Below, one piece after another: positions 1 to 64,000 of a DNA stretch of 64,000 bases. Each line of letters begins with the position of its first letter. Positions within the stretch are counted from its first letter, which is position 1. Below the pieces are notes generated by a model. The model did not search any database. It saw only the letters and a list, made by a program, of their open reading frames with translations, and was not told the DNA's origin. This stretch comes from Gammaproteobacteria bacterium (GTDB lineage: Bacteria; Pseudomonadota; Gammaproteobacteria; JACCXJ01): the NCBI GenBank assembly GCA_050740695.1, contig JBOIDR010000002.1, positions 3,307 through 67,306 on the forward strand, written 5' to 3'. The translations under genes and the position numbers were made by a program.

Positions 1-710
1 AGATAGACGAGGACTATCGCAAACGCAAACAGGTATTCTCCGGCGTACAGGTGTGGGCGATCGGTCAGTTGATGGCGGTGGAGAGGTTCCTGAAATTGCT
101 GGCCAGCCCCAAGTATCGGGGCATCGGCCCGTGGCCGGAGCTGGCGTTCTATGATTGCCACGCCTGCCACCACCCGATGAGCGATCGGCGCTGGCGGCCA
201 CGCGAGCTGACCCGTGCGCTCGGGCCCGGCGTGGTGCGGCTCAACGACGCCAATTTCCTGATCCTGAGCCAGATAGCGGGCCGACTCGCCCCCGATCTCG
301 GTGAGCGCTTCAAGCGTGCCGTCGAAGACCTGCACCAGGCGACGGTAAAGGACCAGGCCTCGGTGCAGGCCGCGGCCGCCCGGCTCGGCGAGGTGACGGC
401 GAACCTGCGCGGGATCCTGGTCCAGCACAGCTTCTCCGCCGCCGACATGAAGGCGATGTTGCAAGTCATGGCGAGCCAGGGGGCCTCCGGAGAGTACAAC
501 GACTACGGGGCTGCGGAACAGGCCGTGATGGCGATGGCGTCGATCAAGGACGTGCTCGAAGAGACCGGGTCGTTGACGGCGGGCGAGAAGGCCGATCTCA
601 CGGCGCTCATGAGCAGGCTCTACGCGGTCCTCGAAGACCCCGATAAGTATCGGCCCGAGCAGCTGTCGGCGGTTCTCCAAACCCTGGCGGGTCGGACCCC
701 GAGGTCGTGA
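1..710 (+). CDS. Partial ORF, 5' end outside window. Hypothetical protein with one CxxCH (heme c-binding) motif, possibly a c-type cytochrome.
   Basis: The reading frame is open from the window start; the listed ORF begins at GTG at position 51 with no upstream stop. It contains DCHACHH (CxxCH). No other recognisable domain. Confidence 0.4.
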   Translation, partial: IDEDYRKRKQVFSGVQVWAIGQLMAVERFLKLLASPKYRGIGPWPELAFYDCHACHHPMSDRRWRPRELTRALGPGVVRLNDANFLILSQIAGRLAPDLGERFKRAVEDLHQATVKDQASVQAAAARLGEVTANLRGILVQHSFSAADMKAMLQVMASQGASGEYNDYGAAEQAVMAMASIKDVLEETGSLTAGEKADLTALMSRLYAVLEDPDKYRPEQLSAVLQTLAGRTPRS

Positions 711-776
711 CGTCTCCATGGCCATCGGGATCCGATCGGGACCTATTAGAAAACCGGCACGGCACCCGTCCCCCGC

Positions 777-3209
777 ATGGCGGCAAAAGCCTATAAGATA
801 GCGGTCATCGGTGCCGGCCCGGCGGGACTGAGCGCGGCTGCGCGGGCCGCCGAGGTCGGGGTTTCGCACGTCCTCCTGGAGGCCGCGCCACACCTCTCCA
901 ATACCATCTATCGCTATCAGAAGGGCAAGCTGGTAATGGCGGAGCCCACCGTCCTGCCCTTGCGCAGCAGCATCGGTTTCGAAGCCGGCTCGCGCGAGCG
1001 CGTGCTGTCGGTGTGGGATGAGGCCAAAGAACGGCTGCGCGTCAATGTGCGGCATGGGGCCGAGGTCGCGGTCGTCGGGGGGGCACCAGGCAACTTCAGC
1101 GTGAGCCTCACCGGCGGCGAGGTCGTGAACGCCGAGTTCGTGGTGCTGGCAACCGGCCTGCAAGGCAACTTGCGCAAGCTCGGTGTGCCCGGGGAAAACC
1201 TGCCCTTCGTGCAATATCAGCTCGACGACCCGGACGAATACGAGAACGAGACCATCGTCGTGGTCGGGGCCGGGGACTCCGCCATCGAGAACGCCGTCGC
1301 GCTGTCCGCGCACAACAAGGTTGTCGTTATCAACCGCCGTGATGATTTCGACAAGGCAAAAGAAGGCAATCGCAACGGAATCGAGCGGGCCATCCAGGAC
1401 GGCGTCATCGAGTGCCTCTATAACACCGCCCCGGTGCGGGTCGAGGCGGCCTCCGGCCGGAACGGGAAACCGGGTGTCCTGGTCGTCAAGACGGCGAGCG
1501 GCGAGGTGGCACTGGACTGCGATCGCGTCATCGCGCGCCTAGGCGCCATGCCGCCCCGGAAGTTCGTCGAGTCCTGCGGGATCGAGTTTCCCAACGATGA
1601 CCCGAACGCCGTGCCGGCCGTCAGCGCCCAATATGAATCCAATGTCCCGGGCCTTTACATCATCGGTGCGCTGGCCGGTTATCCGCTCATCAAGCAGGCC
1701 ATGAACCAAGGCTATGAGGTGGTCGAGTTCATCGACGGCCGGGCCATCGAGCCGGCCGACGAACCGGTGTTGCGCGACAAGTTCCGCGCCGTGGTCGAGA
1801 TCCGCAGCGTGGCCTCGGCCCTGGAAGTCATCAAGAAGAACGTCCCGGTCCTATCGGGCCTGACCACCTTGCAGTTGCGCGAGTTTCTGCTCGACAGCGC
1901 GATCCGGGCGCCGAAACGCGGCGAGGTCCTGTTCGAGCGCAATGATTACTCGGATAGCTTCTTTTCGATCGTGCGCGGCGGGGTCGATATCCATATCGAT
2001 CCGAACGACGCCTCCAAGCGCGTGGCTTTGACGAAAGGCGACTTTTTCGGCGAGATGGGCCTCATCTCCGGACGCCGCCGTAACGCCACGGTGACGGCGG
2101 GTGAGCGTTGCATCTTGATCGAGACACCGCGGCGTTCGATGAACAAGCTGATCAATTCGGTGGCCTCGGTCAAGGGTTTCATCGACGGCACCTTCCTGCG
2201 CCGCGCGATTCAATCGCAGATCGCGCCGGAGCTGCCCGCCGAGGCCCTGCGGGAGGTGGTGGCGAGCGCCCGCATCGAGCGCTTCGATGCCGGCAAGGTG
2301 TTGTTCAAGGAGGGCGATCCCGGGGACAGCCTGCACTTGATCCGCAAGGGCTCGGTCACCGTGGCGCGCGACATCGGGGGGCGGGAACGGGTGCTCTCCT
2401 ATGTGGCGGCCGGCAATTATATTGGAGAGATGGCGCTTTTGACCGACAGCCCCCGTTCCGCGACGGTGCGTGCGGCGATCGAAACGGAGACCATCCGGCT
2501 CGAAGGCGCGGCCTTCAAGGCCCTGCTCTCGCGTTGGCCGGATATCCAGGCCAAGATGCAGAGCAAGGCCCGGGATCTCTTGGCGGGGCAGTCGGTCAAG
2601 GTGCAAGAGACCCCCGAGGGCGCGGGCGATCTCATCTCCTTCCTGGTGAATCAAGGGGTCGGCGAAGCAACGGACGTGTTGCTCATCGACGAGACCCTGT
2701 GTGTGCGGTGCGATCACTGCGAAAAGGCCTGCGCCGAAACCCATGGCGGTACCTCGCGCCTGGACCGCGAGGCCGGACCGACCTTCGCGTACATCCATGT
2801 TCCGACCTCGTGCCGACACTGCGAGCACCCGCACTGCATGAAGGACTGCCCGCCGGATGCCCTGCGCCGGGCACCCAATGGCGAGGTCATTATCCTGGAC
2901 AGTTGCATCGGTTGCGGGAATTGCGAGACCAATTGCCCCTATGGCGTCATCCAGATGGCGGTGAAGGAAGAGCCGAAGCCCGTGAATCTCTTGTCGTGGT
3001 TCTTGTTCGGCAAAGGCAGGGCGCCCGGAGAGGAGATCTCCGCCCATCACGATGCCGGGGCAGCGAAGATAGCCACCAAGTGCGATATGTGTAAGGACCT
3101 GGCCGGGGGTCCCGCCTGCGTGCGGGCCTGTCCCACGGGCGCGGCGATACGCGTGAGCCCGGAACAGTTCCTGACGGTGACGCGCGGCACGACTCTCGAC
3201 AGGTCCTAG
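777..3209 (+). CDS. Multidomain redox protein. It has an N-terminal FAD/NAD(P)-binding pyridine nucleotide-disulfide oxidoreductase domain, two cyclic-nucleotide-binding (cNMP/CAP-like) domains, and C-terminal tandem 4Fe-4S ferredoxin-type dicluster domains.
   Basis: A GxGxxG Rossmann motif (VIGAGPAGLSAA) near the N-terminus, with a second dinucleotide motif VVGAGDSAIE. Two cNMP-binding signatures: FGEMGLISGRRRNATVTA and GEMALLTDSPRSATVRA. Four Cys clusters of CxxCxxCxxxC(P) type: CVRCDHCEKAC, CRHCEHPHCMKDCP, CIGCGNCETNCP, and CDMCKD...CVRACP. Confidence 0.7.
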   Translation: MAAKAYKIAVIGAGPAGLSAAARAAEVGVSHVLLEAAPHLSNTIYRYQKGKLVMAEPTVLPLRSSIGFEAGSRERVLSVWDEAKERLRVNVRHGAEVAVVGGAPGNFSVSLTGGEVVNAEFVVLATGLQGNLRKLGVPGENLPFVQYQLDDPDEYENETIVVVGAGDSAIENAVALSAHNKVVVINRRDDFDKAKEGNRNGIERAIQDGVIECLYNTAPVRVEAASGRNGKPGVLVVKTASGEVALDCDRVIARLGAMPPRKFVESCGIEFPNDDPNAVPAVSAQYESNVPGLYIIGALAGYPLIKQAMNQGYEVVEFIDGRAIEPADEPVLRDKFRAVVEIRSVASALEVIKKNVPVLSGLTTLQLREFLLDSAIRAPKRGEVLFERNDYSDSFFSIVRGGVDIHIDPNDASKRVALTKGDFFGEMGLISGRRRNATVTAGERCILIETPRRSMNKLINSVASVKGFIDGTFLRRAIQSQIAPELPAEALREVVASARIERFDAGKVLFKEGDPGDSLHLIRKGSVTVARDIGGRERVLSYVAAGNYIGEMALLTDSPRSATVRAAIETETIRLEGAAFKALLSRWPDIQAKMQSKARDLLAGQSVKVQETPEGAGDLISFLVNQGVGEATDVLLIDETLCVRCDHCEKACAETHGGTSRLDREAGPTFAYIHVPTSCRHCEHPHCMKDCPPDALRRAPNGEVIILDSCIGCGNCETNCPYGVIQMAVKEEPKPVNLLSWFLFGKGRAPGEEISAHHDAGAAKIATKCDMCKDLAGGPACVRACPTGAAIRVSPEQFLTVTRGTTLDRS

Positions 3210-3229
3210 GGACGAGCGGGGGACGAGCG

Positions 3230-4150
3230 GTGCACGAGTCGTTTCTGGCTTACCGCAAGTTCTTGTATCTCAAGCTCGGCTTGGGGCTCATCGTGCTCTC
3301 GATCCTGGCCTACGCGCTGCACGATCCGCCCCACGGCCCGAACGGGGGGACGTGGCTGGGCTATACCCTGGGCACCATCGGTGCCGGTCTCATTATCTGG
3401 CTGCTCTGGTACGGGGTCCGCAAGCGCCAGTATCACTCGAAGCTCGGCCAGGTGTCCGGGTGGCTGTCGGGCCATGTGTATCTCGGGTCGGCACTCTTGG
3501 TCGTCGCCACCCTGCATGCTGCATTCAAATTTGGCTGGAACGTGCATACCTTGAGTTACGTGCTCATGATCATGGTCATCGTGAGCGGTGCCTACGGGAT
3601 TTTTACCTATGTCCGGTATCCCACGCGCCTGACGGACAACAAGGGCGGCATGGCGATCGACGCCATGCTGAAGGAGATCGGCGATCTGGACGGGCAATGC
3701 CTCCGGATCGCGGCGGAGATGGGTGACAAGGTCCATCAGATGATCCTGCGCTCCATCGAACGCACTTCTTTCGGAAGGACTCCGTGGCGCGATGCGATGG
3801 GCGGTGTGGGCCAGGGGCTCGAGGACCTCGCCCGTGAGATCAAGTCCATCGCCGGTGACGCCCCGACACAGGCGCCGCTGCCGGCCGCCGCCGCGCCGGC
3901 CGCGGCCGGCGAGTCCACGGTGTACTTCGTGGCCGATCAATTCGCCAGTCTCCGCGACCGCGCCCAGGCCGCGCTGGGCCACCGCCTGCTCGACCTCATC
4001 ACCAGCAAAAAGGCCCTGGTGATCCGGGTGCAGCGCGATATCGTCTACCGCAAATTACTCAATTCCTGGCTTTATCTCCACCTGCCCTTGTCTATTGCGC
4101 TGCTCGCGGCCCTGACCGTTCACGTGGTCACGGTCTTCTTCTACTGGTAA
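3230..4150 (+). CDS. Integral membrane protein, hypothetical, with about six predicted TM helices.
   Basis: Several long hydrophobic stretches (LGLGLIVLSILAYAL, IGAGLIIWLLWYGV, ALLVVATL, LMIMVIVSGAYGIF, LPLSIALLAALTVHVV). GTG start 20 nt after the upstream stop. Same strand and tightly packed with its neighbours. Confidence 0.5.
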   Translation: MHESFLAYRKFLYLKLGLGLIVLSILAYALHDPPHGPNGGTWLGYTLGTIGAGLIIWLLWYGVRKRQYHSKLGQVSGWLSGHVYLGSALLVVATLHAAFKFGWNVHTLSYVLMIMVIVSGAYGIFTYVRYPTRLTDNKGGMAIDAMLKEIGDLDGQCLRIAAEMGDKVHQMILRSIERTSFGRTPWRDAMGGVGQGLEDLAREIKSIAGDAPTQAPLPAAAAPAAAGESTVYFVADQFASLRDRAQAALGHRLLDLITSKKALVIRVQRDIVYRKLLNSWLYLHLPLSIALLAALTVHVVTVFFYW

Positions 4151-4159
4151 GCGCCGTCG

Positions 4160-6046
4160 ATGCGTTGCCTGTTACGCGCCGTCGTCCGGAGGAGTCGAGG
4201 TGTCGTCTCCCATCAGGACCGAGGGTTCGAAGGCGAGCATCTCACCATCGGGCGGTCGACGGACCAGGACCTGGAGCTTCCGGACCTGCGCGTGGCCCTG
4301 CACCATGCCACGGTGGTCGCGGCGGGCGCCGGCCGTTTCGTGATCCAGTCGGCGGTGCCCTCCGGGATCCGTCACAACGACGAGCCCGTCCAATCCGCCT
4401 TCCTGGAAGTGGGCGATCAGGTGAGCATCGGCGATCACCGCATCACCGTGCGGCCTCCGGAGGGCGCTCATGAGCTCTGCCTGGAGATCGCGCAGGTGCG
4501 TGCCGATCCCGGCCAGGAGGTCGAGAAGCGCGTCGCGTCGGCCTCGGGCAGCGGCCCGGAAAAGGGCCTGCGCCTGGGCGTGCGCGGCTGGTCCTGGATC
4601 CTCGGCATGGCGATCCTCACGCTGTTCTTCGTCGTGCCGCTCGTCGCTCGCCAGTCGGAGGCGATCCAGGGGTTCCTGCGCGGGGTCATCCCTGGCGTGA
4701 GCGATCACGCGTGGAGCACCGGGGGGCTCACGGAGGGCCATCGGTATTTCGGCGACGACTGCAACAAGTGCCACGAACGGGCCTTCGTCTCGGTACGCGC
4801 GAGCGCCTGCGTCGAATGCCACAAGGACCAGCCGCATCACTTCGATGTCGAGCGTTTCAAGGTCCCGGCCCTCGCCGACAAGCAATGCGCCGCTTGCCAT
4901 AAAGAGCACGGCGGGGCGCCGGCCCTGACCCGGCAGGACGAGGGCCTGTGTCTCGACTGCCACCGCGATATGCAGGAGACGGCGGCGGATTCGAAGCTCC
5001 TGGACATCCGCGGGGGCTTCGCGGAGGACCACCCGGAGTTTCGCGCCACCTTCGTCACCCACACGGACGGAAAAGACCGGTCCGAGCGCATCGAAATCGA
5101 CCGGCGCATTGTCCCGAAGGAGCGCTCCAACCTGTTCTTCCCCCACAAGACCCATCTCGACAAGACCGGGGTCCAGGGGCCCGATGGCAAGGTGGTGCTG
5201 AGCTGCGCGAGCTGCCACGTCCCCGAACCAGGGGGACGGCTTATGGCGCCCATCCGCTTCGAGCAGCATTGCCATCGCTGCCACCAGCTCACCTTTGAGA
5301 TCGACGATCCGAAGCGCGAGGTGCCTCACGGCCATGTCGGTCGGGTGCTCGACGGCCTCGAGGCCTATTACGGCCTGCGTACCCTGGAACGGGCCGATAT
5401 CGATACCGGCGAGCCGGAGGTCCTGTCCCGGCGCCGCCCCGGGCGGCAGGCGGTCCCGCCGGAGCGCTCCGAGGGCCTGGAGAGTGCGGCGCGGCGGGCG
5501 CGGCAAGCGGGCAAGGAGCTTTTCGAGTATCGCGCCTGCGCGACCTGCCACCAGGTCGATGAGAAGGCCCAATCGGTCTTCGGGTGGGACATCGTGCCGG
5601 TGCGCATCGCCCGCACCTGGTACCCCAAGGCCGGCTTCGACCACGGCCGGCACGCCACGGTGGCCTGCGCGCGCTGCCATGGCTTCCGACCCGCCGATTG
5701 CGCCGCCTCTACATCGCCCCCCTCTACATCAAGTAGGGCGGTGGCGGATCCCGAGAAGGGCGCGGCCGATTGCAACAAGGGCGTGGCCGATTCCGAGAAG
5801 AGCGAGGATGTCCTCATCACCGGTATCGCGACCTGCCGGGAGTGCCATGGCGATCCCGGGGCAAAGGATCGGGTTCAGTCGACCTGCATCTTCTGCCACG
5901 ATTTCCATATCTCGCCGAGGTTCGCGATGGATGGCCGGGCGCGGACCAGACCGGGCGACCTAGCCCCCCCTCGGCAGGCGGCGGCGGTGCCGTCGGCCGA
6001 TCTCACGGATCTCCCGGCCGGCCAGGCGCGGATGGGGCAGCAGTGA
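4160..6046 (+). CDS. FHA-domain protein fused, through one TM helix, to a decaheme c-type cytochrome.
   Basis: The N-terminal roughly 110 aa match the FHA fold pattern (GRSTDQDLELPDLRVALHHATVV...DEPV...FLEVGDQVSIGDHRITV). There is one hydrophobic helix (WSWILGMAILTLFFVVPLVA). Ten CxxCH motifs follow: CNKCH, CVECH, CAACH, CLDCH, CASCH, CHRCH, CATCH, CARCH, CRECH, CIFCH. Confidence 0.65.
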   Translation: MRCLLRAVVRRSRGVVSHQDRGFEGEHLTIGRSTDQDLELPDLRVALHHATVVAAGAGRFVIQSAVPSGIRHNDEPVQSAFLEVGDQVSIGDHRITVRPPEGAHELCLEIAQVRADPGQEVEKRVASASGSGPEKGLRLGVRGWSWILGMAILTLFFVVPLVARQSEAIQGFLRGVIPGVSDHAWSTGGLTEGHRYFGDDCNKCHERAFVSVRASACVECHKDQPHHFDVERFKVPALADKQCAACHKEHGGAPALTRQDEGLCLDCHRDMQETAADSKLLDIRGGFAEDHPEFRATFVTHTDGKDRSERIEIDRRIVPKERSNLFFPHKTHLDKTGVQGPDGKVVLSCASCHVPEPGGRLMAPIRFEQHCHRCHQLTFEIDDPKREVPHGHVGRVLDGLEAYYGLRTLERADIDTGEPEVLSRRRPGRQAVPPERSEGLESAARRARQAGKELFEYRACATCHQVDEKAQSVFGWDIVPVRIARTWYPKAGFDHGRHATVACARCHGFRPADCAASTSPPSTSSRAVADPEKGAADCNKGVADSEKSEDVLITGIATCRECHGDPGAKDRVQSTCIFCHDFHISPRFAMDGRARTRPGDLAPPRQAAAVPSADLTDLPAGQARMGQQ

Positions 6047-6218
6047 TGGCGCCGTGTTGGCACGGAACCGGCCTTCCGGGGTATTTTCTGGTGCCGGTGA
6101 ATCTTTCGCGCTGGCGTGCTAACTTAGGGTGGGTGTCAGGGATCGAGCCGGACGGGCTCGAATGGGTTCCCGTATGGCGAATCGGCACTTGTTTCGGGTC
6201 TCGGGTCGAACTCGGTCG

Positions 6219-7013
6219 ATGAAGACTGCGGCGGATCCGCGCCTGTCGCCCGGGCTCAAGTGCCGGATAGACGCGAGTATCGCGACCGACACCGGTTGCC
6301 AGCGCGATCACAATGAGGACCACATCGACTTCTTCGCGGCCGATGACCCCGTGGTACGGAGCAGCAAGGGTGCCCTTGCGGTGGTCGCCGACGGTATGGG
6401 AGGGCACCTCGCGGGCGGTCTGGCGAGCGAACTGGCCGTCCAGGTCGCGCGCCGCACCTACTACCAGGAACCGGGAGAAGGCCGCAAGGCCCTAGAGACC
6501 GCCCTGCAGAGGGCGAACCGGGAGATCTATGAGCTGTCGCTCACGGACGAGGCCTATCATGGCATGGGGACCACGTGCACGGCGCTGGTGTTGACGGGAT
6601 CGCTCGCCCACTGCGCCCACGTCGGCGACAGCCGCCTGTATCTCATCCGCGACGGTCAGATCCGTCTGATGACGGAAGACCACTCCCTGGTTCGGGAGAT
6701 GGTCAAGGCCGGGATCCTGAGCCCCGAGCAGGCGCGCTCTCACCCCAACAGAAACGTGATCTCCAGGGCCTTGGGGGTGCGTCCCAGTGTCGATCTTTTC
6801 TTCTGGCAGGACCCCATGGAGCTCTGCGACGGCGATACCTTCGTCCTGTGTTCCGATGGCCTGCACGACCCCGTGCGCGAAGACGAGATCCTTGGTGTGT
6901 GCGTGGCAGAGGCGTCCGAGGCGGCGTGCCGGAGTCTGGTAGACCTGGCGAAACAGCGCGGCGGCCACGACAACATCAGCGTGGGGGTCTTCCGGGTGAG
7001 AGCCGAGGAGTGA
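6219..7013 (+). CDS. PP2C-family (PPM) Ser/Thr protein phosphatase.
   Basis: PPM motifs are present: DTGCQRDHNEDH, VVADGMGGH, GTTCTALV, LCSDGL, GGHDNISV. The start was chosen at MKTAADP; the ORF can also open at position 6129. Confidence 0.75.
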   Translation: MKTAADPRLSPGLKCRIDASIATDTGCQRDHNEDHIDFFAADDPVVRSSKGALAVVADGMGGHLAGGLASELAVQVARRTYYQEPGEGRKALETALQRANREIYELSLTDEAYHGMGTTCTALVLTGSLAHCAHVGDSRLYLIRDGQIRLMTEDHSLVREMVKAGILSPEQARSHPNRNVISRALGVRPSVDLFFWQDPMELCDGDTFVLCSDGLHDPVREDEILGVCVAEASEAACRSLVDLAKQRGGHDNISVGVFRVRAEE

Positions 7014-7048
7014 AAGGGCGGCGGCGCCGTGGGCCATAGATAGCCACC

Positions 7049-10000
7049 ATGATCAACGAAGTGATCGCCAACTGCTACCAGATCGTCGAGAAGATCGGCG
7101 AGGGTGGGATGGGGGAGGTGTTCCGGGGTGTGGACATCAACCTCGATCGCGATGTCGCCATCAAGGTCATGCGTACCGAGCTCGCCCGCCGGCCCGAGAT
7201 CCTCCAGCGTTTCCGCAAGGAAGCGGTCGTCCTAGCCAAGCTCAACCATTCCAATATCGCGACCCTCTACAACTTCATCCATGACGGTAACAACTATTAC
7301 ATGGTCATGGAGTTCGCGCCGGGTCAGACCCTCGACGTCCTCGTCGCGGATTGCGTCGGGGGGCTGCCGTGGCGATACGCGCTGGAGCTGTTCATGGATG
7401 CGCTCCGGGCCATCGACCACGCCCATAAGCAGGGCATCATCCACCGTGACATCAAGCCGGCCAACATGATGGTCAGCAAGCGCGATACCCTGAAGGTTCT
7501 GGACTTCGGGATCGCGCGCGTCCTGGGAGAATCCGGATTCACCAAGGCGGGCATCGTGGTCGGAACGACCAAGTACATGTCCCCCGAACAGATCCTCGGC
7601 CGCAGCATCGATACGCGTTCGGATATCTACGCGCTCGGGATCGTGCTCTACAAGATGCTCACCGGGCATGTGCCCTTCGAGGGCCTGGGTGAGTTCGAGC
7701 TCATGAAGGCGCAGGTCGAGGACCGCGCCCTGCCGGTACGCCAGATCATTCCGGATCTGCCCGAAGCGGTTGACGAGGCCATAATGCGGTCCCTGGAGAA
7801 GGCGCCGGAAGACCGATTTCAGCGGGCCTCCGAATTCATTGCCGCATTGGTGCCGATACTGCGCGACGATGTTGCCGACTGGGAGTCGCACCGCAGAGAC
7901 TTGCGCGACCAGGAGTCGGGCCCGCGTGCGCCTCGGCAGCGGGGCGGGCAGAAACGCCCGGTGGTCATCGACGGCAACCTGGCGCGCAAGCAGGCCGAGA
8001 TGCCCACTTCGAGCAGCCGCAGCGGGCTCATGGACGATGCCTATCAGCCACCTCCCCGTCAGGCCTCCCCCCGTCAGATGCCGACCCGTCAGTCCACCCC
8101 GGCCCCGAGGCTCGAGGTGGTTCGCACGCCGGTGCCGGCGAGCGCGTCCCAGGTGCCGACGCAGGCTTTGGACACGCGGGTCGCAGCGGAGATCACACCT
8201 CCGCTGCGACCACGCGTCCCGGTGACGGCCGAGGCCGGGGCCACCACGGTCGATGAGCCGTCCATCTTTGGGACCCGGGTCGGGACGAAGGTCATGGGGA
8301 CCGGGAAACCCGTCGCACCGCCCACACCCTCGTGGCGTGCCCGGATCGGTGAGGGGTTGCGGCCGGTCTTGGGATGGCTGTCGCGGCTCGGATGGCGGCG
8401 CGTCGCGGGTGCCGCGCTGGGACTCGCCGTACTGGCGGGCGTATCGCTGGGGGTCCGTGAGCTGATGCGACCTCCCGATCCTGAGGAGATCGCGCTGTGG
8501 CTCGCACAGGCGAAGCAGGCGCTGGCGGCGGGGAAGGTTGGGCCCGGAGACACGGCCGTGTCTCTGGCACAGGATGTCTTGAAATGGGTACCGGACCACG
8601 GCGAAGCGAGAGACGTCGTGCTCGCGGCGGTCGCCCGTCTCGTGAGCGCCGGCCAGTCGGCGCTCCAACAGGGCAAACTGAGCGACGCGAAAGCGCGGCT
8701 TGCCGAGGCGGAGACTTTGGTCAGGGACCCCGCGCTGGAGAACCCTAAGCTGGACAAGCGCAGTGTGGCGGCGCTCGCGGGCGGTATCGCCGCCGAGGAG
8801 TCGCGGCGCACCGCGATCGAAAGAGCAGAACGGGAGAAAGCGGAACGGGAACGCCGTATCGGCGAGCTGATCGCGGCCTCGCGGGCGGCGCTTGCGTCGG
8901 AGAAGTTCGCGGAGGCCGCGGCGCGAGCCCAGGAGGTCTTGGGCCTGGTGCCGGACCAGGCCGAGGCGCGCCAGATCCTCGACGATGCGCTCCAAGGGGC
9001 GCTCAAGGGCATGGAAGAGGCGCTCGCCCGCGGCGATCTTGCAGCGGTCGGCGCCCGTGAAGCGGAGGCGCGTGCCCTGGTGCAGCAGTACGGTCTACCC
9101 GAGGCGAAGCTCAACGACTTGGCCGCACGGCGCGCTAGAGAAGCGCAGCGACAGGCCGAGGAAGAGGAACGCCTGGCGGGGCAGAAGCGCGCCGTGGAAG
9201 AGCGGACGGCGCGTGTCCGGGGGCTGCTGGACAAGGCGCAGGCGGCCGCCGAGGCGGGCCGCTGGACGGTCCCGCCCGAGGACAGCGCCGTCGGGTATGC
9301 GGGGGCGGTCCTGGGCCTCGAACCCAAGAGCACCGAGGCCTTGCGGGTGATCGGCGATGCCGTCGATGCCGTGGTCGATGAGGCCGATGGTGCGCTCGGG
9401 GCCGGTGATATGGCAACGGCCAAGGCCCGGCGTGACGCGGCCGCGAAACTGGCCTCCACCTACCAGGTGCCGAGCCAGAGCATCGCGAAGCTGTCCGAGC
9501 GGATCACCGAGGCCGAACGTCTAGCCCGCGAGGCAGAGGACGAGGCCGCGCGCCTTGCCCGCGAGACGCAAGAGAAGAAAGCGGCGCTGGTGGCCCGCGA
9601 AGCGAAAATCGAGGATCTGATCGAAAAGGCCACTCGGGCCATCGCCCAGGACCGCTTGACGGCGCCCGCGAACGACAACGCCATGAAACACGTACGCGAT
9701 CTGGTCAGCCTGGATCCGGGGAACGTAGAGGCGCAGGGCCTTGCTGCCGGGGTGCGCGACCGTTACATTGCACTGGCCGACAAGGCCGTGGCCGATGCCC
9801 ACTTCACAAAGGCTCGTGATCTCGAGCGCCAGGCGGGCGAGATCGCCTCCGAGTTTCGCCTGAGTGCCGACCCGATCCGTGATCTCGCGGCCCGGATCGC
9901 GGCCGCCGAGGACAGCAATGCGAGCGCCGTGATCGAGTCGCGCGAAAAAGCCGAGCGCGACAGGGCGGCAGAAGAAAGGCTGACGCAGCAGAAGGCTGAG

Positions 10001-10540
10001 GAGGCTCGGGCGGAACGCGACAGGCTGGAGCGAGAAAAGCTCGCCCGGCAGAATGCGGAGCAGGGGGAGGCCCGCCGCCGCGAGCAGCAGCTCGCGGATC
10101 TACGCAAGAAGGCGAGGTCGGCGCTGGCCGGCAACCGGCTGACCCGTCCCCGGGGTAACAACGCCGTGGAGCTTGCCGCCCAGATGCTTACCCTGGATAA
10201 AGGCCGCAACGAAGGCCTTCAGATCCTCCAAGAGGTGGTAGGCCGCTATGTGGCGATGGGTGAGCTGGCCGTCGCCGGCGAGGATCTCGCGGTGGCGGAC
10301 GATCATTATCGGGCCGCCGAGCGCGTCGTGAAGGATTACCGGTTGCCGGACGCGGAACTTCGTCGGCTGGATCGGCGTCTTACGGCCAAACGACAAGAGA
10401 TCGCCGAAGTGGAACGGCGTGCGCGTGATAAGCGGACGCCGATCGTCTCGTCGCCGCCCGCGGAGGTTTCGCCCCCGGCGGATCCGCCGAAGAAAGCGGA
10501 CGGGGGGAGGTCGAGAGTATTCGTGCCCCCTTCGTTCTAG
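7049..10540 (+). CDS. Hanks-type Ser/Thr protein kinase. It has one TM segment and a very long C-terminal extracytoplasmic Ala/Glu/Arg-rich coiled-coil region, with roughly 38-aa repeats, that ends in FVPPSF.
   Basis: Kinase subdomains: GxGxxG-like EKIGEGGMGEV, VAIK, HRDIKPANM, DFGIA, SPEQ. A hydrophobic segment (AALGLAVLAGVSLGV) at about aa 450. Repeats of the RLTxPxxNNA...L.L.PG..EA..L...V..RY type occur at least three times. Confidence 0.8.
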   Translation: MINEVIANCYQIVEKIGEGGMGEVFRGVDINLDRDVAIKVMRTELARRPEILQRFRKEAVVLAKLNHSNIATLYNFIHDGNNYYMVMEFAPGQTLDVLVADCVGGLPWRYALELFMDALRAIDHAHKQGIIHRDIKPANMMVSKRDTLKVLDFGIARVLGESGFTKAGIVVGTTKYMSPEQILGRSIDTRSDIYALGIVLYKMLTGHVPFEGLGEFELMKAQVEDRALPVRQIIPDLPEAVDEAIMRSLEKAPEDRFQRASEFIAALVPILRDDVADWESHRRDLRDQESGPRAPRQRGGQKRPVVIDGNLARKQAEMPTSSSRSGLMDDAYQPPPRQASPRQMPTRQSTPAPRLEVVRTPVPASASQVPTQALDTRVAAEITPPLRPRVPVTAEAGATTVDEPSIFGTRVGTKVMGTGKPVAPPTPSWRARIGEGLRPVLGWLSRLGWRRVAGAALGLAVLAGVSLGVRELMRPPDPEEIALWLAQAKQALAAGKVGPGDTAVSLAQDVLKWVPDHGEARDVVLAAVARLVSAGQSALQQGKLSDAKARLAEAETLVRDPALENPKLDKRSVAALAGGIAAEESRRTAIERAEREKAERERRIGELIAASRAALASEKFAEAAARAQEVLGLVPDQAEARQILDDALQGALKGMEEALARGDLAAVGAREAEARALVQQYGLPEAKLNDLAARRAREAQRQAEEEERLAGQKRAVEERTARVRGLLDKAQAAAEAGRWTVPPEDSAVGYAGAVLGLEPKSTEALRVIGDAVDAVVDEADGALGAGDMATAKARRDAAAKLASTYQVPSQSIAKLSERITEAERLAREAEDEAARLARETQEKKAALVAREAKIEDLIEKATRAIAQDRLTAPANDNAMKHVRDLVSLDPGNVEAQGLAAGVRDRYIALADKAVADAHFTKARDLERQAGEIASEFRLSADPIRDLAARIAAAEDSNASAVIESREKAERDRAAEERLTQQKAEEARAERDRLEREKLARQNAEQGEARRREQQLADLRKKARSALAGNRLTRPRGNNAVELAAQMLTLDKGRNEGLQILQEVVGRYVAMGELAVAGEDLAVADDHYRAAERVVKDYRLPDAELRRLDRRLTAKRQEIAEVERRARDKRTPIVSSPPAEVSPPADPPKKADGGRSRVFVPPSF

Positions 10541-10620
10541 ATTATTACAGAACTTCAAACTGTACGAGACGAATTCGACGATGTAGAAGTCCCTTCTCTC
10601 GCGGGGGGAGACAGGTTAGG

Positions 10621-11457
10621 ATGAGGGAATTTCCAATGTGTTTCAATAGATTCAGCTTGTTTCGAGGTCTCTGCATGACCATTATGTCAATTAATGTCCG
10701 GCGCGGAATGCTCGCGTGGGTATTCGTGCTCGCGGCTTACCCGGGGCTCTCCGCGGGCGCCGAACAGAAGCGCCCGGCTCCATCCGCTCGCATTGCAGCG
10801 ATTCTCGTCCAGGCGGAGCGCGCCCTGGCGGAGGATCGGCTCACCCTGCCCTCGGGCCATAATGCCGTCTCCTATGCCCAAAAGGTGCTGGACCTCGCGC
10901 CCGGCCACCCCGCAGCCCAAGGGATCCTTCGCGCCGTTGTCACACGCTACGGGCTCATCGCCGGTGCCGCTCTGGACCGGGCCGAGGCGCTGAGGCGTCA
11001 GGAACTAGCCAGGGCGCAGGCGTATCGATCGCGAGGGGAGGGCGTGGCGCATCGGTTCAATCTTAGCACGGTGCCCTTGAGTGCCGTCGCGGAGCGCATG
11101 GATGGCGTGAAGGCTCGTCCCCATGGGACGAGCGTGGTGGATAATTCAACGATCATTATCGGGCAACGCCAGCCCCCGGCGGACCGAGTGCTCGACCGAC
11201 TGGTCGGCAAGTACCTATATGAGAGTGAGATCGCACTGGAGGGTGGCCGGGTGCACGATGCCCGGCGCTACTGGGAGGTCGCCGCTCAGATCGCGATGGA
11301 TCACCGGGTTTCGAATCCGGGCCTCGACGGGCTCGAGCGCCGTGTCGCCGCGGCCGAGCAGGAACGGGACGAGGGCCGGGTCCGGGCGCGTGAGGACGCC
11401 CGCCTTTCTGCGCAGGGCCGGTTGCTCAAGGCCGTATTCATTCCGCCCAGCTTTTAG
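10621..11457 (+). CDS. Secreted or periplasmic repeat-domain protein. It shares the repeat module and the C-terminal FIPPSF motif with the upstream kinase. The start may be internal (MSINV...).
   Basis: Signal-peptide-like MLAWVFVLAAYPGLSAGA. RLTLPSGHNAVSYAQKVLDLAPGHPAAQGILRAVVTRYG matches the kinase repeats. The protein ends ...VFIPPSF, and the kinase ends ...VFVPPSF. Confidence 0.5.
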   Translation: MREFPMCFNRFSLFRGLCMTIMSINVRRGMLAWVFVLAAYPGLSAGAEQKRPAPSARIAAILVQAERALAEDRLTLPSGHNAVSYAQKVLDLAPGHPAAQGILRAVVTRYGLIAGAALDRAEALRRQELARAQAYRSRGEGVAHRFNLSTVPLSAVAERMDGVKARPHGTSVVDNSTIIIGQRQPPADRVLDRLVGKYLYESEIALEGGRVHDARRYWEVAAQIAMDHRVSNPGLDGLERRVAAAEQERDEGRVRAREDARLSAQGRLLKAVFIPPSF

Positions 11458-12510
<1,053 letters not shown>

Positions 12511-12552
12511 GAGGTTGTGAAAAACCGTCGCGAGCGACTGCACGGGCGTGGG

Positions 12553-13962
<1,410 letters not shown>

Positions 13963-13976
13963 GATTTCGAGCCATA

Positions 13977-15020
13977 TCAGAGAGTGGGCAGGCGGACCGT
14001 GAAGCGTGTCTCGCCCGGTTTGGAGGTGAATTCGATGAGCCCTCCGTGGCCGTAGATGAGGGCCTGGGCGATCGAGAGTCCGAGGCCGGTGCCGCCGACC
14101 CGGCCGCTGACCATGGGGTAGAAGATATCGTCGCGGACTTCCGCGGGAACGCCCGGCCCATCGTCGATGATGTCGATGCGGATCACCGTCCGGTAGCGGT
14201 TGACGCCGATGGTGACCTGGCGATCGGCGCGCGTCCTCAACAGCACCTTTCCAATCCCGCACAGGGCCTGCCCGGCGTTGCGCACCACATTGAGGAAGGC
14301 CTGGATCAACTGGTCGCGGTCAGCGAGCAGCGCCGGCAGGCTCGGATCGTAGTCCCGCTCCACCGTCAAGGTGGGCGGACCCTCGGCGCTCACCAAGGTG
14401 CGCACGTGCTCCAGGACCTCGTGGATGTTGATGGTGCGTTTGTGCGGACGGTAGTTCGGCACCAGCATGCGGTCCACGAGACCGCGCAGCCGGTCCACCT
14501 CGTCGACGATGAGGCGGGTGTACTCGGCGTATTCGGGCAGCTCGCTTTCGAGCAGTTGTGCCGCTCCGCGGATCCCGCCCAGCGGGTTCTTGACCTCATG
14601 GGCCATGCCCTTGAGCATGGTGCGAATGGCGTTCTGCTGGTTGGCCACGGCCTCGTCGCGCAGCACGCGACGGTAACGATCGGCATTGCTCATCTCGACC
14701 AGGATGTGCGATACCCGGGTGCCCTGGAACAGCGGGGCGGCCGTGAAATCGAGTGAGATCCTCGTGCCCCAGGGGGTCGTAAGGTCCACACCCCATTCGG
14801 TCACCGCCTGTCCACTGGCCTGCACGCGTTCCAGGGCAGTGGCGAGCGCGGTGTCCCGAAACAGTTCGTCGGGGGCACGCCCGAGCACCTTGCGCGCGCT
14901 CGCCGACAAGAGATGCTCGCCGGCGGCGTTGATGAGCGTTAGTCTGGCCTCGTGATCGAACAGCAGCACGGCGGTGCAGAGATTATCGACCAACCAGCCC
15001 GCCTGAGCGTGCTCGATCAT
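13977..15020 (-). CDS. glnL: Nitrogen regulation sensor histidine kinase NtrB (NR-II).
   Basis: PAS-like N-terminus, H-box HEVKNPLGGIRGAAQLL, and HATPase motifs (DDGPGVP, GGTGLGL). It lies immediately upstream of ntrC on the same strand. Confidence 0.85.
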   Translation of the reverse strand: MIEHAQAGWLVDNLCTAVLLFDHEARLTLINAAGEHLLSASARKVLGRAPDELFRDTALATALERVQASGQAVTEWGVDLTTPWGTRISLDFTAAPLFQGTRVSHILVEMSNADRYRRVLRDEAVANQQNAIRTMLKGMAHEVKNPLGGIRGAAQLLESELPEYAEYTRLIVDEVDRLRGLVDRMLVPNYRPHKRTINIHEVLEHVRTLVSAEGPPTLTVERDYDPSLPALLADRDQLIQAFLNVVRNAGQALCGIGKVLLRTRADRQVTIGVNRYRTVIRIDIIDDGPGVPAEVRDDIFYPMVSGRVGGTGLGLSIAQALIYGHGGLIEFTSKPGETRFTVRLPTL

Positions 15021-15232
15021 ACCCCCTCTCCCTACAAAGCACCACGCCGGTGCGTGGCCTTACGCACCATGATGCTCGCCTCTAGGATTAGATAGAGTAC
15101 CAAATCGTGGGGTTACGTTGGCCCGGGCGGCTCATGCCGGTGCGGCGTTAACGTGTAGGCGGCAAAATCCACACCACGCGATGGGAGTGTGCCCCACCAC
15201 GACGCCGGTTGGGACCGGATTAAAGCGTTCGG

Positions 15233-15952
15233 TTACGGCATGCCGGGGGCGCCAGGCGGCACTGCCGGGGTTGCGGGAGGCGCCCCAGGGGGTGCTGCCG
15301 GGGCTCCTGGGGCTACGGAGATGCGCTTCATGTGGAAGACCGAGGGCGGTGATTCACCCAGCACCTTGCCATCCGCATCCACGATGCGCGCCTGCAGAGT
15401 GTAGGTATTGCGATCGAGGTTGGTCACCGTGAAGCTGGTGGCGGCGATCGGCTCACCCAGTGCTTGCCCGTTGAGCAAAACCACAAGCTTGTGGCCCAGC
15501 GTGCCCTGCAGCGCCGGCGCCACAGCGACCTCGATGGACACGTTGCCGGAGTTGTCCCACACCGTGCCGTCATTGGGCGGGTTGGCGACCGCGATCTTGT
15601 CGTATCCTGCGAAGCGAGGCGCAGCCGGGTCCGAGGGCGCCGGATCACCGGCCGGTGTGGGTGCCGGTGCCGGGGCGGCCGGCGCCTTGGGGATCCGGAT
15701 CACCTGTGCATTCGGTCGGGGCCGATCGGAATACTGGGTGTTGCCGTCGGGATCGACCCATCGGTAGACCTCCGCGGCGGGCGAGACCGCGCTCCAAAGC
15801 CCTAGACACAAGACCAGCCAATGCACGCAGGGAGCATAGACAAGCGCGCGGCGCGGGGCAAGGCTCGCCCCGGCGTGGTGGGCGCCCGTTGCCGGCCCCC
15901 CCGTGCCGCGGAAGGCTCGCATCGGAGAGGTGTGCGCACCGATGATGTGCAT
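15233..15952 (-). CDS. DUF4124-family secreted protein with a Pro/Ala-rich linker. The exact start is uncertain.
   Basis: Signal-like LVLCLGLWSAVSPAAEVYRWVDPDGNTQYSD is a typical DUF4124 N-terminus. A P/A-rich spacer is followed by a C-terminal domain. Confidence 0.5.
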   Translation of the reverse strand: MHIIGAHTSPMRAFRGTGGPATGAHHAGASLAPRRALVYAPCVHWLVLCLGLWSAVSPAAEVYRWVDPDGNTQYSDRPRPNAQVIRIPKAPAAPAPAPTPAGDPAPSDPAAPRFAGYDKIAVANPPNDGTVWDNSGNVSIEVAVAPALQGTLGHKLVVLLNGQALGEPIAATSFTVTNLDRNTYTLQARIVDADGKVLGESPPSVFHMKRISVAPGAPAAPPGAPPATPAVPPGAPGMP

Positions 15953-16021
15953 TGGCGGTCCGCGCGCACCATCCTTGCCGTGATGGTCCTTGCCGTGATA
16001 GCCAGAGGCGCTGGCCGACGC

Positions 16022-17269
16022 CTAGGCTCGCGGGATCACCTCTCCGCTCATGAGGTCCTGTACGGTTCCGCGGTGGCCGACCAGATGGATGCGCGCGCCG
16101 TCCACCAGGACCTCGGCGGCGCGCGGCCTTGTGTTATAGGTCGAGCTCATGGAGGAGCCATAAGCCCCCGCGGTACAGACGGCCAGGACATCGCCGGAGG
16201 AGAGGTTCAGAGCGCGCCCCGAGCCGAGAAAGTCGCCCGATTCACACACCGGCCCGGCGATCTCATAGCGGCGCTCGGGACCCGGGCGGCGTTCGACCGG
16301 TACGATGTCGTGCCAGGCGTCGTAGAGCGCGGGCCTCACCAGATCGTTCATGGCGGCATCGACGATGGCGAAATGCTTCTCTTCCACGTCCTTCAGGTAT
16401 TCGACGCGCGTCAGGAGCACGCCGTTCGGCCCCACGACCGCGCGTCCCGGCTCGGTGATGACCGAGAGCGGCGTGCCGCCCAGGCGGCTGAGGACGGCGT
16501 GCGCGTAGGCCGCGGGTGTCGGCGGCGATTCCTCGCGGTAGCGGATGCCGAGCCCACCGCCGATATCGATATGCCTCAATGCGATGCCTCGTGCATCGAG
16601 CCGTGCCACGAGGCCGAGGATCTGGTCCAGGGCCTCGAGCACGGGATCGAGGCGGGTGAGCTGCGAGCCGATGTGCACGGCGATCCCGCGCACCTCCATA
16701 TACGCCAGGTCCATGGCTTCTGCATACACGGCCTCGGCCTCCCGCGCCGGGATGCCGAACTTGTTGGCGTTGGTGCCGGTGGCGATGTAGGGGTGGGTCT
16801 TCGCATCGACATCGGGGTTGACGCGGATCGCCACCGGTGCGCGCACGCCGAGGGGAGACGCGATCTGATGGAGGCGCCTCAGCTCCGGCAGGGATTCGAT
16901 GTTGAAGCAATGGATCCCGACTTCCAGGGCGCGCAGCATTTCATCAGCGCGCTTGCCGACCCCCGAAAACACGACCTTTCCCGGGTCTCCCCCGGCACTG
17001 AGGACGCGCTCGAGCTCACCCCCCGAGACAATATCGAAACCAGAGCCCAGGCGCGCCAGGAGGTTCAGGACGGCGAGGTTGCCGTTGGCCTTGACGGCAT
17101 AACAGACGAGATGCGGATGGCTGCCGAAGGCGCTGTCGAAGGCGCGCCAGGCGCCCTCGATCCCGCTCCGCGAATAGACGTAACACGGGGTCCCAAACTC
17201 CTCGGCAATGGCCGTGAGCGCTACCCCTTCGACGTAGAGCACGCCGTTACGGTAAGAGAAGGGTTTCAT
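16022..17269 (-). CDS. lysA: Diaminopimelate decarboxylase.
   Basis: MKPFSYRNGVLYVEGVALTAIAEEFGTPCYVYS...VCYAVKANGNLAVLN matches the LysA PLP-fold family. The start is set at the internal Met (415 aa), not at ORF-track position 17485. Confidence 0.85.
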   Translation of the reverse strand: MKPFSYRNGVLYVEGVALTAIAEEFGTPCYVYSRSGIEGAWRAFDSAFGSHPHLVCYAVKANGNLAVLNLLARLGSGFDIVSGGELERVLSAGGDPGKVVFSGVGKRADEMLRALEVGIHCFNIESLPELRRLHQIASPLGVRAPVAIRVNPDVDAKTHPYIATGTNANKFGIPAREAEAVYAEAMDLAYMEVRGIAVHIGSQLTRLDPVLEALDQILGLVARLDARGIALRHIDIGGGLGIRYREESPPTPAAYAHAVLSRLGGTPLSVITEPGRAVVGPNGVLLTRVEYLKDVEEKHFAIVDAAMNDLVRPALYDAWHDIVPVERRPGPERRYEIAGPVCESGDFLGSGRALNLSSGDVLAVCTAGAYGSSMSSTYNTRPRAAEVLVDGARIHLVGHRGTVQDLMSGEVIPRA

Positions 17270-17438
17270 CCGAGGTGAGGCGTGACTCGGGTTTCTTCTC
17301 GCGATACAGGCCGCCCTTCTGGCCGCAGGCCACGAGGGAGGAGAGGAGCAACAGGCCGATGATGAAACGCCGGGCGGGCCCACCGTCGGTCCACCGGATG
17401 CGCGCGGGACGAGGGGTGGTGTCACGAGGTGTCCGCAT
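17247..17438 (-). CDS. Small putative lipoprotein, LppL-like, upstream of lysA. Its 3' end overlaps the lysA start by about 22 nt.
   Basis: A lipobox-like RRFIIGLLLLSSLVACGQKGGLY. The position upstream of lysA is conserved in other proteobacteria. The start codon is uncertain. Confidence 0.35.
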   Translation of the reverse strand: MRTPRDTTPRPARIRWTDGGPARRFIIGLLLLSSLVACGQKGGLYREKKPESRLTSDETLLLP

Positions 17439-17683
17439 GGGCAGAGGATACCAAAGTCCCGGGCCTCGAGTCGTATTGCCTGCATTCGCCAGATGGAGGA
17501 CCTCTACTGCGCCCGGGCATATCAAGGGCGTGCGCAGGCACTGTGACTTCCTCTTCGGGCGCTAATACTAGATACTTACATTGCAACGTTGACCACAGGG
17601 GTGAGGGTGAGGGTTGGGCGTCGGATAGGCCTGAGAGACTCAACCCTGCTCCCCTTCCCTACCCCTTCCAGTTTGTAGCCCTG

Positions 17684-18349
17684 ATGTCTGCAGCGCACAT
17701 CGTCGGACTCCTCTCCGTCTTTATGGCGGGGGGTTGCGCCGGGCTGGAGCGCGTGCCGCCGGGCGAGCCGCCCCAGATCGGCGTGACGCGGGGCGCGTCC
17801 GCCGCGCCCGAGCCGCTGGCGCCTCCGGCCCAACCGATGAAAGATAAGGGTTCGATGCCCGAGCCTCCCGAGGCCAGCGCCACGGAGAGGAGGACCGTTG
17901 CGCCGTCCGTGACCCCTTGCACGGCTCAGCGCGCCGCCAAAGCCGCCTCGCCGGCCGCCGAGACCCCGGCAAGGCTCGTCGCGCCACCCGTGGCGACCGA
18001 GAGAGGATTCGAGAAGGAGAGCGCCGCACCGGTCCCTGTGAAACAGGCGCCGCCGCCGCTGGATCTGAAATCTCTCGAGACGCGACTCAAGGAGACCGAT
18101 GCCATCGGCGTGTTCACCAAGCTCGCGCTCAAGAATCAGGTCGATGACCTGCTCGACAAATTCAGGGCGTTTTACCAAGGACGGCTCGAGACCACCCTCG
18201 CCGAGCTTCGGCAACCGTACGATCTGGTACTCCTCAAGGTGCTCGCTCTTCTGCAGGATACCGATCCGCCGCTGGCCGCTGCGATCGTGGCGTCGCGTGA
18301 AGCGATCTGGGGCATCCTTGCGGATCCAACCAAATTTGCAACCCTCTGA
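17684..18349 (+). CDS. Putative lipoprotein, hypothetical.
   Basis: Start at MSAAHIVGLLSVFMAGGCAG (lipobox). The rest is Pro/Ala-rich with no recognisable domain. Confidence 0.45.
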   Translation: MSAAHIVGLLSVFMAGGCAGLERVPPGEPPQIGVTRGASAAPEPLAPPAQPMKDKGSMPEPPEASATERRTVAPSVTPCTAQRAAKAASPAAETPARLVAPPVATERGFEKESAAPVPVKQAPPPLDLKSLETRLKETDAIGVFTKLALKNQVDDLLDKFRAFYQGRLETTLAELRQPYDLVLLKVLALLQDTDPPLAAAIVASREAIWGILADPTKFATL

Positions 18350-18370
18350 TCTGCCGGCAGGAGAAGTACT

Positions 18371-18625
18371 GTGAGCAAACGCATTGAGACTTGGGCCCTG
18401 ATCCTGGTGATGTCGACGCTCCTCGCCGCACCGTCGCGCGCTGCGGATGACGTATCGGTCCTGAAGGATCTGACGGCCGTGATCGCGCTCCTCGGCTTGC
18501 CATGTGGTCAGGTCGTCAAGACCACACGGCTGAAGGACAACGACCACCTCGCGACGTGCAAGGACAAGAACCGTTACCGGGTATTTGTGAACTCCAAGGG
18601 CCGGGTCGTCGCGCAGAAACAATAG
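18371..18625 (+). CDS. Small secreted hypothetical protein (84 aa).
   Basis: Signal peptide MSKRIETWALILVMSTLLAAPSRAADD. No known domain. Confidence 0.4.
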   Translation: MSKRIETWALILVMSTLLAAPSRAADDVSVLKDLTAVIALLGLPCGQVVKTTRLKDNDHLATCKDKNRYRVFVNSKGRVVAQKQ

Positions 18626-18834
18626 GGCGGTTGTGCCTGGCGAAATCTCACCACGCGTCTGGCGCGCTATCGTCGACGCGGGTGAAGGAGGTGCGTCGAT
18701 GCAACGGTCGCCGGGGCCGCGACCGGCTAAACGAATGGGTCATGAGCTGCAGGTCGACGGCCGCGCGTACCTGTCGAACGCCATCCTGGCTGATCTCCCT
18801 TATCCGTCATGCAAGCCGCACGGCGGATGAGTTA

Positions 18835-18972
18835 CTAGCCAAAGACATTTGAAATTCGTCGTCCCTTCCCCCTGGAGTACGGGCCCGACGCGATCGGCTT
18901 GGCGCTGCAAGAGGACAACTGAATCTGTGCACGATGTTCAACTAACCAGGTAAGTCTCGATTGATTTGTCAT
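18835..18972 (-). CDS. Small ORF (45 aa) preceded by a strong Shine-Dalgarno sequence. Function unknown.
   Basis: AAGGAGG lies 5 nt upstream of ATG (minus strand). Product MTNQSRLTWLVEHRAQIQLSSCSAKPIASGPYSRGKGRRISNVFG. It sits at the edge of a low-GC ORF-poor region. Confidence 0.3.
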   Translation of the reverse strand: MTNQSRLTWLVEHRAQIQLSSCSAKPIASGPYSRGKGRRISNVFG

Positions 18973-19401
18973 GAACAACCTCCTTTGAAAGAGCCGACCC
19001 TTGTTTGTTGTGACGCCCAACGTGGCTGGTAAGCGGCGTACCGTAGGCATGTCCGCTTGACCTGCGGGTGTACGCCCAACATGGGCCGCACTTATGGGGC
19101 GAAAGTCCCCGGTAGGAGTACCGGTAATGTCCTCTTGTAGGACAAAGGTAACTACGAGGCGAAAACAAGGGTAATCCCGCGAGAGGTGGTCTGAAGGAAG
19201 CCCGAGCGCAAAAGTGCGAGCCGACGACAAAATCGCCGGAAGCGATTTTGAAGCGCTCTGTCGAGGGTCCGCATTGTCACGGTGTTTCTCGTTGCAAGAG
19301 CGCGACAGTATGCCGTGTACTGACTCCAGAGTTGGAAGTCGTAGAACGACGGCTTACTGCACTCATAGGGTGAATCAGGCGCGGCCGGGTGGTGGGTTTT
19401 A

Positions 19402-20295
19402 CTAGGCACGCGCGCGGCGCAGCCTGCTTCTCGCGGGCAGCTCGCTGTCGTAAATGCGCTTGACGCCGTCGCCGAGCGAGGTCTCGATGTCGCGGAGGTT
19501 GCGCACCAGGCGCTCGAAACCTCCGATCTCGACCGAGGCCGCCTGGTCGGTACCCCACGTGGCCCGATCGAGGGTGATATGGCGCTCGACGAAGGTGGCG
19601 CCCAGGGCCACCGCCGCGCCGCTCGGGGCGAGGCCGGTCTCGTGGCCGGAATACCCGATCGGGGTCTCGGGATAGGCGGCCTTCAGGGTCGGGATCATCT
19701 TGAGGTTCAGCTCTTCGAGCTTGCACGGGTAGGTAGAGGTCGAGTGCGCGATGAACAGTCCGGCCCGCCCCCCGGGACCGTGGAGACCGACGGTCTCGAC
19801 GGCCGTGCGGATCTCTTGCACCGTGGACATCCCGGTCGAGATCATGACCGGCCGCCCGGTCGCGCGTGCCTTGCGCAGTAAACGCAGATCCGTCAGTGAG
19901 GCGCTGGGGAGCTTGTAGAAAGGCGGCTCGAAACGCGCCATGAAGCCGATCGAGTCCTCGTCCCAACACGAGGCCGTCCAGTCGATCCCGAGATCGCAGC
20001 AGTAGCGGTCGATCTCCAGGTAATCCTCGACCCCGAGTTCAACGCGAAACCGGTAGTCGATGTAGCTCATCCGACCCCAGGGAGTGTCTCGCTCGACGCC
20101 CCACTGGTCCTTGGGCACGCATACCTCCGGATTGCGCTTCTGAAATTTCGCCATGTCGGCCCCGGCGCGCTTGGCGCCGGCGATGAGCGCCTTGGCGTGG
20201 GCGAGCGAGCCGTTATGGTTGATGCCGATCTCCGCGATAATGTAGACTGGCTCGCCGTCGCCTATTGCGCGTGCCCCGATATCCACGATTGCCAT
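19402..20295 (-). CDS. N-acetylneuraminate synthase (NeuB/SpsE) family protein. It has the TIM-barrel domain only, with no C-terminal SAF domain.
   Basis: MAIVDIGARAIGDGEPVYIIAEIGINHNGSLAHAKALI and ...GYSGHETG are NeuB-family motifs. Start at the internal Met. Confidence 0.7.
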   Translation of the reverse strand: MAIVDIGARAIGDGEPVYIIAEIGINHNGSLAHAKALIAGAKRAGADMAKFQKRNPEVCVPKDQWGVERDTPWGRMSYIDYRFRVELGVEDYLEIDRYCCDLGIDWTASCWDEDSIGFMARFEPPFYKLPSASLTDLRLLRKARATGRPVMISTGMSTVQEIRTAVETVGLHGPGGRAGLFIAHSTSTYPCKLEELNLKMIPTLKAAYPETPIGYSGHETGLAPSGAAVALGATFVERHITLDRATWGTDQAASVEIGGFERLVRNLRDIETSLGDGVKRIYDSELPARSRLRRARA

Positions 20296-20544
20296 GGTCC
20301 CCCTTTCTCGTCTCTTGCCTGTCGGACGCAAGCTATTCTTACAGCGGTCGCCAATCGCCCATTCTCGATCCCTAGCCCTCTCGCGGAGGCAAATGGGGCC
20401 TAAGGAGGCGATTCGTGGCCGTGCCTATCGTATGCCTTCAAATACGCCATGCCTGTGGCGCGGTTGGTGGGCGATGGCGCAGACAACGCCTCTAACCCCC
20501 AAACACAGGGATGCCCAGCCACCGCGGATGTTCGCACAGTCCTT

Positions 20545-21357
20545 TTACCAGATCGTGAACCCCCCGTCGACGATGAGGTTCGCGCCGCTCATATAGGCCG
20601 AGGCCTCGGAGGCCAGGAACACCAGCGCGCCTCGATAGTCCGTGGGCGCCGCCATGCGGCCGAGCGGCGTGCGGCGACCGTATTCCGCGACGAAGAAATC
20701 GTCCTGGCCGTTCTCGACCCCGCCGGGTGAAAGTGCATTGACGCGCACTCCACTAGCGCCCCAGTAGGCCGCGAGGAAGCGGGTGAAGGACAGCACCGCG
20801 CCCTTGCTGGTCGGGTAGGCGGGGGACTTGTAGAAACGCCGGCGGCCCTCGGGGTCGAGATAGAGCGATTGATCGGGGGCCACGACACCGTAGGTCGAGG
20901 CGATGTTGACGATGCTGCCGCGCCCGGTCTTGGCCATGTGCGTACCGATCACCTGTGAGGAGAGAAAGACCCCGGTCACGTTGACCTTGAGGACCTGTTC
21001 CCAGAGATCCAGCGGATAACGCTCGAAGCGCGACGATTCCAGCGCGGTGAACGGATCCTCGTAGCGGTCGTTCAGCGCCGCGTTGTTGACGAGCACGTCC
21101 ACCCTTCCTGTGATCGAGAGCACCGCCGCCAGCAGGATTTTGAGGGACTCGGGATCGCTCACGTCGGCCCGATGGCCGAAGGCACCGCCCCCGATCTCGG
21201 CGGCCAGGTGTTCGCACGCGGCGGCATCGAGGTCCGTCGCCACCACCCGGGCCCCTGCCTCCACCAGGGCGCGGCAGTGCTCGCGGCCCAGCAGACCGGT
21301 CGCGCCGGTCACGATCGCGGTCCGACCCTCTAACGAGAAGAGCTCCGTCGTGCTCAT
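20545..21357 (-). CDS. Short-chain dehydrogenase/reductase (SDR) family oxidoreductase.
   Basis: TAIVTGATGLLG (TGxxxGxG), NNAA and YxxxK-type motifs. The start ATG overlaps the upstream stop (ATGA). Confidence 0.8.
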   Translation of the reverse strand: MSTTELFSLEGRTAIVTGATGLLGREHCRALVEAGARVVATDLDAAACEHLAAEIGGGAFGHRADVSDPESLKILLAAVLSITGRVDVLVNNAALNDRYEDPFTALESSRFERYPLDLWEQVLKVNVTGVFLSSQVIGTHMAKTGRGSIVNIASTYGVVAPDQSLYLDPEGRRRFYKSPAYPTSKGAVLSFTRFLAAYWGASGVRVNALSPGGVENGQDDFFVAEYGRRTPLGRMAAPTDYRGALVFLASEASAYMSGANLIVDGGFTIW

Positions 21358-22718
21358 CACCCCTCCCGTGCCTCTGCCCGCGGCTTGGTATTGAGCCCGC
21401 CGGTCTTGCGGAACACCGGCTCGATCGGCGCCCCCTCGAGCGACTCCGAGACCCGCCCGGCATCGACCGCCTCTTCGAGGACGCCGAGCGCCTCGCCAAA
21501 GGCGGCGAGTGTGTAGTCGATGTCCTCTTGTGTATGGGAGTCGCAGAGGTTGTGGATGCCGGTCCACAAGACCCCGCGCCGGATCAGCTCCTGCTGGACC
21601 AGGGTCTTTAGGACCAGCGGATCACCGGCCCGGGTATCGTCCGCTGGGGTATCAAAACCGACCAGCGTCCGGAACGGATAGCCCGTGACCGAGACAAAAT
21701 CGAGCCCGAGCCTCCCGATGAGCCGTTGCAGGCCCTCCAGGAGCGACTGGCCGCGCAGGGCGATGCGCTCGATGACCCCGTGATCGCGGAGGTAGCGGAT
21801 GCAGGCGATCGAGGCGGCGAGCGACAGGGTCTCGCCGCCGAAGGTGGTGAAGAAAAACACATCTTTTTCCAGGAGCGACATCACGTCCCGTCGGCCGGTC
21901 ACGGCCGAGATCGGCATGCCGTTGGCCATGGCCTTGGAGAACAGCGACAGGTCCGAGCGCACCCCCAGGAACGCCTGGGCCCCGCCGAGGGCACAGCGGA
22001 AGCCCGTCCACATCTCGTCGAAGATGAGGAGCGCGCCGTTCCGATCGCAGAGCCGCCGCAGCTCCGCGAGAAAACCGCCTTGCTCGCGCTCGAAGGTGAA
22101 GGGCTCCAGGATCACGCAGGCGGTGTCGGTATCGAGCGCCGCGAGCACCGAATCGATGTCGTTGTAGCGGAAGGTGCCGGTCAGCTCGGCGGTCGCCACC
22201 GGGATGCCGGCGGCCCGATCGGTCACGGCGATGTACCAGTCGTGCCAGCCATGATAACCGCAGCACAGCACCCGCTCGCGCCCGGTGTAGGCGCGCGCCA
22301 ACCGCACCGCGGCGCTCGTCGCGTCGCAACCGGTCTTCGAAAAACGCACGGATTCGGCATGGGGCACGATCTCGCGCAGGAGCTCCGCCAGCTCGACCTC
22401 CAAGGGGTGCATGAGCGAGAAGGTGATCCCGTCTTCGAGCTGGCGGCGGATGGCCTCGTCCACCGCCGGGTGGCAGTAGCCCAGGATGATGGGACCGATG
22501 CCCATGTTGAAATCGAGAAACTCGTTGCCGTCCACGTCCCACACCCGCGCGCCGCGGCCGCGCGCGAGGTACTTGGGCGCTACGCCCCGAGAGAACTGCG
22601 TGGGTCCCTTGGCGAGGGTCTGGGTGCCCGCCGGGATGAGCCCCTGCGCCCGCGCCCAGAGGGCGTCCGAGCGCTCGATAGAAGGCAGTTCGGGGTTGGA
22701 TTGGACTCGGTTCGGCAT
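21357..22718 (-). CDS. Class III (PLP-dependent) aminotransferase, glutamate-1-semialdehyde aminomutase-like.
   Basis: Full-length match to the class III aminotransferase fold, including LIFDEMWTGFR and SKAMANGMPISAV (Schiff-base Lys region). Confidence 0.8.
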   Translation of the reverse strand: MPNRVQSNPELPSIERSDALWARAQGLIPAGTQTLAKGPTQFSRGVAPKYLARGRGARVWDVDGNEFLDFNMGIGPIILGYCHPAVDEAIRRQLEDGITFSLMHPLEVELAELLREIVPHAESVRFSKTGCDATSAAVRLARAYTGRERVLCCGYHGWHDWYIAVTDRAAGIPVATAELTGTFRYNDIDSVLAALDTDTACVILEPFTFEREQGGFLAELRRLCDRNGALLIFDEMWTGFRCALGGAQAFLGVRSDLSLFSKAMANGMPISAVTGRRDVMSLLEKDVFFFTTFGGETLSLAASIACIRYLRDHGVIERIALRGQSLLEGLQRLIGRLGLDFVSVTGYPFRTLVGFDTPADDTRAGDPLVLKTLVQQELIRRGVLWTGIHNLCDSHTQEDIDYTLAAFGEALGVLEEAVDAGRVSESLEGAPIEPVFRKTGGLNTKPRAEAREG

Positions 22719-22727
22719 GCGATCTCC

Positions 22728-23030
22728 TCAGAGACGTTCGAGCCGGGCCAGGACCTTGTGCGCCAAGGCCTCCGGCGTGTAGCCCTCATGCTCCAGGAGC
22801 GCCGGGTAGAGCGCCGGTTTGAACCAGCGGTCGGGGAGCGACAGGCACAGGGTCTCGGCCGTGACCCCCGCCTCGAGCAGGGTCTCGGCCAGGATACAGT
22901 ACAGGCCGCCGGTCTTAAAATGGTCCTCGACGACTACCAGAAGCCGGCAGGAACGGGCGACGGCGACGAGGCAATCCCGGTCCACCGGTTTCAAGGTCCG
23001 CAGGTTCACGAGCCCGACCGACAGGTGCCG
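22728..23030 (-). pseudogene. Truncated 3' part of a transketolase C-terminal-subunit gene, covering about 80 of 302 aa. The intact paralog is at 30767..31675.
   Basis: Residues LVNLRTLKPVDRD...LERL match the intact copy. Similarity is lost upstream of about 23030. Confidence 0.6.
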
Positions 23031-23534
23031 CGTGAGGGGGCACCTCAACCTGGTCCGCTGAGGGGGGTATTGGCGTTGACCGGCACGTTCGGAGTGATGT
23101 CGGGACGTAGCCTGGCGCTGCATCCTCGGCGCGCCAAGCATGCCCTTCCTTGGGCCTGGCTCCGGGCGCGAGCACGTCATGAAATATTACTCAAGCCGAG
23201 TATACTTTCATAGCTGATCCAAACGAGCTAGGCCAAGCGTTCGGAAACAATTATGAGAAATTTAGTATTAGACAAGATAAGAAAGCGTTCCAACTCTATG
23301 ACGATGGTTGGCGGCTAGCGTGGTAAGCTCTCTAAGTGAAATATTAGACGAGATAAATGCCTCTCTCATGACAGCCAGCGAACGCTGTGGCCGTTACCGT
23401 GCTGCACGGATCAGGGGACAATACACCCTTTTCTGCTATCGGGGCAAATAGGGGGCAAACAATGAGATCGGCTCTAACCATTGCTATGCTTGTTGCTTCG
23501 TTCATTCACGGATGTGCCATGGAGCGCACGGCGA

Positions 23535-23830
23535 ATAGGGATTTTAAACGTCCTTTTTATAAAGAAGCAGAGTACTGCTCGGCTTCGTGAGCTGTCAAGC
23601 ATACGGGTCCGCGGCCTCGGATCGGGCCCTTCCTCGGCCCGAGGCGCTATGTTTCGGGGCGTTTTGGGGTCTCGGGCGAGCGAGGGCCAAGAGGAAGCTC
23701 AGGGGCTGAGCCGGATGGGAGGGGGGTCGGTGGGGGATCAGACCTGTTGGAATCGATCGAAGGCCCTGGCCGCTGCTCGGGGCGGTGCTCGGGCGGACAT
23801 GCCAAGATGCTTGAGGATCTTGGCTCGCGG
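23535..23830. repeat. Copy A of an approximately 290-bp repeat. It carries the 3' tail of an IS91-family transposase remnant.
   Basis: Near-identical to 29113..29395, with a few indels and substitutions. Confidence 0.7.
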
Positions 23831-23835
23831 CACGC
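23738..23835 (-). pseudogene. IS91/ISCR-family transposase extreme C-terminal remnant (...KILKHLGMSARAPPRAAARAFDRFQQV).
   Basis: It matches the tail of the longer remnant at 29313..29495. Confidence 0.5.
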
Positions 23836-23922
23836 CTTCAGCACTTCCTCGTGCGCGGCGGTCTGATGTCGCATAGTCAACCTCCTCGTTAACGTGCCAG
23901 TCGCTGTGGTGCAGGAATGAAC

Positions 23923-24621
23923 TCAGCGGCTGCCAGTGCCTAGGTCGTCGGAATGCCCGGCCTTCAGGCGAGACCACTGGGCGGTGGGGCGTCCATCGGT
24001 ACGGTAATGCTGCTTGCCTTTCCACCTTTGCGGCCAGCCGGTCGGCGAGTCCTCCCATGTCTCCTGCCGCCCGTAGACCGTCAGGTCGAGCAAAGCGTAG
24101 CTGTTGTCCATCGCCTCAACGCCGCGCGTCGTCGTCCAGTAAGTCTCGAAGACACTGGATCCTTGTCGCAGGTAGCAAACGATGTGCATCATGCCCACCC
24201 GGCGTCCAACCAAGAGAGTGTCGAGCGAGTCCTGGGCCGAGTACCAAGGCATCTCCCAGCCCATGAAATCGCGGTACCGGACGCTCTCTTCGTAAGGGCC
24301 CTGGCAGAATGTGGCGTAAGTGACGTCACGGGAATGCAGGTAGGACAGCTCGCGGACCTGCGACGTATAGAAGGTGCAACCCTCACACTGCTCTGCTGCC
24401 GGGTGGCCCGTGTGCCACATGAAGTAGTAGGCGATTAGCAGCCGGCGCCCCTCAAACGCCTCCAACAGCGTCACCACGCCACGCTCGCCGATAAGTGGTG
24501 TCGCACTATTCATTTCGACCATGGGCAGCCGCCGGCGGGCGGCTGCAATCGCGTCGCCTTCTCGTGTGTGAGCTTTCTCTCGAACCCGCAGTGCGTCCAG
24601 CTCGGCCTGGAAAGTGCCCCG
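23923..24621 (-). CDS. DUF899 thioredoxin-like protein. It lacks its own start codon and is fused in-frame to a transposase remnant upstream.
   Basis: RRRLPMVEM...LLIAYYFMWHTGH...CEGCTFY...HSRDVTYATFC...FMGWEMPWYSA fits the DUF899 pattern, including the CxxC motif. Confidence 0.5.
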   Translation of the reverse strand, partial: RGTFQAELDALRVREKAHTREGDAIAAARRRLPMVEMNSATPLIGERGVVTLLEAFEGRRLLIAYYFMWHTGHPAAEQCEGCTFYTSQVRELSYLHSRDVTYATFCQGPYEESVRYRDFMGWEMPWYSAQDSLDTLLVGRRVGMMHIVCYLRQGSSVFETYWTTTRGVEAMDNSYALLDLTVYGRQETWEDSPTGWPQRWKGKQHYRTDGRPTAQWSRLKAGHSDDLGTGSR

Positions 24622-24729
24622 ATCAATCACGGTGGGATCTACGATGGCGGCGATGATCGTCAAGGGGCCACCGCACTGGGGGCAGTGCTCGATGTCGATC
24701 TCGAACACTCGTTTGAGCAGCCGGGCCCA
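24622..24729 (-). pseudogene. IS91/ISCR-family transposase zinc-finger segment remnant (WARLLKRVFEIDIEHCPQCGGPLTIIAAIVDPTVID).
   Basis: The same peptide is contiguous with the ILKHLG tail in copy B at 29313..29495. Here it is separated from the tail by the DUF899 segment. Confidence 0.5.
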
Positions 24730-24781
24730 GCTTATGGGGGCAGGCGCCGCGGGAGGGCGCACCTCAGCATAGTCCGCTGAG

Positions 24782-25463
24782 TTGGGCCTGGGCCTGGCCG
24801 CCGTCGTTGGGATGACGGCCACGCACGCGGGAGCGTCGGGTGCAGCCACTCCGGACGATGGCCACCGACAGTTCTCCAAGGCCGAAACCCTGCTGTGGCA
24901 GACCGACCACCTGGCCAATGTGCGCCGCCCGAGCACGCTCCGCTATCGCTATACCAAGACCGGGACGGCGGAGGAGCAGCATACCGACGTCATCGATCTG
25001 GAGGTGCTGCGCGTCCACGCCGACGGCCAGAAGGGCGTCCAGGTCCACTAATTCACCGGCAAGCAGGAGCGGCCCGTCCCCGAGCAGGACCTGGTCACCG
25101 GCAACCCGGTCCTCGCGGTGTACCTGCAGGGCGCTGTCTACGCGATGAACCGCCGCCCCGAAGGGGGTTGGCGCTACTTCCACCGGGCCATCAAGACGGC
25201 GCTCGCGGCGACCAATACGGTAGAGTCCATCGGCCTCGATTTTCGTGACCGGAAGGTCCCGGCGAGCCGGGTCACCATCACCCCCTATCTCGGCGATGCC
25301 AAGCGCCTACCGCTCAAGGCCTATGCCCAGACGACCTATGCCTTCACCTTCGCCGATGGCGGTCCCGGGCCAGCTCTATGAGATCCGATCGCTCGTGCCC
25401 CAGCCCGATGGGGCGCCCCTCATCGAAGAGGCCCTGACCTTCGTCGAGTCCAAGGATCGGTAA
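24782..25463 (+). pseudogene. Hypothetical gene broken by frameshifts and a stop.
   Basis: Three consecutive ORFs in different frames (24782..25051, 25118..25381, about 25245..25463) read as one continuous polypeptide. Confidence 0.3.
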
Positions 25464-25536
25464 AGGTACCCCCCCCGACCATGGCCCGAGAGACCATCCC
25501 AGCCGCATGGCTGTTGTTGCCCCTGCGGCTCGCGCG

Positions 25537-27483
25537 TTACCGGCTAAACAGCACAAAGCCATTGGCCGGAATCGTGATCTCCGCAGAGGCAGGCATGTTA
25601 TCCCAGGCAACGCCCTCGGCCCAAATGCTGCCACCGTTGCCGGCCACCGACGGGTTTGGCAACTGATCATAATAATCGCTATTAAAGATCTCACGCCAGG
25701 GGCCGCCGCCCGGAAAGCCGACGCGATGCCCGTAGCGGTTAAACTCCTGGAGATTGCCCACCAGGAGCACGTCGTGTCCAGCTCCCTCGATCCAGCGATG
25801 CACAACGATCACTCGGTCGAGGCTCTCGGCGCGGGACACGCGTAGCGATTCACCACGCAGGCCAGAAAACGAGCGGCGCAGCCAGATCAGGTCGCTCAGA
25901 AAGTGCAGATAATCCTGCCGCACCTTGTCAGTCGCGAGTGCCTCCCACTCGATGAGCAGGTCTGGACGGAACCCGACGGCGTCGCTCCACTGTTTGTCTT
26001 CGAGGAATTCCTGGCCCATGAAGAGCATGGGCATGCCACATGACACCAGCAGCAGCCCGGCGGCAAAGCGGGCACGGCTTCTGGCGTACCAGGAGCGCGG
26101 GGCTGATCCGTCCGCTAGGCGGGCCAGACGCGGGCCATTGCCATCGTAGACAATGTCGTGATTCTCCAGGCAGTTCACCACCTTCCACGCCGCTGAGAAC
26201 CCAGGAGGCGTATCCAGGCCGGACGCCAGGGCCGACATATCGATATAGGAGTTCTGTCCGCCGCTGGCCTGCCCAATGGTCTGGCGCACAGCATCACGCA
26301 ACCTGTCGCCCCAGGCGGCGTCAAAGCCCAGGCCTTGCGGCATCACACGCACCGCCGCGGCCCGATCACTGGCCCAGTACTCGGCGATCTGGATCGCCTG
26401 CGGTTTGCGAAAGCGCACCGTGCCGGTGAGGTCCTGGCAAAACCGACCACCACCATGCGTGTCGATCACGGTCACCTCGTCGTAACGAATGCCGTCGATG
26501 TGGTACTCATCGAGCGAGAACGTCGCGTTGTCGATGAGGAACTGCCGCACATCCTGGTTCCAATAGGCAAAGATGAGTCCGCCCACCCAGCCTTGATCGG
26601 TGAAGTACAGACTGCGGTTTTCATCGCCAGAAGGCTGGCGGTCGAAAAATCGCAGGGAGCGGGCGTCCCAGCCACCGCCGGCATGGTTGTATACAAGGTC
26701 GAACAACACGGCGATGCCATATACGTGCAGGATATCGATCACACACTTGAGCTGATTGGGACCGGGTTCGAGCTGGCTCGCCGTGATCGGCGCGTGGCCC
26801 TGCGCCGCGAGCAGGGTATTGGCCTGCGCCAGGTAGCGTTGCAGCTCCTGCGGCTGCTCGACCTGATAGTCCATCTCGGGCGAGAAAAGGTCCAGGCCGT
26901 TGTAGCCACGGCTCGTTTCAGTCGGGAACTCTTGGATGGGCAGCAACTGGATCGCATTGATACCCAGAGTACGGAAGTACTCGACGCGGTCGAGGATATC
27001 GAGGAACTTGGCGATGGCGCGCCGCTTATCCCGGCCCGCGGCATCAACGCCGTAAAAGACCCCCACGTGCAACTGATACATGATGAGGTCGTTGAAGGCC
27101 GGCGTCCGGAAGCCCGCGTCGTGCCAAGGATACGTGGTTGGAGAGCGCACCAGGCAGTCCGAATCGGGAAATCCCGGCGTCAGTTCGCGGGCGCGCGGAT
27201 CACGTTTGAGGCCGGTACTGCCGGTCCCCACGATCCAGAACAGATAGGGTGTGCCTTCGGTTGCACCCGGAACAAAGCCGCCCCACGTCCCATCGCCCAG
27301 GGTAAACAGCGCATCGTCGGCAGCGGGCACAAAGCCAGGTTGGCGCGCCGCGGTCAGCGCTGAACCCGTGAGCACAAACACCTGCTGTGCCTGTGGCGCC
27401 CAGGTCCGAAAGGCCACGCCGTCGGGGAGCAGCGTCGCTCCCAGCGGCGTATTGCGATCGATGTGCGTGCGTATCGTTGGCAT
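25537..27483 (-). CDS. Glycoside hydrolase family 13 (alpha-amylase superfamily) enzyme with an N-terminal CBM48-like domain. It is branching-enzyme-like or debranching/trehalohydrolase-like.
   Basis: GH13 catalytic regions are GIRYDEV (nucleophile Asp), EYWA (acid/base Glu) and ENHD. N-terminal FRTWAPQAQQVFV is CBM48-like. Confidence 0.7.
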   Translation of the reverse strand: MPTIRTHIDRNTPLGATLLPDGVAFRTWAPQAQQVFVLTGSALTAARQPGFVPAADDALFTLGDGTWGGFVPGATEGTPYLFWIVGTGSTGLKRDPRARELTPGFPDSDCLVRSPTTYPWHDAGFRTPAFNDLIMYQLHVGVFYGVDAAGRDKRRAIAKFLDILDRVEYFRTLGINAIQLLPIQEFPTETSRGYNGLDLFSPEMDYQVEQPQELQRYLAQANTLLAAQGHAPITASQLEPGPNQLKCVIDILHVYGIAVLFDLVYNHAGGGWDARSLRFFDRQPSGDENRSLYFTDQGWVGGLIFAYWNQDVRQFLIDNATFSLDEYHIDGIRYDEVTVIDTHGGGRFCQDLTGTVRFRKPQAIQIAEYWASDRAAAVRVMPQGLGFDAAWGDRLRDAVRQTIGQASGGQNSYIDMSALASGLDTPPGFSAAWKVVNCLENHDIVYDGNGPRLARLADGSAPRSWYARSRARFAAGLLLVSCGMPMLFMGQEFLEDKQWSDAVGFRPDLLIEWEALATDKVRQDYLHFLSDLIWLRRSFSGLRGESLRVSRAESLDRVIVVHRWIEGAGHDVLLVGNLQEFNRYGHRVGFPGGGPWREIFNSDYYDQLPNPSVAGNGGSIWAEGVAWDNMPASAEITIPANGFVLFSR

Positions 27484-27848
27484 CGTTCGTTGCTCCTGGG
27501 TCTCAGTCGTAGCCGCCGAACATGAACAGCGTCATCTCCATGTCGGTCGGATTGATCAAGCCATGCAGGTTCCCGCCTTTGAGCATCGCCAGGTGCCCGG
27601 ACGTCATGGGTGGGACAGGGTGAAGGCCTGAACCTTCCACAAAGAAGAGCCGCGCTTATCTCAGCATGGGGCGTTGCCGGTGACCACTGGAAGTCCGTGT
27701 TGGCGGTAGGTTGTCGGAACCAGCTTTGAAGCGGAAAGATTCATCTTGCTGCTTTAAACCTCGAAGGAAACGCCCCGTGCGGACCCGCATGCGGGGTGTT
27801 GTGGGGGCTGGGGGTTAAACACGGCCCGAACTACCCCATTAGCCATTT

Positions 27849-28592
27849 TCACGACAAGAAATGGTGCACGACTAAGAGTAATAATCCACTGCAGTAGAAA
27901 ATGATATTTAGACCATACAACTCGATACTGTCGGCAAGCTGCGAAAACCCACCCACTCCACAGCTCACGGGGATTTCTCGGACATGCTTAGTTTTTGAAT
28001 AGAAAAATGTGTCTGATTCGCGAAGTGTTAATTCTACGAGAGCTATGGACCACTTACTACCAATAAGCCAGTTCCAGACGAGAAGATATATTGAAATAAG
28101 GCAGTAGGAGATAAAAGAACCAATCGGCTTGATAGAAAAAGGGACGCACGCAACTACCAGAGTTGCACCAAATAGGTAATAGAGCCATGTAGTCGGATCT
28201 TTCGCGCTCATCAAATAAATCAGCGATCCTTCGCTAATCGGATGACGCCTCATTAGTCCGCGAAACAGCAAGGGCCCGGCCAGCGTAAGCTCGTCAAACA
28301 ATGACCTGCATTCTTGTAAGGATTGCTTTTCCCTAAAAGCGAAAAGGGAATTAACAAAATGCTCGGCGCAGAACTTGTGCGCAATAGTCATGATCAGAAC
28401 TGCTATCCAAGCTTGCGCCGTTGAAAGCTCTACGTCGCCTACTTTGAACGTGGACTTTCCAGTCAGTTTCAACGCCACGATTGTCAGGGTTAGGGTTGCA
28501 AAAAAGATAAGCACCTTGCCAAGAAGTTCTGCATTACTTGAAGCCGCTGCCTTCAGAACGTCGTCCTTCTTATCGATTTTTTTCTGCGGCAT
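27849..28592 (-). CDS. Low-GC polytopic membrane protein of unknown function.
   Basis: GC is about 40-45% against a 67% background. Four or five hydrophobic helices. No recognisable motif. Confidence 0.5.
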   Translation of the reverse strand: MPQKKIDKKDDVLKAAASSNAELLGKVLIFFATLTLTIVALKLTGKSTFKVGDVELSTAQAWIAVLIMTIAHKFCAEHFVNSLFAFREKQSLQECRSLFDELTLAGPLLFRGLMRRHPISEGSLIYLMSAKDPTTWLYYLFGATLVVACVPFSIKPIGSFISYCLISIYLLVWNWLIGSKWSIALVELTLRESDTFFYSKTKHVREIPVSCGVGGFSQLADSIELYGLNIIFYCSGLLLLVVHHFLS

Positions 28593-28705
28593 ATGGTCAC
28601 TTGGACTGGTCAGTGGAAATAGATCTGGGAGTTGGTCTTATCGGGCAGTATGGTCCTGAAGCGGAAAAGAGTCAAGGAGCCGGATGGACGCAAGGCCGTC
28701 TGCGG

Positions 28706-29062
28706 CTACTTCTCGCGACGTCGCCGGAGCGGAGAAACGGAACGGTTCATCGTGTACCTCATAAAAGCCGGGCTCCTGCCCGTTCGGTTCAGGCCGCCCA
28801 TCGGAAGAACGGAGGCCGGTAGCCCGAGGGAGAGGCGGAAGCGTTTGACAGGGCGCAGCCTTCCTTGAGCGCAGTGCGGGCAGCGTTTGGGGTGGGTTCC
28901 GAGGATCCGAACGAGGAACGCTTCGACGGTTTCCGGTTCGCGCGGTGCGGGAATGGAGACATCGAGGGCGAGCCGACAGGAGTGTCGGATCCGCATGAAG
29001 CCCTTGGGGAGCAAGTGGAGCAGAAATCGACGGATAAACTCCTCGACCGGGAGGCGCATCAC
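28706..29062 (-). mobile_element. IS91-family (HUH Y2) transposase fragment covering the C-terminal approximately 115 aa only.
   Basis: FIRRFLLHLLPKGFMRIRH...KRCPHCAQG matches the conserved C-terminal region of IS91-family transposases. The N-terminal catalytic part is absent. It abuts the repeat at 29113. Confidence 0.5.
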
Positions 29063-29112
29063 CTTCCCTTTTTTGCGATGAGCGTAGTCCCGCCAACGGA
29101 AACGGAGCGAAT

Positions 29113-29395
29113 AGGGATTTTAAACGTCCTTTTTATAAGAAGCAGAGTACTGCTCGGCTTCGTGAGCTGTCAAGCATACGGGTCCGCGGCCTCGGATCGG
29201 GCCCTTCCTTCGGCCCGAGGCGCTATGTTTCGGGACGTTTTGGGGTCTCGGGCGAGCGAGGGCCAAGAGGAGCTCAGGGGCTGAGCCGGATGAGAGGGGG
29301 GTCGGTGGGGGATCAGGCCTGTTGGAATCGATCGAAGGCCCTGGCCGCTGCTCGGGCGGACATGCCAAGATGCTTGAGGATCTTGGCAATCACGG
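29113..29395. repeat. Copy B of the approximately 290-bp repeat (see 23535..23830).
   Basis: Direct sequence comparison. Confidence 0.7.
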
Positions 29396-29495
29396 TGGGA
29401 TCTACGATGGCGGCGATGATCGTCAAGGGGCCACCGCACTGGGGGCAGTGCTCGATGTCGATCTCGAACACTCGTTTGAGCAGCCGGGCCCAGTG
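29313..29495 (-). pseudogene. IS91/ISCR-family transposase C-terminal remnant, with the zinc finger and tail contiguous.
   Basis: WARLLKRVFEIDIEHCPQCGGPLTIIAAIVDPTVIAKILKHLGMSARAAARAFDRFQQA. Confidence 0.5.
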
Positions 29496-29664
29496 TCGCT
29501 CTTCCCAGAAGGCTGTCAGTATTGATAGTAGCATGCGGTTGCCGCCTGAGGCAATGGCACTGCACGTGGCCATTGGTGCAGTCAGACTTCCCGTGCTTAG
29601 CCCAGCCTGCAGGGGACTTGTAGAAACGCCGGCGGCCCTCGCGGTCGAGATAGAGCGATTGATC

Positions 29665-30757
29665 CGGGGCCGGGTATCGCCCGCTGGGGTATCAAAACCG
29701 ACCAGCGTCCGGAACAGATAGCCCGTGACCGAGACAAAATCGAGCCCGAGCCTCCCGATGAGCCGTTGCAGGCCCTCCAGGAGCGACTGGCCGCGCAGGG
29801 CGATGCGCTCGATGACCCCGTGATCGCGAAGGTGCCGGATGCAGGCGATCGAGGCGGCGAGCGACAGGGTCTCGCCCCCGAAGGTGGTAAAAAAAACACG
29901 TCCTTTTCGAGGAGCGACATCACGTCCCGTCGCCCGGTCACGGCCGAGATCGGCATGCCGTTGGCCATGGCCTTGGAGAACAGCGACAGGTCCGAGCGTA
30001 CCCCCAGGAACGCCTGGGCCCCGCCGAGGGCAGAGCGGAAACCGGTCCACATCTCGTCGAAGATGAGAAGCGCGCCGTCGCGATCGCAGAGCCGCCGCAG
30101 CTCCGCGAGAAAACCGTTCTGCTCGCGCTCGAAGGTGAAGGGCTCCAGGATCACGCAGGCGGTGTCTGTATCGAGCGCCGAGAGCACCGAATCGATGTCG
30201 TTGTAGCGGAAGGTGGCGGTCAGCTCGGCGGTCGCGGCCGGGATGCCGGCGGCCCGATCGGTCACGGCGATGTACCAGTCGTGCCAGCCATGATAACCGC
30301 AGCACAGCACCCGCTCGCGCCCGGTGTAGGCGCGCGCCAGTCGCACCGCGGCGCTCGTCGCGTCGCAGCCGGTCTTCGAAAAACGCACGGATTCGGCATG
30401 GGGAACGACCTCGCGCAAGAGCTCCGCGAGCTCGACCTCCAGGGGGTGCATGAGCGAGAAGGTGATCGCGTCTTCGAGCTGGCGGCGGATGGCCTCGTCC
30501 ACCACCGGGTGGCAATAGCCCAGGATGATGGGACCGATGCCCATGTTGAAATCGAGGAACTCGTTGCCATCCACGTCCCACACCCGCGCGCCGCTACCGC
30601 GCGCGAGGTACTTGGGCGCCACGCCCCGGGAGAACTGCGTGGGTCCCTTGGCGAGCGTCTGGGTGCCCGCCGGGACGAGTCCTTGCGCCCGCGCCCAGAG
30701 AGCGTCCGAGCGCTCGATGCAGGGCAGTTGGGGGTTGGATTGGACTCGGTTCGGCAT
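29665..30757 (-). pseudogene. Second, diverged copy of the class III aminotransferase gene. It has one frameshift in an A8 homopolymer near 29890 and is 3'-truncated.
   Basis: About 93% identity to 21625..22718. The frame switches after ...LLEKDVFF. Similarity ends at GFDTPAGDTRP. It is followed by a 60-bp piece identical to the SDR gene's 3' region (20822..20885). Confidence 0.65.
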
Positions 30758-30766
30758 GCGCTCTCC

Positions 30767-31675
30767 TCAGAGACGTTCGAGCCGGGCCAGGACCTTGCGC
30801 GCCAAGGCCTCCGGCGTGTAGCCCTCGTGCGCCAGGAGCGCCGGGTAGAGCGCCGGTTTGAACCAGCGGTCGGGGAGCGACAGGCACAGTGTTTCGGCCG
30901 TGACCCCGGCCTCGAGGAGGGTCTCGGCCAGGATGGAGTACAGGCCGCCGGTCTTGAAGTGGTCCTCGACGACCACCAGAAGCCGGCAGCAATGGGCCAG
31001 GCCGACGAGGAGATCCCGGTCCACCGGCTTCAAGGTGCGGAGGTTCACGAGCCCGACCGACAGGCCGTTTTTTCGCAAGCGCTCGGCCGCCTGGTGACAC
31101 TCCGAGAACAGCACCCCATAGGCCAAGAACGTCGCGTCCCGGCCCTCGGCCAGCACCTCGGCACGGCCGGGGGCGAAGTCGGGGGTGTGGGTGACCACCG
31201 GGCCCTGGGCGTTATAGCGGATGTAATACGGTGCGGGATCGAGGAGCACCGTATCGAGCCCGATCAGCAAATCGTCGAGGTCCGCGGGACAGAAGACCTT
31301 CATGTTGGGGATGCCGCGCATGAGCGCCACGTCTTCGATGGCTTGATGGGTCGGGCCGTTGGCCTCCGAGACGAAGCCCGGGAAGCTCCCCACAAGCTTG
31401 ACGGGCAGGCACGGGATACCGACATCGGTGCGGATGAACTCGAAGGCCCGGAGCGTCAGGAAGGCCGCGAGCGCGTGGATGACCGGGATGCGGCCGCGCA
31501 GCGCCAGTCCCGCCGCCATTCCGACCATGGTTTGCTCGGCGATCCCGACATCGATGAAGCGCGCTCCCAGCCGCTCGGGCAGTGTCCGGATCGCGGCCCG
31601 GTTCTCGGCCGTCATGGCGATGAGCCGCTCGTCCTGTTTGGCGAGACGGTAAAGGGCGTCTTCGTAACTTGTCAA
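30767..31675 (-). CDS. Transketolase C-terminal subunit of a split transketolase.
   Basis: A 302-aa match to the transketolase pyrimidine-binding/C-terminal section (IAEQTMVGMAAGLALRG...). Confidence 0.8.
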   Translation of the reverse strand: MTSYEDALYRLAKQDERLIAMTAENRAAIRTLPERLGARFIDVGIAEQTMVGMAAGLALRGRIPVIHALAAFLTLRAFEFIRTDVGIPCLPVKLVGSFPGFVSEANGPTHQAIEDVALMRGIPNMKVFCPADLDDLLIGLDTVLLDPAPYYIRYNAQGPVVTHTPDFAPGRAEVLAEGRDATFLAYGVLFSECHQAAERLRKNGLSVGLVNLRTLKPVDRDLLVGLAHCCRLLVVVEDHFKTGGLYSILAETLLEAGVTAETLCLSLPDRWFKPALYPALLAHEGYTPEALARKVLARLERL

Positions 31676-31761
31676 CTACCGTTTCCCTTTGGGCTATTGG
31701 AGTCTGCTCGGGCTTACCCGCAGCCGAGCAACTTGGGCCGCAGGCTTTCGTTGACCCGTAT

Positions 31762-32469
31762 CTATTTAGCTTTCGCTTCTACTATATGATCGAATGCTGT
31801 TTTGTAGATTATTATTCTACCAAACACGTCGGAGCTTAACCCGAAGTCTTCGACACGTATCTCCTGGTCCTGCGCCGGATCCCAGAAATCGACGACTATG
31901 AGCAGCCAATAAGCATCACAATTAGTATACTCTTTAACCTTGTTCTCTTTAGTCCTTATGATATCCGACAGCCTTTGAATGGACATCATAGGTACAGTGT
32001 AGACATTATAAGCCCTCCACTTGGGATCGCTATACAGTTTTGTATTCACATATAGGTAGTCCAGTTCAGGGAGGTCCTTGTATACGTGTCTGAATACCGT
32101 ACCTGCATCCAACGCCTCAACCCGTTTTGCCAATTCAACGAGTTTCTTCACAAACTTATTCGTTTGTCCGATCGGCTTTTCCAAATTGAACCCAACAGAT
32201 ATCTCGATCGGCTTTCCCCCTTGATCCACGAACTGTCGTTGCGCTTCTTGCAGAACGTCTTGTCGAATTTTGTCTTGCTTCTGCTCGTTGTCCGCGATCG
32301 CTCCATCCTGCAAAAAGAACCGGGTTACTTCTATGCCGATTTTTCTTTGCCCTTCGATTATCACATCCGGCTTGTCGCCATGCTTGACCTCTCCCTCCGG
32401 AAGGGCATACGCTCCGCGGAATCGTTCGAAGTAGTATCGTTCAATTTCTTGATTGGACATTGACCTCAA
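31762..32469 (-). CDS. Low-GC hypothetical protein (235 aa) inserted between the two transketolase subunit genes. Possibly nuclease-like.
   Basis: GC is about 42%. N-terminal GDKPDVIIEGQRKIGIEVTRF is reminiscent of a PD-(D/E)xK core (weak). No other match. Confidence 0.45.
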   Translation of the reverse strand: MRSMSNQEIERYYFERFRGAYALPEGEVKHGDKPDVIIEGQRKIGIEVTRFFLQDGAIADNEQKQDKIRQDVLQEAQRQFVDQGGKPIEISVGFNLEKPIGQTNKFVKKLVELAKRVEALDAGTVFRHVYKDLPELDYLYVNTKLYSDPKWRAYNVYTVPMMSIQRLSDIIRTKENKVKEYTNCDAYWLLIVVDFWDPAQDQEIRVEDFGLSSDVFGRIIIYKTAFDHIVEAKAK

Positions 32470-32534
32470 TCCTGTCGAGCTAAAGCGAACTTGATGTTCG
32501 ACGGACCCGTGGACTCATTCCTGAAAATAGCACG

Positions 32535-33392
32535 CTACCGCGCGACGATGGTCTCGCTCGCGAGCACGGCCTCACGGGTCCCCTCCAGTTCCTCCAAAAG
32601 CATCTCGACCTCCCCGGAGGTGAAGTTGCAGAACCAACGGTCGGCGCGGGCCGTCAGGCTCGGCAGGCCCTGGCCGCGCACGGTGTCCGCGATGACGGCG
32701 CTTGGCCGGCCCAGGGCGATCGGGATGCGCGCCAGGCCGCGTTCGATAGAATCGAAGTCATGACCGTCGATGCGCAAGGCCGCCCAGCCGAAGGCATGGA
32801 ACTTCTCTTCGAGGGGTTCGAGCGGGATTAGGTCCTCGGTCGCGACGTTGGCCTGAAAGCCGTTGCGGTCTACGATGCAAACGAGGTGGTCCATCCCCTT
32901 GGCGGCCGCGACCAGGGCCGCCTCCCACACCGATCCCTCGTTCAGCTCCCCGTCGCCGAGGACCACCACCACGCGGTTCGGGCCGCCGCAAAGCCTCACG
33001 TCGAGCGCGATGCCGAGGCCCACCGAAAGCAGGTGGCCGAGCGAGCCGGAATGGAACTCTACGCCCGGAATATTACGGTTCGGATGCCAGTAGATGTCGT
33101 CGCCGGGCGCGAGGTGTCGTGCGAGGCGTGCGGGATCGAGGACCCCAAGCTCGGCTAATAGCCCGTACAACGCGGGGACATCGTGTCCCTTGGAGAGCAA
33201 GAGGTAATCACGCTCGGGGTCCTCTAGCCGCGCCGCATCGAATCTGAGCCAGCGGGCATAGAGATACGTCAAGAGATCCACGCACGACAGCGAGGCCCCG
33301 ATGAAACAACCCCCGCGGGTCGCCATGCGGACGATATGGCCGCGCACGCGATGGGCGAGCGCTTGGAGATCTTTTTCGTCCTCTGGAGTCAT
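32535..33392 (-). CDS. Transketolase N-terminal (TPP-binding) subunit.
   Basis: MTPEDEKDLQALAHRVRGHIVRMATRGGCFIGASLSCVDLLTYLY...LSKGHDVPALY is typical of the split transketolase N subunit. Confidence 0.8.
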   Translation of the reverse strand: MTPEDEKDLQALAHRVRGHIVRMATRGGCFIGASLSCVDLLTYLYARWLRFDAARLEDPERDYLLLSKGHDVPALYGLLAELGVLDPARLARHLAPGDDIYWHPNRNIPGVEFHSGSLGHLLSVGLGIALDVRLCGGPNRVVVVLGDGELNEGSVWEAALVAAAKGMDHLVCIVDRNGFQANVATEDLIPLEPLEEKFHAFGWAALRIDGHDFDSIERGLARIPIALGRPSAVIADTVRGQGLPSLTARADRWFCNFTSGEVEMLLEELEGTREAVLASETIVAR

Positions 33393-34240
33393 AGGGACGG
33401 GACGGCGCGCGTCTCCGCCGCGCCGATGGTGCGGAGCCGATGCAGGTGATGGCGATACCAGTTGACACCGGCGTACTTCGCATTGATCGCCGCAAGCCCC
33501 GGGCGGCGGTCCAAGAGGTCCAGGATGTCGTAGAGACCGAAGGCGGGATCGGCGGGATACAGGGCCTCGTACACCCGCCGGATGAATTCATAGTCCTCGG
33601 GATAGTCGATGGTCCAGCGGTGCGACATCGAATAGTTCCTGCCGGGGCGGCCGTCGGTCCGCTCCTCCCACGCGACGTTACTCAACGGGAAACACAAGGG
33701 CCGCTCCCAGATGAAGGGCGTCGTGTGCTCGCGCTCGAAATCCAACCGGGCCTCGCGAAAGGCGCATTCCAAGACCTCGACCGACATGAGCTCGGCGTCG
33801 TTGCCATCCGGGAAAGAGGCGGGGTGCAGGTTGCTCGTGTAATCGCTGTCTCCTTCCGCGAAGCGTGCGAAGACCGCGTCAATGACCGCCGGATCGACGA
33901 GCGGGCAGTCGGATGGCACCTTGGCGAGCACCTCCGCGCCGTAGCGGCGCGCGACCTTGAGGTGACGGTCGAGGAGATCGGTCGGGTGCCCCCGAAAGAC
34001 CTCGATCCCTGCCGCCCGGCACACCGAGACGAGCCCATCGTCGGCGGGATCGGTCGTCGTGGCCACCACGATCCGCCCCGGGGTCTTCATGCGCGCCACG
34101 CGCTCGACCATGCGCACGATGAGCGGTTCGCCGGCGAGGTCCATCAAGACCTTGCCCGGCAGGCGGGTCGAGCCCAGCCGTGCCTGCACGACCACGAGTG
34201 ATTCAGCCCCGCTCACGGGCCCCCCTCCCTCCCCTGCCAT
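33389..34240 (-). CDS. Acylneuraminate cytidylyltransferase family protein (SpsF/CMP-sugar synthetase-like).
   Basis: VVVQARLGSTRLPGKVL...VVATTTD is the cytidylyltransferase N-terminal signature. Its stop overlaps the tktN start (ATGA). Confidence 0.75.
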   Translation of the reverse strand: MAGEGGGPVSGAESLVVVQARLGSTRLPGKVLMDLAGEPLIVRMVERVARMKTPGRIVVATTTDPADDGLVSVCRAAGIEVFRGHPTDLLDRHLKVARRYGAEVLAKVPSDCPLVDPAVIDAVFARFAEGDSDYTSNLHPASFPDGNDAELMSVEVLECAFREARLDFEREHTTPFIWERPLCFPLSNVAWEERTDGRPGRNYSMSHRWTIDYPEDYEFIRRVYEALYPADPAFGLYDILDLLDRRPGLAAINAKYAGVNWYRHHLHRLRTIGAAETRAVPSL

Positions 34241-34443
34241 CGTCTTTCGCCCACCGCTCCCGCACCACCCGGATCATACACCGGGCAATGTGGGCGGACC
34301 TGAGCTCTGGCTGAGATCGTGCCGCCTCTCGTCGGCCGAGTGCGGGCAGCGCCTCGTCGCACTCGGCCTCGATACCCCTTCCCGATCGTGCCGATGAAGC
34401 GATTAACGTTCATAATCGCTTCATCGTTTGGAGCGAATAAGGC

Positions 34444-35856
34444 ATGCAAACGTCTCGGGTGTGGATCTGGCAACAATCTGATTGGCCGCCGATGAAGATC
34501 AAAGGGTTCCGCTGGGATCAAGGGGCGCTGGCCCCTTGGCTTTCGCGTGCGCGGCTGGCTCAGGGCAAGGTGCTGGGTGCCACACAGTGGCTCGATCCCA
34601 ACCTGACGTTGGAAGCCGTGGCCGTCATCCTGGTCGAGGATGGGGTTACAACGAGCGCGATCGAGGGCGACCTGTTGGATCTGGACGCGGTTCGGTCGTC
34701 GGTTGCTCGCCATCTCGGCTTGCCTACCGCCGGTCTGCCCGCACCACCGCGCGCCGTTGATGGCTTGATTTCAATATGAAGGGTTCAAACCCCCGCCTTT
34801 CAGGCGGGCAGATTTCATCTGCAGCCATGAGCGGGCATGGTAGCATAGTCTGATTGAAGAAGGGGATCCGATGGACGGCAGCCATACGGTAGTCAAGATT
34901 GAATGCCACTTTGTCTGGGTAACGAAGTATCGCTACCAAATCCTGAAGGGAGAGGTGGAGCCGTAGACGCGTCGTTCAGTCGACGCGTATCCGGACTTTC
35001 AGTCCGTAACTCAAACCCACCGGCTTTTAGCCGGTGGTTGTTTAGTGAGGTGCTGCTCGATGCCACCCGTGACCTCGGTTCGCCCCTGACCGCTAAGCGC
35101 CTCTGCGGCTGGCAGGCATCCCTGTTCCCCACAGGCTACTCGGGTCTGCACCAGATCCGAACCGGCGCACTACGGGGTGATGAGCCGATGCAGGTCATCT
35201 CCGGGCGCATCGGCCATGAGCGCGTTCATTTCACCGCACCACCGCGTGAGGGGCTGGACCTGGAACTGGATCGCTTTCTGGCGTGGTTCAATGCATCCCC
35301 GACCGATTTGGATGGACTGATCCGCGCAGGTCTCGCGCACCTGTGGTTCGTGACGCTTCACCCTTTTGAAGACGGCAACGGCCGACTGGCCCGCGCCATC
35401 ACCGACAGAGCCTTGTCGCAGGACGAGCACCGGCCGATGCGGTTTTTCAGCCTGTCTGCACAGATCCTGCGCGAGCGAGAGGGCTACTACAACATCCTCG
35501 AACACACTCAAGGTGGCAGCGTCGATGTCACGGACTGGCTGGCGTGGTTCCTGGTGCAAGTCGAGGCCTCGGCCACGGCGGCGGAAAAGACTGTCGACAC
35601 CACGCTGGCAAAGGCGAGATTCTGGCTGCGTCACCAGGCTGCGGATCTCAACGAGCGCCAGCGCAAGGTGCTCAACCGGCTGCTCGACGCAGGCCGGGAC
35701 GGCTTCGAAGGCGGGATCAACACCCGCAAGTACATGAGCCTGACCAAGACCAGTCGCGCCACAGCCTACCGTGAGATCGCTCTACTGATCGAGAAGGGCT
35801 GCCTCACGCCGACCGGCAAGGGCGGACGGAGTAGCGGCTACGAGATCGTTTGGTGA
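34444..35856 (+). pseudogene. Fic/Doc-family (AMPylation) gene, split by an approximately 260-bp insertion.
   Basis: The N part (34444..34779) has the TSAIEG motif. The C part (about 35040..35856) has the Fic motif HPFEDGNGRLAR. The two parts are in different frames, separated by the inserted element. Confidence 0.6.
34785..35045. mobile_element. IS200/IS605-derived miniature element. It carries a TnpA N-terminal remnant and is flanked by similar hairpins.
   Basis: An internal ORF encodes MDGSHTVVKIECHFVWVTKYRYQILKGEV, the HUH Y1 TnpA N-terminus. Flanking hairpins are TCAAACCCCCGCC-TTTCA-GGCGGG and TCAAACCCACCGGC-TTTTA-GCCGGTGG. Confidence 0.5.
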
Positions 35857-35898
35857 TCCAGAATCTTACAAACTCCGAAGACCGCACCAGCGAGTGTT

Positions 35899-37803
35899 AT
35901 GATAACCGCTCAGTCCGTGGGGCGGGTGACTTTCAGGAGCCGAACCCTGTCGATGACCGGCCCGGCACCCGGGTATGCCGACCCGCATCTGCGACGAACG
36001 AGCGCCAATCCGCTCTTTAAGAGCGCTAGAGCGCGTTTGCCGCATGACCCGATTCCCATGACTTCGTACCGCCGTCTTCCGCGATCATCGGGGCTGCCAG
36101 GTCCGCCGGAACCGACCGGCCTTTTCGAAGGGGATGCCTCTCCCGAAGAGGTGGTCGTCGCCTACCACGAGCGCACCAAGCACCACTTCCATCGGTTTGC
36201 GGCCGCGCTCGGGTACATGGATTGGGCTACACAACCCGATCCGTTTCGGCGTTACGCGGGAGCGCCCGTCGTGCGTCTCCCCCTGCCCCGAGCGGGCCGC
36301 CTGCTTCCCTACAGGCAGCTCTATGCCAGCGGGACGGTAGCGCCGGAGCCGCTGTCGCTGGAGTCGGTGTCGCTGTTCTTCCGCTACGCCCTGTCGCTCA
36401 CGGCGTGGAAGCGATTCGGCGATACCTCGTGGTCCTTGCGCGCCAACCCCTCGAGCGGGAACCTTCATCCGACCGAGGGCTATGCCGTTCTGCCCCCGAT
36501 CGAGGGGCTCGGCGATACGGCCGCGGTGTACCACTATGCCCCGGCGGCACACGCCCTCGAGCGGCGGGCGGTTCTCGACACAGAGCGATCGGCCGAGCTC
36601 TTCGCGCCCTTCCCGGAAGCGGCCTTCCTCGTCGGTCTGTCGTCCGTGCCTTGGCGGGAGGCCTGGAAGTACGGCGAGCGCGCCTTCCGGTACTGCCAGC
36701 ACGATGTCGGGCACGCGCTCTGCAGCCTGCGCATCGCGGCAGCCGCGCTCGGTTGGAGATTGGTGCTCCTCGATGGCGTCGGCGATGATACCCTCGCGAG
36801 CCTCCTCGGACTCAGCCGCGATGAGGATTTCAGGGAGGCAGAGCGGGAGGAACCGGAACTCCTCGCCCTGGTCGCGCCGGCGCTGTCATCAAGGGTTCCA
36901 CACGGCTTGAGCCAGGGGAGTATGGACGGCGTGCTCTGGCAGGGCCGGGCCAATAGGCTGAGCCCCGAGCACGCGGTCGAGTGGCCCGTGATCGCCGAGG
37001 TCACGCGGGCCACGCGAGGCTTCGATGCGTCGATCACGGAAGACTGGTCCAGGTTCCCCGGAGAGGGATCCCTCATCGAGACACCGGTCCACCAGGGTCT
37101 ACTCACCGCCGAGCAGGCGATCCTCGGGCGCCGCAGCGCGGTGGCGATGGATGGCTCGACCGCGATCTCACAGGGCACATTTTTCCGCATGCTCGCCCGC
37201 TTGATCCCGACACGCGAGCCGCGAGCCATGCCCTGGGATGCGATCCCGTGGCGGCCGCGCATCCATCTCGGGCTCTTCGTCCACCGCGTGGACGGCCTGT
37301 CCCCGGGCCTTTACGCGCTACCCCGGGCTCCGGACAAGATCGAGGTTCTCAAGGACGTGATGCATCCAGGATTTCGTTGGCGGCGCGTGGCCGCTGGTCC
37401 CCCCGGGCTCCCCCTGTATCTCTTGCAGGAAGGCGACTGTCGTGCGCTGGCGGCCAGGGTCTCCTGCGGCCAGGACATCGCCGGCGATGGGGCGTTCAGC
37501 CTCGGAATGATCGCCGACTACCGCGACAGCCTGACGACCTATGGCGCGGCGTTCTACCGGAATCTCTTCTGGGAGGCCGGCATGGTGGGGCAGGTGCTCT
37601 ACCTCGAGGCCGAAGAGGCGGGCATTCGGTCCACCGGGATCGGCTGTTACTTCGACGATCCGGTCCACGAGGTCTTCGGGATCGACTCGATGGAGTGGCA
37701 GAGCTTCTACCACTTCACGGTGGGTGGCCCAGTAGAGGACCCGCGCCTGACGACGCTGTCCGCGTACGGCCCGGCGCTCCCGGGCAGGGGCCAGGAGACG
37801 TGA
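35899..37803 (+). CDS. Nitroreductase-superfamily (SagB/ThcOx-type dehydrogenase-like) protein with two nitroreductase-like domains. Start uncertain.
   Basis: HERTKHHF...RANPSSGNLHPTEGY resembles the SagB family. The C-terminal domain is ...GAAFYRNLFWEAGMVGQVLYLEAEEAGIRSTGIGCYFDD. Confidence 0.55.
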   Translation: MITAQSVGRVTFRSRTLSMTGPAPGYADPHLRRTSANPLFKSARARLPHDPIPMTSYRRLPRSSGLPGPPEPTGLFEGDASPEEVVVAYHERTKHHFHRFAAALGYMDWATQPDPFRRYAGAPVVRLPLPRAGRLLPYRQLYASGTVAPEPLSLESVSLFFRYALSLTAWKRFGDTSWSLRANPSSGNLHPTEGYAVLPPIEGLGDTAAVYHYAPAAHALERRAVLDTERSAELFAPFPEAAFLVGLSSVPWREAWKYGERAFRYCQHDVGHALCSLRIAAAALGWRLVLLDGVGDDTLASLLGLSRDEDFREAEREEPELLALVAPALSSRVPHGLSQGSMDGVLWQGRANRLSPEHAVEWPVIAEVTRATRGFDASITEDWSRFPGEGSLIETPVHQGLLTAEQAILGRRSAVAMDGSTAISQGTFFRMLARLIPTREPRAMPWDAIPWRPRIHLGLFVHRVDGLSPGLYALPRAPDKIEVLKDVMHPGFRWRRVAAGPPGLPLYLLQEGDCRALAARVSCGQDIAGDGAFSLGMIADYRDSLTTYGAAFYRNLFWEAGMVGQVLYLEAEEAGIRSTGIGCYFDDPVHEVFGIDSMEWQSFYHFTVGGPVEDPRLTTLSAYGPALPGRGQET

Positions 37804-38831
37804 GTCCTTCGGTCGCGGCAGGCCATTGACGAGGCCCTATCCGGTCGGGCGCGCATAGAGCCGCGCCCTTGGCGACAAGCAGAAGCATCGGATAATGCAA
37901 CTTTGAATTCGGCACAAAATGCTCCGCCCGAAACTGCCGTTCTGAAAGTAAGGCGGGCATTCCTCAATTCGCTTCTGCTTGTTCTATTGCCGCCGCCGTC
38001 ACCCCATCCACCCCACTGGCCGCGTCCTAGTTGAGGTCGAGCCAGCACGCCAATAGGGAATCGACGTTCAGGCAACCGGTAGAAGTCTCTGAAACGATGT
38101 CGCTTGTCGGCTTTCGCCTTGTTGGCTATCCCCCGCAGCAAGGTTGACTCCGCTCTATCCGGTCCAACACTGTCCGGGCTGAGTTGCCTTTGCGGGCTGC
38201 GTACTTCTGTCAAGTCCTTCCCCCTGTGTCCGGCTTTCCCGGACGCCGAGTACTACGCTTGATAAGACTCCCCATCGGTATCTGGCAGGCTTTCCGTTTC
38301 ACGGTACTCCTCCGCCTACCCGCACAGCACCAAGACCCCATCCGACAGCACCTGCCACTGGACGCAAAGGGATATCCACGATGGAACCGAAAGAAACTTG
38401 CCACGCCCCCTTCGCCGCTGCAACTGCGGAACGTAGACGTTGAGGTACATCCGATCGATGCCCTCGATCTCCAAGCTCACATGTTCTCGAAGGACTTCCA
38501 CGACGCTCTGTGGTATGCTCCTATATCGGCTCCGGTTCGACTCCGATCCAACGGATCGATCGCCGCCTCGGCGGCCTACATCAGTGGCAAGAACTGCTTG
38601 CAGTTCTTCCGTCGACCGGAGCCTCTCCTCCTATTATGCAGCACCGGTCGATCCCACGACATACACCTCGGCCTTTACCACAATCATGAATCGCATCGTG
38701 TTGTCCTCCTGGTTTCGGCCTTTAGTAGGTGTTTGTCTGGATCCGGGATTCCGGGCGGTCTCGACCGGACGCACGCTTTCCGACCCCTCGAACCTCTCCG
38801 GCGCCTTGGCCTCCGCGTCGCGGGCATTAAA

Positions 38832-39197
38832 TCAATCCGGCAGGCCCGCGATCTCTATCACCGGCCGGATCTCGACGGTCCCCTTGCGCGCCATGGGGAT
38901 CCGTGCGGCGATGCCGATCGCCTCGTCGAGATCCCGAGCGTCGATCAGGAAGTAGCCGCCCAGTTGCTCGCGCGTCTCGGCGAACAGACCGTCGGTCACG
39001 AACCGTTTACCGCCCCGCACCCGGACGCTGGTCGCCGTCGATGTCGGGTGCAACGGGTTGGCGGCCAGGTACTGCCCGCTCGCTTTCATCTCTTGTGCGA
39101 GCCGCGTGGACTCCACGTAACACTCTTCCCGTTCGGTCTCGCTCAACGCCAGCTCGTCTAGGTAAATCAACAACATGTATTTCATGTGTGCCTCCAA
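38832..39197 (-). CDS. YciI-like (DGPF domain) protein.
   Basis: MKYMLLIY...GGYFLIDARDLDEAIGIAARIP is the YciI family pattern. Confidence 0.6.
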   Translation of the reverse strand: MEAHMKYMLLIYLDELALSETEREECYVESTRLAQEMKASGQYLAANPLHPTSTATSVRVRGGKRFVTDGLFAETREQLGGYFLIDARDLDEAIGIAARIPMARKGTVEIRPVIEIAGLPD

Positions 39198-39226
39198 CGC
39201 TCAGTCGAATGGCGGGCCCGGATCGA

Positions 39227-39619
39227 CTACCGCGGGGTATCCGCCGCGACAACCCCGAGCGCGCGCAGCGTCCGTGCGTCCTCCGCGATCGGCCGCACCT
39301 CGACACACCCGATCCGTGCCCCCGGGATCCTCGAGGCCACCTGGATCGCCTCGTTCAGATCCCCGGCCTCGATGATGTAATAACCGCCCAGCTGTTCTTT
39401 GGTTTCGGCGTAGGGCCCGTCGGTGGTCGAGAGCTTGCCCTTTCGCACCCGCACCGTGGTCGCGGCATGGGGAGGCAACAAGCGGTTGCAGCCGATGAAG
39501 TGGCCGCTTTTCCTGATACCTTCGGTGAACTCGCTGTACTCCTCGTAGTGCTTCTCCGCATCGGCCTCCGACATCTGCTCCATCAGGGTCTCGGCACAGA
39601 TCAGGCACAGGTATTTCAT
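39227..39619 (-). CDS. YciI-like (DGPF domain) protein, paralog of the gene at 38832..39197.
   Basis: MKYLCLICAE...GGYYIIEAGDLNEAIQVASRIP. Confidence 0.6.
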   Translation of the reverse strand: MKYLCLICAETLMEQMSEADAEKHYEEYSEFTEGIRKSGHFIGCNRLLPPHAATTVRVRKGKLSTTDGPYAETKEQLGGYYIIEAGDLNEAIQVASRIPGARIGCVEVRPIAEDARTLRALGVVAADTPR

Positions 39620-39722
39620 CGCGCTCTCTTTAATTTGATTGTAGACACCTATGGTCGTTTGGCGGAGCCCCGATTCGACACGCCACGATAGGACCGATCG
39701 TCGTAACGCAGCCGCTGGCGTA

Positions 39723-41015
39723 TCATTCCGCCAGCTCTCTCAGCCGGCGCTCGAGAAACCGTTGCTCCGGCTCCTGCTTCGTGAGGCCGAGGGCGCGTTC
39801 GTAGGAGGTTCGGGCTTCGGTCGTCCTGCCCAACCGCCGGCACAGCTCCGCCCGCGCCGAGTGCGCCAGGTGGTAGTCCGCAAGATCGCCGCGCGCGAGG
39901 ATGGCGTCGATAAGGGCAAGACCCGCCAAAGGGCCGTCGCGCATCGCCACCGCCACGGCGCGGTTCAACTCGACCACGGGTGACGGATCGGCCCGCGCCA
40001 GCAGGTCGTAAAATCCGACGATCTGGGCCCAGTCCGTGGCGGCGGCGTCGGGCGCCTGGGCATGCACCGCCGCGATCGCCGCCTGGAGCGTGTAGGGGTC
40101 GAACCGCCGCGACGACAGCGCCAGCTCCGCCAGCGCCAGCCCCTCGGCGATCTGATCCCGGTTCCAGAGTGAGCGATCCTGGTCCGCCAGCAGGACTAGC
40201 TCGCCCGCGGACGAGCTGCGCGCGGCGCGCCGCGATTCCTGCAGCAGCATCAGCGCGAGGAGTCCAAGCGTCTCGGGCTCCGGTACCAATTCGATCAGCA
40301 ATCTTCCTAAGCGGATCGCCTCGCCCGAGAGATCGTGTCGCGTCAGCGACGCACCGGACGACGCGGAGTAGCCTTCGTTGAACACGAGGTAAACCACGCG
40401 CAGCACGCTGTCCAATCGATCCGGCAGATCGGCCACCGACGGCACCTGATAGGGAATGCGCGCGTCCCGGATCTTGGCCTTGGCGCGAACGATACGCTGG
40501 GCGAGCGTGGGCGCAGCGCTCAGGAACGCTCGCGCGATCTCCTCGGTCGTGAGGCCACACACCTCGCGCAAGGTCAGCGCTACCTGGGCCTCCGGGGGCA
40601 GGGCTGGATGGCAGCAGGTGAAGATCAGCCGCAGTCGGTCATCTTCGACACCCTCGTCGTCCCACGCGACGGCGTCTTCGGTGGCAGGATCGACGGGTTC
40701 GGCATCATCGTCCAGCGTGTCGAAGCGGGCACGGCGTCGCAGGGTGTCGATGGCCTTGAAACGGCCGGCCGAAATGAGCCACGCGCGGGGATTCGCGGGC
40801 ACCCCATCCCGCGGCCATTGCTCCACCGCTGCTCTAAAAGCGTCGTGCAGCGCTTCCTCGGCGAGGTCGAAGTCGCCGAGCAGGCGTATCAGGGTAGCGA
40901 GGACGCGGCGCGAGTCGGAGCGGTAGACGGCGTCTACCGTCTCGCGCACACGCAGGACGGCGTCCTCGCTCATTGGCGGAGCGCTCGAGACCACTGAGGT
41001 TGAGCTCCACGACAC
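39723..41015 (-). CDS. ECF-type RNA polymerase sigma-70 factor with a long C-terminal TPR-like extension.
   Basis: Sigma2 region (RVLATLIRLLGDFDLAEEALHDAF), sigma4 region (LREVCGLTTEEIARAF), and about 230 aa of extra C-terminal helix-rich sequence. It is co-directional with the two yciI-like genes. Confidence 0.7.
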   Translation of the reverse strand: MSWSSTSVVSSAPPMSEDAVLRVRETVDAVYRSDSRRVLATLIRLLGDFDLAEEALHDAFRAAVEQWPRDGVPANPRAWLISAGRFKAIDTLRRRARFDTLDDDAEPVDPATEDAVAWDDEGVEDDRLRLIFTCCHPALPPEAQVALTLREVCGLTTEEIARAFLSAAPTLAQRIVRAKAKIRDARIPYQVPSVADLPDRLDSVLRVVYLVFNEGYSASSGASLTRHDLSGEAIRLGRLLIELVPEPETLGLLALMLLQESRRAARSSSAGELVLLADQDRSLWNRDQIAEGLALAELALSSRRFDPYTLQAAIAAVHAQAPDAAATDWAQIVGFYDLLARADPSPVVELNRAVAVAMRDGPLAGLALIDAILARGDLADYHLAHSARAELCRRLGRTTEARTSYERALGLTKQEPEQRFLERRLRELAE

Positions 41016-41467
41016 TCGGCCCGAACCGGCACTTTAATTCTCGTAGCGGTCGTGGTGTCTGACCCAGGACATGGTGAAGGGCAGGGTTGCCTCGTCGCGG
41101 CCTTTGGGCACGAGGTCGAGGATATGATATGTCGAGAGCGCGCGTAGCAACGAATAGGGATGGTAGACCTCCGCTGCTGCTATCGCGATGGAAGGCGCGC
41201 ATGTCCGCCGTCTCGTGGCTCGGGAACCGGCGTTTCTCGAAATTGTAGAACACGTCCCGCCCCCCACGGACCACTCCCTCACCGACCGGCCCGTCCAACG
41301 CGACGCGACCGGTTGCAAAACCGCGTTGAACTTCTTATCCCTTTTTGGGCTTACCCTAAAGCATGAGGCTTGAGCTTCAATATCATACGCCACGCCGGAC
41401 CGATCGGGGATCGGCGCTATGTTCCATCGCGGCGCGTGCGGCATGAAGGGCGCGAGATCCGGCATGC

Positions 41468-41640
41468 ATGGCCAACGAGACCTTCAAGGACCTCGAGAAG
41501 CTCGAATCCGACCTCTGGGAGGCCGGGACCACCTCCGCGCCAACTCCAAGCTCACCTCCAGCGACGTGATCTTCCTGCGGCACGCCGCCAACCGCTTCGC
41601 CCGGGACGGATCCAGAAGAGGTCCCAGCGGAAGCCGAGCC
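41468..41640 (+). pseudogene. Type I restriction-modification HsdM N-terminal fragment, frameshifted and truncated.
   Basis: MANETFKDLEKLESDLWEAG, then after a +1 shift ANSKLTSSDVIFLRHAANRF. Together they match the HsdM N-domain pattern. Confidence 0.4.
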
Positions 41641-41983
41641 CTTCGGGCGCCCATGTGGGTGGCAACGCCTGAGCCCGGATGTTGGCATAGAGCGAGGCGA
41701 GGAGGTGCTCACCGCGCTGGTGGTGCCAGGCGTTGAACCACACCGACCGGCAGCCGCGCCCGCGCAGATCCTCGTAGAGCAGGCCCATGAGCGTGCTCTT
41801 GTCGCTCCCCCACTCCCCCGTCACCGTGATTGTGAGCTGCGGCTCGGTCTGGCGGTTGCGGAGGAACCGGGAGATCCCACGCGCGATGGCACCGAGATCC
41901 AGCGCGTCCAACTCGCCCGGCCGGAGCAGCCGGTCGGAGGCGAAGAGATCGGTGACCGAGACTGTGCGGCGCTCGACTGGCAC
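41552..41983 (-). pseudogene. KAP-family P-loop NTPase N-terminal fragment with a degraded Walker A motif.
   Basis: ITVTGEWGSDKSTLMGLL...VWFNAWHHQ. Walker A reads GSDKS instead of GSGKS. The gene is truncated to 143 aa. Confidence 0.5.
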
Positions 41984-42280
41984 CTCGCGCTGGGGGTTGC
42001 CGCACCCCAGTCGATGTCCGACTGCTGCTCCCAGCTCTCGCCGCCGTCGGCGCTATGGCGGATCAATCGACCGTCCCCGACCGCCCAAACGTGATCGGTG
42101 CCCTTCAGGGCAAATACACCGTTGAGGTTGCTGGTGATCACCGGCAGGCGCCGGAAAACGTTCTCTTCGATGGGTGTCGTGAGCCATTGCCAAAACGTCC
42201 GAGATTCGGCGGGCTCAAAGAGGTCGCGCAGCGGGGCGTAGCGCCACGACCAGCACGCCGCCCCAACGAAGACCATGAGA
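41983..42280 (-). pseudogene. BNR/Ycf48-like repeat protein fragment.
   Basis: GTDHVWAVGDGRLIRHSADGGESWEQQ is a BNR (SxDxGxTW) repeat. The frame is lost on both sides. Confidence 0.3.
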
Positions 42281-42479
42281 CAGGCGATCGCCGAATAGAG
42301 GAGACCGAGCCGGCGCGCCGGCCCCTGGGCGCTCGGTGCAGAACTCGCGGCGACTACGGGCCTCTCCCCTCTGCTTCTCCGTCATGCCGGCCCTCTTCTC
42401 CGCACGAATTTCACCCGCGACGCGCGTGGTAGATACAAGCGAAGCGACGGTAACGTCGTGCGCCGGTAAGTGGGATCCC

Positions 42480-42890
42480 GAAATTAACCGTCCCGGCCGG
42501 CTGCCAAGCCCTTTTCATTCCATACATGGATTGTACGGGATCCAGTTGCAGGGATGCCATCCACTGCGCTGGATTCCGGCCACTCCCTGGCGAAACAAAT
42601 GGGTACATACGGGGTGGAGGTCCTCGGGAAGGTCGATTTCGGCGAGTTCGCCGCCAACCTTCGGAACACCTCGTGGCGCCGCAACTCCTCATACAGCGTC
42701 CGACGACGACACTTCGGGATGAACACCACGTGATATTTACACTCCCACCTCGAGTGGCTTAGGCTTTGATACTCATCCATCGGGATCCTCCACAGTCGTG
42801 TGCTTGGCGGCTCACGACTCGGAGTTTCCCGGTGGACTCCCTCGTAATGTCAAACGGCTACTGCCTCCCCGGCAGAGCCGGGGATTTTCC
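42480..42890 (-). mobile_element. IS200/IS605-family element remnant. The tnpA is degraded after about 45 codons. Terminal hairpins are present.
   Basis: MDEYQSLSHSRWECKYHVVFIPKCRRRTLYEELRRH is the TnpA Y1 N-terminus (42645..42780). Palindromes AGTCGTG...CACGACT and CCCCGGCAGAGCCGGGG lie upstream of it. Confidence 0.55.
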
Positions 42891-43057
42891 CATCATAATA
42901 AAAACGGCTCCGCCAGGAAACGCCCGAGCGCAGGGGTGGATACCAAACCAGTACGAAACCCCGCTATCGCTTCGCCGTGGGTACCTGTCGGCTACAGGAT
43001 TGCGGGCGCAGCCCCCGTTCATTAGCATAGGGGGATCGCAGCCCGGGTCCTCTCCCG

Positions 43058-44008
43058 ATGCCCCCCTCTCCGACACCCCTGCGCATCGTCACGCGCCGAA
43101 GCCCCCTCGCCCTGCGACAGGCAGAGATCGTCCGGGCCGAGCTCATGCGCCGCCACGCCGGGCTCGACGTCGAGCTGATCCCGGTGTGGACCGAGGCGGA
43201 TCGCCGGCTGGATACCCCGCTCGCGCGCCTCGGGGGCAAGGGGCTGTTCATCAAGGAGCTGGAACAATGCCTCGTCGAGGGGCGCGCGGACCTCGCGGTC
43301 CACTCCTTGAAAGACGTTACCGTCGAGATGCCGGCTGGGCTTTGCGTACCGGCCGTCCTGGCGCGTGAAGACCCCCACGATGCCTTGGTCTCGCAGCGCT
43401 ACACGAGCCTCGACGCCCTGCCGAACGGGGCTCGCGTGGGGACCTCGAGCCTGCGGCGGCGTGCCCAGCTCTGTGCCCTTCGTCCCGATCTCGAGGTCCT
43501 GGAGGTGCGCGGCAACGTCGGCACCCGCCTCGCACGCCTCGAGCGCGGCGACTTCGACGGCATCGTCCTTGCTGTCGCCGGACTCAAGCGCCTCGCCCTC
43601 TCGGCCCGCATCGCTGCACCGCTCGATACCGAGATCATGTTGCCGGCCATTGGCCAGGGCGCGCTCGCGGTCCAGTGCCGCGCCGGGGACGAGCATGTCC
43701 TCGACCTCGTCGAAGCCCTCGACGACCCCGATACCCATGCCTGTACCGATGCGGAGCGGTCCTTCAACCGCCGCCTCGGCGGGGACTGCCACGTGCCCAT
43801 CGCGGGCCATGCGGAGTTGCTCGGCACGGAGCTATACCTTCGCGGGTTGGTGGCCCGACCGGATGGCCGCGAGGTGATCCGCGGCAGCGTACGCGGCCCG
43901 ACGACAGAAGCGCAGGCGCTCGGCATCGCCCTGGCCGAAGCGCTGATCGGGAGGGGTGCCGCTACGCTCCTCGCCGCGCTCGGCGTGGTCGTCTGCGATG
44001 CGGGCTAG
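43058..44008 (+). CDS. hemC: Hydroxymethylbilane synthase (porphobilinogen deaminase).
   Basis: LRIVTRRSPLALRQAEIV...GGKGLFIKELE...AVHSLKDV. Confidence 0.85.
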   Translation: MPPSPTPLRIVTRRSPLALRQAEIVRAELMRRHAGLDVELIPVWTEADRRLDTPLARLGGKGLFIKELEQCLVEGRADLAVHSLKDVTVEMPAGLCVPAVLAREDPHDALVSQRYTSLDALPNGARVGTSSLRRRAQLCALRPDLEVLEVRGNVGTRLARLERGDFDGIVLAVAGLKRLALSARIAAPLDTEIMLPAIGQGALAVQCRAGDEHVLDLVEALDDPDTHACTDAERSFNRRLGGDCHVPIAGHAELLGTELYLRGLVARPDGREVIRGSVRGPTTEAQALGIALAEALIGRGAATLLAALGVVVCDAG

Positions 44009-44840
44009 TGCCGGTGGTCCTCTGCACGGGCTCGGGGTCCTGGTAACCCGACCGGCCCACCAGGCCCAGGGGCTTCAACGGCTCATCGAAGCGGCCGGGG
44101 GCCGTGCGTTCCTGTTCCCCCTGCTCGATATCAAACCCTTGAACGATCCGAGCCGGGCGCTGTCCTGGATCCGGGACCTCGCCCGTTACGATATCGCGGT
44201 ATTCGTGAGCGCCAACGCGGTGGAGCACGGCCTGGGGTTAATGGCTCTGCACGGCGGGACGCTGGGGTCGATCGGGATCATCGCCGTGGGCAGGGCGACC
44301 GCCCAACGCCTAGAAGAGCGAGGCATCGCGGGCGCCGCTGTCCCGAGCGTTGCGAGCAGTGAAGGCGTGCTGCGCCTCGATACGCTCGGGGCGGACCGGA
44401 TCGCCGGTAAACGGATCCTCATCTTTCGCGGGACGGGCGGCCGGGAACTCCTGGCCGAGGGCCTGCGCCGCCGCGGGGCGCTGGTGGACTATGCCGAGGT
44501 CTACGAGCGCGCCGTGACCGAGGTCGATCCCAAGCCCTTGCTTGGCCTCTGGGATCGGGGTGAAATAGGGGCCGTGATTGTGAGCAGTTCCGCGGCCCTG
44601 GAGCATCTCCTAGCGATGGGCGCCGCGATGGGGCGCGAGCGCCTGCTCGATGTAACGCTCGTGGTCCTGAGCGAAAGGCTCGCTGCCCGCGCCCGGCAGC
44701 TCGGCTTCCGGCGCCCGCCGCTCGTGGCGACCGAGGCCGGAGACGCGGGCCTGTTCTCGGCATTGACGGCGTGGCACACGCGGCAAGAGCCCCTGGACTT
44801 TATCAAAGGCGTGGGGGCCACCGGGGTAGAGGACCCATGA
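43998..44840 (+). CDS. hemD: Uroporphyrinogen-III synthase.
   Basis: LHGLGVLVTRPAHQAQGLQRLIEAAGG resembles HemD. It overlaps the hemC 3' end. The start was chosen at MRASAGG. Confidence 0.75.
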   Translation: MRASAGGPLHGLGVLVTRPAHQAQGLQRLIEAAGGRAFLFPLLDIKPLNDPSRALSWIRDLARYDIAVFVSANAVEHGLGLMALHGGTLGSIGIIAVGRATAQRLEERGIAGAAVPSVASSEGVLRLDTLGADRIAGKRILIFRGTGGRELLAEGLRRRGALVDYAEVYERAVTEVDPKPLLGLWDRGEIGAVIVSSSAALEHLLAMGAAMGRERLLDVTLVVLSERLAARARQLGFRRPPLVATEAGDAGLFSALTAWHTRQEPLDFIKGVGATGVEDP

Positions 44841-46447
44841 ACGACGAATACCTGACGAGCGCCAAACCCGAAGGCGAGCCGGCCGAACCGCCGCCTCGAC
44901 CCCCGTCGGCAGACGCCAGTGTGCCCCCGCGGGATCGAGGGGAGGCCCCGGGACCGGCCCCGCTTTCGACCGGCGCGTCCCCGGAACCTGTGCGCGGTAT
45001 GACGGCCGCCCCGGCCGAGACGAAAGAGACGCCATCCGCGGGTCCGCGATGGCGGGCGTGGGCATTGCCCGCACTCTTCGTCCTGGCCTTGGTCGCGGCC
45101 TTCGCGTGGCGGCTTTTGGTCCTCTCCCAGACGAGCGCCGGGACCCAGAACCGCGTTGCCGAGATCGAGCCGCAACTGGACGGCCTGCGTCAAAAAACAG
45201 ATGCGCACGCCAAGACCGATACCGAGCAGCTCGCCCGCTTACAGGGCGCTGTGGAGGACCAGAAGCGCCTCCAGGAGGCGCACGGCAAATCCATCGAGAA
45301 GCTGGCGCTATTGACTTCACAGGATAGCGAAGACCTGATCTTCGCCGAGGTCGCCTACCTCCTCGGGATCGCGCAGCAACGCCTGAGCTTCGAGCGCGAT
45401 GTCCCGACCGCCATCCGGGCCATGGAGGCGGCCGATCAGCGCCTCTTGAACCTCATCCGGCCGGACCTCGACACGGTGCGGGCGGTGCTCATGGCCGACA
45501 TCAATGACCTGCGCGCGGTCCCCGTCGTCGATACCACCGGCCCGGCTCTGTATCTCGCCGATGTCCTGGAGCGCATCGATTCCCTGCCCTTCCAGGGCGG
45601 CCTATCGCGCGCATCCGAAGAGGACGCGGGCAAGCGCACCGAGGCGGTGCAAACGCCCCGGCCACCCGTCCAATCCTTCGACGAGGCCGTCGAGCGCGTG
45701 TGGAACGATCTGCTAGGGCTCGTATCCATCAAGCCCCTGGGGGCCGAGGACGCGCGCATCTTCGATCCCAACTTCCGCAAGCTCATCGAGCAGCAGATCC
45801 ACTTGGAGATCAGCAACGCCCGCTTGGACCTGTCACGCCGAGACGCGGCCGCATTCAAGGCGACGTCGGGGGTCCTGGCCGGGCTTTTCGAACGCTACTA
45901 CGATGGGACGGATCCGGCCGTCGCGAGCATCCAAAAGCGGCTCAAGGAGATGCAGGCCCTGGAGCTGTCCCCTACCATCCCCGATGTCGCCAGGTCCATT
46001 AAGGGGCTGCGCGAGTACGTGCTGGCCAGGCGCAAGCTTGAAACACCCGAGGCCCCGGCCCAGGGCGACAGCGCCGCTACACCCGACGCCGCCGGAGCGG
46101 AGGCGGGCCAGGGCGATGCCGCCGCCGAACCGGCGCCGGTCCCCGGCGATCGCGCCGAGGACCCCGGCGCTACGAAACCGGCTCCCGACGAGGACGACAG
46201 CGACGCGCCGGACGCGAACCAACAGACACCGGACCCACACGACAGCACTGCCCCGCCGGCGGGGGCCGGAACGGTCCCCGCACCCCCGATCGGCACGCCG
46301 CCCGAGGCGCCTGGAGACGATCAGGGAGACGATCAGATACATCCTGAGGCGGCCCCTGGCACCGTCATCGCGCCGGACGACACCCCAGCGGCCCCACCCA
46401 CCGCTCCGGGCGCGGGTGACCCAGAGACTCCCGACGCGGCGCCATGA
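44837..46447 (+). CDS. hemX: HemX-like membrane protein (uroporphyrinogen-III C-methyltransferase-annotated family) with a long Pro/Asp/Ala-rich acidic C-terminal tail.
   Basis: The position after hemD is conserved. A TM segment (WALPALFVLALVAAFAWRLLV) is followed by a coiled-coil. The start overlaps the hemD stop (ATGA). Confidence 0.7.
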   Translation: MNDEYLTSAKPEGEPAEPPPRPPSADASVPPRDRGEAPGPAPLSTGASPEPVRGMTAAPAETKETPSAGPRWRAWALPALFVLALVAAFAWRLLVLSQTSAGTQNRVAEIEPQLDGLRQKTDAHAKTDTEQLARLQGAVEDQKRLQEAHGKSIEKLALLTSQDSEDLIFAEVAYLLGIAQQRLSFERDVPTAIRAMEAADQRLLNLIRPDLDTVRAVLMADINDLRAVPVVDTTGPALYLADVLERIDSLPFQGGLSRASEEDAGKRTEAVQTPRPPVQSFDEAVERVWNDLLGLVSIKPLGAEDARIFDPNFRKLIEQQIHLEISNARLDLSRRDAAAFKATSGVLAGLFERYYDGTDPAVASIQKRLKEMQALELSPTIPDVARSIKGLREYVLARRKLETPEAPAQGDSAATPDAAGAEAGQGDAAAEPAPVPGDRAEDPGATKPAPDEDDSDAPDANQQTPDPHDSTAPPAGAGTVPAPPIGTPPEAPGDDQGDDQIHPEAAPGTVIAPDDTPAAPPTAPGAGDPETPDAAP

Positions 46448-47649
46448 GACTGCGATTCCTGATCGTCTTCGCGATCCTGGGCGCGGTGCTCGTCGCCTGG
46501 CTCTTCGGTCGCGACCATGGCCTGGTGGCCATCGCCTATCAAGGCCGACTGATCGAAACGAGCGTCAACGTCGCGTTGGTGGTGCTAGGCCTCACCGCGC
46601 TCCTCTGCTACGGCGCCGCACGTCTTGTTGCTCACCTCTGGTCCCTACAGCGACGGGTGCATGGATGGGCCCACACGCAGAAGACCGGCAAGGCCCGGCA
46701 GGACCTGGTGGCCGGCGCCATCGCCCTCTGCGAGGGCCATTGGCGCCAGGCCGAAGAGGCCCTGTACCGCAGCGCCGAGATCAGCGAGGCGCCCTTCCTC
46801 CATTACCTGGCCGCGGCCCGCGCGGCGCAGGCCCAGCGCGCCCACGAACGACGCGATCACTACCTCGATCTGGCCCGCGAAACGACCCCGAAGGCGGATC
46901 TGGCCGTGGCCCTGACATCGGCCGAGTTGCGCCTGGAGCACGGCGAGATCGCAGAGGCACGGGACGTCTTGCAGCGCTTGCGCTCCTTGCACCCGGCCCA
47001 CCCCGAGGTGTTGCGCGCCGCGCTCCGGTTCCACGTCGAACAGGGGGAATGGTCCGAGGTCCTCGACCTTCTGCCGGCCATGAGCAAGCGCAAGGCGCTG
47101 CCGGTCGAGGAGGTATCCGCGCGTCAGGTCGAGGCCCATGCGGGCCTGCTCAGGGCGGCCCAGGATCCCGAGTCGCTGGAAAAGGCCTGGGCAGAGGTCC
47201 CGACCCCGCTGCGCAAACGGCCGCCGGTGCTGTACGCCTATGCCTCGCAGCTGCAACGCTACGGCGCCGGATCGCGCGTCATACCCCTCATCCACAAGAC
47301 CCTGAAGACGGACTGGGACAGCGCGCTCTGCGCCTGTTACGGGACCATCGATGGCGGGGACACCGCCGCCCAGATCCGGGAGGCCGAGACGTGGCTCGCG
47401 GCGCACGGCGATGACCCGAGCCTTTTGCTCACGCTCGGGCGACTCTGCTACAAGAGCCGTCTATGGGGGAAGGCCTGCTACTACTTCGAGGCCAGCATCG
47501 CGCGCCAGCCCTACCCCGAGGCCTATTGGCTGCTCGCGCAGACCCTGGACCACATCGGCGACCCGGACCGCGCCGCCGAGAGCCGTCGCAAGGGACTCGA
47601 CCTCGCGACCCGTGTCCGCGAGGCGCAAGCACCCGCGGGGCGCCACTAG
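46444..47649 (+). CDS. hemY: HemY protein (heme biosynthesis-associated TPR membrane protein).
   Basis: Two N-terminal TM helices followed by TPR-like repeats. It completes the hemCDXY operon order. Confidence 0.8.
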   Translation: MRLRFLIVFAILGAVLVAWLFGRDHGLVAIAYQGRLIETSVNVALVVLGLTALLCYGAARLVAHLWSLQRRVHGWAHTQKTGKARQDLVAGAIALCEGHWRQAEEALYRSAEISEAPFLHYLAAARAAQAQRAHERRDHYLDLARETTPKADLAVALTSAELRLEHGEIAEARDVLQRLRSLHPAHPEVLRAALRFHVEQGEWSEVLDLLPAMSKRKALPVEEVSARQVEAHAGLLRAAQDPESLEKAWAEVPTPLRKRPPVLYAYASQLQRYGAGSRVIPLIHKTLKTDWDSALCACYGTIDGGDTAAQIREAETWLAAHGDDPSLLLTLGRLCYKSRLWGKACYYFEASIARQPYPEAYWLLAQTLDHIGDPDRAAESRRKGLDLATRVREAQAPAGRH

Positions 47650-47777
47650 CCCGCTCGATCGTCTCCCGCGCCTGGGTGGCCCCGGGATCTCGCGTGTCCC
47701 GCCGGCGTCTTCCAGGGACAGGGCCGGCCGGGATGGTTCCTCCTGCTATGATGCGGGGCTCCTCACACGGGTAGCGG

Positions 47778-48905
47778 ATGGGACGATGGTCGGACTCAGG
47801 CCAGACAGCCAGAGAATGGGCAAGCGAACACGGGACGGGATCGCTCGTGTTCCTTAGCGGGCTAGGGACGGCGGCGCCGCCACAGCGTTACAGCCAGGCC
47901 CAATGCTGGGAGGCGTTCCGGGCCTGTAAGCATTACCGCCGCCTGGGCCACCGGGCGCAGGTCTTGGTCGAGCAGGTGCTTCTGGGCGACAACGGGATCG
48001 CGGCGCGCCATCTGGCCCCCGCCGAGCTCCAAGAGGTCTTCGACATCAACCCCGACACGCTGCACCGGCGCTTCGCCGACCATGCCCCCAGGCTCGCCAC
48101 AGAAGCCGCTCTGCGTGCGCTCCACGATGCCGGCCTGAAGGCGGGACAGGTGGATGCGGTGATCGCCAGCACCTGCACAGGCTACCTGTGTCCCGGCATC
48201 ACGAGCTATCTCATCGAGGGTCTGGGCCTCCGCCCCGAGGTGCTGGCCTTCGACCTCGTGGGGCAAGGTTGCGCCGCGGCCCTCCCCAACTGGTCCATGG
48301 CCGAGGCCCTGCTATCGGCAGGGCGCGCCCGGCAGGTGCTGTCCGTGTGTGTCGAGATCTCGAGCGCGGCGATGTACGTCGATGACGACCCGGGCGTGCT
48401 CATCAGCGGCTGTCTCTTCGGTGATGGTGCGGGTGCGGCGCTGCTTTCGGCGCGGCCTCCCGCCGGCCACCGGCGCATCGCCTGGCGGAGAGGGGGTTCC
48501 ATGACCGATCCGGGCCGTCGCGACCTCCTGCGCTTCGAGCAACGCGGCGGCATGCTGCGCAACATCCTGACCCGTCCGGTACCGCAGCTCGCGGCCCGCT
48601 ATGCGGCCGAGGTGCTCGAGCGGGTGCTGAGGTCGGAGCAGGTCGCTCGCGAGGAGATCGGCGCCTGGATATGGCATGCCGGCGGGCGCGACGTCCTCGC
48701 CGCACTGCAGGAGCGGCTGGGACTCTCGGAGGAACAGCTCAGGTACAGCCGCGCGATGCTGGCCGAATACGGCAATCTCAGCAGCGCCTTCGTGTACTTC
48801 GTCCTCCAAGCGGCGCTCCGGGACCCGGCCCCCGGCGGGCACTGGTGGATGTCGTCCTTCGGCGCCGGCTTCAGTTGCCATGGCGCCCTATTGCGGGTGG
48901 ATTGA
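47778..48905 (+). CDS. Type III polyketide synthase / KAS III (chalcone synthase-like thiolase fold) family protein.
   Basis: GLGTAAPPQRYSQ, active-site Cys context STCTGYLCPG, GCAAAL, and C-terminal His/Asn region WIWHAGGRDVL...YGNLSSAF. Confidence 0.6.
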   Translation: MGRWSDSGQTAREWASEHGTGSLVFLSGLGTAAPPQRYSQAQCWEAFRACKHYRRLGHRAQVLVEQVLLGDNGIAARHLAPAELQEVFDINPDTLHRRFADHAPRLATEAALRALHDAGLKAGQVDAVIASTCTGYLCPGITSYLIEGLGLRPEVLAFDLVGQGCAAALPNWSMAEALLSAGRARQVLSVCVEISSAAMYVDDDPGVLISGCLFGDGAGAALLSARPPAGHRRIAWRRGGSMTDPGRRDLLRFEQRGGMLRNILTRPVPQLAARYAAEVLERVLRSEQVAREEIGAWIWHAGGRDVLAALQERLGLSEEQLRYSRAMLAEYGNLSSAFVYFVLQAALRDPAPGGHWWMSSFGAGFSCHGALLRVD

Positions 48906-48942
48906 GAGTTGGGTGGAAGAGTAATGAGTCGGCTCGCTGCGC

Positions 48943-49578
48943 TCATGCCCGGCTCTTCTTAGGAACACCTGCCGAGGTCGATGGCAACCCTGAGAGCCGT
49001 TCCTCAACCGTCTGCCAGTTGAGATTCGAGAAGAACGCTTCGATATACTTCGGGCGCTCCGCCGGTTTGTAGTCGAGCAGAAACGCATGCTCCCAGACGT
49101 CCATGACGAGCACGGGCATAAAGCCGGACACGTTTCCGACTTCATGCAACGTGACCCAGTGGTTAGACAACCGGCCGTGTACCGGATCCAGGTAGCAAAT
49201 CGCCCATCCGACTCCACGCATCTTGCCGACGCTGGTGAAGTCTGCTTTCCAAAGATCGTAGCTGCCAAAGCTCGATTCGACAGCCCGAACGAATGGTGAA
49301 TTACCGGCCGGATCCACCCCGCCGTCCCTCTTCAAGTTGCTGAAGTAGTATTCATGCAAGACCATGCCGTTATACTCGAACCCGAGACGACGCTTGAGCT
49401 CTGAGTAGGCTGGCATCTCTTCCTGGTCAACCCGACCGTCTTTCAAGATCTCTGCGATTGCCTCCGTCAACCGGTTGGTTTCCTTGACATAACCTTCATA
49501 AAGCTTGAAATGCATCTCCAGAGTCCGATCAGAGATGCCGTTGAGCCTGCTGAGATTTAACTCTCTAACTCGATACAT
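48943..49578 (-). CDS. Fe/Mn-type superoxide dismutase family protein (lower GC, about 52%).
   Basis: C-terminal DVWEHAFLLDY contains the Asp and His ligands. N-terminal EMHF and VLHEYYF contain His ligands. Confidence 0.7.
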   Translation of the reverse strand: MYRVRELNLSRLNGISDRTLEMHFKLYEGYVKETNRLTEAIAEILKDGRVDQEEMPAYSELKRRLGFEYNGMVLHEYYFSNLKRDGGVDPAGNSPFVRAVESSFGSYDLWKADFTSVGKMRGVGWAICYLDPVHGRLSNHWVTLHEVGNVSGFMPVLVMDVWEHAFLLDYKPAERPKYIEAFFSNLNWQTVEERLSGLPSTSAGVPKKSRA

Positions 49579-49933
49579 TTTCTCTACCTCCTTCTAGAAT
49601 CATTGACTTTTCTAGCGAACGCCGCCCCGTACCCGGCTCGAACAATCTCCGTGCCATCCCCAGCCAGCCAGAATTATCTTATTGTTCCGCCGATTAGGGT
49701 ATATATGGATCCAGCCGAAGTCTTTGCCGGGGTGAAGCTCTTACAAATGTCGGTAAGAATTACAGGGAGGTGCTCGCCAGATAATATATTCATGACCCGG
49801 TACTCCACGGCAAGCTAGAGCTGTAACACGATTACGCTCTCCTTTTTATCTGCTTCGATTTCATTCGTATAAGTTCGTCGCCTTAGTCTCTGGCTCCTTA
49901 CGGGGTGTCTCGTCCCTCGCCTCGGACAATTTG

Positions 49934-50228
49934 TTAGCGATCCTGGACTCGCAACAGCCAATAGCCCGGACGACGCGAGTGATGCGCGAGCGCGAAGACA
50001 ATGATGCCGTCTCTGGCTGGCCGATATACAACCGCAAACGGGAAAGTCTTTGAGAAAGACGCGTCGAGTATTCTTGGAGGCAGGTCGAGCGGGAAGTGCT
50101 TCTGTGAAACGCGAGCCAAGACCGGGCTGCTTCTTGTTGTAGTAAATAACTTCGGCAAGAAACTCACGGCGTGCTACCGCTACGAACCGGGGGCCTGTTT
50201 CAACGGGACAAGCGCCTAGCTTCGGCAA
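49934..50228 (-). pseudogene. ParE/RelE-family toxin gene with a one-nucleotide frameshift.
   Basis: In frame A, ...REFLAEVIYYNKKQPGLGSRFTEAL...TRRVFLKDFP matches the ParE N-terminal half. In frame B, FPFAVVYRPARDGIIVFALAHHSRRPGYW matches the C-terminal half. Confidence 0.55.
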
Positions 50229-50330
50229 AGACGTCTTCTGCGGCGTAGGTTTTCGTTTCGCCCCGATCAAACGCCGCAACGCGATCTTCGATCTGTCGGG
50301 CCCACTCCGCCTCAATGTCAGAAAGCGGTG
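50201..50330 (-). pseudogene. Addiction-module antitoxin (putative addiction module component family) C-terminal half. There is no in-frame start, and the upstream part is occupied by the gyrA 3' end.
   Basis: LSDIEAEWARQIEDRVAAFDRGETKTYAAEDVFAEARRLSR matches the C-terminal consensus of this antitoxin family. A stop lies in frame immediately upstream. Confidence 0.45.
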
Positions 50331-50376
50331 GGCGTAACCGGGGTTGGGTGAGATCGCAGCCGAGCGGTCCGCCCGC

Positions 50377-52917
<2,541 letters not shown>

Positions 52918-53158
52918 TCAATTAGAGGCTCTGCAGGAGGCCGGAGGTGGCGGTATTTTAGCATGGCACTGCATTTCTCACCGGCATCGTGCTGCGACGC
53001 CGCGGCGCGCAGGTCGCCGTAGGCGGTGCGCCGGGTATGCTCAGAGTCTGACCTATTTGTCAAGCTGCGACCCGCCTGGGGGGATTTTAACATGTCATAC
53101 CTACACCTGCTGTCCTGCCCTGGTCTCAGGGCTTCGCGGCTGCGCCGATATACCGCGT

Positions 53159-53350
53159 ATGTTTGGCGACGACGAGACCTATTACACCTGCGTGGCGAAG
53201 GAGATCGACAGCGACCAGGACCGACCGGGGCTCCGGGCCAAAGCCCTGGCCGAGACCGACTATGAAGAGCGGCGGGCCCGGGCGCGTTACCTCAAGCTGC
53301 GGGTCAAGGTGACGAAGGCCGAGGTCTCGTGCCGACGGCATGTTAACTGA
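53159..53350 (+). CDS. Small hypothetical protein (63 aa).
   Basis: MFGDDETYYTCVAKEIDSDQDRPGLRAKALAETDYEERRARARYLKLRVKV. A compact ORF with a plausible start. No assigned family. Confidence 0.3.
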   Translation: MFGDDETYYTCVAKEIDSDQDRPGLRAKALAETDYEERRARARYLKLRVKVTKAEVSCRRHVN

Positions 53351-53403
53351 GGTCTTAGTCTGGAGACCCAGAACGCGCCAGTCATTGTATTCGCGGAGGT
53401 ATT

Positions 53404-53787
53404 ATGAAAAGCCGATATCAAGGAAAGCGATTCATCGATAAAGTCAATTTCCCCCACGGGTTTAATAGGGGTGCCTTTTCAATACCGCACGCAACTATGC
53501 TTGAGGAGTACGGGGCTCACTGCGTGGCATTGATGCACGTCGAGATCGAGCCGGAAACAGAAGGAGAGCGTCATTTCGTAGCGGTGTGCGCGAGAACGAA
53601 TGAACCGCGTTCTGAATTGGAACATGTGTGGCTACAGTATCTGAAACTGGTCGAGAACAGCCAAAAGCTGACATCCATATTTCTTGGTAAAGGGGGTGGG
53701 TTTACTGTCGCCGCCGAAGTAGGAACCGAGACCATCAGTTTTTCGACGATTATTTATCGAGAAGAATGGGCAAAGCGCCATAAATAG
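53404..53787 (+). CDS. Hypothetical protein (127 aa) in an AT-rich island.
   Basis: ORF with GC about 48% against a 67% background. No motif recognised. Confidence 0.4.
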   Translation: MKSRYQGKRFIDKVNFPHGFNRGAFSIPHATMLEEYGAHCVALMHVEIEPETEGERHFVAVCARTNEPRSELEHVWLQYLKLVENSQKLTSIFLGKGGGFTVAAEVGTETISFSTIIYREEWAKRHK

Positions 53788-54120
53788 GGGCCTAACACGC
53801 AGGCAAGGGGTCAGCTTGAACCTTCCCCGAAAACGCCCGGATGGACCACGGATGGCTCGTAGAAGCAATCCGAGCTTACCGGTTGCAGCGTTGGCACCGT
53901 GGACGGCGGAGATACCGAGGTCGGTGTAGTAAGCGCAGGGTGCGCTGTGCGCACGCGGAATGGCCGAGTATGCCTCTGAGTGGTTACCGTGAACCCAACG
54001 CTCGATCCGCGTGCGCACCGCAAACCACGCGGTGCACACCCTACGACTGCTATTCCCACGGGGAAACCAGGGTAGGGGCCACGGCAGGTACGCACGGGCC
54101 TCTACCCTCCACTTTTACCA

Positions 54121-54563
54121 TGGATGAGGGTAACCATCTGAGAGATGAGACACATCGAGACGTAGCAGTAGAAGCGTATCGGGCCTATGCAAGTGGGAAG
54201 CTTCCAGTAACGACTTTGAATCTTCGCGGTCCGATCAGTCCTAGGATTCTTGCGCAAGGTCAACGCGCCATGAGGAATCCATCATTTGCGTCACTCTTAA
54301 CTCCAACCGAACCGCATGGTATACTCTACATTGGTGGGCATACATCCGGTAAAGATACCATGCGTTTCATGAAGATGATCAATGCGTGCAGGCGAGCAGA
54401 GGATACATACATTCGCAAGAGATATGCAGAGAACGATAAGTGGCACGCTCACAAGGTCGCTAATATGTTGACGACAGGCCTTCTTCGAACAGGATTCTCA
54501 ATAAGGGATTGGTGGATATTGTCGATGGAGGGCAAATATATGGCGAGTTTGAGTTGCTGGTAG
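54121..54563 (+). CDS. Hypothetical protein. The ORF could begin at 53841. It may continue by frameshift into 54509..54823.
   Basis: AT-rich ORF. The 3' end overlaps the next ORF in another frame, consistent with one gene carrying a frameshift. Confidence 0.3.
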
Positions 54564-54823
54564 GGTACCAAGAAACATTTCACCGTTTGCCTCCTTGGAA
54601 CTCCAAGCGGGATGCAGATTCAGCTTACATCCGTTCGCTCAACGTGACTAAAGACCAATTTGCTATTGGAACAAGAACTTGTCACACAGAGTGGCTCGCG
54701 GATGCTTGTCCAGGGCTAACCGCTCTCACGGGCCAAGTTCTGGGTGGTGGGATCGAGCACGGCGAGAGGCTGTCAGTTTTAGTTAATGCTTCTGCAATCT
54801 CGAAGGCGCTTTGTGTTCGCTAA
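54509..54823 (+). CDS. Hypothetical protein, or the 3' part of the preceding gene.
   Basis: ORF in the AT-rich island. No motif. Confidence 0.25.
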   Translation: MVDIVDGGQIYGEFELLVGYQETFHRLPPWNSKRDADSAYIRSLNVTKDQFAIGTRTCHTEWLADACPGLTALTGQVLGGGIEHGERLSVLVNASAISKALCVR

Positions 54824-55025
54824 CAGGCATGCCACCTATCACGGTTTGGTAGCGATTGGTCCTTTTGAGCGGGGCCCAGATACCCTGCCCTATTCCATCC
54901 CTCCCATTGCGAGCATTGGCTGGCCTTTGCCCAAGGTTATACCAGAAGGCCGTCGTGTAATCCTCTCTTGCGAACTGCCCGGTGCGCACCCGCATGCTAT
55001 CGTGGCGTTAGAGCAGGGTACTCGA

Positions 55026-55244
55026 TTAAGCGGCAACGGTTTGTACCTCCGATGGGAGCTTGTTCAGGATCAGTTGCTGAAGCTGGACCTTTTTGCTCGC
55101 GTTGTCGATGTCAATGCCAACAAGGTTTCCGTTGGCGTCATAGTCCACCACAACGCCTTCAGAGATTTCTCGGCTTTCGACACTCGGCTGTTCGGAGAGG
55201 TCAATATATAAGGAATCCGTGTCGGCGTAGTAATTCAGTTTCAT
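55026..55244 (-). CDS. DUF2283-family small protein.
   Basis: MKLNYYADTDSLYIDLSEQPSVESREISEGVVVDYDANGNLVGIDIDNASK is the DUF2283 pattern. Confidence 0.65.
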   Translation of the reverse strand: MKLNYYADTDSLYIDLSEQPSVESREISEGVVVDYDANGNLVGIDIDNASKKVQLQQLILNKLPSEVQTVAA

Positions 55245-55483
55245 GGCTTGAAACCTCGGTCCAAGAAAGCATTATGGATCGTCACCTTATCCTCCAACGT
55301 GACGACCCGCAAGTAGCGGCCGCCGAGATCCGGGCAAGCGGCCCAGAATCTATATCGGTTGTGTTCCTGGGGTTCCGAACGAACCGGTTCATCAACGACT
55401 CGAATGCACCATTCCTTCTTGAGATATGGGCGCTTCCGGAGTACCTTATTCTCGAAGTACTCAGTGAACTGATAGGCGGTCAC
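55241..55483 (-). CDS. DUF4258-family small protein.
   Basis: MTAYQFTEYFENKVLRKRPYLKKEWCIRVVDEP...GRYLRVV fits DUF4258. It overlaps the DUF2283 gene start by 4 nt. Confidence 0.65.
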   Translation of the reverse strand: MTAYQFTEYFENKVLRKRPYLKKEWCIRVVDEPVRSEPQEHNRYRFWAACPDLGGRYLRVVTLEDKVTIHNAFLDRGFKP

Positions 55484-56039
55484 GTTTTAACGGGATACCC
55501 GAGACGGCCTCAAGTCGTAGTCGAGCAAGCGCAGGCGCGCTGTGCGCACCACAAGCTGGATGTTTCCATACGATGAGCCCAATGCGTGGTCCGCCTGCGC
55601 ACAGCAAAACCACAAACGACGCGGTTGCTTGTATGCACGGAAACTCCGAATGAGATATCACACGAGCGCTCCTATCTGAAAAGGTGTGGAGATGCTTAGG
55701 CACCCGAAGGACGAGGCTCAAGGACATCGGGCAGCTACCGGTATGCCTCTGGTCCACTCGACCATTCGTTCCATCATTCCCCATTCCAGGCCTAAGGGGG
55801 CAAAGCTGGGCGAACGCCCTTTTTGAACCGGCGTCCTCCAATAAAGGAAGCCATTGAAGGACGGCTGTCTATGTCCTTCTGTATTAGTTCCTTCATGGCG
55901 AGAAGGCGTTCCAACTCTATGACGATGGTTGGCGGGTAGCGAAGTAAGAGTAAATACTCAGCTTAGCGCCCCCGGCCTGGTTGGACAGATGCGTGCGGAT
56001 CAGGCACTAGCACCGTCCTCGCAGGCGGCTGGGTTCTAT

Positions 56040-56531
56040 TTAAGCTAGAAAAACTCTGTACGGGTGATAAGTTCCATCTTTATCGCGCACGAAAAACTCC
56101 CCGCCGTTGTCTAGCTCTTTAACAACATCTTCTAATAGCCGTAAAGAGACACGGAAAACCTCGGTTCGAGTGCTTGGTTCCACTCGCTGCCTAAGTTTCT
56201 CAAGCCTTGCTGCCATACTCTTACCTAGCAGGATGTGAATTCGTTCATCCGCCTGAACATGTTCCGTGCTCTTCGTCATCCTCGTGTAAGCTCCTTCTCC
56301 CTCATCTGTGTGTTCGTTAGCTCGCTCAACCAATGCAGACATATATAACCCCCGTTGATGTGTGGGGGTGAGCGACGTGATACTGTGCCCGACCCGAGAA
56401 CATACACCCTGCGTACCCCGTGTACGCAGGGCGTCGCGTCCATGATTTATTGTAAAAGCGCCTGCACGCGGTCCCAAAGCTCCCAAACCGCAAGTACCGT
56501 TCCCGTCGCGGTCCCAGCTGCGATCGCCCAC
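56040..56531 (-). CDS. Hypothetical protein with an N-terminal ribbon-helix-helix (CopG-like) region. Start uncertain (probably MSALVERANEH).
   Basis: RIHILLGKSMAARLEKLRQRVEPSTRTEVFRVSLRLLEDVV has an RHH-like pattern. AT-rich. Confidence 0.35.
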   Translation of the reverse strand: MGDRSWDRDGNGTCGLGALGPRAGAFTINHGRDALRTRGTQGVCSRVGHSITSLTPTHQRGLYMSALVERANEHTDEGEGAYTRMTKSTEHVQADERIHILLGKSMAARLEKLRQRVEPSTRTEVFRVSLRLLEDVVKELDNGGEFFVRDKDGTYHPYRVFLA

Positions 56532-57138
56532 GTTCTTAAAGTCCAGCTTAGCCCCTTAGGGGCGTCAGGCCGGACCAATATCTCAACAACCACCTGGCCC
56601 TCCTCGACGCGCACTATCTTCTTGCGTCGAAGCCATACTAGAAACATCATATAGATGCCTCCTATCAACTAAGGCACACCCGACCCCGACACAGCAGAGC
56701 GGGGAAAGCTACTCGGGGGCCATTGGCGGGGACTATCCCGCTCCGCTTTCGTGTGAGTTCATGGTGTCTCCTCGAAGTTGATTGGAATTATGCTACGACG
56801 TCCTTTGTGGAGGTGGTTACCCGCCGCCTCTTTCATAAGCCATTGAGTTCATGATATTTTCTCCTGTCAAAGGTTGATGCACCATTGGTTGGTGCGGACG
56901 CGTGGATACGTGATCCACACATGTAGTCTAGCACGCCCTTGGGCCATGTCAACCCCCCCAGGGGGCCTCTTTATGCCCATGGAGTGCTATGGTTAGAGCG
57001 CGATTGGACCATGAGGGTCGACGGAAGGTTCCGGCGCGTGTGCTGTGACGGCTTCAGGAAGCAGCAAAGAAATCAAGCCGTGCGGCCGCCAGACCAGCGC
57101 TTGGTGGCCTCGCGACCGGCAGTGGTGAGAAATCGGGG

Positions 57139-58575
57139 CTACAGCGCCTCCGACGCGAAGTCAGCAAGCCGTGAACGCTCGCCGCGCAAGAGGATCACGT
57201 GGCCGCTGTACTCCCACTCTTTGAAACGGTCCACCGCGTAGGTCAGGCCCGAGGTGGTCTCGCTCAGGTAAGGCGTGTCGATCTGGGCGAGGTTGCCGAG
57301 GCAGACGATCTTGGTGCCGGGGCCGGCGCGGGTGATGAGGGTTTTCATCTGCTTCGCGGTCAGGTTCTGGGCCTCGTCGATGATCACGTAGCGGTTCAGG
57401 AAGGTGCGGCCGCGCATGAAGTTGAGCGAGCGGATCTTGATGCGCTTCTGTAACAGATCGGTGGTGGCGGTGCGCCCCCAGTCTCCGCCGACATCGGTCT
57501 GCGTGAGGACCTCCAGGTTGTCGGGCAAGGCCCCCATCCAGGGCGTCATCTTCTCCTCCTCGGTGCCCGGGAGGAAACCGATGTCCTCGCCCACCGGCAC
57601 CGTGATGCGGGTCATGACGATCTCGCGATAACGCTGCATCTCCATGGTCTGCGCGAGGCCCGCGGCGAGGGCCAGCAAGGTCTTGCCGGTCCCGGCCGTG
57701 CCGAGCACGGTCACGAAATCGACACTAGGGTCCATGAGCAGGTTCAAGGCGTAGCTCTGCTCGCGGTTGCGGGCGGTGATGCCCCAGACGGCGTTGCGGG
57801 CCGCCCGGTGATCTACGACCTTCTGGAGCGTGGTGCGCTCGCCCTGCCCGCGCCGGACGATGACCTCGAAGTCCTCCTTGCCGGGCTGGTAGAGGAATTC
57901 GTTCGGGTACCAGCGCGCTACCTGCGGCCCCTGCACGTCATAGAAGGTATGACCGTGCTCCTGCCAGCAGCGCATGTCCTCGCCATGATCCTCCCAGAAA
58001 TCGGGGGGGAGCTCGTGGGTGCCGGCATAGAGCAGGCGGGCGTCGTCGATGACCCGGTCGCTGTAGTAGTCCTCGGCCGGGACGCCCAGGACACGCGCCT
58101 TGATGCGCAGGTTGATGTCCTTGGAGACCAGGATGACGGTGCGCTCGGGACGGAGCGGCCCGAGGGCGATGGCCACGGCCAGGATGATGTGATCCGGCTT
58201 GTTGCCGGGCACGGGCGCGGGCAGGTCCACGCTGAGCTGTTCGGTCTGCAGGAACAGGCGTCCGCCCCGCGGCCCCGGAGGAGCAATCGATCCCCCGGGG
58301 AGGTCGCCGTTGCGAGCGCTCGTCGGCTGCGGGAGCGGCAGCCCCTCTTCGATGGCCCGGCGATCGGCGTCGCCGATCAGCTCATCCAGGAAGCGGCTGA
58401 CCTGGCGGGCGTTGCGGGCCAGCTCCGAGGCGCCCTTCTTGGCCGCGTCCATCTCCTCCAGGACCACCATGGGCACGTACAGATCGTGCTCCTCGAAGCG
58501 GAACAACGCCGTCGGATCGTGCAGCAACACATTGGTGTCGAGCACGAACAGCCGCAGACCAGACTCGGTGACCAC
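57139..58575 (-). CDS. PIN-domain/PhoH-like ATPase (PhoH2 type).
   Basis: N-terminal PIN (LFVLDTNVLLHD). C-terminal P-loop (VLGTAGTGKTLLALAAGL) and the PhoH signature. Confidence 0.8.
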   Translation of the reverse strand: MVTESGLRLFVLDTNVLLHDPTALFRFEEHDLYVPMVVLEEMDAAKKGASELARNARQVSRFLDELIGDADRRAIEEGLPLPQPTSARNGDLPGGSIAPPGPRGGRLFLQTEQLSVDLPAPVPGNKPDHIILAVAIALGPLRPERTVILVSKDINLRIKARVLGVPAEDYYSDRVIDDARLLYAGTHELPPDFWEDHGEDMRCWQEHGHTFYDVQGPQVARWYPNEFLYQPGKEDFEVIVRRGQGERTTLQKVVDHRAARNAVWGITARNREQSYALNLLMDPSVDFVTVLGTAGTGKTLLALAAGLAQTMEMQRYREIVMTRITVPVGEDIGFLPGTEEEKMTPWMGALPDNLEVLTQTDVGGDWGRTATTDLLQKRIKIRSLNFMRGRTFLNRYVIIDEAQNLTAKQMKTLITRAGPGTKIVCLGNLAQIDTPYLSETTSGLTYAVDRFKEWEYSGHVILLRGERSRLADFASEAL

Positions 58576-58608
58576 CGAGGCGTGCTCTGCAGGTGGGAGC
58601 CGCGCTCC

Positions 58609-59076
58609 CTAAAGGGCCTGGAGCGCCAGCAACACCTCGGCGACGTGGCCTTCCACCTTGACCTTGCGCCATTCCCGGCGCAACACACCGTCGCCATCGA
58701 TGAGGAAGGTGCTGCGTTCTATCCCCATCACCTTCCTGCCGTATAGGTTCTTTTCCTTGAGGACATCGTACCGGCGGCACAGGGCCTCGTCCTCGTCCGA
58801 CAGGAGATCGAAAGCCAGGCACTCCGCGCCCTTGAAACGCTCGTGGGAGGAGAGCCCGTCGCGCGATACGCCGAGCACCACGGCATGGGCGCGCGCGAAC
58901 GCCGGTAATTGATCGCGGAAGTCCCGGCTTTCGATGGTGCAGCCCGGGGTGCTGTCCTTAGGGTAGAAATACAGGACCACGGCCTGGCCCCGGAGCGCGG
59001 ACAGCCGGATCGATTTCCCGCTGGTCGCGGGCAGCTCGAAGTCGGGCACCGGCTGGCCGAGTGCGGGCGGGCTCAT
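58609..59076 (-). CDS. bcp: Thioredoxin-dependent peroxiredoxin Bcp.
   Basis: PDFELPATSGKSIRLSALRGQAVVLYFYPKDSTPGCTIE matches the Bcp family, including the peroxidatic Cys. Confidence 0.8.
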   Translation of the reverse strand: MSPPALGQPVPDFELPATSGKSIRLSALRGQAVVLYFYPKDSTPGCTIESRDFRDQLPAFARAHAVVLGVSRDGLSSHERFKGAECLAFDLLSDEDEALCRRYDVLKEKNLYGRKVMGIERSTFLIDGDGVLRREWRKVKVEGHVAEVLLALQAL

Positions 59077-59089
59077 ATCGGCTTCCCTA

Positions 59090-59617
59090 TCACTTGACGG
59101 GTTCCATGACCGCATCCAGGTTGAGCTGGTCGCAGAGATCCATGAACTCGCCGCGCAAGGTGGCGATGGAGGTGTTGGTCGGGACGCTGATGGTCACGTG
59201 CAGGGAGAACATGGGGGTCCCGGTATGGGCGGCCGCGTAGCTACCGGTGTAAAGCTCTTCGATGTTGATGTCCCGCGCCGAGAAGAACTGCGCGATGTCG
59301 TGGACGATGCCCGGCCGGTCGCTTGCCACCACCTCTACCGCGTAGGGCATGAGGTTGGCGACCTTCTCGCGGACCTCGGTGCGCCGTGAGATGAGCGTGA
59401 GGTCCAGGCTGTCCTCGAGGCGCGGGATCATGCTCTCGATCTTGGCGATCGCATCCCAGGTGCCGGCGAGCAGCAGGATCACGGCGAACTCGCCGCCAAG
59501 GACCGCCATGCGGCTGTCGAGGATGTTGCAGCCGCAGTCCTTGACGGCCTTGGATAATTGGTGCACGAGCCCTGGGCGGTTGTTGCCGAGGGCAGAGATG
59601 ACGAAGTGATTCTGCAT
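59090..59617 (-). CDS. gcvR: Glycine cleavage system transcriptional repressor GcvR-like protein (tandem ACT domains).
   Basis: Two ACT-like halves (HFVISALGNNRPGLVHQLS... and AVEVVASDRPGIVHDIAQF...). Confidence 0.7.
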   Translation of the reverse strand: MQNHFVISALGNNRPGLVHQLSKAVKDCGCNILDSRMAVLGGEFAVILLLAGTWDAIAKIESMIPRLEDSLDLTLISRRTEVREKVANLMPYAVEVVASDRPGIVHDIAQFFSARDINIEELYTGSYAAAHTGTPMFSLHVTISVPTNTSIATLRGEFMDLCDQLNLDAVMEPVK

Positions 59618-60055
59618 CCGGGGTCGGGCGCGCGCCGGGGGAGAAGGCGAACGGGAAGTATACCTGAAATCGTGCCGGGATCGGCCAAGCGTGGGGCGCG
59701 CCGGGCACGGCAGATTCGTCTCCCGTCTCCGCCTCAAGCACGGGTGGCGCAGGAGTTTCTCGTCATACGCAGGTAGTCGAGGACCAAGCGTATGTTTCTG
59801 TTCAGTTTGCGCATCGTCTGCGCGACGCTGGATCCGCCTTTGGACTTTATGACCCCGATGGCGAAGCGTTCAAGACGGTCTTCTCGGGCGCCGTACAACG
59901 GCAGCCCTTTCCTACCTCATCCAGGGTCGGATCTCCAGGATCCGCTATATGTCCCTAACCTCCTTGACGTTCCTGGACAGGACACAGTCGCCCTGTGGGG
60001 GTCCTATAGAGAGCAATCACTTGACAGATACCTTGCATTCGCATATGGTCGCGCG

Positions 60056-60334
60056 ATGCAGACCACCCTCCGCATCGACGACCAGCTCTACCGCGAGGCC
60101 AAGGCCGAAGCGGCCCGCGCCGGTGTCACCATCACCGGCTTCATAGAGGAGGCCCTGCGGCTCCGCCTGCGCCACAAGGCCGCGGGCGCGCGGGCCGTAC
60201 CGGTCGAGTTGCCCACCGTCGCAGCCGGCAAGGGCTTCCCTTTCGGTCCGGAGGACCTGAAGGTGCTCGCGCGCGAGGCGGATCGGGAGGCCGACGGGTT
60301 GAAGCTTCGCAGGCCCCGCGTACGGCGTCGCTAG
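60056..60334 (+). CDS. vapB: VapB-type antitoxin (ribbon-helix-helix).
   Basis: MQTTLRIDDQLYREAKAEAARAGVTITGFIEEALRLRL. Its stop lies 6 nt before the vapC start. Confidence 0.65.
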   Translation: MQTTLRIDDQLYREAKAEAARAGVTITGFIEEALRLRLRHKAAGARAVPVELPTVAAGKGFPFGPEDLKVLAREADREADGLKLRRPRVRRR

Positions 60335-60340
60335 CGCCCA

Positions 60341-60781
60341 ATGCACCTGCTGGATGCGAACGTCCTCATCTACGCGTTTCGGCGCGACAGCCCGTACCAC
60401 GGCCCCTGCTACGCGTGGCTCACCTCGGCCCTTTTACAGGAGTCTCCCGTCGCGACCACCTCCGTGGTCGATCTGGCGCTCCTCCGGATCGTCACCCTGC
60501 CGTCTCTTGGCAAGGCAGCGGCGGCTGTGGCTGATGTCTTTCGATTCCTGGCAGCGCTCGAGGCTCAGCCGGCAGTGGTCCGGATCGAGCCCACAGATCG
60601 GCATCTGCCACTCTTCGCGAAGCTTTGCGTCGATCTCAAACTGCGCGGCAACGATATCAACGATGCTTATCTCGCGGCGCTCGCGCTCGAACATGATGCC
60701 GTCTTTGTCACCGCGGATCGGGGGTTCGCGCGGTTCTCAGGACTGAGGATCCTCGATCCTCTGGCGGGCGAGGGGGGCTGA
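60341..60781 (+). CDS. vapC: VapC PIN-domain toxin.
   Basis: MHLLDANVLIYAFRRDSPYH...NDAYLAALALEHDAVFVTADRGFARF carries the PIN acidic residues. Confidence 0.8.
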   Translation: MHLLDANVLIYAFRRDSPYHGPCYAWLTSALLQESPVATTSVVDLALLRIVTLPSLGKAAAAVADVFRFLAALEAQPAVVRIEPTDRHLPLFAKLCVDLKLRGNDINDAYLAALALEHDAVFVTADRGFARFSGLRILDPLAGEGG

Positions 60782-60926
60782 GCGCGCCGGCTCGATCACC
60801 GCACGGCGCCCGCGCGCGTGTTATCGTGCACGCTCGGTCCACGACCGTCGTGGTCGTTCGCGGGGGACCGCAAGGACTAAGACGCTGAGCATTCGACTGT
60901 TTCGATCCACGGCCACGGTCGGGGGC

Positions 60927-62432
60927 ATGACACTCGTCTCGCGCGTGTTCGGCTTTGTGCGTGACATGGTCATGGCGCACATGCTCGGCGCGGGCTTGAG
61001 CGCCGATGCCTTTTTCGTCGCCTTCCGCATCCCCAACCTCCTGCGCCGCTTCTTCGCCGAAGGGGCTTTCTCCCAGGCCTTCGTGCCGGTGCTGTCCGAC
61101 TACAAGAATCGCCAGAGCCGGGCCGAGACCGAATGTTTCATCGACCGCGCCGCCGGCGCGCTGGCCGGCGCCGTGGGTGTGATCACGGTGTGCGGAATCG
61201 TCGCGGCGCCTTTGATCATATTCGTGTTCGCGCCCGGGTTTCTGGCGGCCGAGAGCAAGTACGAGCTGACTGTGTCGCTGCTCCGCGTGACGTTCCCTTA
61301 TATCTGGTTCATCTCGCTCGCCGCCTTCGCCGCCGCGATCCTGCAGTGTCACGGGCGCTTCGCCGTGCCGGCCTTCACACCGACGTTCTTGAACCTGAGC
61401 CTCATCGTGGCGGCGTTGTGGATGACCGGGTATTTCCAGGAGCCGGTGATGGCCCTGGCCTGGGGGGTGTTCGCCGGCGGCATCGCGCAGCTCCTGTTTC
61501 AATTGCCGTTCGTCTTTCGGCTGGGCTTTTTCCCGGTTCCCCGGATCCGCACCGGTGACCCCGGCGTCCGGCGCATGCTGGCACTCATGGGGCCGTCGAT
61601 ATTCGGGGTCTCGGTGGCCCAGATCAACACCTTGATCGACACCCTCATGGCCTCCTTCCTGGCCACCGGGAGCGTTTCGTGGCTATATTACTCGGAACGG
61701 CTGGTGGAGTTCCCGCTCGGGGTCTTCGGCATCGCGCTCGCGACCGTGATCCTGCCGCAGCTCTCGGACCACCACAGCACCGGCTCGCGCGAGACCTTTT
61801 CGCGCACTCTGGACTGGGCCCTGCGCTGCGTGTTGGCGATCGGCGCACCGGCCGCGGTCGGGCTCGCGGTCCTGGCCGGACCCATGCTGTGCGCCCTGTT
61901 CCAGTACGGAGAGTTCGGGGCGCACGACGTGGCGATGGCGGAGAAGAGCCTCACGGCCTATGCGCTCGGGCTTTTGGCCTTCATTCTCATCAAGATCCTG
62001 GCCCCGGGGTATTACGCTCGGCACGACACCAAGACCCCGGTGCGAGCCGGCCTCGTGGCGATGCTGTTGCACTTAGCCCTGAATATAGCCCTAATCGTGC
62101 CGTTGGCTCACGCCGGCCTGGCGCTCGGCACCTCGCTCGCGGCCTATGTGAACGCCGCGCTCCTGTACCGCGGACTGCGCCGGCAAGGGGCCTATTCCCC
62201 GGTGGCGGGCTGGGGGGCGTTCCTGACCCAGGTGTTCGGTGCCACCGCGATCATGGCCGCTTTTCTTGTCATGACCTGCCCGCCCCTCGGGCAGTGGCTC
62301 GCCTGGGGTATGGCGGACAGGGCCTTGCGGCTCGCGGGCCTGATAGGCGGCGGTGCCCTGCTGTATGGGGCCGCGCTGTGGGCCCTGGGGCTGCGCTGGA
62401 AAAATATGATGATGTCGCGGGCCTCCACATGA
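60927..62432 (+). CDS. murJ: Lipid II flippase MurJ (MviN). The true start is probably a non-ATG codon slightly upstream.
   Basis: LVSRVFGFVRDMVMAHMLGAGLSADAFFVAFRIPNLLRRFFAEGAFSQAFVP is a MurJ hallmark. 14 TM helices. Confidence 0.85.
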   Translation: MTLVSRVFGFVRDMVMAHMLGAGLSADAFFVAFRIPNLLRRFFAEGAFSQAFVPVLSDYKNRQSRAETECFIDRAAGALAGAVGVITVCGIVAAPLIIFVFAPGFLAAESKYELTVSLLRVTFPYIWFISLAAFAAAILQCHGRFAVPAFTPTFLNLSLIVAALWMTGYFQEPVMALAWGVFAGGIAQLLFQLPFVFRLGFFPVPRIRTGDPGVRRMLALMGPSIFGVSVAQINTLIDTLMASFLATGSVSWLYYSERLVEFPLGVFGIALATVILPQLSDHHSTGSRETFSRTLDWALRCVLAIGAPAAVGLAVLAGPMLCALFQYGEFGAHDVAMAEKSLTAYALGLLAFILIKILAPGYYARHDTKTPVRAGLVAMLLHLALNIALIVPLAHAGLALGTSLAAYVNAALLYRGLRRQGAYSPVAGWGAFLTQVFGATAIMAAFLVMTCPPLGQWLAWGMADRALRLAGLIGGGALLYGAALWALGLRWKNMMMSRAST

Positions 62433-62617
62433 TTCGGGCCATAGGATTCACCATATCATTCGGGCCGTATCATTCAGCAACGCTATAGACCGTCATACCT
62501 GCGAAAGCAGGTATCCAGGACTTATACCGGTTTCCTGGATGCCAACTTCCGCTGGCATGACGGTGGTTCTGCCACCTGAATGCGTAAACGTCTTATGAAA
62601 CATACTACTAGATAGTC

Positions 62618-63661
62618 ATGCACCCCAAGCGCTTCGCGCCCCGGCGCGGCCCCGTTCTCCAGGCGCTCGGCCGACAGGGAGCGGTCGTGACCATCGGCAA
62701 CTACGACGGCGTACACCTCGGCCACCAGGCGGTGATCCATGTGCAGAGACGCGTGGCCGCGCGCCTGTCCCTACCCACCGTGGCACTGGTTTTCGAACCG
62801 CAGCCGCGCGAATATTTCGACCCCCGGTCGGCGCCGCCACGCCTCACACGCTTGCGCGAGAAATACCTGCTCCTCCGTGACTATGGTATCGATCACTTCA
62901 TGTGCCTGCGCTTCGGCGCGGGGCTCGCGGCAGAGACGGCCGAGGACTTCGTCGACCGGGTCTTGACCGAGCGGCTCGGGGCACGCGGGGTCGTGGTAGG
63001 CGACGACTTCCACTTCGGGCAGGGGCGCAGGGGCGACTATGCGCTCCTCCGTGCGCTCGGGCAGGCGCGGGGGATCGAGATCGTGGGCGTGCCCGCCTTC
63101 GAGCGCGACGGCGCACGCGTGAGCAGCACGCGCGTCCGTGAGACGCTGGCTCGCGGCGACCTCTCCGCCGCGAGCCGCTTGCTGGGGCGCCCCTATGCCA
63201 TCTTCGGGCGCGTCGTCCACGGCGAGAAACGCGGCCGCACGTGGGGCTACGCCACCGCCAACGTCCCCTTGCGCCGCCGTTCCTCGGCGGTGCGCGGGAT
63301 CTTTGTCGCCCGGGTGCGAGGGCTTGGACCTCGGCCGCTGCCCGCCGTCGCCTATGTGGGACCACGCCCTGCCCTCGCGGAGACGCGCGAGTTGCTCGAG
63401 GTTCATCTGCTAGATTTCGACGCGGATCTGTACGGAGAGACGCTGTGGGTGGAATTCCTGCACCTACTTCGTGAGGACCGGACGTTCGATACGCTGGAGG
63501 CGCTCCGGGCTCAGATCGCGCTGGATGTCGAAGCCGCCCGCCGCCTGTGGGTCCAGGGGACGGGTATCGACGGCCTGGGGATAGAAGGGCTCTGGACAGA
63601 GGGATCGGGGAGCTCGACACCCACGGCCGGCGACCACGCGCTCGGGGGCTCCGCAGCATGA
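62618..63661 (+). CDS. ribF: Bifunctional riboflavin kinase / FMN adenylyltransferase.
   Basis: [18 protein letters not shown] (FAD synthetase). C-terminal riboflavin kinase ([20 protein letters not shown]). Confidence 0.85.
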
Positions 63662-64000
63662 CGGACTACAAGGCCACCCTCAACCTCCCCCGCACTGCCT
63701 TCCCGATGCGCGCGAACCTGGCCGAACGCGAGCCCGAGACGTTGAAGCGCTGGTCGGCGGAAGACCTCTACGGCCGCATCCGCGCGGCGCGGGCCGGGGC
63801 GCCACGCTACATCCTGCACGACGGCCCACCCTACGCCAACGGCGAGATCCACATCGGGCATGCGGTGAACAAGGTGCTCAAGGACATCATCGTTAAGGCG
63901 CGCACCTTGGGTGGCTTCGACGCCCCGTACGTGCCCGGCTGGGACTGCCATGGCCTGCCCATCGAGCTCATGGTCGAGCAGCGCATCGGGACGCCGGGCA
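63658..64000 (+). CDS. ileS: Isoleucine--tRNA ligase, 5' part. It continues beyond the window.
   Basis: [21 protein letters not shown]...[21 protein letters not shown] (HIGH motif). The start overlaps the ribF stop. Confidence 0.85.

Follow-up and report, generated by a model that had tools for sequence, protein, structure and literature searches.

The first seven genes of the window, a 64,000-nucleotide stretch of gammaproteobacterial DNA, appear on balance to comprise two units, one dedicated to electron transfer (genes 1–4, unit A) and the other to signaling (genes 5–7, unit B). Judging from sequence, unit A would constitute a cNMP-regulated conduit carrying electrons from NAD(P)H across the inner membrane to the periplasm, with unit B as its lineage-specific signaling neighbor. 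Our confidence in this reading is somewhat better than even and applies jointly to the division into two units, the electron path, and the roles proposed for the cNMP-binding and FHA domains. All seven ORFs (<1–710, 777–3209, 3230–4150, 4160–6046, 6129–7013, 7049–10540, and 10621–11457) and the features within and between them are found on the forward (+) strand, and the successive intergenic gaps measure 66, 20, 9, 82, 35, and 80 nt, if gene 5 starts at the GTG at 6129. An earlier sequence-only reading had described seven co-directional genes, and both these and all of the domains it claimed are evident from ORF calls and Pfam and NCBIfam searches, with the FHA, PP2C, kinase, and heme-binding assignments confirmed by profile searches and CxxCH counts. 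The genes correspond to consecutive NCBI proteins of an uncultured Gammaproteobacteria MAG (MGH8562620–624; genes 2, 4, and 6 were looked up), which carry generic annotations. The same reading did not recognize a described system here, yet the core has already been reported as ptdC–G in 2024 (bioRxiv 10.1101/2023.11.21.568154) and as the NHC cluster of Ferrigenium in 2026 (bioRxiv 10.64898/2026.01.22.701106), as well as in a 2023 table of Gallionellaceae genes, where a “Forkhead-associated protein, 10 hemes” is listed for 27 iron-oxidizer genomes (PMC9900912). All three sources left its function unassigned. Unit A is a member of a widespread, uncharacterized Ptd/NHC-type module.

The two units differ in their distribution. 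Genes 2-3-4 are syntenic in ~18 distinct loci among the Gamma-, Beta-, and Alphaproteobacteria and the Planctomycetota, with gaps of 9–25 nt or overlapping genes, and gene 1 usually accompanies them, either adjoining genes 2–4 or lying within 10 kb at 12 loci. In contrast, genes 5–7 (PP2C, kinase, and gene 7) are found behind the module only within the narrow gammaproteobacterial clade of the window (L008, L024, and L025), and at 12 or more distinct loci elsewhere none of the three lies within 10 kb of it. Hence, the set of seven genes is not conserved as a whole: the neighborhood is conserved for genes 2–4, whereas genes 5–7 accompany it in a single narrow clade only.

Within unit A, the cytoplasmic component is encoded by gene 2 (777..3209, 810 aa), which combines a TrxR/YpdA/FNR-like FAD and NAD(P)H domain (nt 792–1712) with tandem PKA-R-like cNMP-binding domains (nt 1902–2564) and a HycB/FdnH-like polyferredoxin containing four Cys4 motifs (nt 2679–3164), the cNMP domains being placed between the flavin and FeS domains. 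Profile matches were obtained to Pyr_redox_2/3 (E 2e-27 to 7e-32), two cNMP_binding domains (1e-38), and Fer4 domains, while the corresponding PDB sequence matches were YpdA/TrxR/FNR, PKA/PKG CNB tandems, and HycB. The flavin domain exhibits the Rossmann motifs GAGPAG and GAGDSA..INRRDDF, and motif inspection found no CxxC within it. The 16 Cys located at positions 642–785 form four Cys4 groups, in keeping with a HycB/FdnH-type four-cluster ferredoxin, and this portion resembles HycB, the electron-wire subunits of HDCR, and FdnH/DmsB-type equivalogs in both NCBIfam and PDB matches. The FAD-oxidoreductase and paired cNMP-binding domains had therefore been recognized correctly, whereas the two [4Fe-4S] sites originally proposed are replaced by four Cys4 motifs. 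Both phosphate-binding cassettes, GE..RNAT and GE..PRSAT, are intact in the translation, and the cNMP domains may act as an allosteric gate on electron flow that responds to cAMP or cGMP.

Gene 3 (3230..4150, 306 aa), previously described simply as a polytopic membrane protein, is indeed a five-TM protein and can be further specified as a predicted di-heme b cytochrome similar to PtdF. Its four invariant His residues are arranged as two H-x13-H pairs, H82/H96 (helix at nt 3446–3520) and H284/H298 (helix at nt 4052–4144), which is the signature of this type of cytochrome. Fold matches include STEAP, cytochrome b, b561, CybB, and NOX5, and PF01292 is matched weakly by 56/61 members of the gene 3 family. 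In an independent paper, the equivalent PtdF was termed “ferric reductase-like” (10.1101/2023.11.21.568154). Gene 3 also contains a cytoplasmic insert of ~140 aa with a near-invariant T230, which is kept in 57/61 family members despite its location within a hypervariable loop of pLDDT below 50.

Gene 4 (4160..6046, 628 aa), the counterpart of PtdG/NHC, encodes a cytoplasmic FHA domain (nt 4160–4495), a single predicted TM helix (nt 4580–4654), and a periplasmic decaheme c domain (nt 4739–5908). The FHA domain scores above its Pfam cut-off (E 1.4e-5, 25.9 bits vs 20.7), cytochrome c7/c3 domains are matched as well, and there are exactly 10 CxxCH motifs, all in agreement with the FHA-TM-decaheme architecture first proposed. 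Among 45 homologues, all 10 CxxCH and several distal His are invariant. Gene 1 (1..710) has no in-frame upstream stop codon, and is thus 5'-truncated by the window edge. Its C-terminal 235 aa belong to a periplasmic, PtdD-like Cytochrome_C554-like tetraheme cytochrome. Only one CxxCH is visible in this portion, whereas full-length homologues of 424–469 aa contain 4 CxxCH and match PF13435 (2e-11), so what was originally noted as a CxxCH protein is a fragment of a ~450-aa tetraheme cytochrome.

We read unit A as a probable electron transfer complex spanning the inner membrane, for which a path can be envisioned. NAD(P)H would reduce FAD in the TrxR/FNR-like domain of gene 2, from which electrons could travel through the [4Fe-4S] clusters, four at most, of its HycB-like domain. 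Two b hemes, with the four invariant His of gene 3 as ligands, would carry them across the membrane to the ten c hemes of gene 4, which is anchored there, and the soluble tetraheme gene 1 would receive them next. Outward flow from a cytoplasmic reductant to a periplasmic acceptor is the more likely direction, because the membrane potential favors export through a b-heme pair. The opposite direction seems quite unlikely; here, the decaheme would be loaded by donors in the periplasm or outside the cell, for instance Fe(II) oxidases or reduced minerals, and its electrons would pass either to the quinone pool, through the single TM helix or through gene 3, or, by way of gene 2, to NAD(P)+. As a matter of general bioenergetics, electrons moving inward through a pair of b hemes have to overcome the membrane potential, and reducing NAD(P)+ with donors at the Fe(II) level is steeply endergonic. 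No quinone-site motif was identified. Nevertheless, inward uptake is consistent with several observations: 1) the gene 4 family occurs in the 27 Gallionellaceae iron-oxidizer genomes (PMC9900912), 2) the NHC cluster is expressed in Ferrigenium straubiae under every Fe(II)-oxidizing condition tested (10.64898/2026.01.22.701106, sect. 6.3.2), whose authors favor inward flow from Fe(II) oxidases, and 3) three conserved genes come after the module at most other loci, among them one for a ~1,270-aa decaheme/LVIVD-propeller protein, suggesting an outward-facing extension. However, the window lineage lacks all three extension genes as well as a porin or any other CxxCH-rich ORF throughout the 64 kb.

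It is also conceivable, albeit highly improbable, that the module is a redox sensor rather than a conduit. The periplasmic hemes would then convey the ambient redox state across the membrane, the cNMP domains would serve as input and the FHA domain as output, and the kinase and phosphatase would act as downstream transducers. Such a role would account for the three signaling-type domains built into the module (FHA and two CNB) and for the recurrence of signaling genes nearby, which include, in L006, the gene for a class III nucleotidyl cyclase in convergent orientation to gene 4, a PP2C plus an FHA gene in L016, and the PP2C and kinase described here. Conversely, an FAD/NAD(P)H domain, four Cys4 motifs, four b-heme His, and 14 c-heme motifs far exceed the needs of a sensor, the invariance of the gene 4 heme ligands is similarly unfavorable, and Pfam and NCBIfam detect neither a DNA-binding nor an enzymatic output domain in genes 1–4. 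We therefore continue to view unit A as a probable conduit.

The FHA domain of gene 4 merits separate consideration. In the AF2 model it has a pLDDT of ~95, and Foldseek matches it to the FHA domains of GarA, OdhI, EmbR, and FhaA with a probability of 1.0, so that the domain has a confidently modeled, GarA-like fold. The gene 4 family contains 2,163 representative clusters at E<=1e-30 and, among the best 150 of these, ~140 start within the first few profile positions and thus include the FHA domain. It is a fixed element of the decaheme subunit, with or without a kinase gene in the vicinity. Canonical reading of phospho-Thr by FHA domains depends upon three residues, Ser, Asn, and Arg, two of which are lacking here. 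Across the gene 4 family, Ser is kept in 13/225 (6%) and Asn in 10/225 (4%), while Arg is kept in 203/218 (93%); Gly, Arg, and His are retained and the canonical Ser and Asn are lost family-wide. The window encodes A46 and S68, so the kinase-linked clade is no exception. We infer that the domain may serve chiefly for phospho-independent docking or regulation, with either the cytoplasmic subunit or the gene 3 cytoplasmic loop as its partner. A domain of purely structural function would not be expected to keep its Arg at 93%, which counts against this reading.

Unit B, set off from gene 4 by a gap of ~170 nt, begins with gene 5 (6129..7013), a Stp1-family PP2C Ser/Thr phosphatase, as had been proposed (NF033484, the Stp1 equivalog, 237 bits vs a cut-off of 230; PF13672, 5e-17), which has the metal-binding motifs VADGMGG, CSDGL, and GGHDNIS. 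Homologues are called at 264–269 aa, and the true start is probably ATG 6174 or 6219 instead of GTG 6129, which would widen the gap after gene 4 to 127–172 nt. Just past the gene 4 stop codon, this gap contains a short GC hairpin and T-run (6063..6078), possibly a weak terminator, which is shared by the window and L008, partly preserved in L024, and missing from L025; such sites are no more numerous in this region than expected from shuffled sequence. Farther downstream is a conserved non-coding block, GGTGAATCTTTCGCGCTGGCGTGCTAACTTAG (6096..6127; GTGAAT-17 nt-TAACTT), a candidate promoter for genes 5–7. It is almost invariant in four loci, even though L025 gene 4 is only 57% identical and the flanking intergenic sequence varies. 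A consensus promoter scan did not call the block, and its promoter role is our inference. Unit B probably has a promoter of its own.

Gene 6 (7049..10540, 1163 aa) encodes a Hanks kinase domain (nt 7076–7897; Pkinase 8e-53), a Pro/Thr-rich linker with 14 Thr in 165 aa, a predicted TM segment (nt 8399–8467), and five helical repeats of ~106 aa on the outer side (nt 8486–10396; repeat HMM), consistent with its initial portrayal as a transmembrane kinase with periplasmic repeats. The Gly-loop, VAIK, HRD, DFG, SPE, and activation-loop TT are all intact. The resemblance to the threonine-phosphorylation pathway of the T6SS holds for the FHA, PP2C, and STPK architecture only, as TagH/Fha1 (TIGR03354) yields 31 bits vs a cut-off of 120.

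The sequence-only reading further envisioned a transmembrane electron transfer module gated by phospho-Thr. The former is supported by the di-heme b signature of gene 3 and the synteny of genes 2-3-4, while the gating is possible, yet unsupported. In such a scheme, the kinase would sense a periplasmic signal via its repeat ectodomain and phosphorylate a Thr residue, either one of its own or one in a subunit of the module, a candidate site being T230, which has a T-phi-phi-F context in the disordered cytoplasmic loop of gene 3. FHA binding of the pThr would switch electron transfer on or off or assemble the complex, the PP2C would reverse the phosphorylation, and secreted gene 7 would possibly modulate the kinase. 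We regard this as unlikely, although it has a number of attractive features. The genes are co-directional, the catalytic motifs of both enzymes are intact, the juxtamembrane linker of the kinase is Thr-rich, the FHA fold is closest to pThr readers and keeps its Arg, and T230 is conserved within an otherwise hypervariable loop. Furthermore, four loci keep the PP2C and kinase next to the module, even where gene 4 identity has fallen to 57%, and in L016, a distant Salinisphaeraceae locus, a PP2C and a canonical FHA gene independently lie beside the module. Due to this adjacency and the L016 occurrence, phospho-Thr signaling may be functionally tied to the module. Opposing considerations are the family-wide loss of the FHA Ser and Asn, the module FHA of L016, which even lacks the Arg (GC instead of GR), the 12 or more distinct loci devoid of a kinase or PP2C within 10 kb, the hairpin and promoter-like block separating genes 4 and 5, and the position of T230 at the start of a long helix, where it could be an N-cap residue. 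We favor unit B as a lineage-specific signaling cassette, from which unit A may receive a phospho-Thr input.

Lastly, gene 7 (10621..11457) is a secreted paralogue of the kinase ectodomain, likely starting at ATG 10675 or 10684 with a signal peptide ending in ..LSAGA/EQ. It has no Pfam or NCBIfam match and belongs to a narrow family of 39 clusters, with most homologues spanning 245–260 aa. Its 1.6 repeats (BLASTP and repeat HMM; 36% identity to gene 6, E 6e-12) substantiate the repeat module said to be common to genes 6 and 7, and the two proteins also terminate similarly, in VFVPPSF and VFIPPSF, respectively.

The seven co-directional ORFs at the 5' end of the window (<1-710, 777-3209, 3230-4150, 4160-6046, 6129-7013, 7049-10540 and 10621-11457, all on the forward strand) represent a kinase-linked, reduced four-gene form of a system that is already known, but functionally uncharacterised. 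Genes 1-4 constitute the redox module itself, while genes 5-7 constitute a signalling cassette. All seven genes are present, and profile searches bore out every domain named in the sequence-only reading (FHA, cytochrome c, PP2C, kinase, FAD, cNMP and Fer4), and its view of the cluster as a transmembrane redox module is likewise upheld by the domains, motifs and synteny. Genes 2, 4 and 6 are present verbatim at NCBI under generic names (MGH8562620, MGH8562622 and MGH8562624, from an uncultured Gammaproteobacteria MAG), which suggests consecutive numbering for the five genes. The next gene downstream in the same direction is hemB (11521-12510; porphobilinogen synthase, 500 bits to NF006762), followed on the reverse strand by ntrC/ntrB, a DUF4124 gene and lysA; NeuB was also found among the window neighbours of the cluster when ORFs were examined.

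Gene 1 encodes a tetraheme cytochrome and lacks an in-frame upstream stop, therefore it is truncated by the window edge. Its full-length homologues are secreted, Cytochrome_C554-like proteins of 424-469 aa with four CxxCH motifs and a match to PF13435. Gene 2 carries Pyr_redox_2/3, two cNMP_binding and Fer4 domains according to profile searches, with the FAD/NAD(P)H domain as an N-terminal fusion. This flavin domain is TrxR/YpdA/FNR-like, contains both Rossmann motifs as well as an INRRDDF stretch, and is devoid of the redox CxxC. Stretches of the INRRDDF kind are typical of NADPH sites, from which we infer a preference of gene 2 for NADPH. The cyclic nucleotide-binding (CNB) portion scores above threshold for PF00027 (131.6 bits over two stretches) and matches the tandems of PKA-R and PKG; the phosphate-binding cassettes (GE...R-x-A-T) of both CNB domains are intact, reading FGEMGLISGRRRNAT and IGEMALLTDSPRSAT in translation, and cNMP binding is predicted from the sequence. 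The FeS portion contains 16 Cys arranged in four Cys4 groups (positions 642-785) and resembles HycB, the HDCR electron-wire subunits and FdnH/DmsB/NrfC-type models. Based upon the Cys groups and these matches, up to four [4Fe-4S] clusters are expected in gene 2, in place of the two counted earlier.

One of two new insights to emerge from the window is an argument that the anonymous transmembrane (TM) subunit encoded by gene 3 is a b-type cytochrome. Gene 3 yields no Pfam match at normal thresholds, but its family is large (> 2,700 matches). When 15 homologues taken from the loci and 61 from the database are aligned, four His prove invariant (H82/H96 and H284/H298), such that each of two TM helices presents an H-x13-H pair. 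A bis-His, two-heme arrangement of this kind is classical for cytochrome b, b561 and ferric-reductase domains. These four residues, together with weak matches to PF01292, point to two b hemes in gene 3. Of the 61 family members, 56 match PF01292, albeit weakly (best E 1.2e-6), while only three match PF01794; the window protein itself scores 12.6 bits, which is below the gathering cut-off of 30.1, and gene 3 is a remote relative at most. Elbon et al. independently described the equivalent protein, PtdF, as 'ferric reductase-like' (10.1101/2023.11.21.568154), whereas a preprint on Ferrigenium straubiae found no redox motif in the equivalent TM protein (10.64898/2026.01.22.701106). By our own reading of the positive-inside rule, the ~140-aa insert of gene 3 (aa 130-270) is cytoplasmic. 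Within this otherwise hypervariable, cytoplasmic loop (pLDDT < 50), T230 (aa 230-234 correspond to window positions 3917-3931) is retained in 57 of the 61 homologues in a T-phi-phi-F context at the start of a long helix. T230 could serve as a phospho-acceptor or FHA ligand, or it may be a mere helix N-cap.

Profile searches show that gene 4 combines an FHA domain with cytochrome c7/c3 domains; it also has a single TM helix, and its CxxCH motifs number exactly ten. There is little question regarding the FHA fold: it scores 25.9 bits for PF00498 (cut-off 20.7), its AF2 model reaches a pLDDT of ~95 over aa 1-112, and Foldseek returns probability 1.0 at ~30% identity to GarA, OdhI, EmbR and FhaA, with GarA/OdhI being closest and 6i2q and 8p5r among the structure matches. 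The ligand-binding residues are another matter. In the HMMER alignment to GarA, Ala46 occupies the position of the phosphate-binding Ser, Leu47 that of the following Arg, and Ser68 that of the peptide-binding Asn. Across the family, the Gly (217/218), Arg (203/218, or 93%) and His (182/225) are conserved, while the canonical Ser of SxxH occurs in just 13 of 225 sequences (131 have Ala) and the Asn of the S/T-x-N-G loop in 10 of 225. Hence, the gene 4 FHA fits the canonical class in its beta-sandwich fold, Gly-Arg and structural His, but fails on both the Ser and the Asn. The same two residues are missing from the FHA domains of the kinase-linked clade, and in the module FHA of locus L016 (a Salinisphaeraceae MAG) the Arg has been lost as well (GC instead of GR). 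Degenerate FHA domains serve as phospho-independent scaffolds in membrane machines such as YscD/EscD, and the GarA FHA binds metabolic enzymes without phosphorylation. Arg32, on the other hand, is conserved at 93%, so that a phospho-ligand of a non-canonical kind is still conceivable. A GarA-like phospho-switch Thr was sought in the C-terminal tail of gene 2, where the tails proved not to be conserved. As for its linkage to other parts of the module, the FHA+TM portion is a separate 181-aa gene in locus L027. We also considered whether the presence of the FHA is tied to the FAD fusion in gene 2. Two Planctomycetota loci (L019 and L020) lack both, yet L028 combines an FHA-less gene 4 with a full-length, FAD-containing gene 2, and the idea was rejected.

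It is evident that the core of the module is widespread. A full profile scan identified 2,163 representative clusters (at 50% identity) of the gene 4 decaheme family at E<=1e-30, compared to 98 matches from an earlier word-indexed search; among the best 150 of these clusters, ~140 align from the first few profile positions and hence include the FHA. With more than 2,000 clusters at 50% identity, the core module is one of the larger multiheme families without an assigned function. Related loci were sought with a 6-sequence gene 4 alignment, and 28 of them, ~20 being distinct, were compared. They originate from Gammaproteobacteria (USC-gamma Chromatiales, Lysobacterales and Salinisphaeraceae), one betaproteobacterium, Rhodospirillaceae and Planctomycetota. 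Nearly all of the loci keep genes 2-3-4 side by side (the triad occurs in ~18 distinct ones; the spacing in the window is 20 and 9 nt), and gene 1 adjoins them or lies within 10 kb in 12 loci. In most lineages (10-12 loci), three additional conserved genes follow gene 4 (L001 11762-19841, L005 12820-20460, L023 11770-19656 and others): an HbpS-like lipoprotein of ~650 aa (X), an unannotated protein of ~600 aa (Y), and a protein of ~1,270 aa with 10 CxxCH motifs and LVIVD/beta-propeller repeats (Z). Together with the module these form a seven-gene unit, and in L023 all seven genes overlap start-to-stop. The 64-kb window contains none of the three by tblastn, nor any further CxxCH ORF beyond genes 1-4.

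The core of this system has already been described under other names, and the suggestion that it corresponds to no described system was an overreach. Elbon et al. named a putative porin-cytochrome operon, ptdABCDEFG, the function of which they consider 'completely unknown' (bioRxiv 10.1101/2023.11.21.568154). Its gene order and architecture are alike: the tetraheme PtdD corresponds to gene 1, PtdC (an FAD/NAD(P) oxidoreductase) and PtdE (with cNMP-binding and 4Fe-4S features) to the N-terminal domain and C-terminal part of gene 2, respectively, which are fused here into 810 aa, the TM protein PtdF to gene 3, and the decaheme PtdG to gene 4. In contrast, the pentaheme PtdA and the porin PtdB have no equivalent in the 64-kb window, although the upstream side of gene 1 lies outside of it; in the related loci L003 and L004, the upstream genes are unrelated. 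The ptd paper does not mention an FHA domain, and the PP2C, kinase and gene 7 fall outside of ptd. A second account is the NHC (nonaheme cytochrome c) cluster of F. straubiae, in which three consecutive genes encode a [4Fe-4S] protein, a membrane protein with 5 TM helices, and a multiheme cytochrome that combines one TM helix with a cytosolic FHA (10.64898/2026.01.22.701106, sect. 6.3.2), the same triad as genes 2-3-4. Its authors regarded the fusion of FHA and multiheme domains as unreported before and its function as unknown, found the cluster expressed under all conditions tested, and favour inward electron flow (10.64898/2026.01.22.701106). They counted nine hemes where gene 4 has ten and reported no redox motif in the TM protein, unlike the four invariant His of gene 3; the NHC neighbours are nirK and an SHP-like gene rather than PP2C and kinase. 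Thirdly, 27 genomes in the Gallionellaceae pangenome have an entry for a 10-heme 'Forkhead-associated protein' (PMC9900912). Our assignments to Ptd and NHC were made from the published descriptions of architecture and gene order (10.1101/2023.11.21.568154; 10.64898/2026.01.22.701106). None of the Ptd, NHC and Gallionellaceae accounts refers to a kinase/phosphatase, to a di-heme-b signature or to degeneracy of the FHA residues. Carriers of the module are Gammaproteobacteria from soil and groundwater, iron oxidisers, marine Alphaproteobacteria and Planctomycetota.

Several known assemblies share part of this logic. Like the sulfate-reducer complexes Hmc, Tmc and DsrMKJOP and the FeS-cytochrome b pairs of the FdnGHI/HybOABC type, the module would link the two sides of the membrane through a multiheme c in the periplasm, a di-heme b in the membrane and a four-Cys4 polyferredoxin, and the DsrO, HmcB, FdnH, HybA and NrfC models match the FeS domain of gene 2 weakly, with none reaching its cut-off. 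Relative to these assemblies, however, the polyferredoxin is cytoplasmic and fused to flavin/NAD(P)H and cNMP domains, the NrfD-like and CCG-domain subunits are absent, and the c-type subunit carries an FHA. The module likewise differs from MsrQ and the NOX/FRE/STEAP oxidoreductases with a ferric-reductase domain, as its flavin domain has a TrxR-like rather than an FNR-like fold and resides on a separate polypeptide with an FeS wire in between, its acceptor is a multiheme c chain, and gene 3, with 5 TM helices, is nearer to PF01292 than to PF01794. As for the signalling genes, the threonine-phosphorylation pathway PpkA/PppA/Fha1 of the type VI secretion system (T6SS) and mycobacterial PknB/PstP with GarA, FhaA and FhaB similarly bring together in one neighbourhood a membrane-bound Hanks kinase whose sensor domain is extracytoplasmic, a PP2C and an FHA protein. 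Here, by contrast, the FHA forms part of a cytochrome, its canonical Ser and Asn are missing, and it is conserved even where no kinase is near. A T6SS assignment is further disfavoured by the TagH/Fha1 model TIGR03354, which scores only 31 bits (cut-off 120.25), and, in agreement with the sequence-only reading, no secretion genes were found among the ORFs to ~31 kb or when the whole window was scanned for CxxCH motifs and kinases.

The kinase and phosphatase of the signalling cassette retain their characteristic motifs. Gene 5 encodes a PP2C phosphatase that scores 237 bits for NF033484 (Stp1/IreP; cut-off 230) and retains the metal-binding motifs VADGMGG, CSDGL and GGHDNIS; because its homologues are called at 264-269 aa, it probably starts at ATG 6174 or 6219. 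Gene 6 encodes a Hanks-type Ser/Thr kinase (PF00069, 8e-53) with GEGGMGEV, VAIK, HRDIKPAN, DFG and GTTKYMSPE all intact, an activation-loop TT and a TM helix. As had been proposed, its ectodomain shares a repeat module with the secreted gene 7 product: iterated HMM searches revealed five copies of a ~106-aa repeat in gene 6 and 1.6 in gene 7, with no match in Pfam or NCBIfam. Both proteins also terminate in the same type of heptapeptide, VF(V/I)PPSF (10520-10540 in gene 6 and 11437-11457 in gene 7). It matched no known motif in Pfam or NCBIfam, and it could be a common C-terminal sorting or interaction signal.

The distribution of the cassette is far narrower than that of the module. Only within the clade of the window itself does gene 4 lead into PP2C, kinase and gene 7. 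Its other members are L008 (88-97% identity), L024 (85-95%) and L025 (57% for the gene 4 C-terminus, 88% for the kinase domain and 55% for gene 7), all of which share the order PP2C, kinase, gene 7, hemB, ntrCB. The kinase of L024, the closest long relative, is called as two ORFs (1,044 and 118 aa; 9430-9828), the second being an in-frame continuation of the ectodomain by tblastn; this is probably a frameshift or assembly error and not a real difference. The next relatives, L006 (51% identity) and L004 (46%), as well as all more distant loci, lack the gene 5-7 set after gene 4, while one gene 7 homologue (45% identity) occurs on its own. Conservation across the loci thus extends to genes 2-3-4, but not to genes 5-7. 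Six phmmer queries run against the 64-kb window turned up no kinase, PP2C or FHA besides those of the cluster, and no class III cyclase. A boundary between module and cassette is also suggested at the nucleotide level, as genes 4 and 5 are separated by ~170 nt vs 9-66 nt within genes 1-4. This gap includes a hairpin/T-run (6063-6078) and a 32-nt block (6096-6127; GTGAAT-17 nt-TAACTT), which is near-invariant even in L025, while its flanks are variable. A consensus promoter/terminator scan of positions 1-12,700 gave counts not above those of shuffles, and the usable signal comes from the comparative alignment only; the conserved block is a probable separate promoter for genes 5-7. An Rfam scan of the window returned nothing related to the cluster. 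At the opposite end of the cassette, hemB follows gene 7 in the same orientation after 63 nt, a position kept in L024 and L025; its placement beside genes demanding at least 16 hemes may be a coincidence.

Given the missing Ser and Asn of the FHA and the restriction of the kinase to a single clade, the earlier proposal that the module is gated by phospho-Thr went too far, and the non-canonical FHA tempers what would otherwise be the obvious phospho-Thr reading. Two other loci keep a functional link between signalling and the module alive. In L016, whose gene 4 has 30% identity, a PP2C and a canonical FHA gene (GR...SRKH; PF00498 2.8e-6) directly follow the gene 1 homologue (20725-21707), an independent association of the module with phospho-Thr signalling genes. 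In L006 (a MAG of the USC-gamma Chromatiales), the gene of a class III nucleotidyl cyclase (6797-7780 on the reverse strand; PF00211, E 6e-16) faces the end of gene 4 in convergent orientation. This cyclase could plausibly supply the ligand of the CNB domains of gene 2. A C-terminal FHA on this cyclase was suspected by eye; Pfam yields Guanylate_cyc alone and a PDB sequence search gave no FHA. The kinase/PP2C/gene 7 cassette is most reasonably regarded as a neighbour peculiar to this lineage and equipped with a sensor of its own; it may or may not act on the module. Here lies the second insight from the window: in its lineage, the kinase, phosphatase and sensor paralogue located directly downstream provide a testable candidate for what the FHA might respond to.

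What is directly observed is which domains and cofactor-binding motifs the module contains, its cues to topology, the tight coupling of its genes and their conservation. From these, a putative electron path can be proposed in which electrons would pass from NAD(P)H to FAD and up to 4 x [4Fe-4S] in gene 2, onward to 2 heme b in gene 3 and 10 heme c in gene 4, and finally to the tetraheme protein of gene 1. The CNB tandem, which separates the flavin and FeS domains, would allow for gating by cNMP, and on the cytoplasmic face the FHA would serve for docking or regulation. Electrons more likely flow outward than inward, because the membrane potential assists electron export and opposes import. A more elaborate version, which we deem unlikely, envisions a switchable NAD(P)H-driven exporter upon which two second-messenger systems converge: cAMP/cGMP would gate FAD-to-FeS transfer through the CNB tandem, while the periplasm-sensing kinase and PP2C would set a phospho-Thr mark (on gene 3 T230 or the kinase linker, for example) to be read by the Arg-only FHA, which would serve as a clutch coupling or uncoupling the cytoplasmic dehydrogenase and the heme wire. 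Should this clutch exist, the module would be the first multiheme electron conduit in bacteria to be gated directly by Ser/Thr phosphorylation. If the simpler wiring is right, the quinone pool would be bypassed and regulatory domains would be built into the redox subunits themselves, creating a new type of controllable electron exit or entry in bacteria with a bearing upon extracellular electron transfer, iron and nitrogen cycling, and bioelectrochemistry. For a family that is both large and unexplained, a testable wiring diagram is now at hand.

Elsewhere in the window, two stretches are markedly low in G+C relative to the ~0.65 average, 28000-30000 (0.57) and 52900-57100 (0.53-0.60). The latter contains no long high-GC3 ORF and no Rfam match, and both may be foreign or non-coding DNA. 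In addition, Rfam reports a match to group II intron D1-D4-3 (RF02001) at 19173-19376 on the forward strand (36.4 bits; gathering 32), just upstream of the NeuB-family gene on the opposite strand, which may be an intron fragment or a chance match.

Follow-up and report, generated by a model that had tools for sequence, protein, structure and literature searches.

The ptdABCDEFG operon has been described bioinformatically in Alphaproteobacteria of ocean oxygen-deficient zones and reported in Gammaproteobacteria among other groups, with a function stated to be 'completely unknown'; its PtdE protein is assigned two clusters, and no flavoprotein domain is mentioned (bioRxiv 10.1101/2023.11.21.568154). 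In the 'NHC' cluster of Ferrigenium straubiae, a multihaem cytochrome that is anchored in the inner membrane and has an FHA domain in the cytosol is encoded next to a 5-TM protein and a [4Fe-4S] protein of the cytosol; the authors find no redox motif in the 5-TM protein and favour inward electron flow from Fe(II) to quinone (bioRxiv 10.64898/2026.01.22.701106). In both preprints, the genes are assigned to a putative complex for multihaem electron transfer (10.1101/2023.11.21.568154; 10.64898/2026.01.22.701106). The cluster analysed here is of this described but uncharacterised kind, to which neither preprint attaches a function.

In Geobacter sulfurreducens, the inner-membrane bc-type quinol oxidases CbcL and CbcBA, which act in extracellular electron transfer, couple a di-haem cytochrome b to a periplasmic nine-haem cytochrome c. 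In formate dehydrogenase-N (FdnH/FdnI) and in [NiFe]-hydrogenase with its cytochrome b subunit (PF01292 family), a four-cluster ferredoxin-like subunit sits on a di-haem b anchor with transmembrane (TM) His pairs; the FeS subunit is periplasmic and the electrons end on quinone. NADPH oxidases and ferric reductases of eukaryotes, and MsrQ-type systems, pass electrons from NADPH through a flavin and two stacked haems b to an outside acceptor, which for NADPH oxidase and MsrQ is O2 or MsrP.

Here we analyse a gene cluster at one end of a 64-kb stretch of gammaproteobacterial DNA (the window), in which no multihaem open reading frame other than the cluster's own was found. The genes are:

3..710, forward strand: last 235 aa of a PtdD-like, secreted multihaem cytochrome c resembling c554, the gene start being cut by the window start
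777..3209, forward strand: 810-aa fusion protein with an ATG start, running from a flavoprotein through two cNMP-binding domains to a predicted four-cluster [4Fe-4S] domain
3230..4150, forward strand: PtdF-like membrane protein of 306 aa, with five TM helices and, on the cytoplasmic side, a helical insert of ~145 aa
4160..6046, forward strand: 628-aa protein (PtdG/NHC-like) with a cytoplasmic FHA-like domain (aa 23-99), a TM helix (aa 141-166) and a periplasmic decahaem cytochrome c
6129..7013, forward strand: PP2C-type Ser/Thr phosphatase (Pfam PP2C_2, E 5e-17)
7049..10540, forward strand: 1163-aa Hanks-type Ser/Thr kinase (Pfam Pkinase, E 8e-53) with a TM segment at aa 451-473 and a long repeat-rich C-terminal region

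By gene order and description, the first four genes match PtdD-E-F-G (tetrahaem protein; cNMP/FeS protein; ferric-reductase-like TM protein; decahaem protein). The window cluster lacks the pentahaem PtdA, the porin PtdB and the flavohaemoprotein-like PtdC of the ptd operon and has the PP2C and kinase genes downstream instead, and the fusion protein departs from the description of PtdE in its 16 invariant Cys residues (four clusters) and its fused thioredoxin-reductase (TrxR)-fold domain. NHC likewise sets an anchored multihaem cytochrome c with an FHA domain beside 5-TM and [4Fe-4S] proteins, although with nine haems rather than the ten in the window, and its description contains no cNMP or flavin domains. 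Its 5-TM protein is called motif-less, whereas that of the window family has four invariant His residues and a weak PF01292 signal, arguing for two haems b. CbcL and CbcBA, which we liken to the window system by design and not by sequence, follow the same logic as the membrane protein and decahaem cytochrome but are menaquinol-fed and have no cytoplasmic FeS/flavoprotein subunit and no cNMP or FHA domains. Compared with FdnH/FdnI, the FeS domain of the window system, which has no signal peptide and is joined to an NAD(P)H flavoprotein, is on the cytoplasmic side, with a decahaem cytochrome c across the membrane from it. The overall design that we propose is that of NADPH oxidase and MsrQ-type systems, except that the flavoprotein is of the TrxR type and not the FNR type, that an FeS chain and cNMP domains are interposed, and that the acceptor would be a multihaem cytochrome. 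With moderate confidence, we favour a model of a wire across the inner membrane that is built of three proteins, receives its input from NAD(P)H and is regulated by cyclic nucleotides, with the fusion protein as its cytoplasmic head.

Domain architecture and spread of the fusion protein

The existence and extent of the open reading frame at 777-3209 were verified in the sequence. Its product is cytoplasmic, without a signal peptide, and contains:

792..1712, forward strand: FAD/NAD(P)H domain (aa 6-312) of the low-Mr thioredoxin-reductase fold (Pfam Pyr_redox_2/3)
1899..2186, forward strand: cNMP-binding domain A (~aa 375-470), a Pfam cNMP_binding stretch with a conserved cassette
2043-2090, forward strand: phosphate-binding cassette A (aa 423-438), FFGEMGLISGRRRNAT
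2277..2531, forward strand: cNMP-binding domain B (aa 501-585), the best Pfam cNMP_binding stretch
2418-2474, forward strand: phosphate-binding cassette B (aa 548-566), YIGEMALLTDSPRSATVRA
2679..3173, forward strand: HycB/HydN-type ferredoxin domain (aa 635-799) with four Cys motifs and four predicted [4Fe-4S] clusters

Pfam, NCBIfam and PDB matches agree with the domain order that an earlier note had assigned to this gene from the sequence; its placement of the gene at the head of a signalling cluster is not supported, as discussed below. The same note called the fusion unusual. The fusion is real but not rare: more than 120 near-full-length clusters (~44 representatives at 50% identity) share the architecture, and GenBank contains a protein that is 95% identical. 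It is common in databases and unusual solely in being unstudied.

A flavoprotein domain without redox-active cysteines

Pfam Pyr_redox_3 and Pyr_redox_2 match across aa 6-312 (E 7e-32 and 2e-27), and the GxGxxG motif for FAD (GAGPAG) and the GxGDSAxE motif for NAD(P)H (GxGxxA; GAGDSA) are conserved, giving the two Rossmann elements of the TrxR fold. Foldseek places YpdA/Bdr (7a76/7a7b) first (E 3e-25, target TM 0.79), followed by TrxR-type ferredoxin-NADP+ reductases (FNRs) and then TrxR, with target TM values of 0.6-0.8 to TrxR, FNR and YpdA. A candidate NADPH-binding element, 'NRRDDF', resembles 'HRRDxF' of TrxR.

The fold match to YpdA/Bdr, a top NCBIfam match to the YpdA model TIGR04018 (E 3e-37) and the JGI names of family members, which include 'thioredoxin reductase', would together suggest a thioredoxin or bacillithiol-disulfide reductase. 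This assignment can hardly be correct and is already contradicted by the sequence. With 128 bits for YpdA (cut-off 340) and 73.8 bits for the TrxR model TIGR01292 (cut-off 343), both scores fall far short. In the alignments, 'YQLDDP' lies opposite 'YCAVCDG' of TrxR 7aaw, leaving no CxxC, and 'GAGPAGL' lies opposite 'GGGPCGL' of YpdA, leaving no equivalent of YpdA Cys14; none of the 35 representatives has CxxC at the TrxR position or Cys at the Cys14 position, and the four Cys residues of the fusion that lie outside the FeS motifs are not conserved in homologues. A flavoprotein without a redox-active disulfide is therefore not a disulfide reductase: of the term 'pyridine-nucleotide disulfide oxidoreductase' used in the earlier description, the fold survives and the disulfide does not. 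Both the fold and the missing CxxC fit a TrxR-type FNR, a class that shares this flavoprotein fold, likewise has no CxxC and hands electrons one by one from FAD to an iron-sulphur partner.

Four iron-sulphur motifs and tandem cNMP-binding domains

Sixteen of the 20 Cys residues in the fusion protein fall into four motifs (residues 642-652, 679-691, 710-720 and 769-785), which read CxxCxxCxxxC, CxxCx4CxxxCP, CxxCxxCxxxCP and CxxCx8CxxxCP, respectively, and all sixteen are invariant both in the 35 representatives (31-61% identity) and in 78 relatives of a short form described below. Several Pfam Fer4 dicluster models match aa 672-789, the NCBIfam models for HydN and, with its N-terminus, AegA align over aa 635-799, and the PDB sequence matches are HycB (7z0s_B, E 8e-17) and HycB3/4 of HDCR (7qv7). 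The four-cluster domains of HycB, HydN and AegA thus share a Cys pattern and sequence likeness with the fusion protein, with all scores far under the equivalog cut-offs; for the HydN equivalog the values are 51 bits versus 260, a likeness at the domain level alone. For the FeS domain, the AF2 model has pLDDT <50 and cannot be relied on. Unlike the fusion protein, neither HycB, HydN and AegA nor the TrxR-type FNRs have cNMP domains or a 4-His membrane partner.

Pfam cNMP_binding (PF00027) matches the fusion protein in two stretches (E 9.9e-39; 131.6 bits versus a cut-off of 27.5). The earlier note had made its reading depend on such a match and on conservation of the Cys clusters in homologues; both cNMP regions match the profile, and 16 of 16 cluster Cys residues are invariant. 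The tandem region (aa 343-596) aligns to the tandem CNB domains of PKG and PKA-R (PDB sequences, E 2e-27 to 1e-15), and domain A forms a beta-sandwich in the AF2 model (pLDDT ~85). Like the fusion protein, the PKA regulatory subunit and PKG have two consecutive cNMP domains with canonical cassettes; their output is a kinase, whereas that of the fusion protein is an oxidoreductase.

The Gly-Glu and Arg-[Ser/Thr]-Ala elements of a cassette contact the ribose and cyclic phosphate of the nucleotide. Both cassettes of the window copy are canonical (GE...R[ST]A motif), with FGE...RNAT in A and GE...RSAT in B. Among the 78 short-form relatives, the cassette Arg is kept in 76 (A) and 77 (B), as is the Glu (76 and 77), and this conservation pattern indicates that the cassettes are under strong selection. 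They are degenerate in ~15 of the 35 divergent long-form representatives, and nucleotide gating therefore cannot be universal. The suggestion of a ligand-gated electron-transfer protein is a reasonable one, in which cNMP binding and gating would both be functions of these domains. A single cyclase query found no cyclase gene in the 64-kb window.

Membrane and haem partners

The 306-aa membrane protein has His82 and His96 on TM3 and His284 and His298 on TM5 (both pairs i, i+14). All four are invariant in 60 homologues, and the same pairs occur in the membrane partners of the short form and in a second class of membrane partners that gives weak Ferric_reduct matches (E 0.001-0.5). Weak matches to PF01292 (prokaryotic cytochrome b561) are found for 51 of the 60 homologues (E<=0.1, best E 4e-7), and the window's own protein scores 12.6 bits, below the threshold of 30.1. 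Its AF2 model (pLDDT 82) gave no significant PDB fold match, and its sequence gave no PDB match. The His pairs and the family signal make this protein a probable di-haem cytochrome b, with the four His residues as putative haem ligands.

The 628-aa protein matches Pfam FHA (PF00498; E 1.4e-5, 25.9 bits versus 20.7) as well as cytochrome c7/c3 models, and all ten of its CxxCH motifs are conserved. Every one of the 18 distinct long-form loci with the decahaem protein (20 sequences, two of them near-duplicates) encodes the FHA-like domain; in these 18 it keeps GR, H and N/D-G, and the canonical phosphothreonine-binding Ser is replaced by A, T, L or V.

The truncated c554-like frame at 3..710 is open from base 3, contains one CHACH motif and matches the 450-aa c554-like protein of locus L004 (phmmer, E 1e-150). 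Full-length orthologues have a signal peptide, four CxxCH motifs plus one Cx3-4CH, and a Pfam Cytochrome_C554 match. A c554-like gene adjoins the fusion gene in the window and in L002, L004/L005, L009, L013, L014 and L090; in L004/L005 the genes upstream of it are housekeeping genes.

A conserved trio of genes

At 19 of 20 assessable loci, the fusion gene is followed by the genes for the 4-His membrane protein and the anchored multihaem cytochrome c, and loci with this trio span Gamma- and Alphaproteobacteria, Acidobacteriota and a Chloroflexota-labelled bin. The PP2C and kinase genes stand beside the cluster only in the window and in L004/L005, which are 95%-identity relatives, and the corresponding position in other genomes holds an HbpS-like lipoprotein, a ~600-aa secreted protein and an LVIVD decahaem protein. 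The fusion gene had been taken for the first gene of a signalling cluster, which it is not primarily: its conserved partners are the 4-His membrane protein, the anchored decahaem cytochrome c and the c554-like cytochrome, which recur across genomes, whereas the PP2C/kinase adjacency belongs to the window lineage only. In L089, a relative with 76% identity has no membrane or haem partner within 10 kb; a gene for a kinase-cyclase fusion lies near this orphan copy.

Close to the signalling-cluster view is the reading of the complex as a transmembrane sensor, which would pass hardly any electrons and would instead inform signalling in the cytoplasm (FHA-like, kinase/phosphatase, cNMP) of the redox state of the periplasm. 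The cNMP-binding and FHA-like domains of the cluster would serve such a role, as would the PP2C and receptor-type Ser/Thr kinase directly downstream in the window lineage and the kinase-cyclase gene near the L089 copy. We consider it distinctly unlikely, given the restriction of the kinase/phosphatase adjacency to one lineage and the loss of the canonical Ser from the FHA-like domain. Moreover, most genomes add a second decahaem protein, a c554-like cytochrome and a secreted module, an investment in cofactors that typifies bulk electron transport.

Related families and the electron donor

The short form consists of the two cNMP domains and the FeS domain without the flavoprotein. Its membrane partner is that of the long form (E 1e-17 to 1e-25), down to the His pairs, and an anchored 6-10-haem cytochrome accompanies it as well. 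In a third family, a sister flavoprotein (Fer4 and Pyr_redox) adjoins a 4-His membrane homologue, with which it forms a single polypeptide in Planctomycetota; 16-58-haem cytochromes are almost always encoded beside these loci. The N-terminal input modules vary by lineage, being a flavoprotein, a 2Fe-2S NuoG-like domain with an extra Fer4, or Fer4 alone. The short form and the sister flavoprotein family would be independent evolutionary links in support of a wire.

Short forms exist without the flavoprotein, and NAD(P)H is therefore not an obligatory donor; PF01292-type cytochromes b, such as those of CbcL and CbcBA, are usually quinone-reactive, and quinol could therefore be the wire's real donor. 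The membrane protein and decahaem cytochrome would in that case form a CbcL/CbcBA-like quinol:cytochrome c oxidoreductase, and the fusion protein, carrying no bulk flux, would sense NAD(P)H/NAD(P)+ and cNMP and poise or lock the haem b on the cytoplasmic side, acting as a valve and not as a source. The membrane partner does resemble a quinone-reactive di-haem b family, Geobacter CbcL (a di-haem b fused to a nine-haem c) oxidises menaquinol, many uncharacterised clusters of cytochromes b and multihaem c exist, and the load of signalling domains is heavy (two cNMP and one FHA-like). We nevertheless regard a quinol-fed system as unlikely, since the four invariant [4Fe-4S] motifs make up a chain of wire length, beyond what a sensor needs, the lineage-swapped N-terminal input modules follow the pattern expected for electron donors, and no quinone site is identifiable in the system.

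Proposed electron wire and its control

Returning to the NAD(P)H-fed wire, we infer cofactor loading, protein contacts, flow direction, nucleotide binding and gating from the domain content, residue conservation, synteny and domain fusions in other lineages. NAD(P)H, probably NADPH, would reduce the FAD of the TrxR-fold domain, from which electrons would exit singly because the domain has no redox cysteines. They would then enter the four-[4Fe-4S] chain of the HycB-like C-terminal domain, which may dock at the cytoplasmic face of the 5-TM protein, and cross the membrane through two haems b held by the two invariant His pairs, one haem by each membrane face. The anchored decahaem cytochrome c and the soluble c554-like cytochrome would be the next carriers and, in most other genomes, a secreted LVIVD decahaem module would follow. 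Judged by standard redox potentials, outward flow from NAD(P)H would be downhill and helped by the membrane potential.

The PKA-R-like cNMP domains, positioned between the flavin and FeS domains, would form an allosteric switch, with bound cAMP or cGMP moving the flavin domain relative to the first cluster and turning the flow on or off. The wire is probably switched by a cyclic nucleotide, and tight control would be sensible because exporting electrons from NAD(P)H in a way that bypasses the quinone pool costs the cell both reducing power and membrane potential. The PP2C/kinase pair of the window lineage may exert a second control by way of the decahaem protein's FHA-like domain.

The same chain of cofactors is reversible in principle, and could instead carry electrons inward. 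Donors in the periplasm or outside the cell, for example Fe(II) acting by way of outer-membrane cytochromes, would then feed the decahaem cytochrome, and the electrons would run on through the haems b and the FeS clusters to reduce NAD(P)+ or the quinone pool. The Ferrigenium preprint (10.64898/2026.01.22.701106) makes a similar proposal for its nonahaem cytochrome NHC, as a link between Fe(II) oxidation and the inner membrane. Such uptake appears highly unlikely to us: donors at the level of Fe(II) lie at much more positive potentials than NAD(P)+, inward flow opposes the membrane potential and on thermodynamic grounds could therefore not be driven by a simple wire, and the carriers include heterotroph-type lineages (for example, Tahibacter and Lysobacter-related bins).

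We also put forward, tentatively and with less than even confidence, a general form of the outward model, namely a cyclic-nucleotide-gated transmembrane wire in which a second messenger that binds the FeS/flavin head directly switches the export of NAD(P)H electrons via two haems b to periplasmic or extracellular multihaem cytochromes. Its core would be the two cNMP domains with four FeS clusters, the 4-His membrane protein and the anchored multihaem cytochrome c, with interchangeable input modules. If true, such a gated wire would be a bacterial counterpart of regulated NADPH oxidase and, for extracellular electron transfer, the first example of post-translational control by a second messenger.

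If the wire model is right, many soil, freshwater and marine bacteria, including Xanthomonadales-type Gammaproteobacteria, Alphaproteobacteria, Acidobacteriota and Nitrospinota, would possess an inner-membrane electron exit that bypasses the quinone pool and is opened and closed by a cyclic nucleotide. Extracellular electron transfer would gain a new kind of inner-membrane component alongside CymA, ImcH and CbcL, and cAMP/cGMP a direct bioenergetic target in bacteria. The model could also explain the clusters flagged as highly expressed or conserved, yet left unexplained, in two recent studies, one of nitric-oxide-transforming ocean bacteria and one of nitrate-reducing Fe(II) oxidisers. Our analysis refines the preprint descriptions: four clusters are predicted for the FeS protein, which in this sub-family is also fused to an NAD(P)H flavoprotein, the 5-TM protein described as 'motif-less' shows hallmarks of a di-haem cytochrome b, and the cNMP cassettes appear to be strongly selected. 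Tahibacter soli is a cultured carrier of the fusion gene.

Domain organization of the fusion protein

The open reading frame at 777..3209 (+) starts with ATG and encodes 810 residues, for which Pfam, NCBIfam and PDB sequence matches bear out the domain content described in the earlier note. In Pfam, residues 6-312 match Pyr_redox_3 and Pyr_redox_2, two stretches match the cNMP_binding profile (E 9.9e-39), as the earlier note had expected, and several 4Fe-4S dicluster models match residues 672-789. HydN and the AegA N-terminus align to residues 635-799 (NCBIfam). Among PDB sequences, the N-terminus resembles YpdA/Bdr, TrxR and TrxR-type FNR, the middle region the tandem CNB-A/CNB-B of PKA-R and PKG (E 2e-27 to 1e-15), and the C-terminus HycB of formate hydrogenlyase (E 8e-17).

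Sixteen of the 20 cysteines fall in the motifs CxxCxxCxxxC, CxxCx4CxxxCP, CxxCxxCxxxCP and CxxCx8CxxxCP, which together form the signature of four [4Fe-4S] clusters. All 16 are invariant in 35 diverse representatives of the long form, the architecture that includes the flavoprotein, so the cysteine clusters noted earlier are indeed conserved; the remaining four cysteines are unconserved in the same set. Both phosphate-binding cassettes of the window copy are canonical (FGE...RNAT and GE...RSAT), and across the long form ~20 of the 35 representatives have canonical cassettes, the most divergent having degenerate ones. The full-length AF2 model gives the FeS domain a pLDDT below 50 and yields no flavin-to-cluster geometry.

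The flavoprotein lacks the cysteines of disulfide reductases

The GxGxxG and GxGDSAxE motifs of the flavoprotein are conserved in the 35 representatives, and its 'NRRDDF' appears to resemble the NADPH-binding 'HRRDxF' of TrxR. Its nearest structures are YpdA (target TM 0.79), which is also the top NCBIfam match to the N-terminal domain, far under the cut-off, and TrxR-type ferredoxin-NADP+ reductases. We therefore weighed a disulfide reductase function for the fusion and rejected it: the redox-disulfide site of TrxR ('YCAVCDG' in 7aaw) reads 'YQLDDP' in the fusion, and the catalytic Cys of YpdA ('GGGPCG') is replaced by Ala. Having neither a CxxC nor a Cys14 equivalent, the fusion flavoprotein cannot be a disulfide reductase.

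The fusion belongs to an unstudied family that is not rare

The fusion had been described as unusual, a view that does not survive database counts. A word-indexed search retrieved >120 clusters (clustered at 90% identity) of ~800 aa that carry the same Pfam set and are 62-95% identical to the fusion; NCBI names them 'cyclic nucleotide-binding domain-containing protein', the best is 95% identical, and one belongs to the cultured Tahibacter soli (GCA_025717065.2, locus L001). An exhaustive search of 50%-identity representatives listed ~44 full-length proteins that are 31-61% identical. With thousands of homologues, a rare or unique protein is ruled out; the family is unstudied, not rare.

A candidate di-haem membrane protein and a decahaem cytochrome follow the fusion

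All genes from base 3 to base 11457 share the + strand and are separated by 9-82 bp, a same-strand spacing from which the operon structure is proposed. When bases 1-12600 were scanned for promoters and terminators, nothing rose above shuffled expectation. The genes around the fusion are:

3-710 (+), upstream of the fusion: C-terminus of a secreted c554-like cytochrome, its gene cut by the window start
3230-4150 (+), downstream gene 1: 306-aa membrane protein without a Pfam match, five predicted TM helices
4160-6046 (+), downstream gene 2: 628-aa decahaem protein; FHA-like domain, single TM helix, ten CxxCH
after the decahaem gene (+): PP2C, then a 1163-aa Ser/Thr kinase, then a 278-aa protein

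To assess synteny, we ran home-made HMMs over the six-frame ORFs of loci taken from both genomes and metagenomes. In 19 of 20 assessable loci the fusion gene is followed first by that of the membrane protein and then by that of the FHA-multihaem protein; these loci are drawn from Gamma- and Alphaproteobacteria, Acidobacteriota and one Chloroflexota-labelled bin. The sole exception, locus L089, carries an orphan fusion copy (76% identical) in a TIR/toxin-antitoxin region, with membrane and haem partners absent within 10 kb. The gene 2 kb downstream of this copy (L089 14546-17167) encodes an 873-aa protein that has Ser/Thr kinase and TPR-S domains and weakly matches guanylate cyclase; used as a query, this kinase-cyclase found no nucleotide cyclase in the window.

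In 60 homologues of the membrane protein (43-87% identity), His82, His96, His106, His284 and His298 are invariant. The AF2 model (pLDDT 82) places His82 and His96 on helix 75-97 and His284 and His298 on the terminal TM helix, the two helices being separated by a ~145-aa cytoplasmic helical insert. An i, i+14 spacing of histidines on two helices would be the classic pattern of two stacked haems b, and positive-inside topology would bring each face of the membrane close to one His pair. Weak matches to PF01292 (prokaryotic cytochrome b561 / Ni-hydrogenase cytochrome b) occur in 51 of the 60 homologues (best E 4e-7), the window copy being sub-threshold. A Foldseek search of the model against the PDB returned all-helical noise only (best E 0.18, the TorS sensor) and assigned no family, and the alignment profile retrieved nothing relevant among PDB sequences. 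Judged by these sequence features, the membrane protein likely binds haem b. Among characterized systems, CbcL and CbcBA of Geobacter come closest to this membrane half. We also considered a quinol-fed, CbcL-like wire on which the fusion would serve as regulatory head.

The FHA-like domain of the decahaem protein (4226-4456, residues 23-99) is kept in 18/18 distinct long-form loci aligned and has a sub-threshold Pfam match to the YscD-type cytoplasmic FHA domain. Its Gly-Arg, His and Asn/Asp-Gly are retained, and the phosphothreonine-contacting Ser of SxxH is replaced by A, T, L or V. Because the canonical Ser is missing, a link between this domain and the neighbouring kinase and phosphatase is uncertain.

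Related architectures define a conserved core

A short form of 446-511 aa lacks the flavoprotein and is made up of both cNMP domains plus the FeS domain. Its 16 cysteines are almost invariant, and its cassettes are nearly so (Arg in 76/78 and 77/78, Glu in 76/78 and 77/78). The membrane protein has a homologue in short-form loci (E 1e-17 to 1e-25) in which the same His pairs stand at 84/98 and 213/227, 78/92 and 249/263, or 76/90 and 237/251; these loci also encode a TM-anchored 6-10-haem cytochrome without FHA. In other forms the flavoprotein is replaced by a 2Fe-2S NuoG-like domain with extra Fer4, or by Fer4 alone.

A sister flavoprotein, 29-37% identical over residues 6-330 and preceded by an N-terminal 2x[4Fe-4S] domain, adjoins a 4-His membrane homologue in Gemmatimonadota, Acidobacteriota, Nitrospirota, Bacteroidota and others, and in Planctomycetota the two form one polypeptide. 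Sister-flavoprotein loci almost always lie beside cytochromes with 16-58 CxxCH. The single polypeptides of Planctomycetota (758-854 aa) and the very large multihaem cytochrome ORFs beside the sister flavoprotein are:

L027 9422-11695: single polypeptide
L033 9311-11872: single polypeptide
L038 5345-7675: single polypeptide
L045 2-6847 (-): 58 CxxCH
L030 12618-15773: 37 CxxCH
L031 15641-18997 (-): 34 CxxCH

The 2x[4Fe-4S] domain and TrxR-fold flavoprotein are present in the L027 and L033 polypeptides, and the 4-His transmembrane domain ends those of L027 and L038; the L038 polypeptide has no Fer4 match and that of L033 no match to the membrane-protein HMM. All three adjoin 22-26-haem cytochromes. 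In L030 and L031 the sister flavoprotein has a 4-His membrane homologue as its partner, and none was detected in L045.

Taken together, the short form, the other input modules and the sister flavoprotein define a conserved core of two cNMP domains with four FeS clusters, a 4-His membrane protein and an anchored multihaem cytochrome c, with the TrxR-fold flavoprotein as one electron-input module among several.

A proposed gated path for electron export

In the best-supported path, electrons would pass from NAD(P)H through FAD, the four [4Fe-4S] clusters, two haems b and the decahaem cytochrome c to the c554-like cytochrome, and in other genomes on to a secreted decahaem module. The tandem cNMP domains, lying between flavin and clusters, would gate this flow allosterically. 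Inward electron uptake was also considered; outward flow would be downhill and aided by the membrane potential. Such flow would be wasteful, which would explain tight regulation. A low-flux redox sensor was the further alternative considered beside this NAD(P)H-fed route. Ligand-gated electron transfer, as first proposed, is plausible, but the fusion sits in a probable electron-wire operon rather than a signalling operon.

The family is known from genomes alone, and others have described the cluster before. A preprint describing the ptd operon calls the function of its gene cluster 'completely unknown' (bioRxiv 10.1101/2023.11.21.568154); its supplements give no PtdE/F/G accessions or lengths, and our cluster is likened to ptd by description. 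In Ferrigenium straubiae, a nonahaem cytochrome whose FHA domain is cytosolic is encoded next to a [4Fe-4S] protein and a 5-TM protein described as having 'no redox motif' (bioRxiv 10.64898/2026.01.22.701106). The literature searched yielded these two preprints only, and no characterization or biochemistry of the fusion or cluster. Beyond these descriptions, we count four clusters in the FeS protein, identify the fused NAD(P)H flavoprotein without redox Cys, and find that four histidines of the membrane protein speak for a di-haem b and that the cNMP cassettes are strongly conserved; the short form and the fused sister proteins are likewise additions. This widespread family still lacks an explanation, and if a second messenger did gate transmembrane electron export directly, that would be new.

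Kinase and phosphatase are lineage-specific neighbours

Most genomes add three genes, encoding an HbpS-like lipoprotein (~680 aa, three HbpS-like domains), a ~600-aa secreted protein without a Pfam match that may be a porin, and a secreted decahaem protein of ~1240 aa with LVIVD repeats (L001 15452-22412, L002 15175-22415; also L007, L008, L011-L019, L032 and L090). This module is absent across the 64 kb of the window and from its 95%-identical relatives L004/L005, in all of which PP2C and the kinase occupy its position. The 'signalling cluster', of which the fusion had been taken as the first gene, is therefore a lineage-specific replacement and not a conserved context.

The C-terminal half of the kinase (8400-10540) and the 278-aa ORF (10621-11457) have common repeats of the type 'RLTxPxxxNA' and a shared terminal motif (...VFVPPSF and ...VFIPPSF), and the 278-aa protein matches the kinase in phmmer at E 1.3e-19. 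By these similarities the two look like a receptor kinase paired with a secreted relative. hemB (porphobilinogen synthase, haem biosynthesis; 11521-12510) directly follows the haem-rich cluster, likewise in L004, which may be coincidence. Just past hemB, the opposite strand carries genes for an NtrC-type sigma-54 response regulator and for a PAS histidine kinase (12553-15020, -). G+C dips to 0.57 at 28001-30000 and 0.53 at 54001-56000 against a background of ~0.65, and these stretches could be acquired DNA.

Follow-up and report, generated by a model that had tools for sequence, protein, structure and literature searches.

Genes at the locus and their conservation

The window is a stretch of 64,000 nucleotides from contig JBOIDR010000002.1 (assembly GCA_050740695.1). 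The gene under study, g3, lies near its start within a run of forward-strand genes, listed below by window position, with the domains of g3 placed after the gene itself.

3-710, forward strand: g0, C-terminal half of a periplasmic tetrahaem cytochrome c, Cytochrome_C554-like and PtdD-like; the window start truncates the gene
777-3209, forward strand: g1, cytoplasmic protein of 810 aa, PtdE-like, with Pfam, NCBIfam, and PDB sequence matches
3230-4150, forward strand: g2, inner-membrane protein of 306 aa with five transmembrane (TM) helices, PtdF-like, probable dihaem cytochrome b
4160-6046, forward strand: g3, FHA-TM-decahaem cytochrome c of the PtdG/'NHC' family, ATG start, 628 aa
4160-4495, forward strand: FHA-fold domain of g3, aa 1-112, predicted cytoplasmic; it keeps G31-R32 and H49, with A46 and S68 at the canonical Ser and Asn positions
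4580-4654, forward strand: single TM helix of g3, aa ~141-165, predicted N-in/C-out
4727-5914, forward strand: predicted periplasmic decahaem domain of g3, aa ~190-585, with invariant CxxCH motifs and distal His
6129-7013, forward strand: PP2C (Stp1-type) Ser/Thr phosphatase (NCBIfam, 237 bits against a 230-bit cut-off)
7049-10540, forward strand: Hanks-type Ser/Thr kinase (STK) of 1163 aa, with a TM helix at aa ~451-473

The part of g0 present in the window has one CxxCH motif and is 96% identical to aa 216-450 of the full-length gene in locus L002 (tblastn). The full gene comprises about 450 aa, and the full-length homologues have four CxxCH motifs and a Pfam Cytochrome_C554 match. In g1, aa 1-320 form a TrxR/YpdA-type FAD and NAD(P)H domain with two Rossmann motifs and no redox CxxC, aa ~343-600 contain two cNMP-binding domains with intact phosphate-binding cassettes in both, and aa 642-785 carry four [4Fe-4S] ferredoxin motifs with 16 Cys. 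The PDB sequences matched by g1 are Bdr/TrxR/FNR, PKA-R, and HycB.

The conserved partners of g3 are the two upstream genes, g1 and g2, and not the PP2C/STK pair. The g2 gene is adjacent to the cytochrome gene in 71 of 75 loci and g1 in 54 of 63, and the g1-g2-g3 linkage spans Gamma-, Alpha-, and Betaproteobacteria, with the gene order kept in L005, L042, L072, L075, L079, and L082. The longer order of the window, g0-g1-g2-g3, recurs in L001-L003, L005, L042, L081, L082, and L088. In three betaproteobacterial loci g1 is about 10 kb distant, and in L018, L055, L059, and L068, four loci of Thiotrichales/Thiomargarita, g3 is isolated.

Downstream, g3, the phosphatase, and the kinase lie on one strand with gaps of 83 and 36 nt, and the kinase has a long repeat-containing extracytoplasmic region. 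The original prediction was that the cytochrome may be the effector of this pair. However, PP2C and STK were found 3' of the cytochrome in a narrow clade only (the window, L004, L083, and L088), where the STK of L088 is 88% and that of L083 65% identical to the window kinase. In the 65 other loci whose sequence extends at least 3 kb past g3, neither gene occurred within the 10 kb downstream. Additionally, PP2C-STK orthologues, with kinases 79% and 84% identical, stand in unrelated neighbourhoods without a cytochrome. Both results speak against the effector proposal, and a functional link of PP2C/STK to g3 is doubtful. The FHA domain is older than the kinase adjacency and far more widespread.

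Two further observations concern this region. A terminator-like hairpin lies 3' of g3 (6063-6078), and such hairpins, nine sites against 5.9 ± 2.8 in shuffles, were no better than expected, so that it was given no weight as evidence. The MAG GCA_975321835.1 has purL-like fragments at two contig ends, one holding the cytochrome cluster (L081) and the other the PP2C-STK block (L084); an insertion scenario was considered here.

Domain architecture of the cytochrome and its FHA domain

The ATG start of g3 is supported by the conservation of its N-terminus (M1, R2) among homologues. The protein contains ten CxxCH motifs (aa 201, 217, 243, 264, 349, 371, 460, 503, 559, and 576), compared with a mean of 0.048 and a maximum of two in 20,000 shuffled versions, and no other ORF of the window has two or more. 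All ten are invariant across 80 homologues, as are ten further His (H194, 227, 250, 291, 329, 332, 390, 495, 498, and 583). With multiple CxxCH motifs and matching distal ligands, g3 is by sequence a multihaem cytochrome c. An insert of about 38 aa (aa ~508-545), specific to the clade of the window, separates haems 8 and 9. Taken alone, the cytochrome domain found no relative in PDB sequences, and a NapC/NirT/CymA-type assignment was rejected, as g3 gave no Pfam Cytochrom_NNT match, has ten haems rather than four, and places a 140-aa cytoplasmic region ahead of the TM helix.

One hydrophobic helix (aa ~141-165) was found, as had been proposed. In 80 family members, the 15 residues flanking it contain on average 4.3 K+R on the N-terminal side versus 1.5 on the C-terminal side; the excess is on the N side in 75 members, and none shows a deficit. 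This positive-inside bias supports an FHA domain inside and a haem domain outside, in line with the proposed topology, so that the ten haem sites are predicted to be periplasmic and reachable by Ccm/Ccs maturation. The homologue P0091, in which the cytochrome domain is followed by another TM helix and another FHA domain (FHA-TM-cytochrome-TM-FHA), fits the same N-in/C-out arrangement.

The FHA-like N-terminus of about 110 aa was also borne out. Pfam PF00498 matched aa 29-91 with 25.9 bits, above the curated cut-off of 20.7 bits (E 1.4e-5), and a precomputed PF00498 match is present in about half of the g3 homologue clusters. An 11-stranded beta-sandwich FHA fold was predicted with high confidence. 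Residues of the binding site were assigned by alignment to GarA/Rv1747/EmbR and counted over the family. The Gly-Arg pair is retained (G31 in 76/76, R32 in 71/76), and so is the structural His (H49, 70/80). In the S-R-x-H motif, however, the phosphate-contacting Ser position is Ala in 57 of 80 members and Ser/Thr in four, with Leu at the following residue in 71, and the Asn position of the N-G loop is Asn in four of 80. The phosphothreonine-binding set (Gly-Arg, Ser-x-x-His, Asn-Gly) is thus incomplete, which argues against the phosphothreonine reading assumed in the original prediction. The second, C-terminal FHA domain of P0091 has full GR..SKRH..SRNGT motifs, so canonical sites are detectable by the alignment method used.

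Phospho-independent FHA-like domains occur in the T3SS protein YscD, the T7SS protein EssC, and KIF13B, and structural matches of the g3 domain include all three. Unlike FhaA/GarA, the g3 domain is without the canonical Ser and Asn; unlike many YscD-type domains, it retains the Arg. Phospho-dependent binding is possible because this phosphate-binding Arg is kept in 71 of 76 members. We take the domain to be a docking or gating module whose specificity is non-canonical and probably phospho-independent. In the window clade, the order FHA-PP2C-STK mimics the classical FHA signalling triads, such as FhaA/PstP/PknB of M. tuberculosis and Fha1/PppA/PpkA of the T6SS, but this adjacency is not conserved in the g3 family.

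The membrane partner and related systems

The g2 protein carries four His that are invariant in 62 sequences, H82 and H96 on TM3 and H284 and H298 on TM5. They form two H-x13-H pairs, each 14 positions apart, on two parallel helices, and on this ground g2 is probably a dihaem cytochrome b. Mitochondrial cytochrome b shows this i/i+14 spacing as well, and the NOX/FRE ferric-reductase domains have a similar one. Both helices are predicted to run in-to-out, TM3 after the R64-K65-R66 loop and TM5 after a cytoplasmic helical insert (aa ~131-275). T230 is nearly invariant (59/62), within a T-x-x-F motif beside a disordered cytoplasmic loop. Pfam cytochrome b561 (PF01292) was matched weakly by 49 of 62 g2 homologues (best E 1.2e-6) and Ferric_reduct was touched by one (E 0.017); the g2 of the window itself had no significant Pfam match.

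Several characterized systems resemble parts of this module. CbcL of Geobacter sulfurreducens fuses a HydC/FdnI-type dihaem b to a nine-haem c domain; as is proposed here for g2 and g3, dihaem b in the membrane is combined with many haems c in a large periplasmic part, and the whole serves as an inner-membrane gateway. In the window, by contrast, b and c lie on separate polypeptides. A TM helix and a cytoplasmic FHA domain belong to g3 itself, and the FAD/cNMP/Fe-S protein g1 is an additional partner on the cytoplasmic side. No sequence similarity of the module to CbcL was detected in Pfam and PDB sequence searches. The ferric-reductase-type transmembrane electron exporters NOX/FRE/STEAP differ from the module, whose putative dehydrogenase, g1, is a protein of its own, a TrxR-type flavoprotein that also has cNMP domains and an Fe-S wire of four clusters, and whose putative acceptor, g3, is a covalently anchored decahaem wire. 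The TmcABCD/HmcABCDEF operons of sulfate reducers encode a periplasmic multihaem c, a membrane cytochrome b, and a cytoplasmic Fe-S protein. Their subunit set resembles the window module, which however is without a CCG/HdrD-type subunit, has FHA and cNMP modules, shows no detected sequence relationship to them, and occurs in hosts that are aerobes or microaerophiles.

The search for homologues with the same fusion recovered the full-length architecture in about 80 protein clusters. A genome scan with an alignment of 11 closer sequences found a g3 relative encoded in at least 477 species genomes, a count that is a lower bound. Carriers include methanotroph relatives (USC-gamma), Thiomargarita, Gallionellaceae, SAR116/UBA11136, and many Lysobacterales, and the family's hosts include iron-, sulfur-, and methane-oxidisers. 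The cluster is also present in Tahibacter aquaticus DSM 21667 (L049).

Two preprints describe apparent members of this family. The ptdABCDEFG operon was reported from marine ODZ Alphaproteobacteria (bioRxiv 10.1101/2023.11.21.568154), where PtdG is called simply periplasmic, its function 'completely unknown', with the FHA domain unmentioned; the supplements contain nothing on PtdG, PtdF, or FHA. PtdD-E-F-G have the same order as the window, namely a tetrahaem cytochrome, a cNMP-binding/4Fe-4S protein, a membrane protein independently termed 'ferric reductase-like' in that preprint, and a decahaem cytochrome, and this core is seen in the alphaproteobacterial loci L072, L075, and L079. The outer-membrane porin and further multihaem cytochromes of a full ptd operon are not at the window, which is missing the PtdA/PtdB-type porin and pentahaem genes. 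Many other lineages carry, downstream, an HbpS-like lipoprotein, a barrel-like outer-membrane protein, and a decahaem/LVIVD protein of about 1,280 aa. Unlike such fuller ptd-type loci, the clade of the window has the inner-membrane core only, and homologues of these three were found nowhere in the window.

The second preprint (bioRxiv 10.64898/2026.01.22.701106) describes 'NHC', a membrane nonahaem cytochrome of Ferrigenium straubiae. Like g3, it combines FHA in the cytosol with multiple haems in the periplasm, on either side of one TM helix, and its neighbours are likewise a 5-TM protein and a [4Fe-4S] protein. Nine haems were reported for NHC versus ten in g3, and the host of the window belongs to a gammaproteobacterial MAG lineage that, unlike Ferrigenium, is not a known iron oxidiser. 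In the 5-TM protein the authors found no redox motif, whereas g2 has the four invariant His in H-x13-H pairs. They propose that NHC reduces quinone with electrons from Fe(II) oxidases, and they state that no earlier report had placed FHA with multihaem cytochromes. The fusion is thus unusual, as originally noted, but with at least 477 species genomes it is not unique. Gallionellaceae cytochrome cluster 403, a 'Forkhead-associated protein', has 10 CXXCH motifs (PMC9900912). A rice-root Gallionellaceae paper retrieved with 'FHA' and 'decaheme' concerns FhaB/FhaC haemagglutinin and was set aside as irrelevant to g3.

The window shows the PtdG/NHC-type arrangement, a decahaem gene after multi-TM and cNMP/4Fe-4S genes, often with a tetrahaem gene first. 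Matched to the published descriptions by architecture and synteny, g3 is a further member of this already published but uncharacterised type. Relative to both preprints, two points are new: the 5-TM partner as a probable dihaem cytochrome b, and an FHA domain without the canonical phosphothreonine contacts.

A possible electron path across the inner membrane

Our leading reading, to which we give about an even chance, is that g3 supplies the cytochrome c subunit to a conserved redox module of the inner membrane, which acts as a gated transmembrane wire. The module would consist of g1, g2, and g3, usually preceded by the gene of a periplasmic tetrahaem cytochrome, and the three proteins may form one complex with one continuous wire across the membrane. 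Electrons would pass from NAD(P)H to FAD and the four [4Fe-4S] clusters of g1 and then cross g2 by way of two haems b, one near the cytoplasm (H82/H284) and one near the periplasm (H96/H298). The ten haems c of g3, with bis-His ligation, would take them up and pass them on to the tetrahaem cytochrome or to other partners in the periplasm. We infer that the proteins assemble, that g2 binds haem b, and which way the electrons run. Flow is most likely outward, exporting cytoplasmic reducing power, because in aerobic hosts that oxidise methane, sulfur, and iron, electrons sent inward to NAD(P)+ would face an opposing redox potential as well as an opposing membrane potential. Since energy is lost through an outward wire, this would account for the two regulatory modules, the tandem cNMP domains of g1 and the FHA domain of g3. 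A flexible linker of about 30 residues would hold the latter at the cytoplasmic face, where g1 must dock on g2.

The opposite direction, in which periplasmic donors feed the cytochromes c and g2, and then g1 reduces NAD(P)+ or another cytoplasmic acceptor, follows the subunit logic of Desulfovibrio TmcABCD/Hmc and suits a family present in iron-, sulfur-, and methane-oxidisers. We regard it as decidedly improbable, since electrons moving inward would have to overcome the membrane potential, reducing NAD(P)+ is strongly uphill with Fe(II), sulfur compounds, or cytochrome c as the donor, and the gene cluster contains no ion-translocating coupling subunit. We consider a quinone-coupled module rather unlikely. 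In it, g2 and g3 would exchange electrons between periplasmic cytochromes and the quinone pool in the manner of a CymA/NapC-type enzyme or a CbcL split in two, with g1 as an accessory or regulatory redox sensor. The characterized PF01292 members HydC, FdnI, and CybB react with quinones, and g2, weakly related to that family, could be a quinone-reactive cytochrome b of HydC/FdnI type, with the quinone pool rather than g1 as its main partner. Some loci also have g3 without g1, and a single TM helix with a periplasmic multihaem domain is the basis on which the Ferrigenium authors compared their protein with CymA/NrfH (bioRxiv 10.64898/2026.01.22.701106). Against it stand the missing NapC/NirT (Cytochrom_NNT) match, the haem sites of g3, all outside the membrane, and the co-location in 54/63 loci of g1, whose FAD, NAD(P)H site, and four-cluster wire are of the type that docks on membrane anchors.

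The model in which the FHA domain truly reads phosphothreonine and the neighbouring PP2C/STK acts through the cytochrome as its effector, with phosphorylation of the module itself or of a partner switching periplasmic electron transfer, appears unlikely, and a dedicated reader of the adjacent kinase is not favoured. The confidently predicted fold, the retained Gly-Arg and structural His, the g3-PP2C-STK order conserved in L004, L088, and L083, and g2 T230 as a potential target all agree with it. The substituted Ser and Asn positions and the Leu next to the former count against it, as do the canonical sites recognizable in P0091, the 65 loci without the pair, its orthologues away from any cytochrome, and the wider and earlier spread of the FHA domain. 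A version confined to the window clade, in which STK/PP2C phosphorylates a cytoplasmic Thr of the module (for example g2 T230, or a g1 site) and the Arg-retaining FHA domain docks there and switches the electron valve, would be a long shot. An artefact of assembly or ORF calling, which would have joined separate FHA and cytochrome genes, is hardly credible: nothing was found in support of it for g3, the same full-length architecture recurs in independent protein clusters and, across many assemblies, in the genomes of different species, both the N-terminus and the linker show conservation, and the GC3 of 0.84 is typical of window genes.

To our knowledge, CymA, CbcL/ImcH, and Tmc/Hmc are the few systems for which it is known how electrons bound for, or coming from, multihaem wires in the periplasm cross the inner membrane. 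If phospho-control were true, it would be the first case of Ser/Thr phospho-signalling, atop cyclic-nucleotide control, directly gating a multihaem transmembrane wire. If the gated wire is the correct reading, the module would provide a quinone-independent, doubly regulated route from the cytoplasmic NAD(P)H pool to periplasmic cytochromes, and in many lineages probably to surface-exposed ones. It would then bear on extracellular electron transfer and the redox homeostasis of the periplasm, and on iron and nitrogen cycling in oxygen-deficient waters.

Architecture, orientation and distribution of the fusion

The gene under study (g3) is a single open reading frame (ORF) of 628 aa, starting 9 nt past the stop of the preceding gene.

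4160-6046, + strand: g3, FHA domain, TM helix and decahaem cytochrome

The Pfam search matched residues 29-91 to FHA (PF00498; 25.9 bits against a curated cut-off of 20.7) and the C-terminal part to several c3/c7-type cytochrome models. Against solved structures, phmmer matched residues 1-147 to the FHA domains of GarA, Rv1747, EmbR, OdhI, and FhaA, with E values from 1.6e-5. The protein harbors only one hydrophobic stretch (residues ~143-165) and ten CxxCH motifs, at residues 201, 217, 243, 264, 349, 371, 460, 503, 559, and 576; 20,000 shuffles of the protein gave 0.048 motifs on average and two at most. All other ORFs of the 64-kb window had at most one CxxCH. The FHA fold, single TM helix and ten haem motifs of the original prediction were thus correct. 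In the family, the ten motifs are invariant together with ten extra histidines (H194, 227, 250, 291, 329, 332, 390, 495, 498, and 583), which is the exact requirement of ten bis-His haems.

Between haem motifs 8 and 9, g3 carries a Ser/Pro/Ala-rich insert of ~38 aa (residues ~508-545, window positions 5681-5794) with low pLDDT and two additional cysteines, C514 and C538. A shorter version was present in the homologue P0002 (74% identical), a longer, unrelated insert at this site in P0045, and none in the other 27 aligned homologues.

The orientation of g3 was judged by the positive-inside rule across the family, counting 15 residues on each side of the helix. In 80 homologues, Lys plus Arg averaged 4.3 on the N-terminal side versus 1.5 after the helix; the N-terminal side had the excess in 75 and fewer in none. 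In addition, the 711-aa homologue P0091 is ordered FHA, TM, cytochrome, second TM, second FHA, which is sensible only with both FHA domains cytoplasmic and the haem domain outside. The cytoplasmic FHA and periplasmic haem domain proposed earlier are supported by this order and the charge bias; the PF00498 match and the charge bias argue against a missing FHA domain and against both domains lying on the same side.

A search of 5.8 billion protein clusters returned 98 relatives of g3, of which ~80 were full-length (550-600 aa); a precomputed FHA annotation existed for about half. The same fusion proved widespread: with each GTDB species represented by one genome, relatives were found in at least 477 genomes. 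The best 80 of these were mostly Gammaproteobacteria, with Alphaproteobacteria (SAR116, Rhodospirillaceae) and Betaproteobacteria too; the gammaproteobacterial carriers among these 80 comprise many Lysobacterales (including Dokdonella, Rudaea, and the cultured Tahibacter aquaticus DSM 21667), a USC-gamma MAG, Methylococcales, Thiomargarita, and Ca. Venteria.

Conserved neighbourhood and partner proteins

For the synteny analysis, we took the best 80 of the at least 477 loci, compared the window neighbours by tblastn and clustered all ORFs of the loci. The 5' neighbours in the window are as follows.

3-710: C-terminal half of a tetrahaem cytochrome, truncated by the window edge
777-3209: g1, 810 aa
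3230-4150: g2, 306 aa

The g2 gene was immediately 5' of g3 in 71 of the 75 loci with at least 1 kb of upstream sequence, g1 was upstream of g2 in 54 of 63 with at least 3.5 kb, and a ~450-aa tetrahaem cytochrome (Pfam Cytochrome_C554) was often 5' of g1. Many lineages have three or four extra genes 3' of the FHA-cytochrome gene. In seven loci (L005, L008, L042, L072, L075, L079, and L082), these encode an HbpS-like lipoprotein (~650 aa), a barrel-like protein (~600-750 aa, weak Alginate_exp match), and a ~1,280-aa decahaem protein with LVIVD repeats; the alphaproteobacterial loci L072, L075, and L079 add a ~150-aa protein. This extension suggests an outer-membrane or surface branch. HbpS-like, barrel-like, and LVIVD-decahaem genes were found neither anywhere in the window nor in USC-gamma L001 and L003, the nearest relatives outside the window's clade among the best 80 of at least 477; thus, this clade has the inner-membrane core only.

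The g1 protein begins with a Rossmann FAD motif, and therefore has no signal peptide; a second Rossmann motif precedes an N-R-R, and the flavin domain harbors no redox-active CxxC. The protein also has four ferredoxin motifs (16 Cys in total) and two cNMP-binding domains whose phosphate-binding cassettes are intact. Its matches among solved structures were YpdA/Bdr, thioredoxin reductase, and TrxR-type ferredoxin-NADP reductase, then PKA regulatory subunits, then HycB-type four-cluster ferredoxins.

The g2 protein of the window had no Pfam match, and the g2 family profile had none in a PDB sequence search. Five histidines (H82, H96, H106, H284, and H298) are invariant in 62 homologues. The structural model (pLDDT 78) has helices at 12-30, 42-66, 75-97, 105-138, and 244-305 and a helical cytoplasmic insert between. 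The R64-K65-R66 loop and this insert orient TM3 and TM5 both inside-to-outside, which puts H82 and H284 close to the cytoplasmic face and the other two, H96 and H298, close to the periplasmic one; within each pair (H82/H96, H284/H298), the two histidines are 14 positions apart. Such an arrangement is classical for two stacked bis-His haems b and known from bc1-complex cytochrome b, and NOX/FRE ferric-reductase domains have similar spacing. We regard g2 as a probable dihaem cytochrome b; weak matches of 49 of the 62 homologues to Pfam 'prokaryotic cytochrome b561' (best E 1.2e-6) are consistent with this prediction, not decisive. Thr230, nearly invariant (59 of 62), lies in the motif E-S-T-[MVI]-x-F-[MVL]-A (T-x-x-F; residues 228-235, window positions 3917-3940) directly after a hypervariable, disordered cytoplasmic loop, and the motif is a possible docking or phosphorylation site.

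FHA pocket and the adjacent kinase

In the HMMER alignment with GarA, A46 and L47 of g3 align with Ser95 (phosphate-binding) and Arg96, respectively, and V-P-S-G-I aligns with S-L-N-G-T. The family keeps the pocket Gly (76 of 76), Arg (71 of 76), and structural His (70 of 80); the Ser position holds Ala in 57 of 80 and Ser or Thr in four, followed by Leu in 71, and the Asn position holds Asn in four of 80. Loss of this Ser abolishes binding in studied FHA domains (Rad53 FHA1, GarA). The C-terminal FHA of P0091 shows the canonical GR…SKRH…SRNGT, and its N-terminal FHA the family's degenerate pocket; the approach is thus able to recognise canonical sites. Judging from the alignment, the conserved Ala-Leu indicates selection for some other property, and the g3 FHA is unlikely to be a canonical pThr reader. 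The proposed pThr reading was not supported, as most of the 80 members have lost the Ser and Asn. Phosphate reading through the retained Arg would be a minority possibility, and g2 Thr230 would then be a concrete candidate target.

Three genes follow g3 on the same strand.

6129-7013, + strand: Stp1-type PP2C (237 bits against a cut-off of 230)
7049-10540, + strand: Hanks-type Ser/Thr kinase (STK), 1,163 aa
10621-11457, + strand: paralogue of the kinase outer domain, 278 aa

The PP2C and kinase domains were searched by phmmer against six-frame translations of the best 80 of at least 477 loci. They matched only in L004, the closest relative among these 80, apart from a single kinase match in L042, 7.5 kb upstream; downstream, they were absent from all 65 other loci with at least 3 kb of sequence there. 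Full-length STK orthologues exist: those in L088 (88% identity) and L083 (65%) keep the window order of cytochrome-PP2C-STK-paralogue-hemB-ntrCB, those in L089 (84%) and L086 (79%) pair with PP2C in unrelated surroundings that lack the cytochrome cluster, and more distant ones (47% and 35%) have neither PP2C nor this cluster alongside. From both directions, PP2C-STK is an independent two-gene unit whose adjacency to the cytochrome is limited to a narrow clade. The cytochrome as effector of this pair was therefore not supported and is the weakest part of the original prediction.

The STK has a TM helix at residues ~451-473. The ~680 aa beyond it form an extracytoplasmic region, unmatched in Pfam, in which a degenerate unit of ~110 aa (…DRLT-P-x-x-NA…L-x-L-x-PG…) recurs about five or six times. 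The downstream paralogue resembles this region (BLASTP E 6e-12) and shares the C-terminal motif F[VI]PPSF; its hydrophobic N-terminal segment suggests export. STK and paralogue are kept in L083, L084, L087, and L088, with PP2C 5' in all but L087. L081 and L084 belong to one MAG (GCA_975321835.1): the L081 cytochrome cluster ends at a contig end, and the L084 PP2C-STK block opens another contig, preceded there by short purL-like fragments. Between purL and the cytochrome cluster are CopG/SLATT genes, and the junction may be a rearrangement or strain-variation breakpoint. A VWA-FHA protein in L089 (184-1854, - strand; Pfam FHA and Yop-YscD_cpl), ~5 kb upstream of PP2C-STK on the opposite strand, is a candidate for a more conventional FHA partner of this kinase family.

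The surroundings include genes for haem biosynthesis, namely hemB (11521-12510), immediately 3' of the kinase block, and a cluster that contains HemX (43058-46447). Rfam matched a group II intron domain (D1-D4-3, RF02001; 36.4 bits against a gathering score of 32) at 19173-19376 on the + strand, just upstream of an oppositely oriented NeuB-family gene (19402-20331). The rest of the window is ordinary chromosome (gyrA, murJ, ntrBC-like, PhoH/PIN), and no tRNA genes were found within its 64 kb.

Published relatives and candidate function

A Gallionellaceae cytochrome cluster with ten CXXCH in 27 genomes was labelled 'Forkhead-associated protein' without comment (Hoover et al., PMC9900912). In oxygen-deficient-zone Alphaproteobacteria, a 2023/24 preprint (10.1101/2023.11.21.568154) named the ptdABCDEFG operon, with PtdD tetrahaem, PtdE cNMP-binding with 4Fe-4S clusters, PtdF a 'ferric reductase-like' membrane protein, and PtdG decahaem; its authors call the function 'completely unknown' and leave FHA unmentioned. 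A 2026 preprint (10.64898/2026.01.22.701106) described the NHC of Ferrigenium straubiae, a membrane nonahaem cytochrome with a cytosolic FHA beside 5-TM and [4Fe-4S] proteins, and considered the FHA-multihaem combination previously unreported. We liken g3 to PtdG and NHC through these descriptions of architecture and synteny, not sequence identity.

The observed basis of the module is its set of invariant cofactor motifs, together with the topology signal and synteny. We propose that g1, g2, and g3 would form one complex, a wire from cytoplasm to periplasm made up of one FAD, four [4Fe-4S] clusters, two haems b, and ten haems c, with four more haems in the tetrahaem partner. Outward flow from NAD(P)H is favoured because an inward, Tmc/Hmc-like conduit, which we consider improbable, would run redox-uphill to NAD(P)+ and against the membrane potential, with no ion-coupling subunit in the cluster. 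A quinone-coupled, CbcL/CymA-like role of g2-g3 is a possible, though unlikely, alternative; the NHC authors, who found no redox motif in their 5-TM protein, speculated on a CymA-like quinone link (10.64898/2026.01.22.701106). The phospho-switch originally envisaged, in which FHA reads pThr and the cytochrome serves PP2C/STK, appears doubtful: the kept Arg and nearly invariant Thr230 speak for it, but the lost Ser and Asn and the clade-restricted adjacency speak against it. As an outward, energy-dissipating valve, the favoured module would have to be tightly regulated; the tandem cNMP domains of g1 and an FHA tethered at the cytoplasmic face, where g1 would dock, fit such a need.

The architecture, first called very unusual, is indeed unusual, although the genomes and descriptions provide precedent. 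The fusion is real and belongs to a widespread, recently noticed, uncharacterised family, to which this analysis adds a conserved three-gene module proposed as a wire, a probable dihaem b 5-TM partner, a degenerate FHA pocket, and a clade-restricted kinase adjacency.

Follow-up and report, generated by a model that had tools for sequence, protein, structure and literature searches.

A described receptor with the same overall architecture and predicted topology as the kinase analyzed here is PknS (XAC4127) of Xanthomonas citri, to which we liken it by architecture: a Hanks-type kinase domain, a TM helix and periplasmic TPRs. PknS is 833 aa long, passes its signal to an ECF sigma factor and contains three TPRs that Pfam detects; in vivo it depends for its function on the periplasmic TPR region, the ligand of which is unknown (PMC13147305). 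No C-terminal tail and no secreted partner have been reported for PknS, whereas in the window analyzed here (the whole 64-kb stretch of DNA) the kinase, hereafter K, and the protein encoded downstream of it, hereafter S, both end in VF[VI]PPSF, as the preliminary description had remarked, and no other ORF of 60 aa or longer in the window has this ending. Among the curated families and papers that could be searched we found none describing this combination of repeat unit and tail.

The features of the locus are collected in Table 1. The kinase motifs GEGGMGEV, VAIK, HRDIKPAN, DFG and SPE are readable in the translation of K, whose top Kyte-Doolittle window (value 1.79) lies at aa 451-452; residues 471-1163 are predicted to be outside the cytoplasm, because the TM helix is preceded by the sequence RLGWRR (positive-inside rule). 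The start of S is most likely Met19 (nt 10675), because most orthologues start there and the NCBI annotation (ACREXW_00510, 260 aa) agrees, and its signal-peptide cleavage site is predicted from the AxA rule. The PP2C gene opens a conserved PP2C-kinase-S cassette and lies directly 5' of the kinase gene also in loci L002, L004, L005 and L014; its product matches NCBIfam Stp1_PP2C_phos (1.8e-70, 237 bits against a cutoff of 230), and its real start is probably downstream of 6129. Directly 5' of it is a gene for a protein that combines FHA (Pfam, 1.4e-05) with Cytochrome_C7 (1.5e-09) and Paired_CXXCH matches, lacks the tail, and is likely a phospho-threonine reader or a target of the kinase. Proteins in which an FHA domain and a TM helix are combined with another domain also flank related kinases (FHA-TM-caspase in L004, VWA-TM-FHA in L048).

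Table 1. Features of the K-S locus (positions in the window; residue numbers of S refer to the 278-aa ORF)
Feature	Position	Strand	Evidence
FHA-TM-multihaem cytochrome c fusion protein	4160..6046	+	Pfam
PP2C-type Ser/Thr phosphatase (Stp1/IreP-like)	6129..7013	+	Pfam PP2C_2 4.6e-17
K, Hanks-type Ser/Thr kinase with five repeat units and C-terminal tail	7049-10540	+	
K, Hanks-type kinase domain, aa 10-257, predicted cytoplasmic	7076..7819	+	Pfam Pkinase 7.7e-53
K, single predicted TM helix, ~aa 451-470	8399..8458	+	Kyte-Doolittle
K, unit 1, aa 474-536, degenerate TPR-like	8468..8656	+	21.3 bits vs shuffle maximum 9.7
K, unit 2, aa 597-661	8837..9031	+	9.8 bits vs shuffle maximum 9.7, marginal in K
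K, unit 3, aa 716-780, RWTVPPEDSAV	9194..9388	+	left-out 29.5 bits vs shuffle maximum 9.4
K, unit 4, aa 847-911, RLTAPANDNAM	9587..9781	+	left-out 51.6 bits
K, unit 5, aa 1008-1072, RLTRPRGNNAV	10070..10264	+	left-out 46.3 bits
K, Pro/Lys/Ala-rich low-complexity linker, ~aa 1130-1156, TPIVSSPPAEVSPPADPPKKADGGRSR	10436..10516	+	read from translation
K, C-terminal tail VFVPPSF and stop codon	10517..10540	+	conserved in orthologues
S, start and Sec signal peptide (MTIMSINVRRGMLAWVFVLAAYPGLSAGA / EQ), probable	10675..10761	+	hydrophobic core; orthologue starts
S, single TPR-like unit, aa 51-115, RLTLPSGHNAV	10771..10965	+	left-out 53.0 bits
S, rest: second helical hairpin of the module twice, then charged helix	10966..11433	+	BLASTP, AF2
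S, C-terminal tail VFIPPSF and stop codon	11434..11457	+	family conservation

The preliminary description had proposed a repeat of roughly 38 aa with three copies in K and one in S. All four repeat strings it quoted are present (K aa 738, 869 and 1030; S aa 73), and in leave-one-out HMM searches the copies scored 29.5-53.0 bits, while 2000 shuffled ectodomains reached at most 8-13 bits. The repeat itself and the single copy in S thus hold, while the number and the size had to be revised: K has five copies, the two further ones having been scored with a seed HMM built without them, and the 38-aa pattern is only the core of a conserved unit of ~62 aa. Unit 1 reads GKVGPGDTAV in place of RLTxPxxxNA, and unit 2, of which we found orthologous copies in P0048, P0049, P0054 and P0058, shows a gap in the alignment where the five residues of the RLTxP insertion would be and hence has the canonical TPR spacing of helices A and B. 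Each unit belongs to a module of 119-161 aa, in which it is followed by a second helical hairpin and a stretch whose enrichment in Ala, Glu and Arg, already pointed out for the spacers as putative coiled coils, is borne out by composition (A 0.22-0.27, E 0.12-0.17, R 0.11-0.15). In positions 30-56 the unit profile can be aligned to helix B and the next turn of consensus TPR proteins (dnAvayarevLkLaPenaeA against DEAIEYYQKALELDPRSAEA), relatives yield partial TPR matches, and no Pfam TPR model scored above threshold on K or S; judged by its profile, the unit is a divergent TPR carrying the RLTxP insertion. It shares with the TPR motif (Pfam clan CL0020) the helix-turn-helix layout and the alignment of helix B, but differs in having five additional residues between helices A and B, and in occurring once per 120-160-aa module instead of in tandem 34-aa arrays.

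Both the repeat and the paralogy of K and S are well above chance. The ectodomain of K matches S in BLASTP with composition adjustment (E = 6e-12), the closest copy being unit 4 (34% identity over 108 aa), and the C-terminal segment of K that starts at aa 993, shortly ahead of unit 5, can be aligned to the second half of S, the tail included (174 aa, 26% identity). The part of S that follows its unit aligns with what comes after the unit in modules 4 and 5 of K and contains two copies of the second hairpin, at about aa 116-165 and 186-245. In the AF2 model S is all-alpha, with helices of the unit at 54-70 and 82-92 (pLDDT above 90) and further helices at 97-145, 151-165, 186-207, 211-228 and 234-266. 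Residues R73, L74, T75, P77, G79 and A82 of the unit are invariant among 21 sequences.

The tail is as conserved as the unit core in both families. All 19 full-length orthologues of S keep it, even at 39% identity, and so does every full-length orthologue of the kinase, even at 57%; the latter carry [KR]VFVPPSF, with a variant reading PPMVPSF in P0058, while two fragments (P0056, P0062) read HVPVPPSF. Absence of the motif from orthologues, which would have spoken against the preliminary description, was therefore not what we found. Across the S family conservation is 90% or higher at K270, A271, V272, F273, P275, P276 and F278. Purifying selection acts on the tail in both families: its codons vary synonymously, and the Ser codon is TCN in the kinase lineage and AGC in the S lineage. 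In K it is separated from the last module by the Pro/Lys/Ala-rich linker, and the tails of relatives are likewise preceded by Pro- and Lys/Arg-rich linkers. The AF2 model of S leaves the tail unattached and gives it low confidence (pLDDT ~51-56), which fits a motif that would fold only on a partner. The Ala, Glu and Arg bias of the ectodomain might suggest that repeat and tail reflect chance, low complexity or a recent DNA duplication without function, but given the shuffle controls, the composition-adjusted BLAST score, the conservation down to ~40% identity and the different codons used by K and S for the tail, we give this reading a negligible probability and reject it.

Searches with the unit HMM retrieved 6716 cluster representatives, in which the unit is joined to kinase, caspase, TIR and other domains, and the tail recurs on many unit-bearing proteins. 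Among the best 148 of the 6716 matches, 47 have a terminal Phe, mostly in endings of the form R-x-[FI]-G-[TS]-F (of the 47, 33 have Gly at -2, 29 have Thr or Ser at -1 and 22 have Arg at -5). The tail type agrees between adjacent genes in eight loci, PPSF with PPSF in the window, L005, L002, L004, L034 and L021, and GTF with GTF in L001 (RMFGTF / RLYGTF) and L049 (RLFGSF / RMFGTF); by this comparison of endings, the tail is changing in concert between neighboring genes in other lineages. A third protein of L004, the FHA-TM-caspase, ends in FFFVPPSP right after the caspase domain, which suggests that the tail can work as a separate module. As far as sequence goes, the shared module and the conserved, co-varying tail uphold the earlier proposal of a common docking or sorting signal; docking as opposed to sorting we infer.

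The co-occurrence of unit and tail across very different proteins can also be read to mean that the TPR-like units themselves bind the tail. Recognition of free C-terminal peptides is a classic role of TPRs, e.g. in Hop, CHIP and PEX5, and in the style of Hsp70/Hsp90 EEVD-COOH with the carboxylate clamp of Hop the tail would dock into a unit of another K or S molecule, so that K-S heteromers or head-to-tail chains would set the oligomeric state of the kinase and hence its activity. S consists of one unit plus one tail, and conservation within the unit is highest in a surface loop whose Arg, Thr, Pro, Gly and Asn are invariant, a composition that would suit a carboxylate clamp. Nevertheless, the unit signature is identical in PPSF- and GTF-type proteins despite their wholly different tails, AF2 leaves the tail of S undocked from its own unit, and the recurrence of the barrel gene described below and the match of its subtype to the tail would be left unexplained. 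We regard this reading as rather unlikely.

In many loci the tail-bearing genes are adjoined by a gene for an uncharacterized outer-membrane beta-barrel. This was the case in six of the 13 loci found via kinase, S or unit (L001, L002, L004, L006, L008, L050), in L014, and in six of the 33 loci found via the barrel, most of which extend too little for a judgment; the genes differ in order and orientation between loci, and the barrel is missing from about half of the loci with adequate flanks. Barrels of type B occur with PP[SA]F tails in 9 of 9 loci with a readable tail and those of type A with G-type tails in 3 of 3, these 12 loci being non-independent (the PPSF/B loci all come from related soil Gammaproteobacteria), and the match may reflect shared ancestry. 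In a tenth type-B locus, L030, the ORF containing the unit runs off the contig. Neither the 64-kb window nor the surroundings of its closest syntenic locus, L005, contain a barrel gene. A type-B barrel was expected in the window's own MAG, and we found one on another contig, ACREXW_15485 (41% identity over the full length), which adjoins an S8/RTX peptidase and not a tail-bearing gene; in the window's lineage the link is one of the same genome only. AF2 models ACREXW_15485 as a beta-barrel (pTM 0.73) of ~12 unusually long strands and roughly 300 residues, with Foldseek matches to omptin and porin barrels (E = 1e-9). Genes for choice-of-anchor proteins and S8 peptidases lie nearby in L006, L012 and L014.

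From these data we tentatively propose, at somewhat less than even odds, that the tail is a docking motif that links K and S to a shared partner, possibly the outer-membrane barrel. The same neighborhood and subtype match, together with the long strands, the likeness to omptins and the choice-of-anchor and S8 peptidase genes, would also suit an export or threading signal, with the barrel as a dedicated translocator that would carry S and the tip of K into or across the outer membrane to the cell surface. As the modeled barrel is small for a protein-conducting channel, K remains anchored in the inner membrane and no known sorting-signal model matches, this seems very improbable. Proteolysis offers another partner. 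Ends with a terminal Phe after hydrophobic residues on a flexible linker are read by periplasmic PDZ proteases (YxF by DegS, non-polar tails by Prc), and the neighboring barrels themselves end in NLTF or SYLF; by mimicking the Phe-COOH ends of outer-membrane proteins, the tail could tag K and S for a protease of the DegS, DegP, Prc or CtpA type that would co-regulate both or report the state of the envelope. This we consider improbable, for position -2 is Pro or Gly and not the aromatic residue of YxF, no PDZ or tail-specific protease gene occurs in any fetched gene table, and a housekeeping protease gives no reason to expect tails to switch in concert within loci.

According to the docking reading, K would be an inner-membrane Hanks kinase with a periplasmic part of ~690 residues, built as a string of five all-helical modules (in each, a TPR-like unit with RLTxPxxxNA inserted, then another hairpin, then a charged Ala/Glu/Arg helix), followed by the Pro-rich linker and a free tail VFVPPSF-COOH. 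S would be a secreted, free-standing paralogue of the distal ectodomain, with one unit, two hairpins, a charged helix and the tail. As a short linear motif, the tail would take the far ends of K and S to one partner, most likely a dedicated type-B barrel, here ACREXW_15485, so that K could bridge the periplasm to the outer membrane, and S could act at the docking site of K as a co-receptor, adaptor or competitor; the barrel could, instead, partner the helical modules. Output would pass via the FHA protein and the PP2C phosphatase from the neighboring genes.

Several known systems share parts of this arrangement. The Hop/CHIP TPR clamp with its EEVD-COOH tails likewise pairs a short conserved motif at the extreme C-terminus, on a flexible linker, with TPR-type repeats, but it is cytosolic and eukaryotic and has an acidic tail, whereas the tail here is hydrophobic and ends in Phe, and we saw no co-variation of unit and tail. 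C-terminal Phe signals include the beta-signal read by BAM and YxF read by the PDZ domain of DegS; such outer-membrane protein signals have in common with the tail the terminal Phe, the upstream hydrophobic residues and the periplasmic setting, but the carriers here are all-alpha instead of barrels, and Pro or Gly replaces the aromatic residue at -2. The STK-PP2C-FHA triads (e.g. PpkA-PppA-Fha1 of Pseudomonas type VI secretion) also have kinase, PP2C and FHA genes side by side and a kinase that is a single-pass membrane receptor; here, in contrast, a string of TPR-like modules takes the place of a VWA ectodomain, the FHA protein also contains a multihaem cytochrome, and no T6SS gene was noticed among the annotated ORFs near the locus. 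With TonB/TolA-type proteins there is no sequence relationship, and the distal element here is a 7-residue tail instead of a folded domain, but both would combine an inner-membrane anchor with a long periplasmic spacer containing a Pro-rich stretch and a distal end proposed (for K, hypothetically) to contact an outer-membrane barrel.

The Hanks kinase (here K) and the small secreted protein encoded next to it (S) have in common a TPR-like repeat unit and a motif at the extreme C-terminus, the "tail", which is very likely a functional recognition motif shared by the two proteins. Chance as the source of the common tail and repeat is excluded. The kinase domain of K is complete (PF00069, Pkinase, aa 10-257, E = 7.7e-53, 180 bits against a cutoff of 31.7), with the catalytic motifs GEGGMGEV, VAIKV, HRDIKPAN, DFGIA and MSPE all readable in the translation; judged by its sequence, K is a bona fide Hanks-type Ser/Thr kinase. 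Because basic residues precede its single hydrophobic helix (approximately aa 451-470), aa 471-1163 should be periplasmic.

The genes surrounding K and S, together with those of the related loci from other genomes and metagenomes (designated L001-L050), are listed in the table. FHA, PP2C and kinase genes are adjacent and make up an STK-PP2C-FHA triad; no promoter or terminator signal was found between K and S. The FHA protein carries its FHA domain at the N-terminus and, beyond a TM helix, a multihaem cytochrome c in the periplasm that contains several CXXCH motifs, so that a phospho-threonine reader is fused to a redox module. In the 810-aa protein heading the gene run, a pyridine-nucleotide-disulphide oxidoreductase is fused to two cNMP-binding domains and to a 4Fe-4S dicluster domain, and this protein suggests a redox or cyclic-nucleotide input into the kinase operon. 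The order hemB, ntrC, ntrB, DUF4124 downstream of S is common to the window (11521-15949) and to L005 (6237-10501); the L005 kinase is only 57% identical to K, and the region 5' of the PP2C gene is not conserved between the two. Among the GTDB species representatives only two match the S alignment, both of them uncultured Gammaproteobacteria MAGs, with no cultured host.

Genes and tails of the window and of the related loci
Source	Feature	Position	Strand	Remark
Window	cNMP-binding + FAD/NAD oxidoreductase + 4Fe-4S fusion	777-3209	+	heads gene run
Window	membrane protein, family unassigned	3230-4150	+	
Window	FHA + TM + multihaem cytochrome c protein	4160-6046	+	directly 5' of PP2C and kinase genes
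Window	PP2C phosphatase	6129-7013	+	
Window	Hanks kinase K, 1163 aa	7049-10540	+	MGH8562624.1, uncultured "Gammaproteobacteria bacterium" MAG
Window	S, longest ORF	10621-11457	+	true start probably 10675
Window	hemB after S; then ntrC and ntrB on opposite strand			3' of S
L001	kinase, 30% identical to K, six units; adjoining S-like			tails ...RMFGTF; ...RLYGTF
L001	barrel	13414-14445		
L002	split kinase; S-like			tails ...VFIPPSF; ...VFIPPAF
L004	barrel	7210-8271		
L004	kinase; S-like; FHA-TM-caspase			tails ...TFVPPSF; ...VFIPPAF; ...FFFVPPSP
L005	PP2C-K-S-hemB-ntrCB			syntenic with window; tails VFVPPSF, VFLPPSF
L008	barrel	4008-4940		
L012	barrel	3186-4202		
L034, L021	PPSF/PPAF pairs			
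L049	caspase + units; convergent S-like			tails ...RRLFGSF; ...RMFGTF
L050	barrel	9060-9866		

The preliminary description had proposed a repeat of 38 aa, present three times in K and once in S. All four strings quoted there occur in the translations of K and S, and in a leave-one-out test, where each copy was scored against an HMM of the remaining three, the left-out copies reached 29.5-53.0 bits, against 8-13 bits for the best of 2000 shuffled ectodomains. The K ectodomain also aligns with S in BLASTP (E = 6e-12 over 108 aa, with further significant segments), and the similarity between the two is not a composition artefact. The three copies in K are therefore real, but their total is five, as the HMM found two more outside its seed (aa 484-532 at 21.3 bits and aa 599-647 at 9.8 bits), the second of which equals the shuffle ceiling in score but is borne out by orthologues. 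Likewise, the 38 residues do form the centre of the repeat, but the unit itself is about 62 aa long, with the consensus I..LL.KA..ALA..RLT.P..DNAV..A..VL.L.P...EA...L...V.RY. After each unit come another hairpin, of weak conservation (...A..L...Y.LP...L..L..RI; here the second hairpin), and then the Ala/Glu/Arg-rich stretch, proposed earlier as a coiled-coil spacer, with which each module ends.

The unit profile resembles consensus TPR proteins in helix B and the turn after it (A20, A27 and P32 positions), in an alignment that spans profile positions 30-56. The whole-protein E-values are 1e-41 for a 16-repeat TPR design and 1.8e-13 for CTPR3, both summed over repeats; single stretches score weakly (i-E 0.2 or higher) and cover these positions only. 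From the alignment with helix B and the turn, it follows that the unit is a divergent TPR with a five-residue RLTxP insertion between the helices. The insertion is missing only from unit 2 of K, which has canonical TPR spacing. Pfam TPR models gave no match to K at E <= 1, and the only curated TPR match to S was TPR_2 (E = 0.28, 11.9 bits against a cutoff of 27), located outside the unit.

S, which carries a predicted Sec-type signal peptide, almost certainly starts at Met19 (nt 10675), since the majority of orthologues begin there and NCBI annotates a 260-aa product (ACREXW_00510). The longest ORF adds 18 residues 5' of this conserved start (10621-10674, MREFPMCFNRFSLFRGLC), an extension that is probably untranslated, since a single orthologue (P0001) shares it. 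In the protein a single unit precedes two copies of the second hairpin, after which come a charged helix and the tail. BLASTP matches it to two parts of K, namely module 4 and the C-terminal 174 residues with the tail; S is therefore a free-standing paralogue of the distal kinase ectodomain. Its AF2 model is all-alpha, with pLDDT above 90 in the unit, and leaves the final 12 residues unstructured, at low confidence; Foldseek retrieved no significant neighbour of this model from the PDB.

As described previously, both ORFs end in ...VF(V/I)PPSF, an ending that none of the remaining ORFs of 60 aa or more in the window has. The tail is also retained in full-length orthologues of both proteins, its absence from which would have spoken against it. 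In S it reads (K)AVF[ILM]PP[SA]F in all 19 full-length orthologues, down to 39% identity, two of which deviate at one position (...IPPAL and ...VFLPAAF), and its positions rank with the best-conserved columns of the S family. In K it reads [KR]VFVPPSF in all full-length orthologues down to 57% ectodomain identity, except for one that has PPMVPSF; two fragments have HVPVPPSF. The tail codons vary synonymously, with all four Pro codons seen, and for Ser the K lineage uses TCN and the S lineage AGC; thus, the common tail is no recent DNA copy, and it is kept at the level of the protein.

We searched the unit profile against 1.84 billion cluster representatives and obtained 6716 matches at E <= 1e-3, 1621 at E <= 1e-10 and 171 at E <= 1e-30, with up to 20 unit copies per protein. 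In these matches (P0074-P0221) the domains found N-terminally to the unit are most commonly Hanks kinases, and also caspase-type peptidases, TIR, AAA_22 (with an ExeA-like N-terminus) and PEGA, while some relatives end in FGE-sulfatase-like domains (...GFRLVR). Phe accounts for about 4% of bacterial protein residues; among the best 148 of the 6716 matches it is the C-terminal residue in 47, which is a lower bound, many sequences being gene fragments. The usual tail of these relatives has [FI]-G-[TS]-F after a group of basic residues (here the GTF type): Gly occupies position -2 in 33 of the 47 Phe-ending proteins, Thr or Ser position -1 in 29, and Arg position -5 in 22. The PPSF type is a rarer variant among the best matches (P0089, P0124). 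Neither Pfam nor NCBIfam contains a model covering the unit, the tail or S, and full-text literature searches for the tail strings returned nothing relevant. In their domain combinations the relatives are reminiscent of proteins discussed previously as conflict or "antigen sensor" proteins (eLife 2020;9:e52696; bioRxiv 10.1101/2023.09.22.558884).

Neighbouring genes carry tails of the same type in all eight loci compared. Such a match is the prediction of a common lineage-specific receptor, and common descent can produce it too. In L004 the tail of the FHA-TM-caspase protein (Peptidase_C14; 8529-9905, minus strand) directly follows the caspase domain, 2.4 kb from the kinase/S pair with its FVPPSF and FIPPAF tails, and from this protein the tail may be a portable module. 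In L001 (8001-12357, plus strand) the kinase P0070 is called as ending in ...HYAGG and the next ORF (11650-12357) has a further unit and RMFGTF; this kinase is probably split in two ORFs by a frameshift or an assembly error.

Tail-bearing genes in L001, L002, L004, L006, L008, L014 and L050 adjoin a gene for a signal-peptide protein of 270-350 aa that ends in ...NLTF, ...NISF or ...SYLF, the order and orientation of the genes varying among loci. This protein falls into two distantly related subtypes, A and B (A scores E of about 1e-6 against the profile of B), neither of which matches any Pfam or NCBIfam model. The AF2 model of type B is a beta-barrel of about 12 long strands (pTM 0.73), for which Foldseek returned omptin and porin barrels (E = 1e-9, TM 0.44-0.62). 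A reading with an odd number of strands, which might have pointed to complementation of the barrel by a strand from the tail, was dropped, the model being best read as 12-stranded. A metagenome search with the barrel query gave 33 loci, most of only 1-4 kb; in six of them the barrel has a K- or S-like gene next to it or nearby. Type-B barrels accompany PP[SA]F tails in 9/9 loci with a readable tail (the S-like ORF of L030 leaves the contig), and type-A barrels accompany GTF or GPGF tails in 3/3. The 64-kb window contains no barrel gene detectable by tblastn or HMM. A type-B barrel was predicted beforehand in the MAG from which the window derives, and was then found on another contig (ACREXW_15485, P0264; 41% identity over the full length); the MAGs ACREXX, ACT4QB and ACREXU, which hold K or S orthologues, also encode one. 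ACREXW_15485 adjoins an S8/RTX peptidase and no tail-bearing gene. Barrels also lie beside an S8 peptidase in L006, L012 (with RTX repeats) and L014, with choice-of-anchor L genes near in L006 and L014. The last two loci possess a second, solitary S-like paralogue of about 250 aa (...EFKAVF[IL]PPAF), transcribed divergently from the type-B barrel gene and, in L014, about 5 kb from a window-like kinase.

Gene linkage across rearranged loci, the match of subtypes and the type-B barrel found in the MAG as predicted make the barrel our best, if still tentative, candidate for the partner of the tail. K would then be an envelope-spanning receptor, with its tip tethered to the outer membrane through contact of tail and barrel, and S might act as an adaptor or as a competitor for docking. 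Against this stand the lack of linkage between the barrel and the K and S genes in the lineage of the window, and the phylogenetic non-independence of the loci. In the main rival reading the tail is bound by the units themselves, by analogy with the TPR carboxylate clamp, with which the co-occurrence of tail and unit agrees; however, the unit signature is the same in PPSF-type and GTF-type proteins, and the tail is undocked in the AF2 model of S. The few unit positions that separate the two types (33, 35-36, 52) are inseparable from phylogeny. Less likely readings make the tail a tag for a PDZ protease or an export signal. For the barrel as partner, a further step, which we regard as possible but rather unlikely, is a specificity pair of tail and dedicated barrel, in which PP[SA]F tails belong to type B and [FI]-G-[TS]-F tails to type A; inner-membrane Hanks kinases, periplasmic caspase-type proteases and small soluble paralogues would plug into the barrel by means of the tail. 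If true, this would be an undescribed, widespread envelope-spanning sensor complex of Gammaproteobacteria, in which an outer-membrane protein is wired directly to eukaryote-like Ser/Thr phosphorylation or to protease effectors.

For the question of what the periplasmic domains of Gram-negative Hanks kinases sense, and how, the analysis puts forward the uncharacterised outer-membrane barrel as a specific candidate partner. Outside the curated families there are a TPR-like module that is very common, with thousands of protein clusters, a conserved motif at the extreme C-terminus that accompanies it, and a small secreted paralogue sharing that motif; with module and tail also present on caspase, TIR and other effector-type proteins, their relevance could exceed kinases.

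Among known systems, the sorting signals PEP-CTERM, GlyGly-CTERM, LPXTG and MYXO-CTERM differ from the tail, which ends the protein and is followed by no TM segment or basic cluster; K, S and their relatives have no NCBIfam sorting-domain match. With the beta-signal of outer-membrane proteins the tail shares the C-terminal aromatic residue, Phe being last in both the K and the S families, but not the alternating hydrophobic pattern of a last barrel strand, in which position -2 is aromatic or hydrophobic; in the tail that position is Pro in the PPSF type and mostly Gly in the GTF type; moreover, S is modelled without beta-strands. The ectodomain of K is not a canonical tandem array of 34-residue TPRs, as its units contain the insertion and lie 119-161 aa apart. 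The PP2C/FHA triad of K resembles PpkA-PppA-Fha1 in logic, whereas the ectodomain is different. Xanthomonas PknS, whose periplasmic TPR ectodomain is needed in vivo and whose ligand is not known (PMC13147305), is similar to K in architecture (kinase, TM helix, periplasmic TPRs). We therefore classify the K ectodomain with its tail as a periplasmic sensor domain of the TPR type, combined with a short linear motif at the C-terminus.
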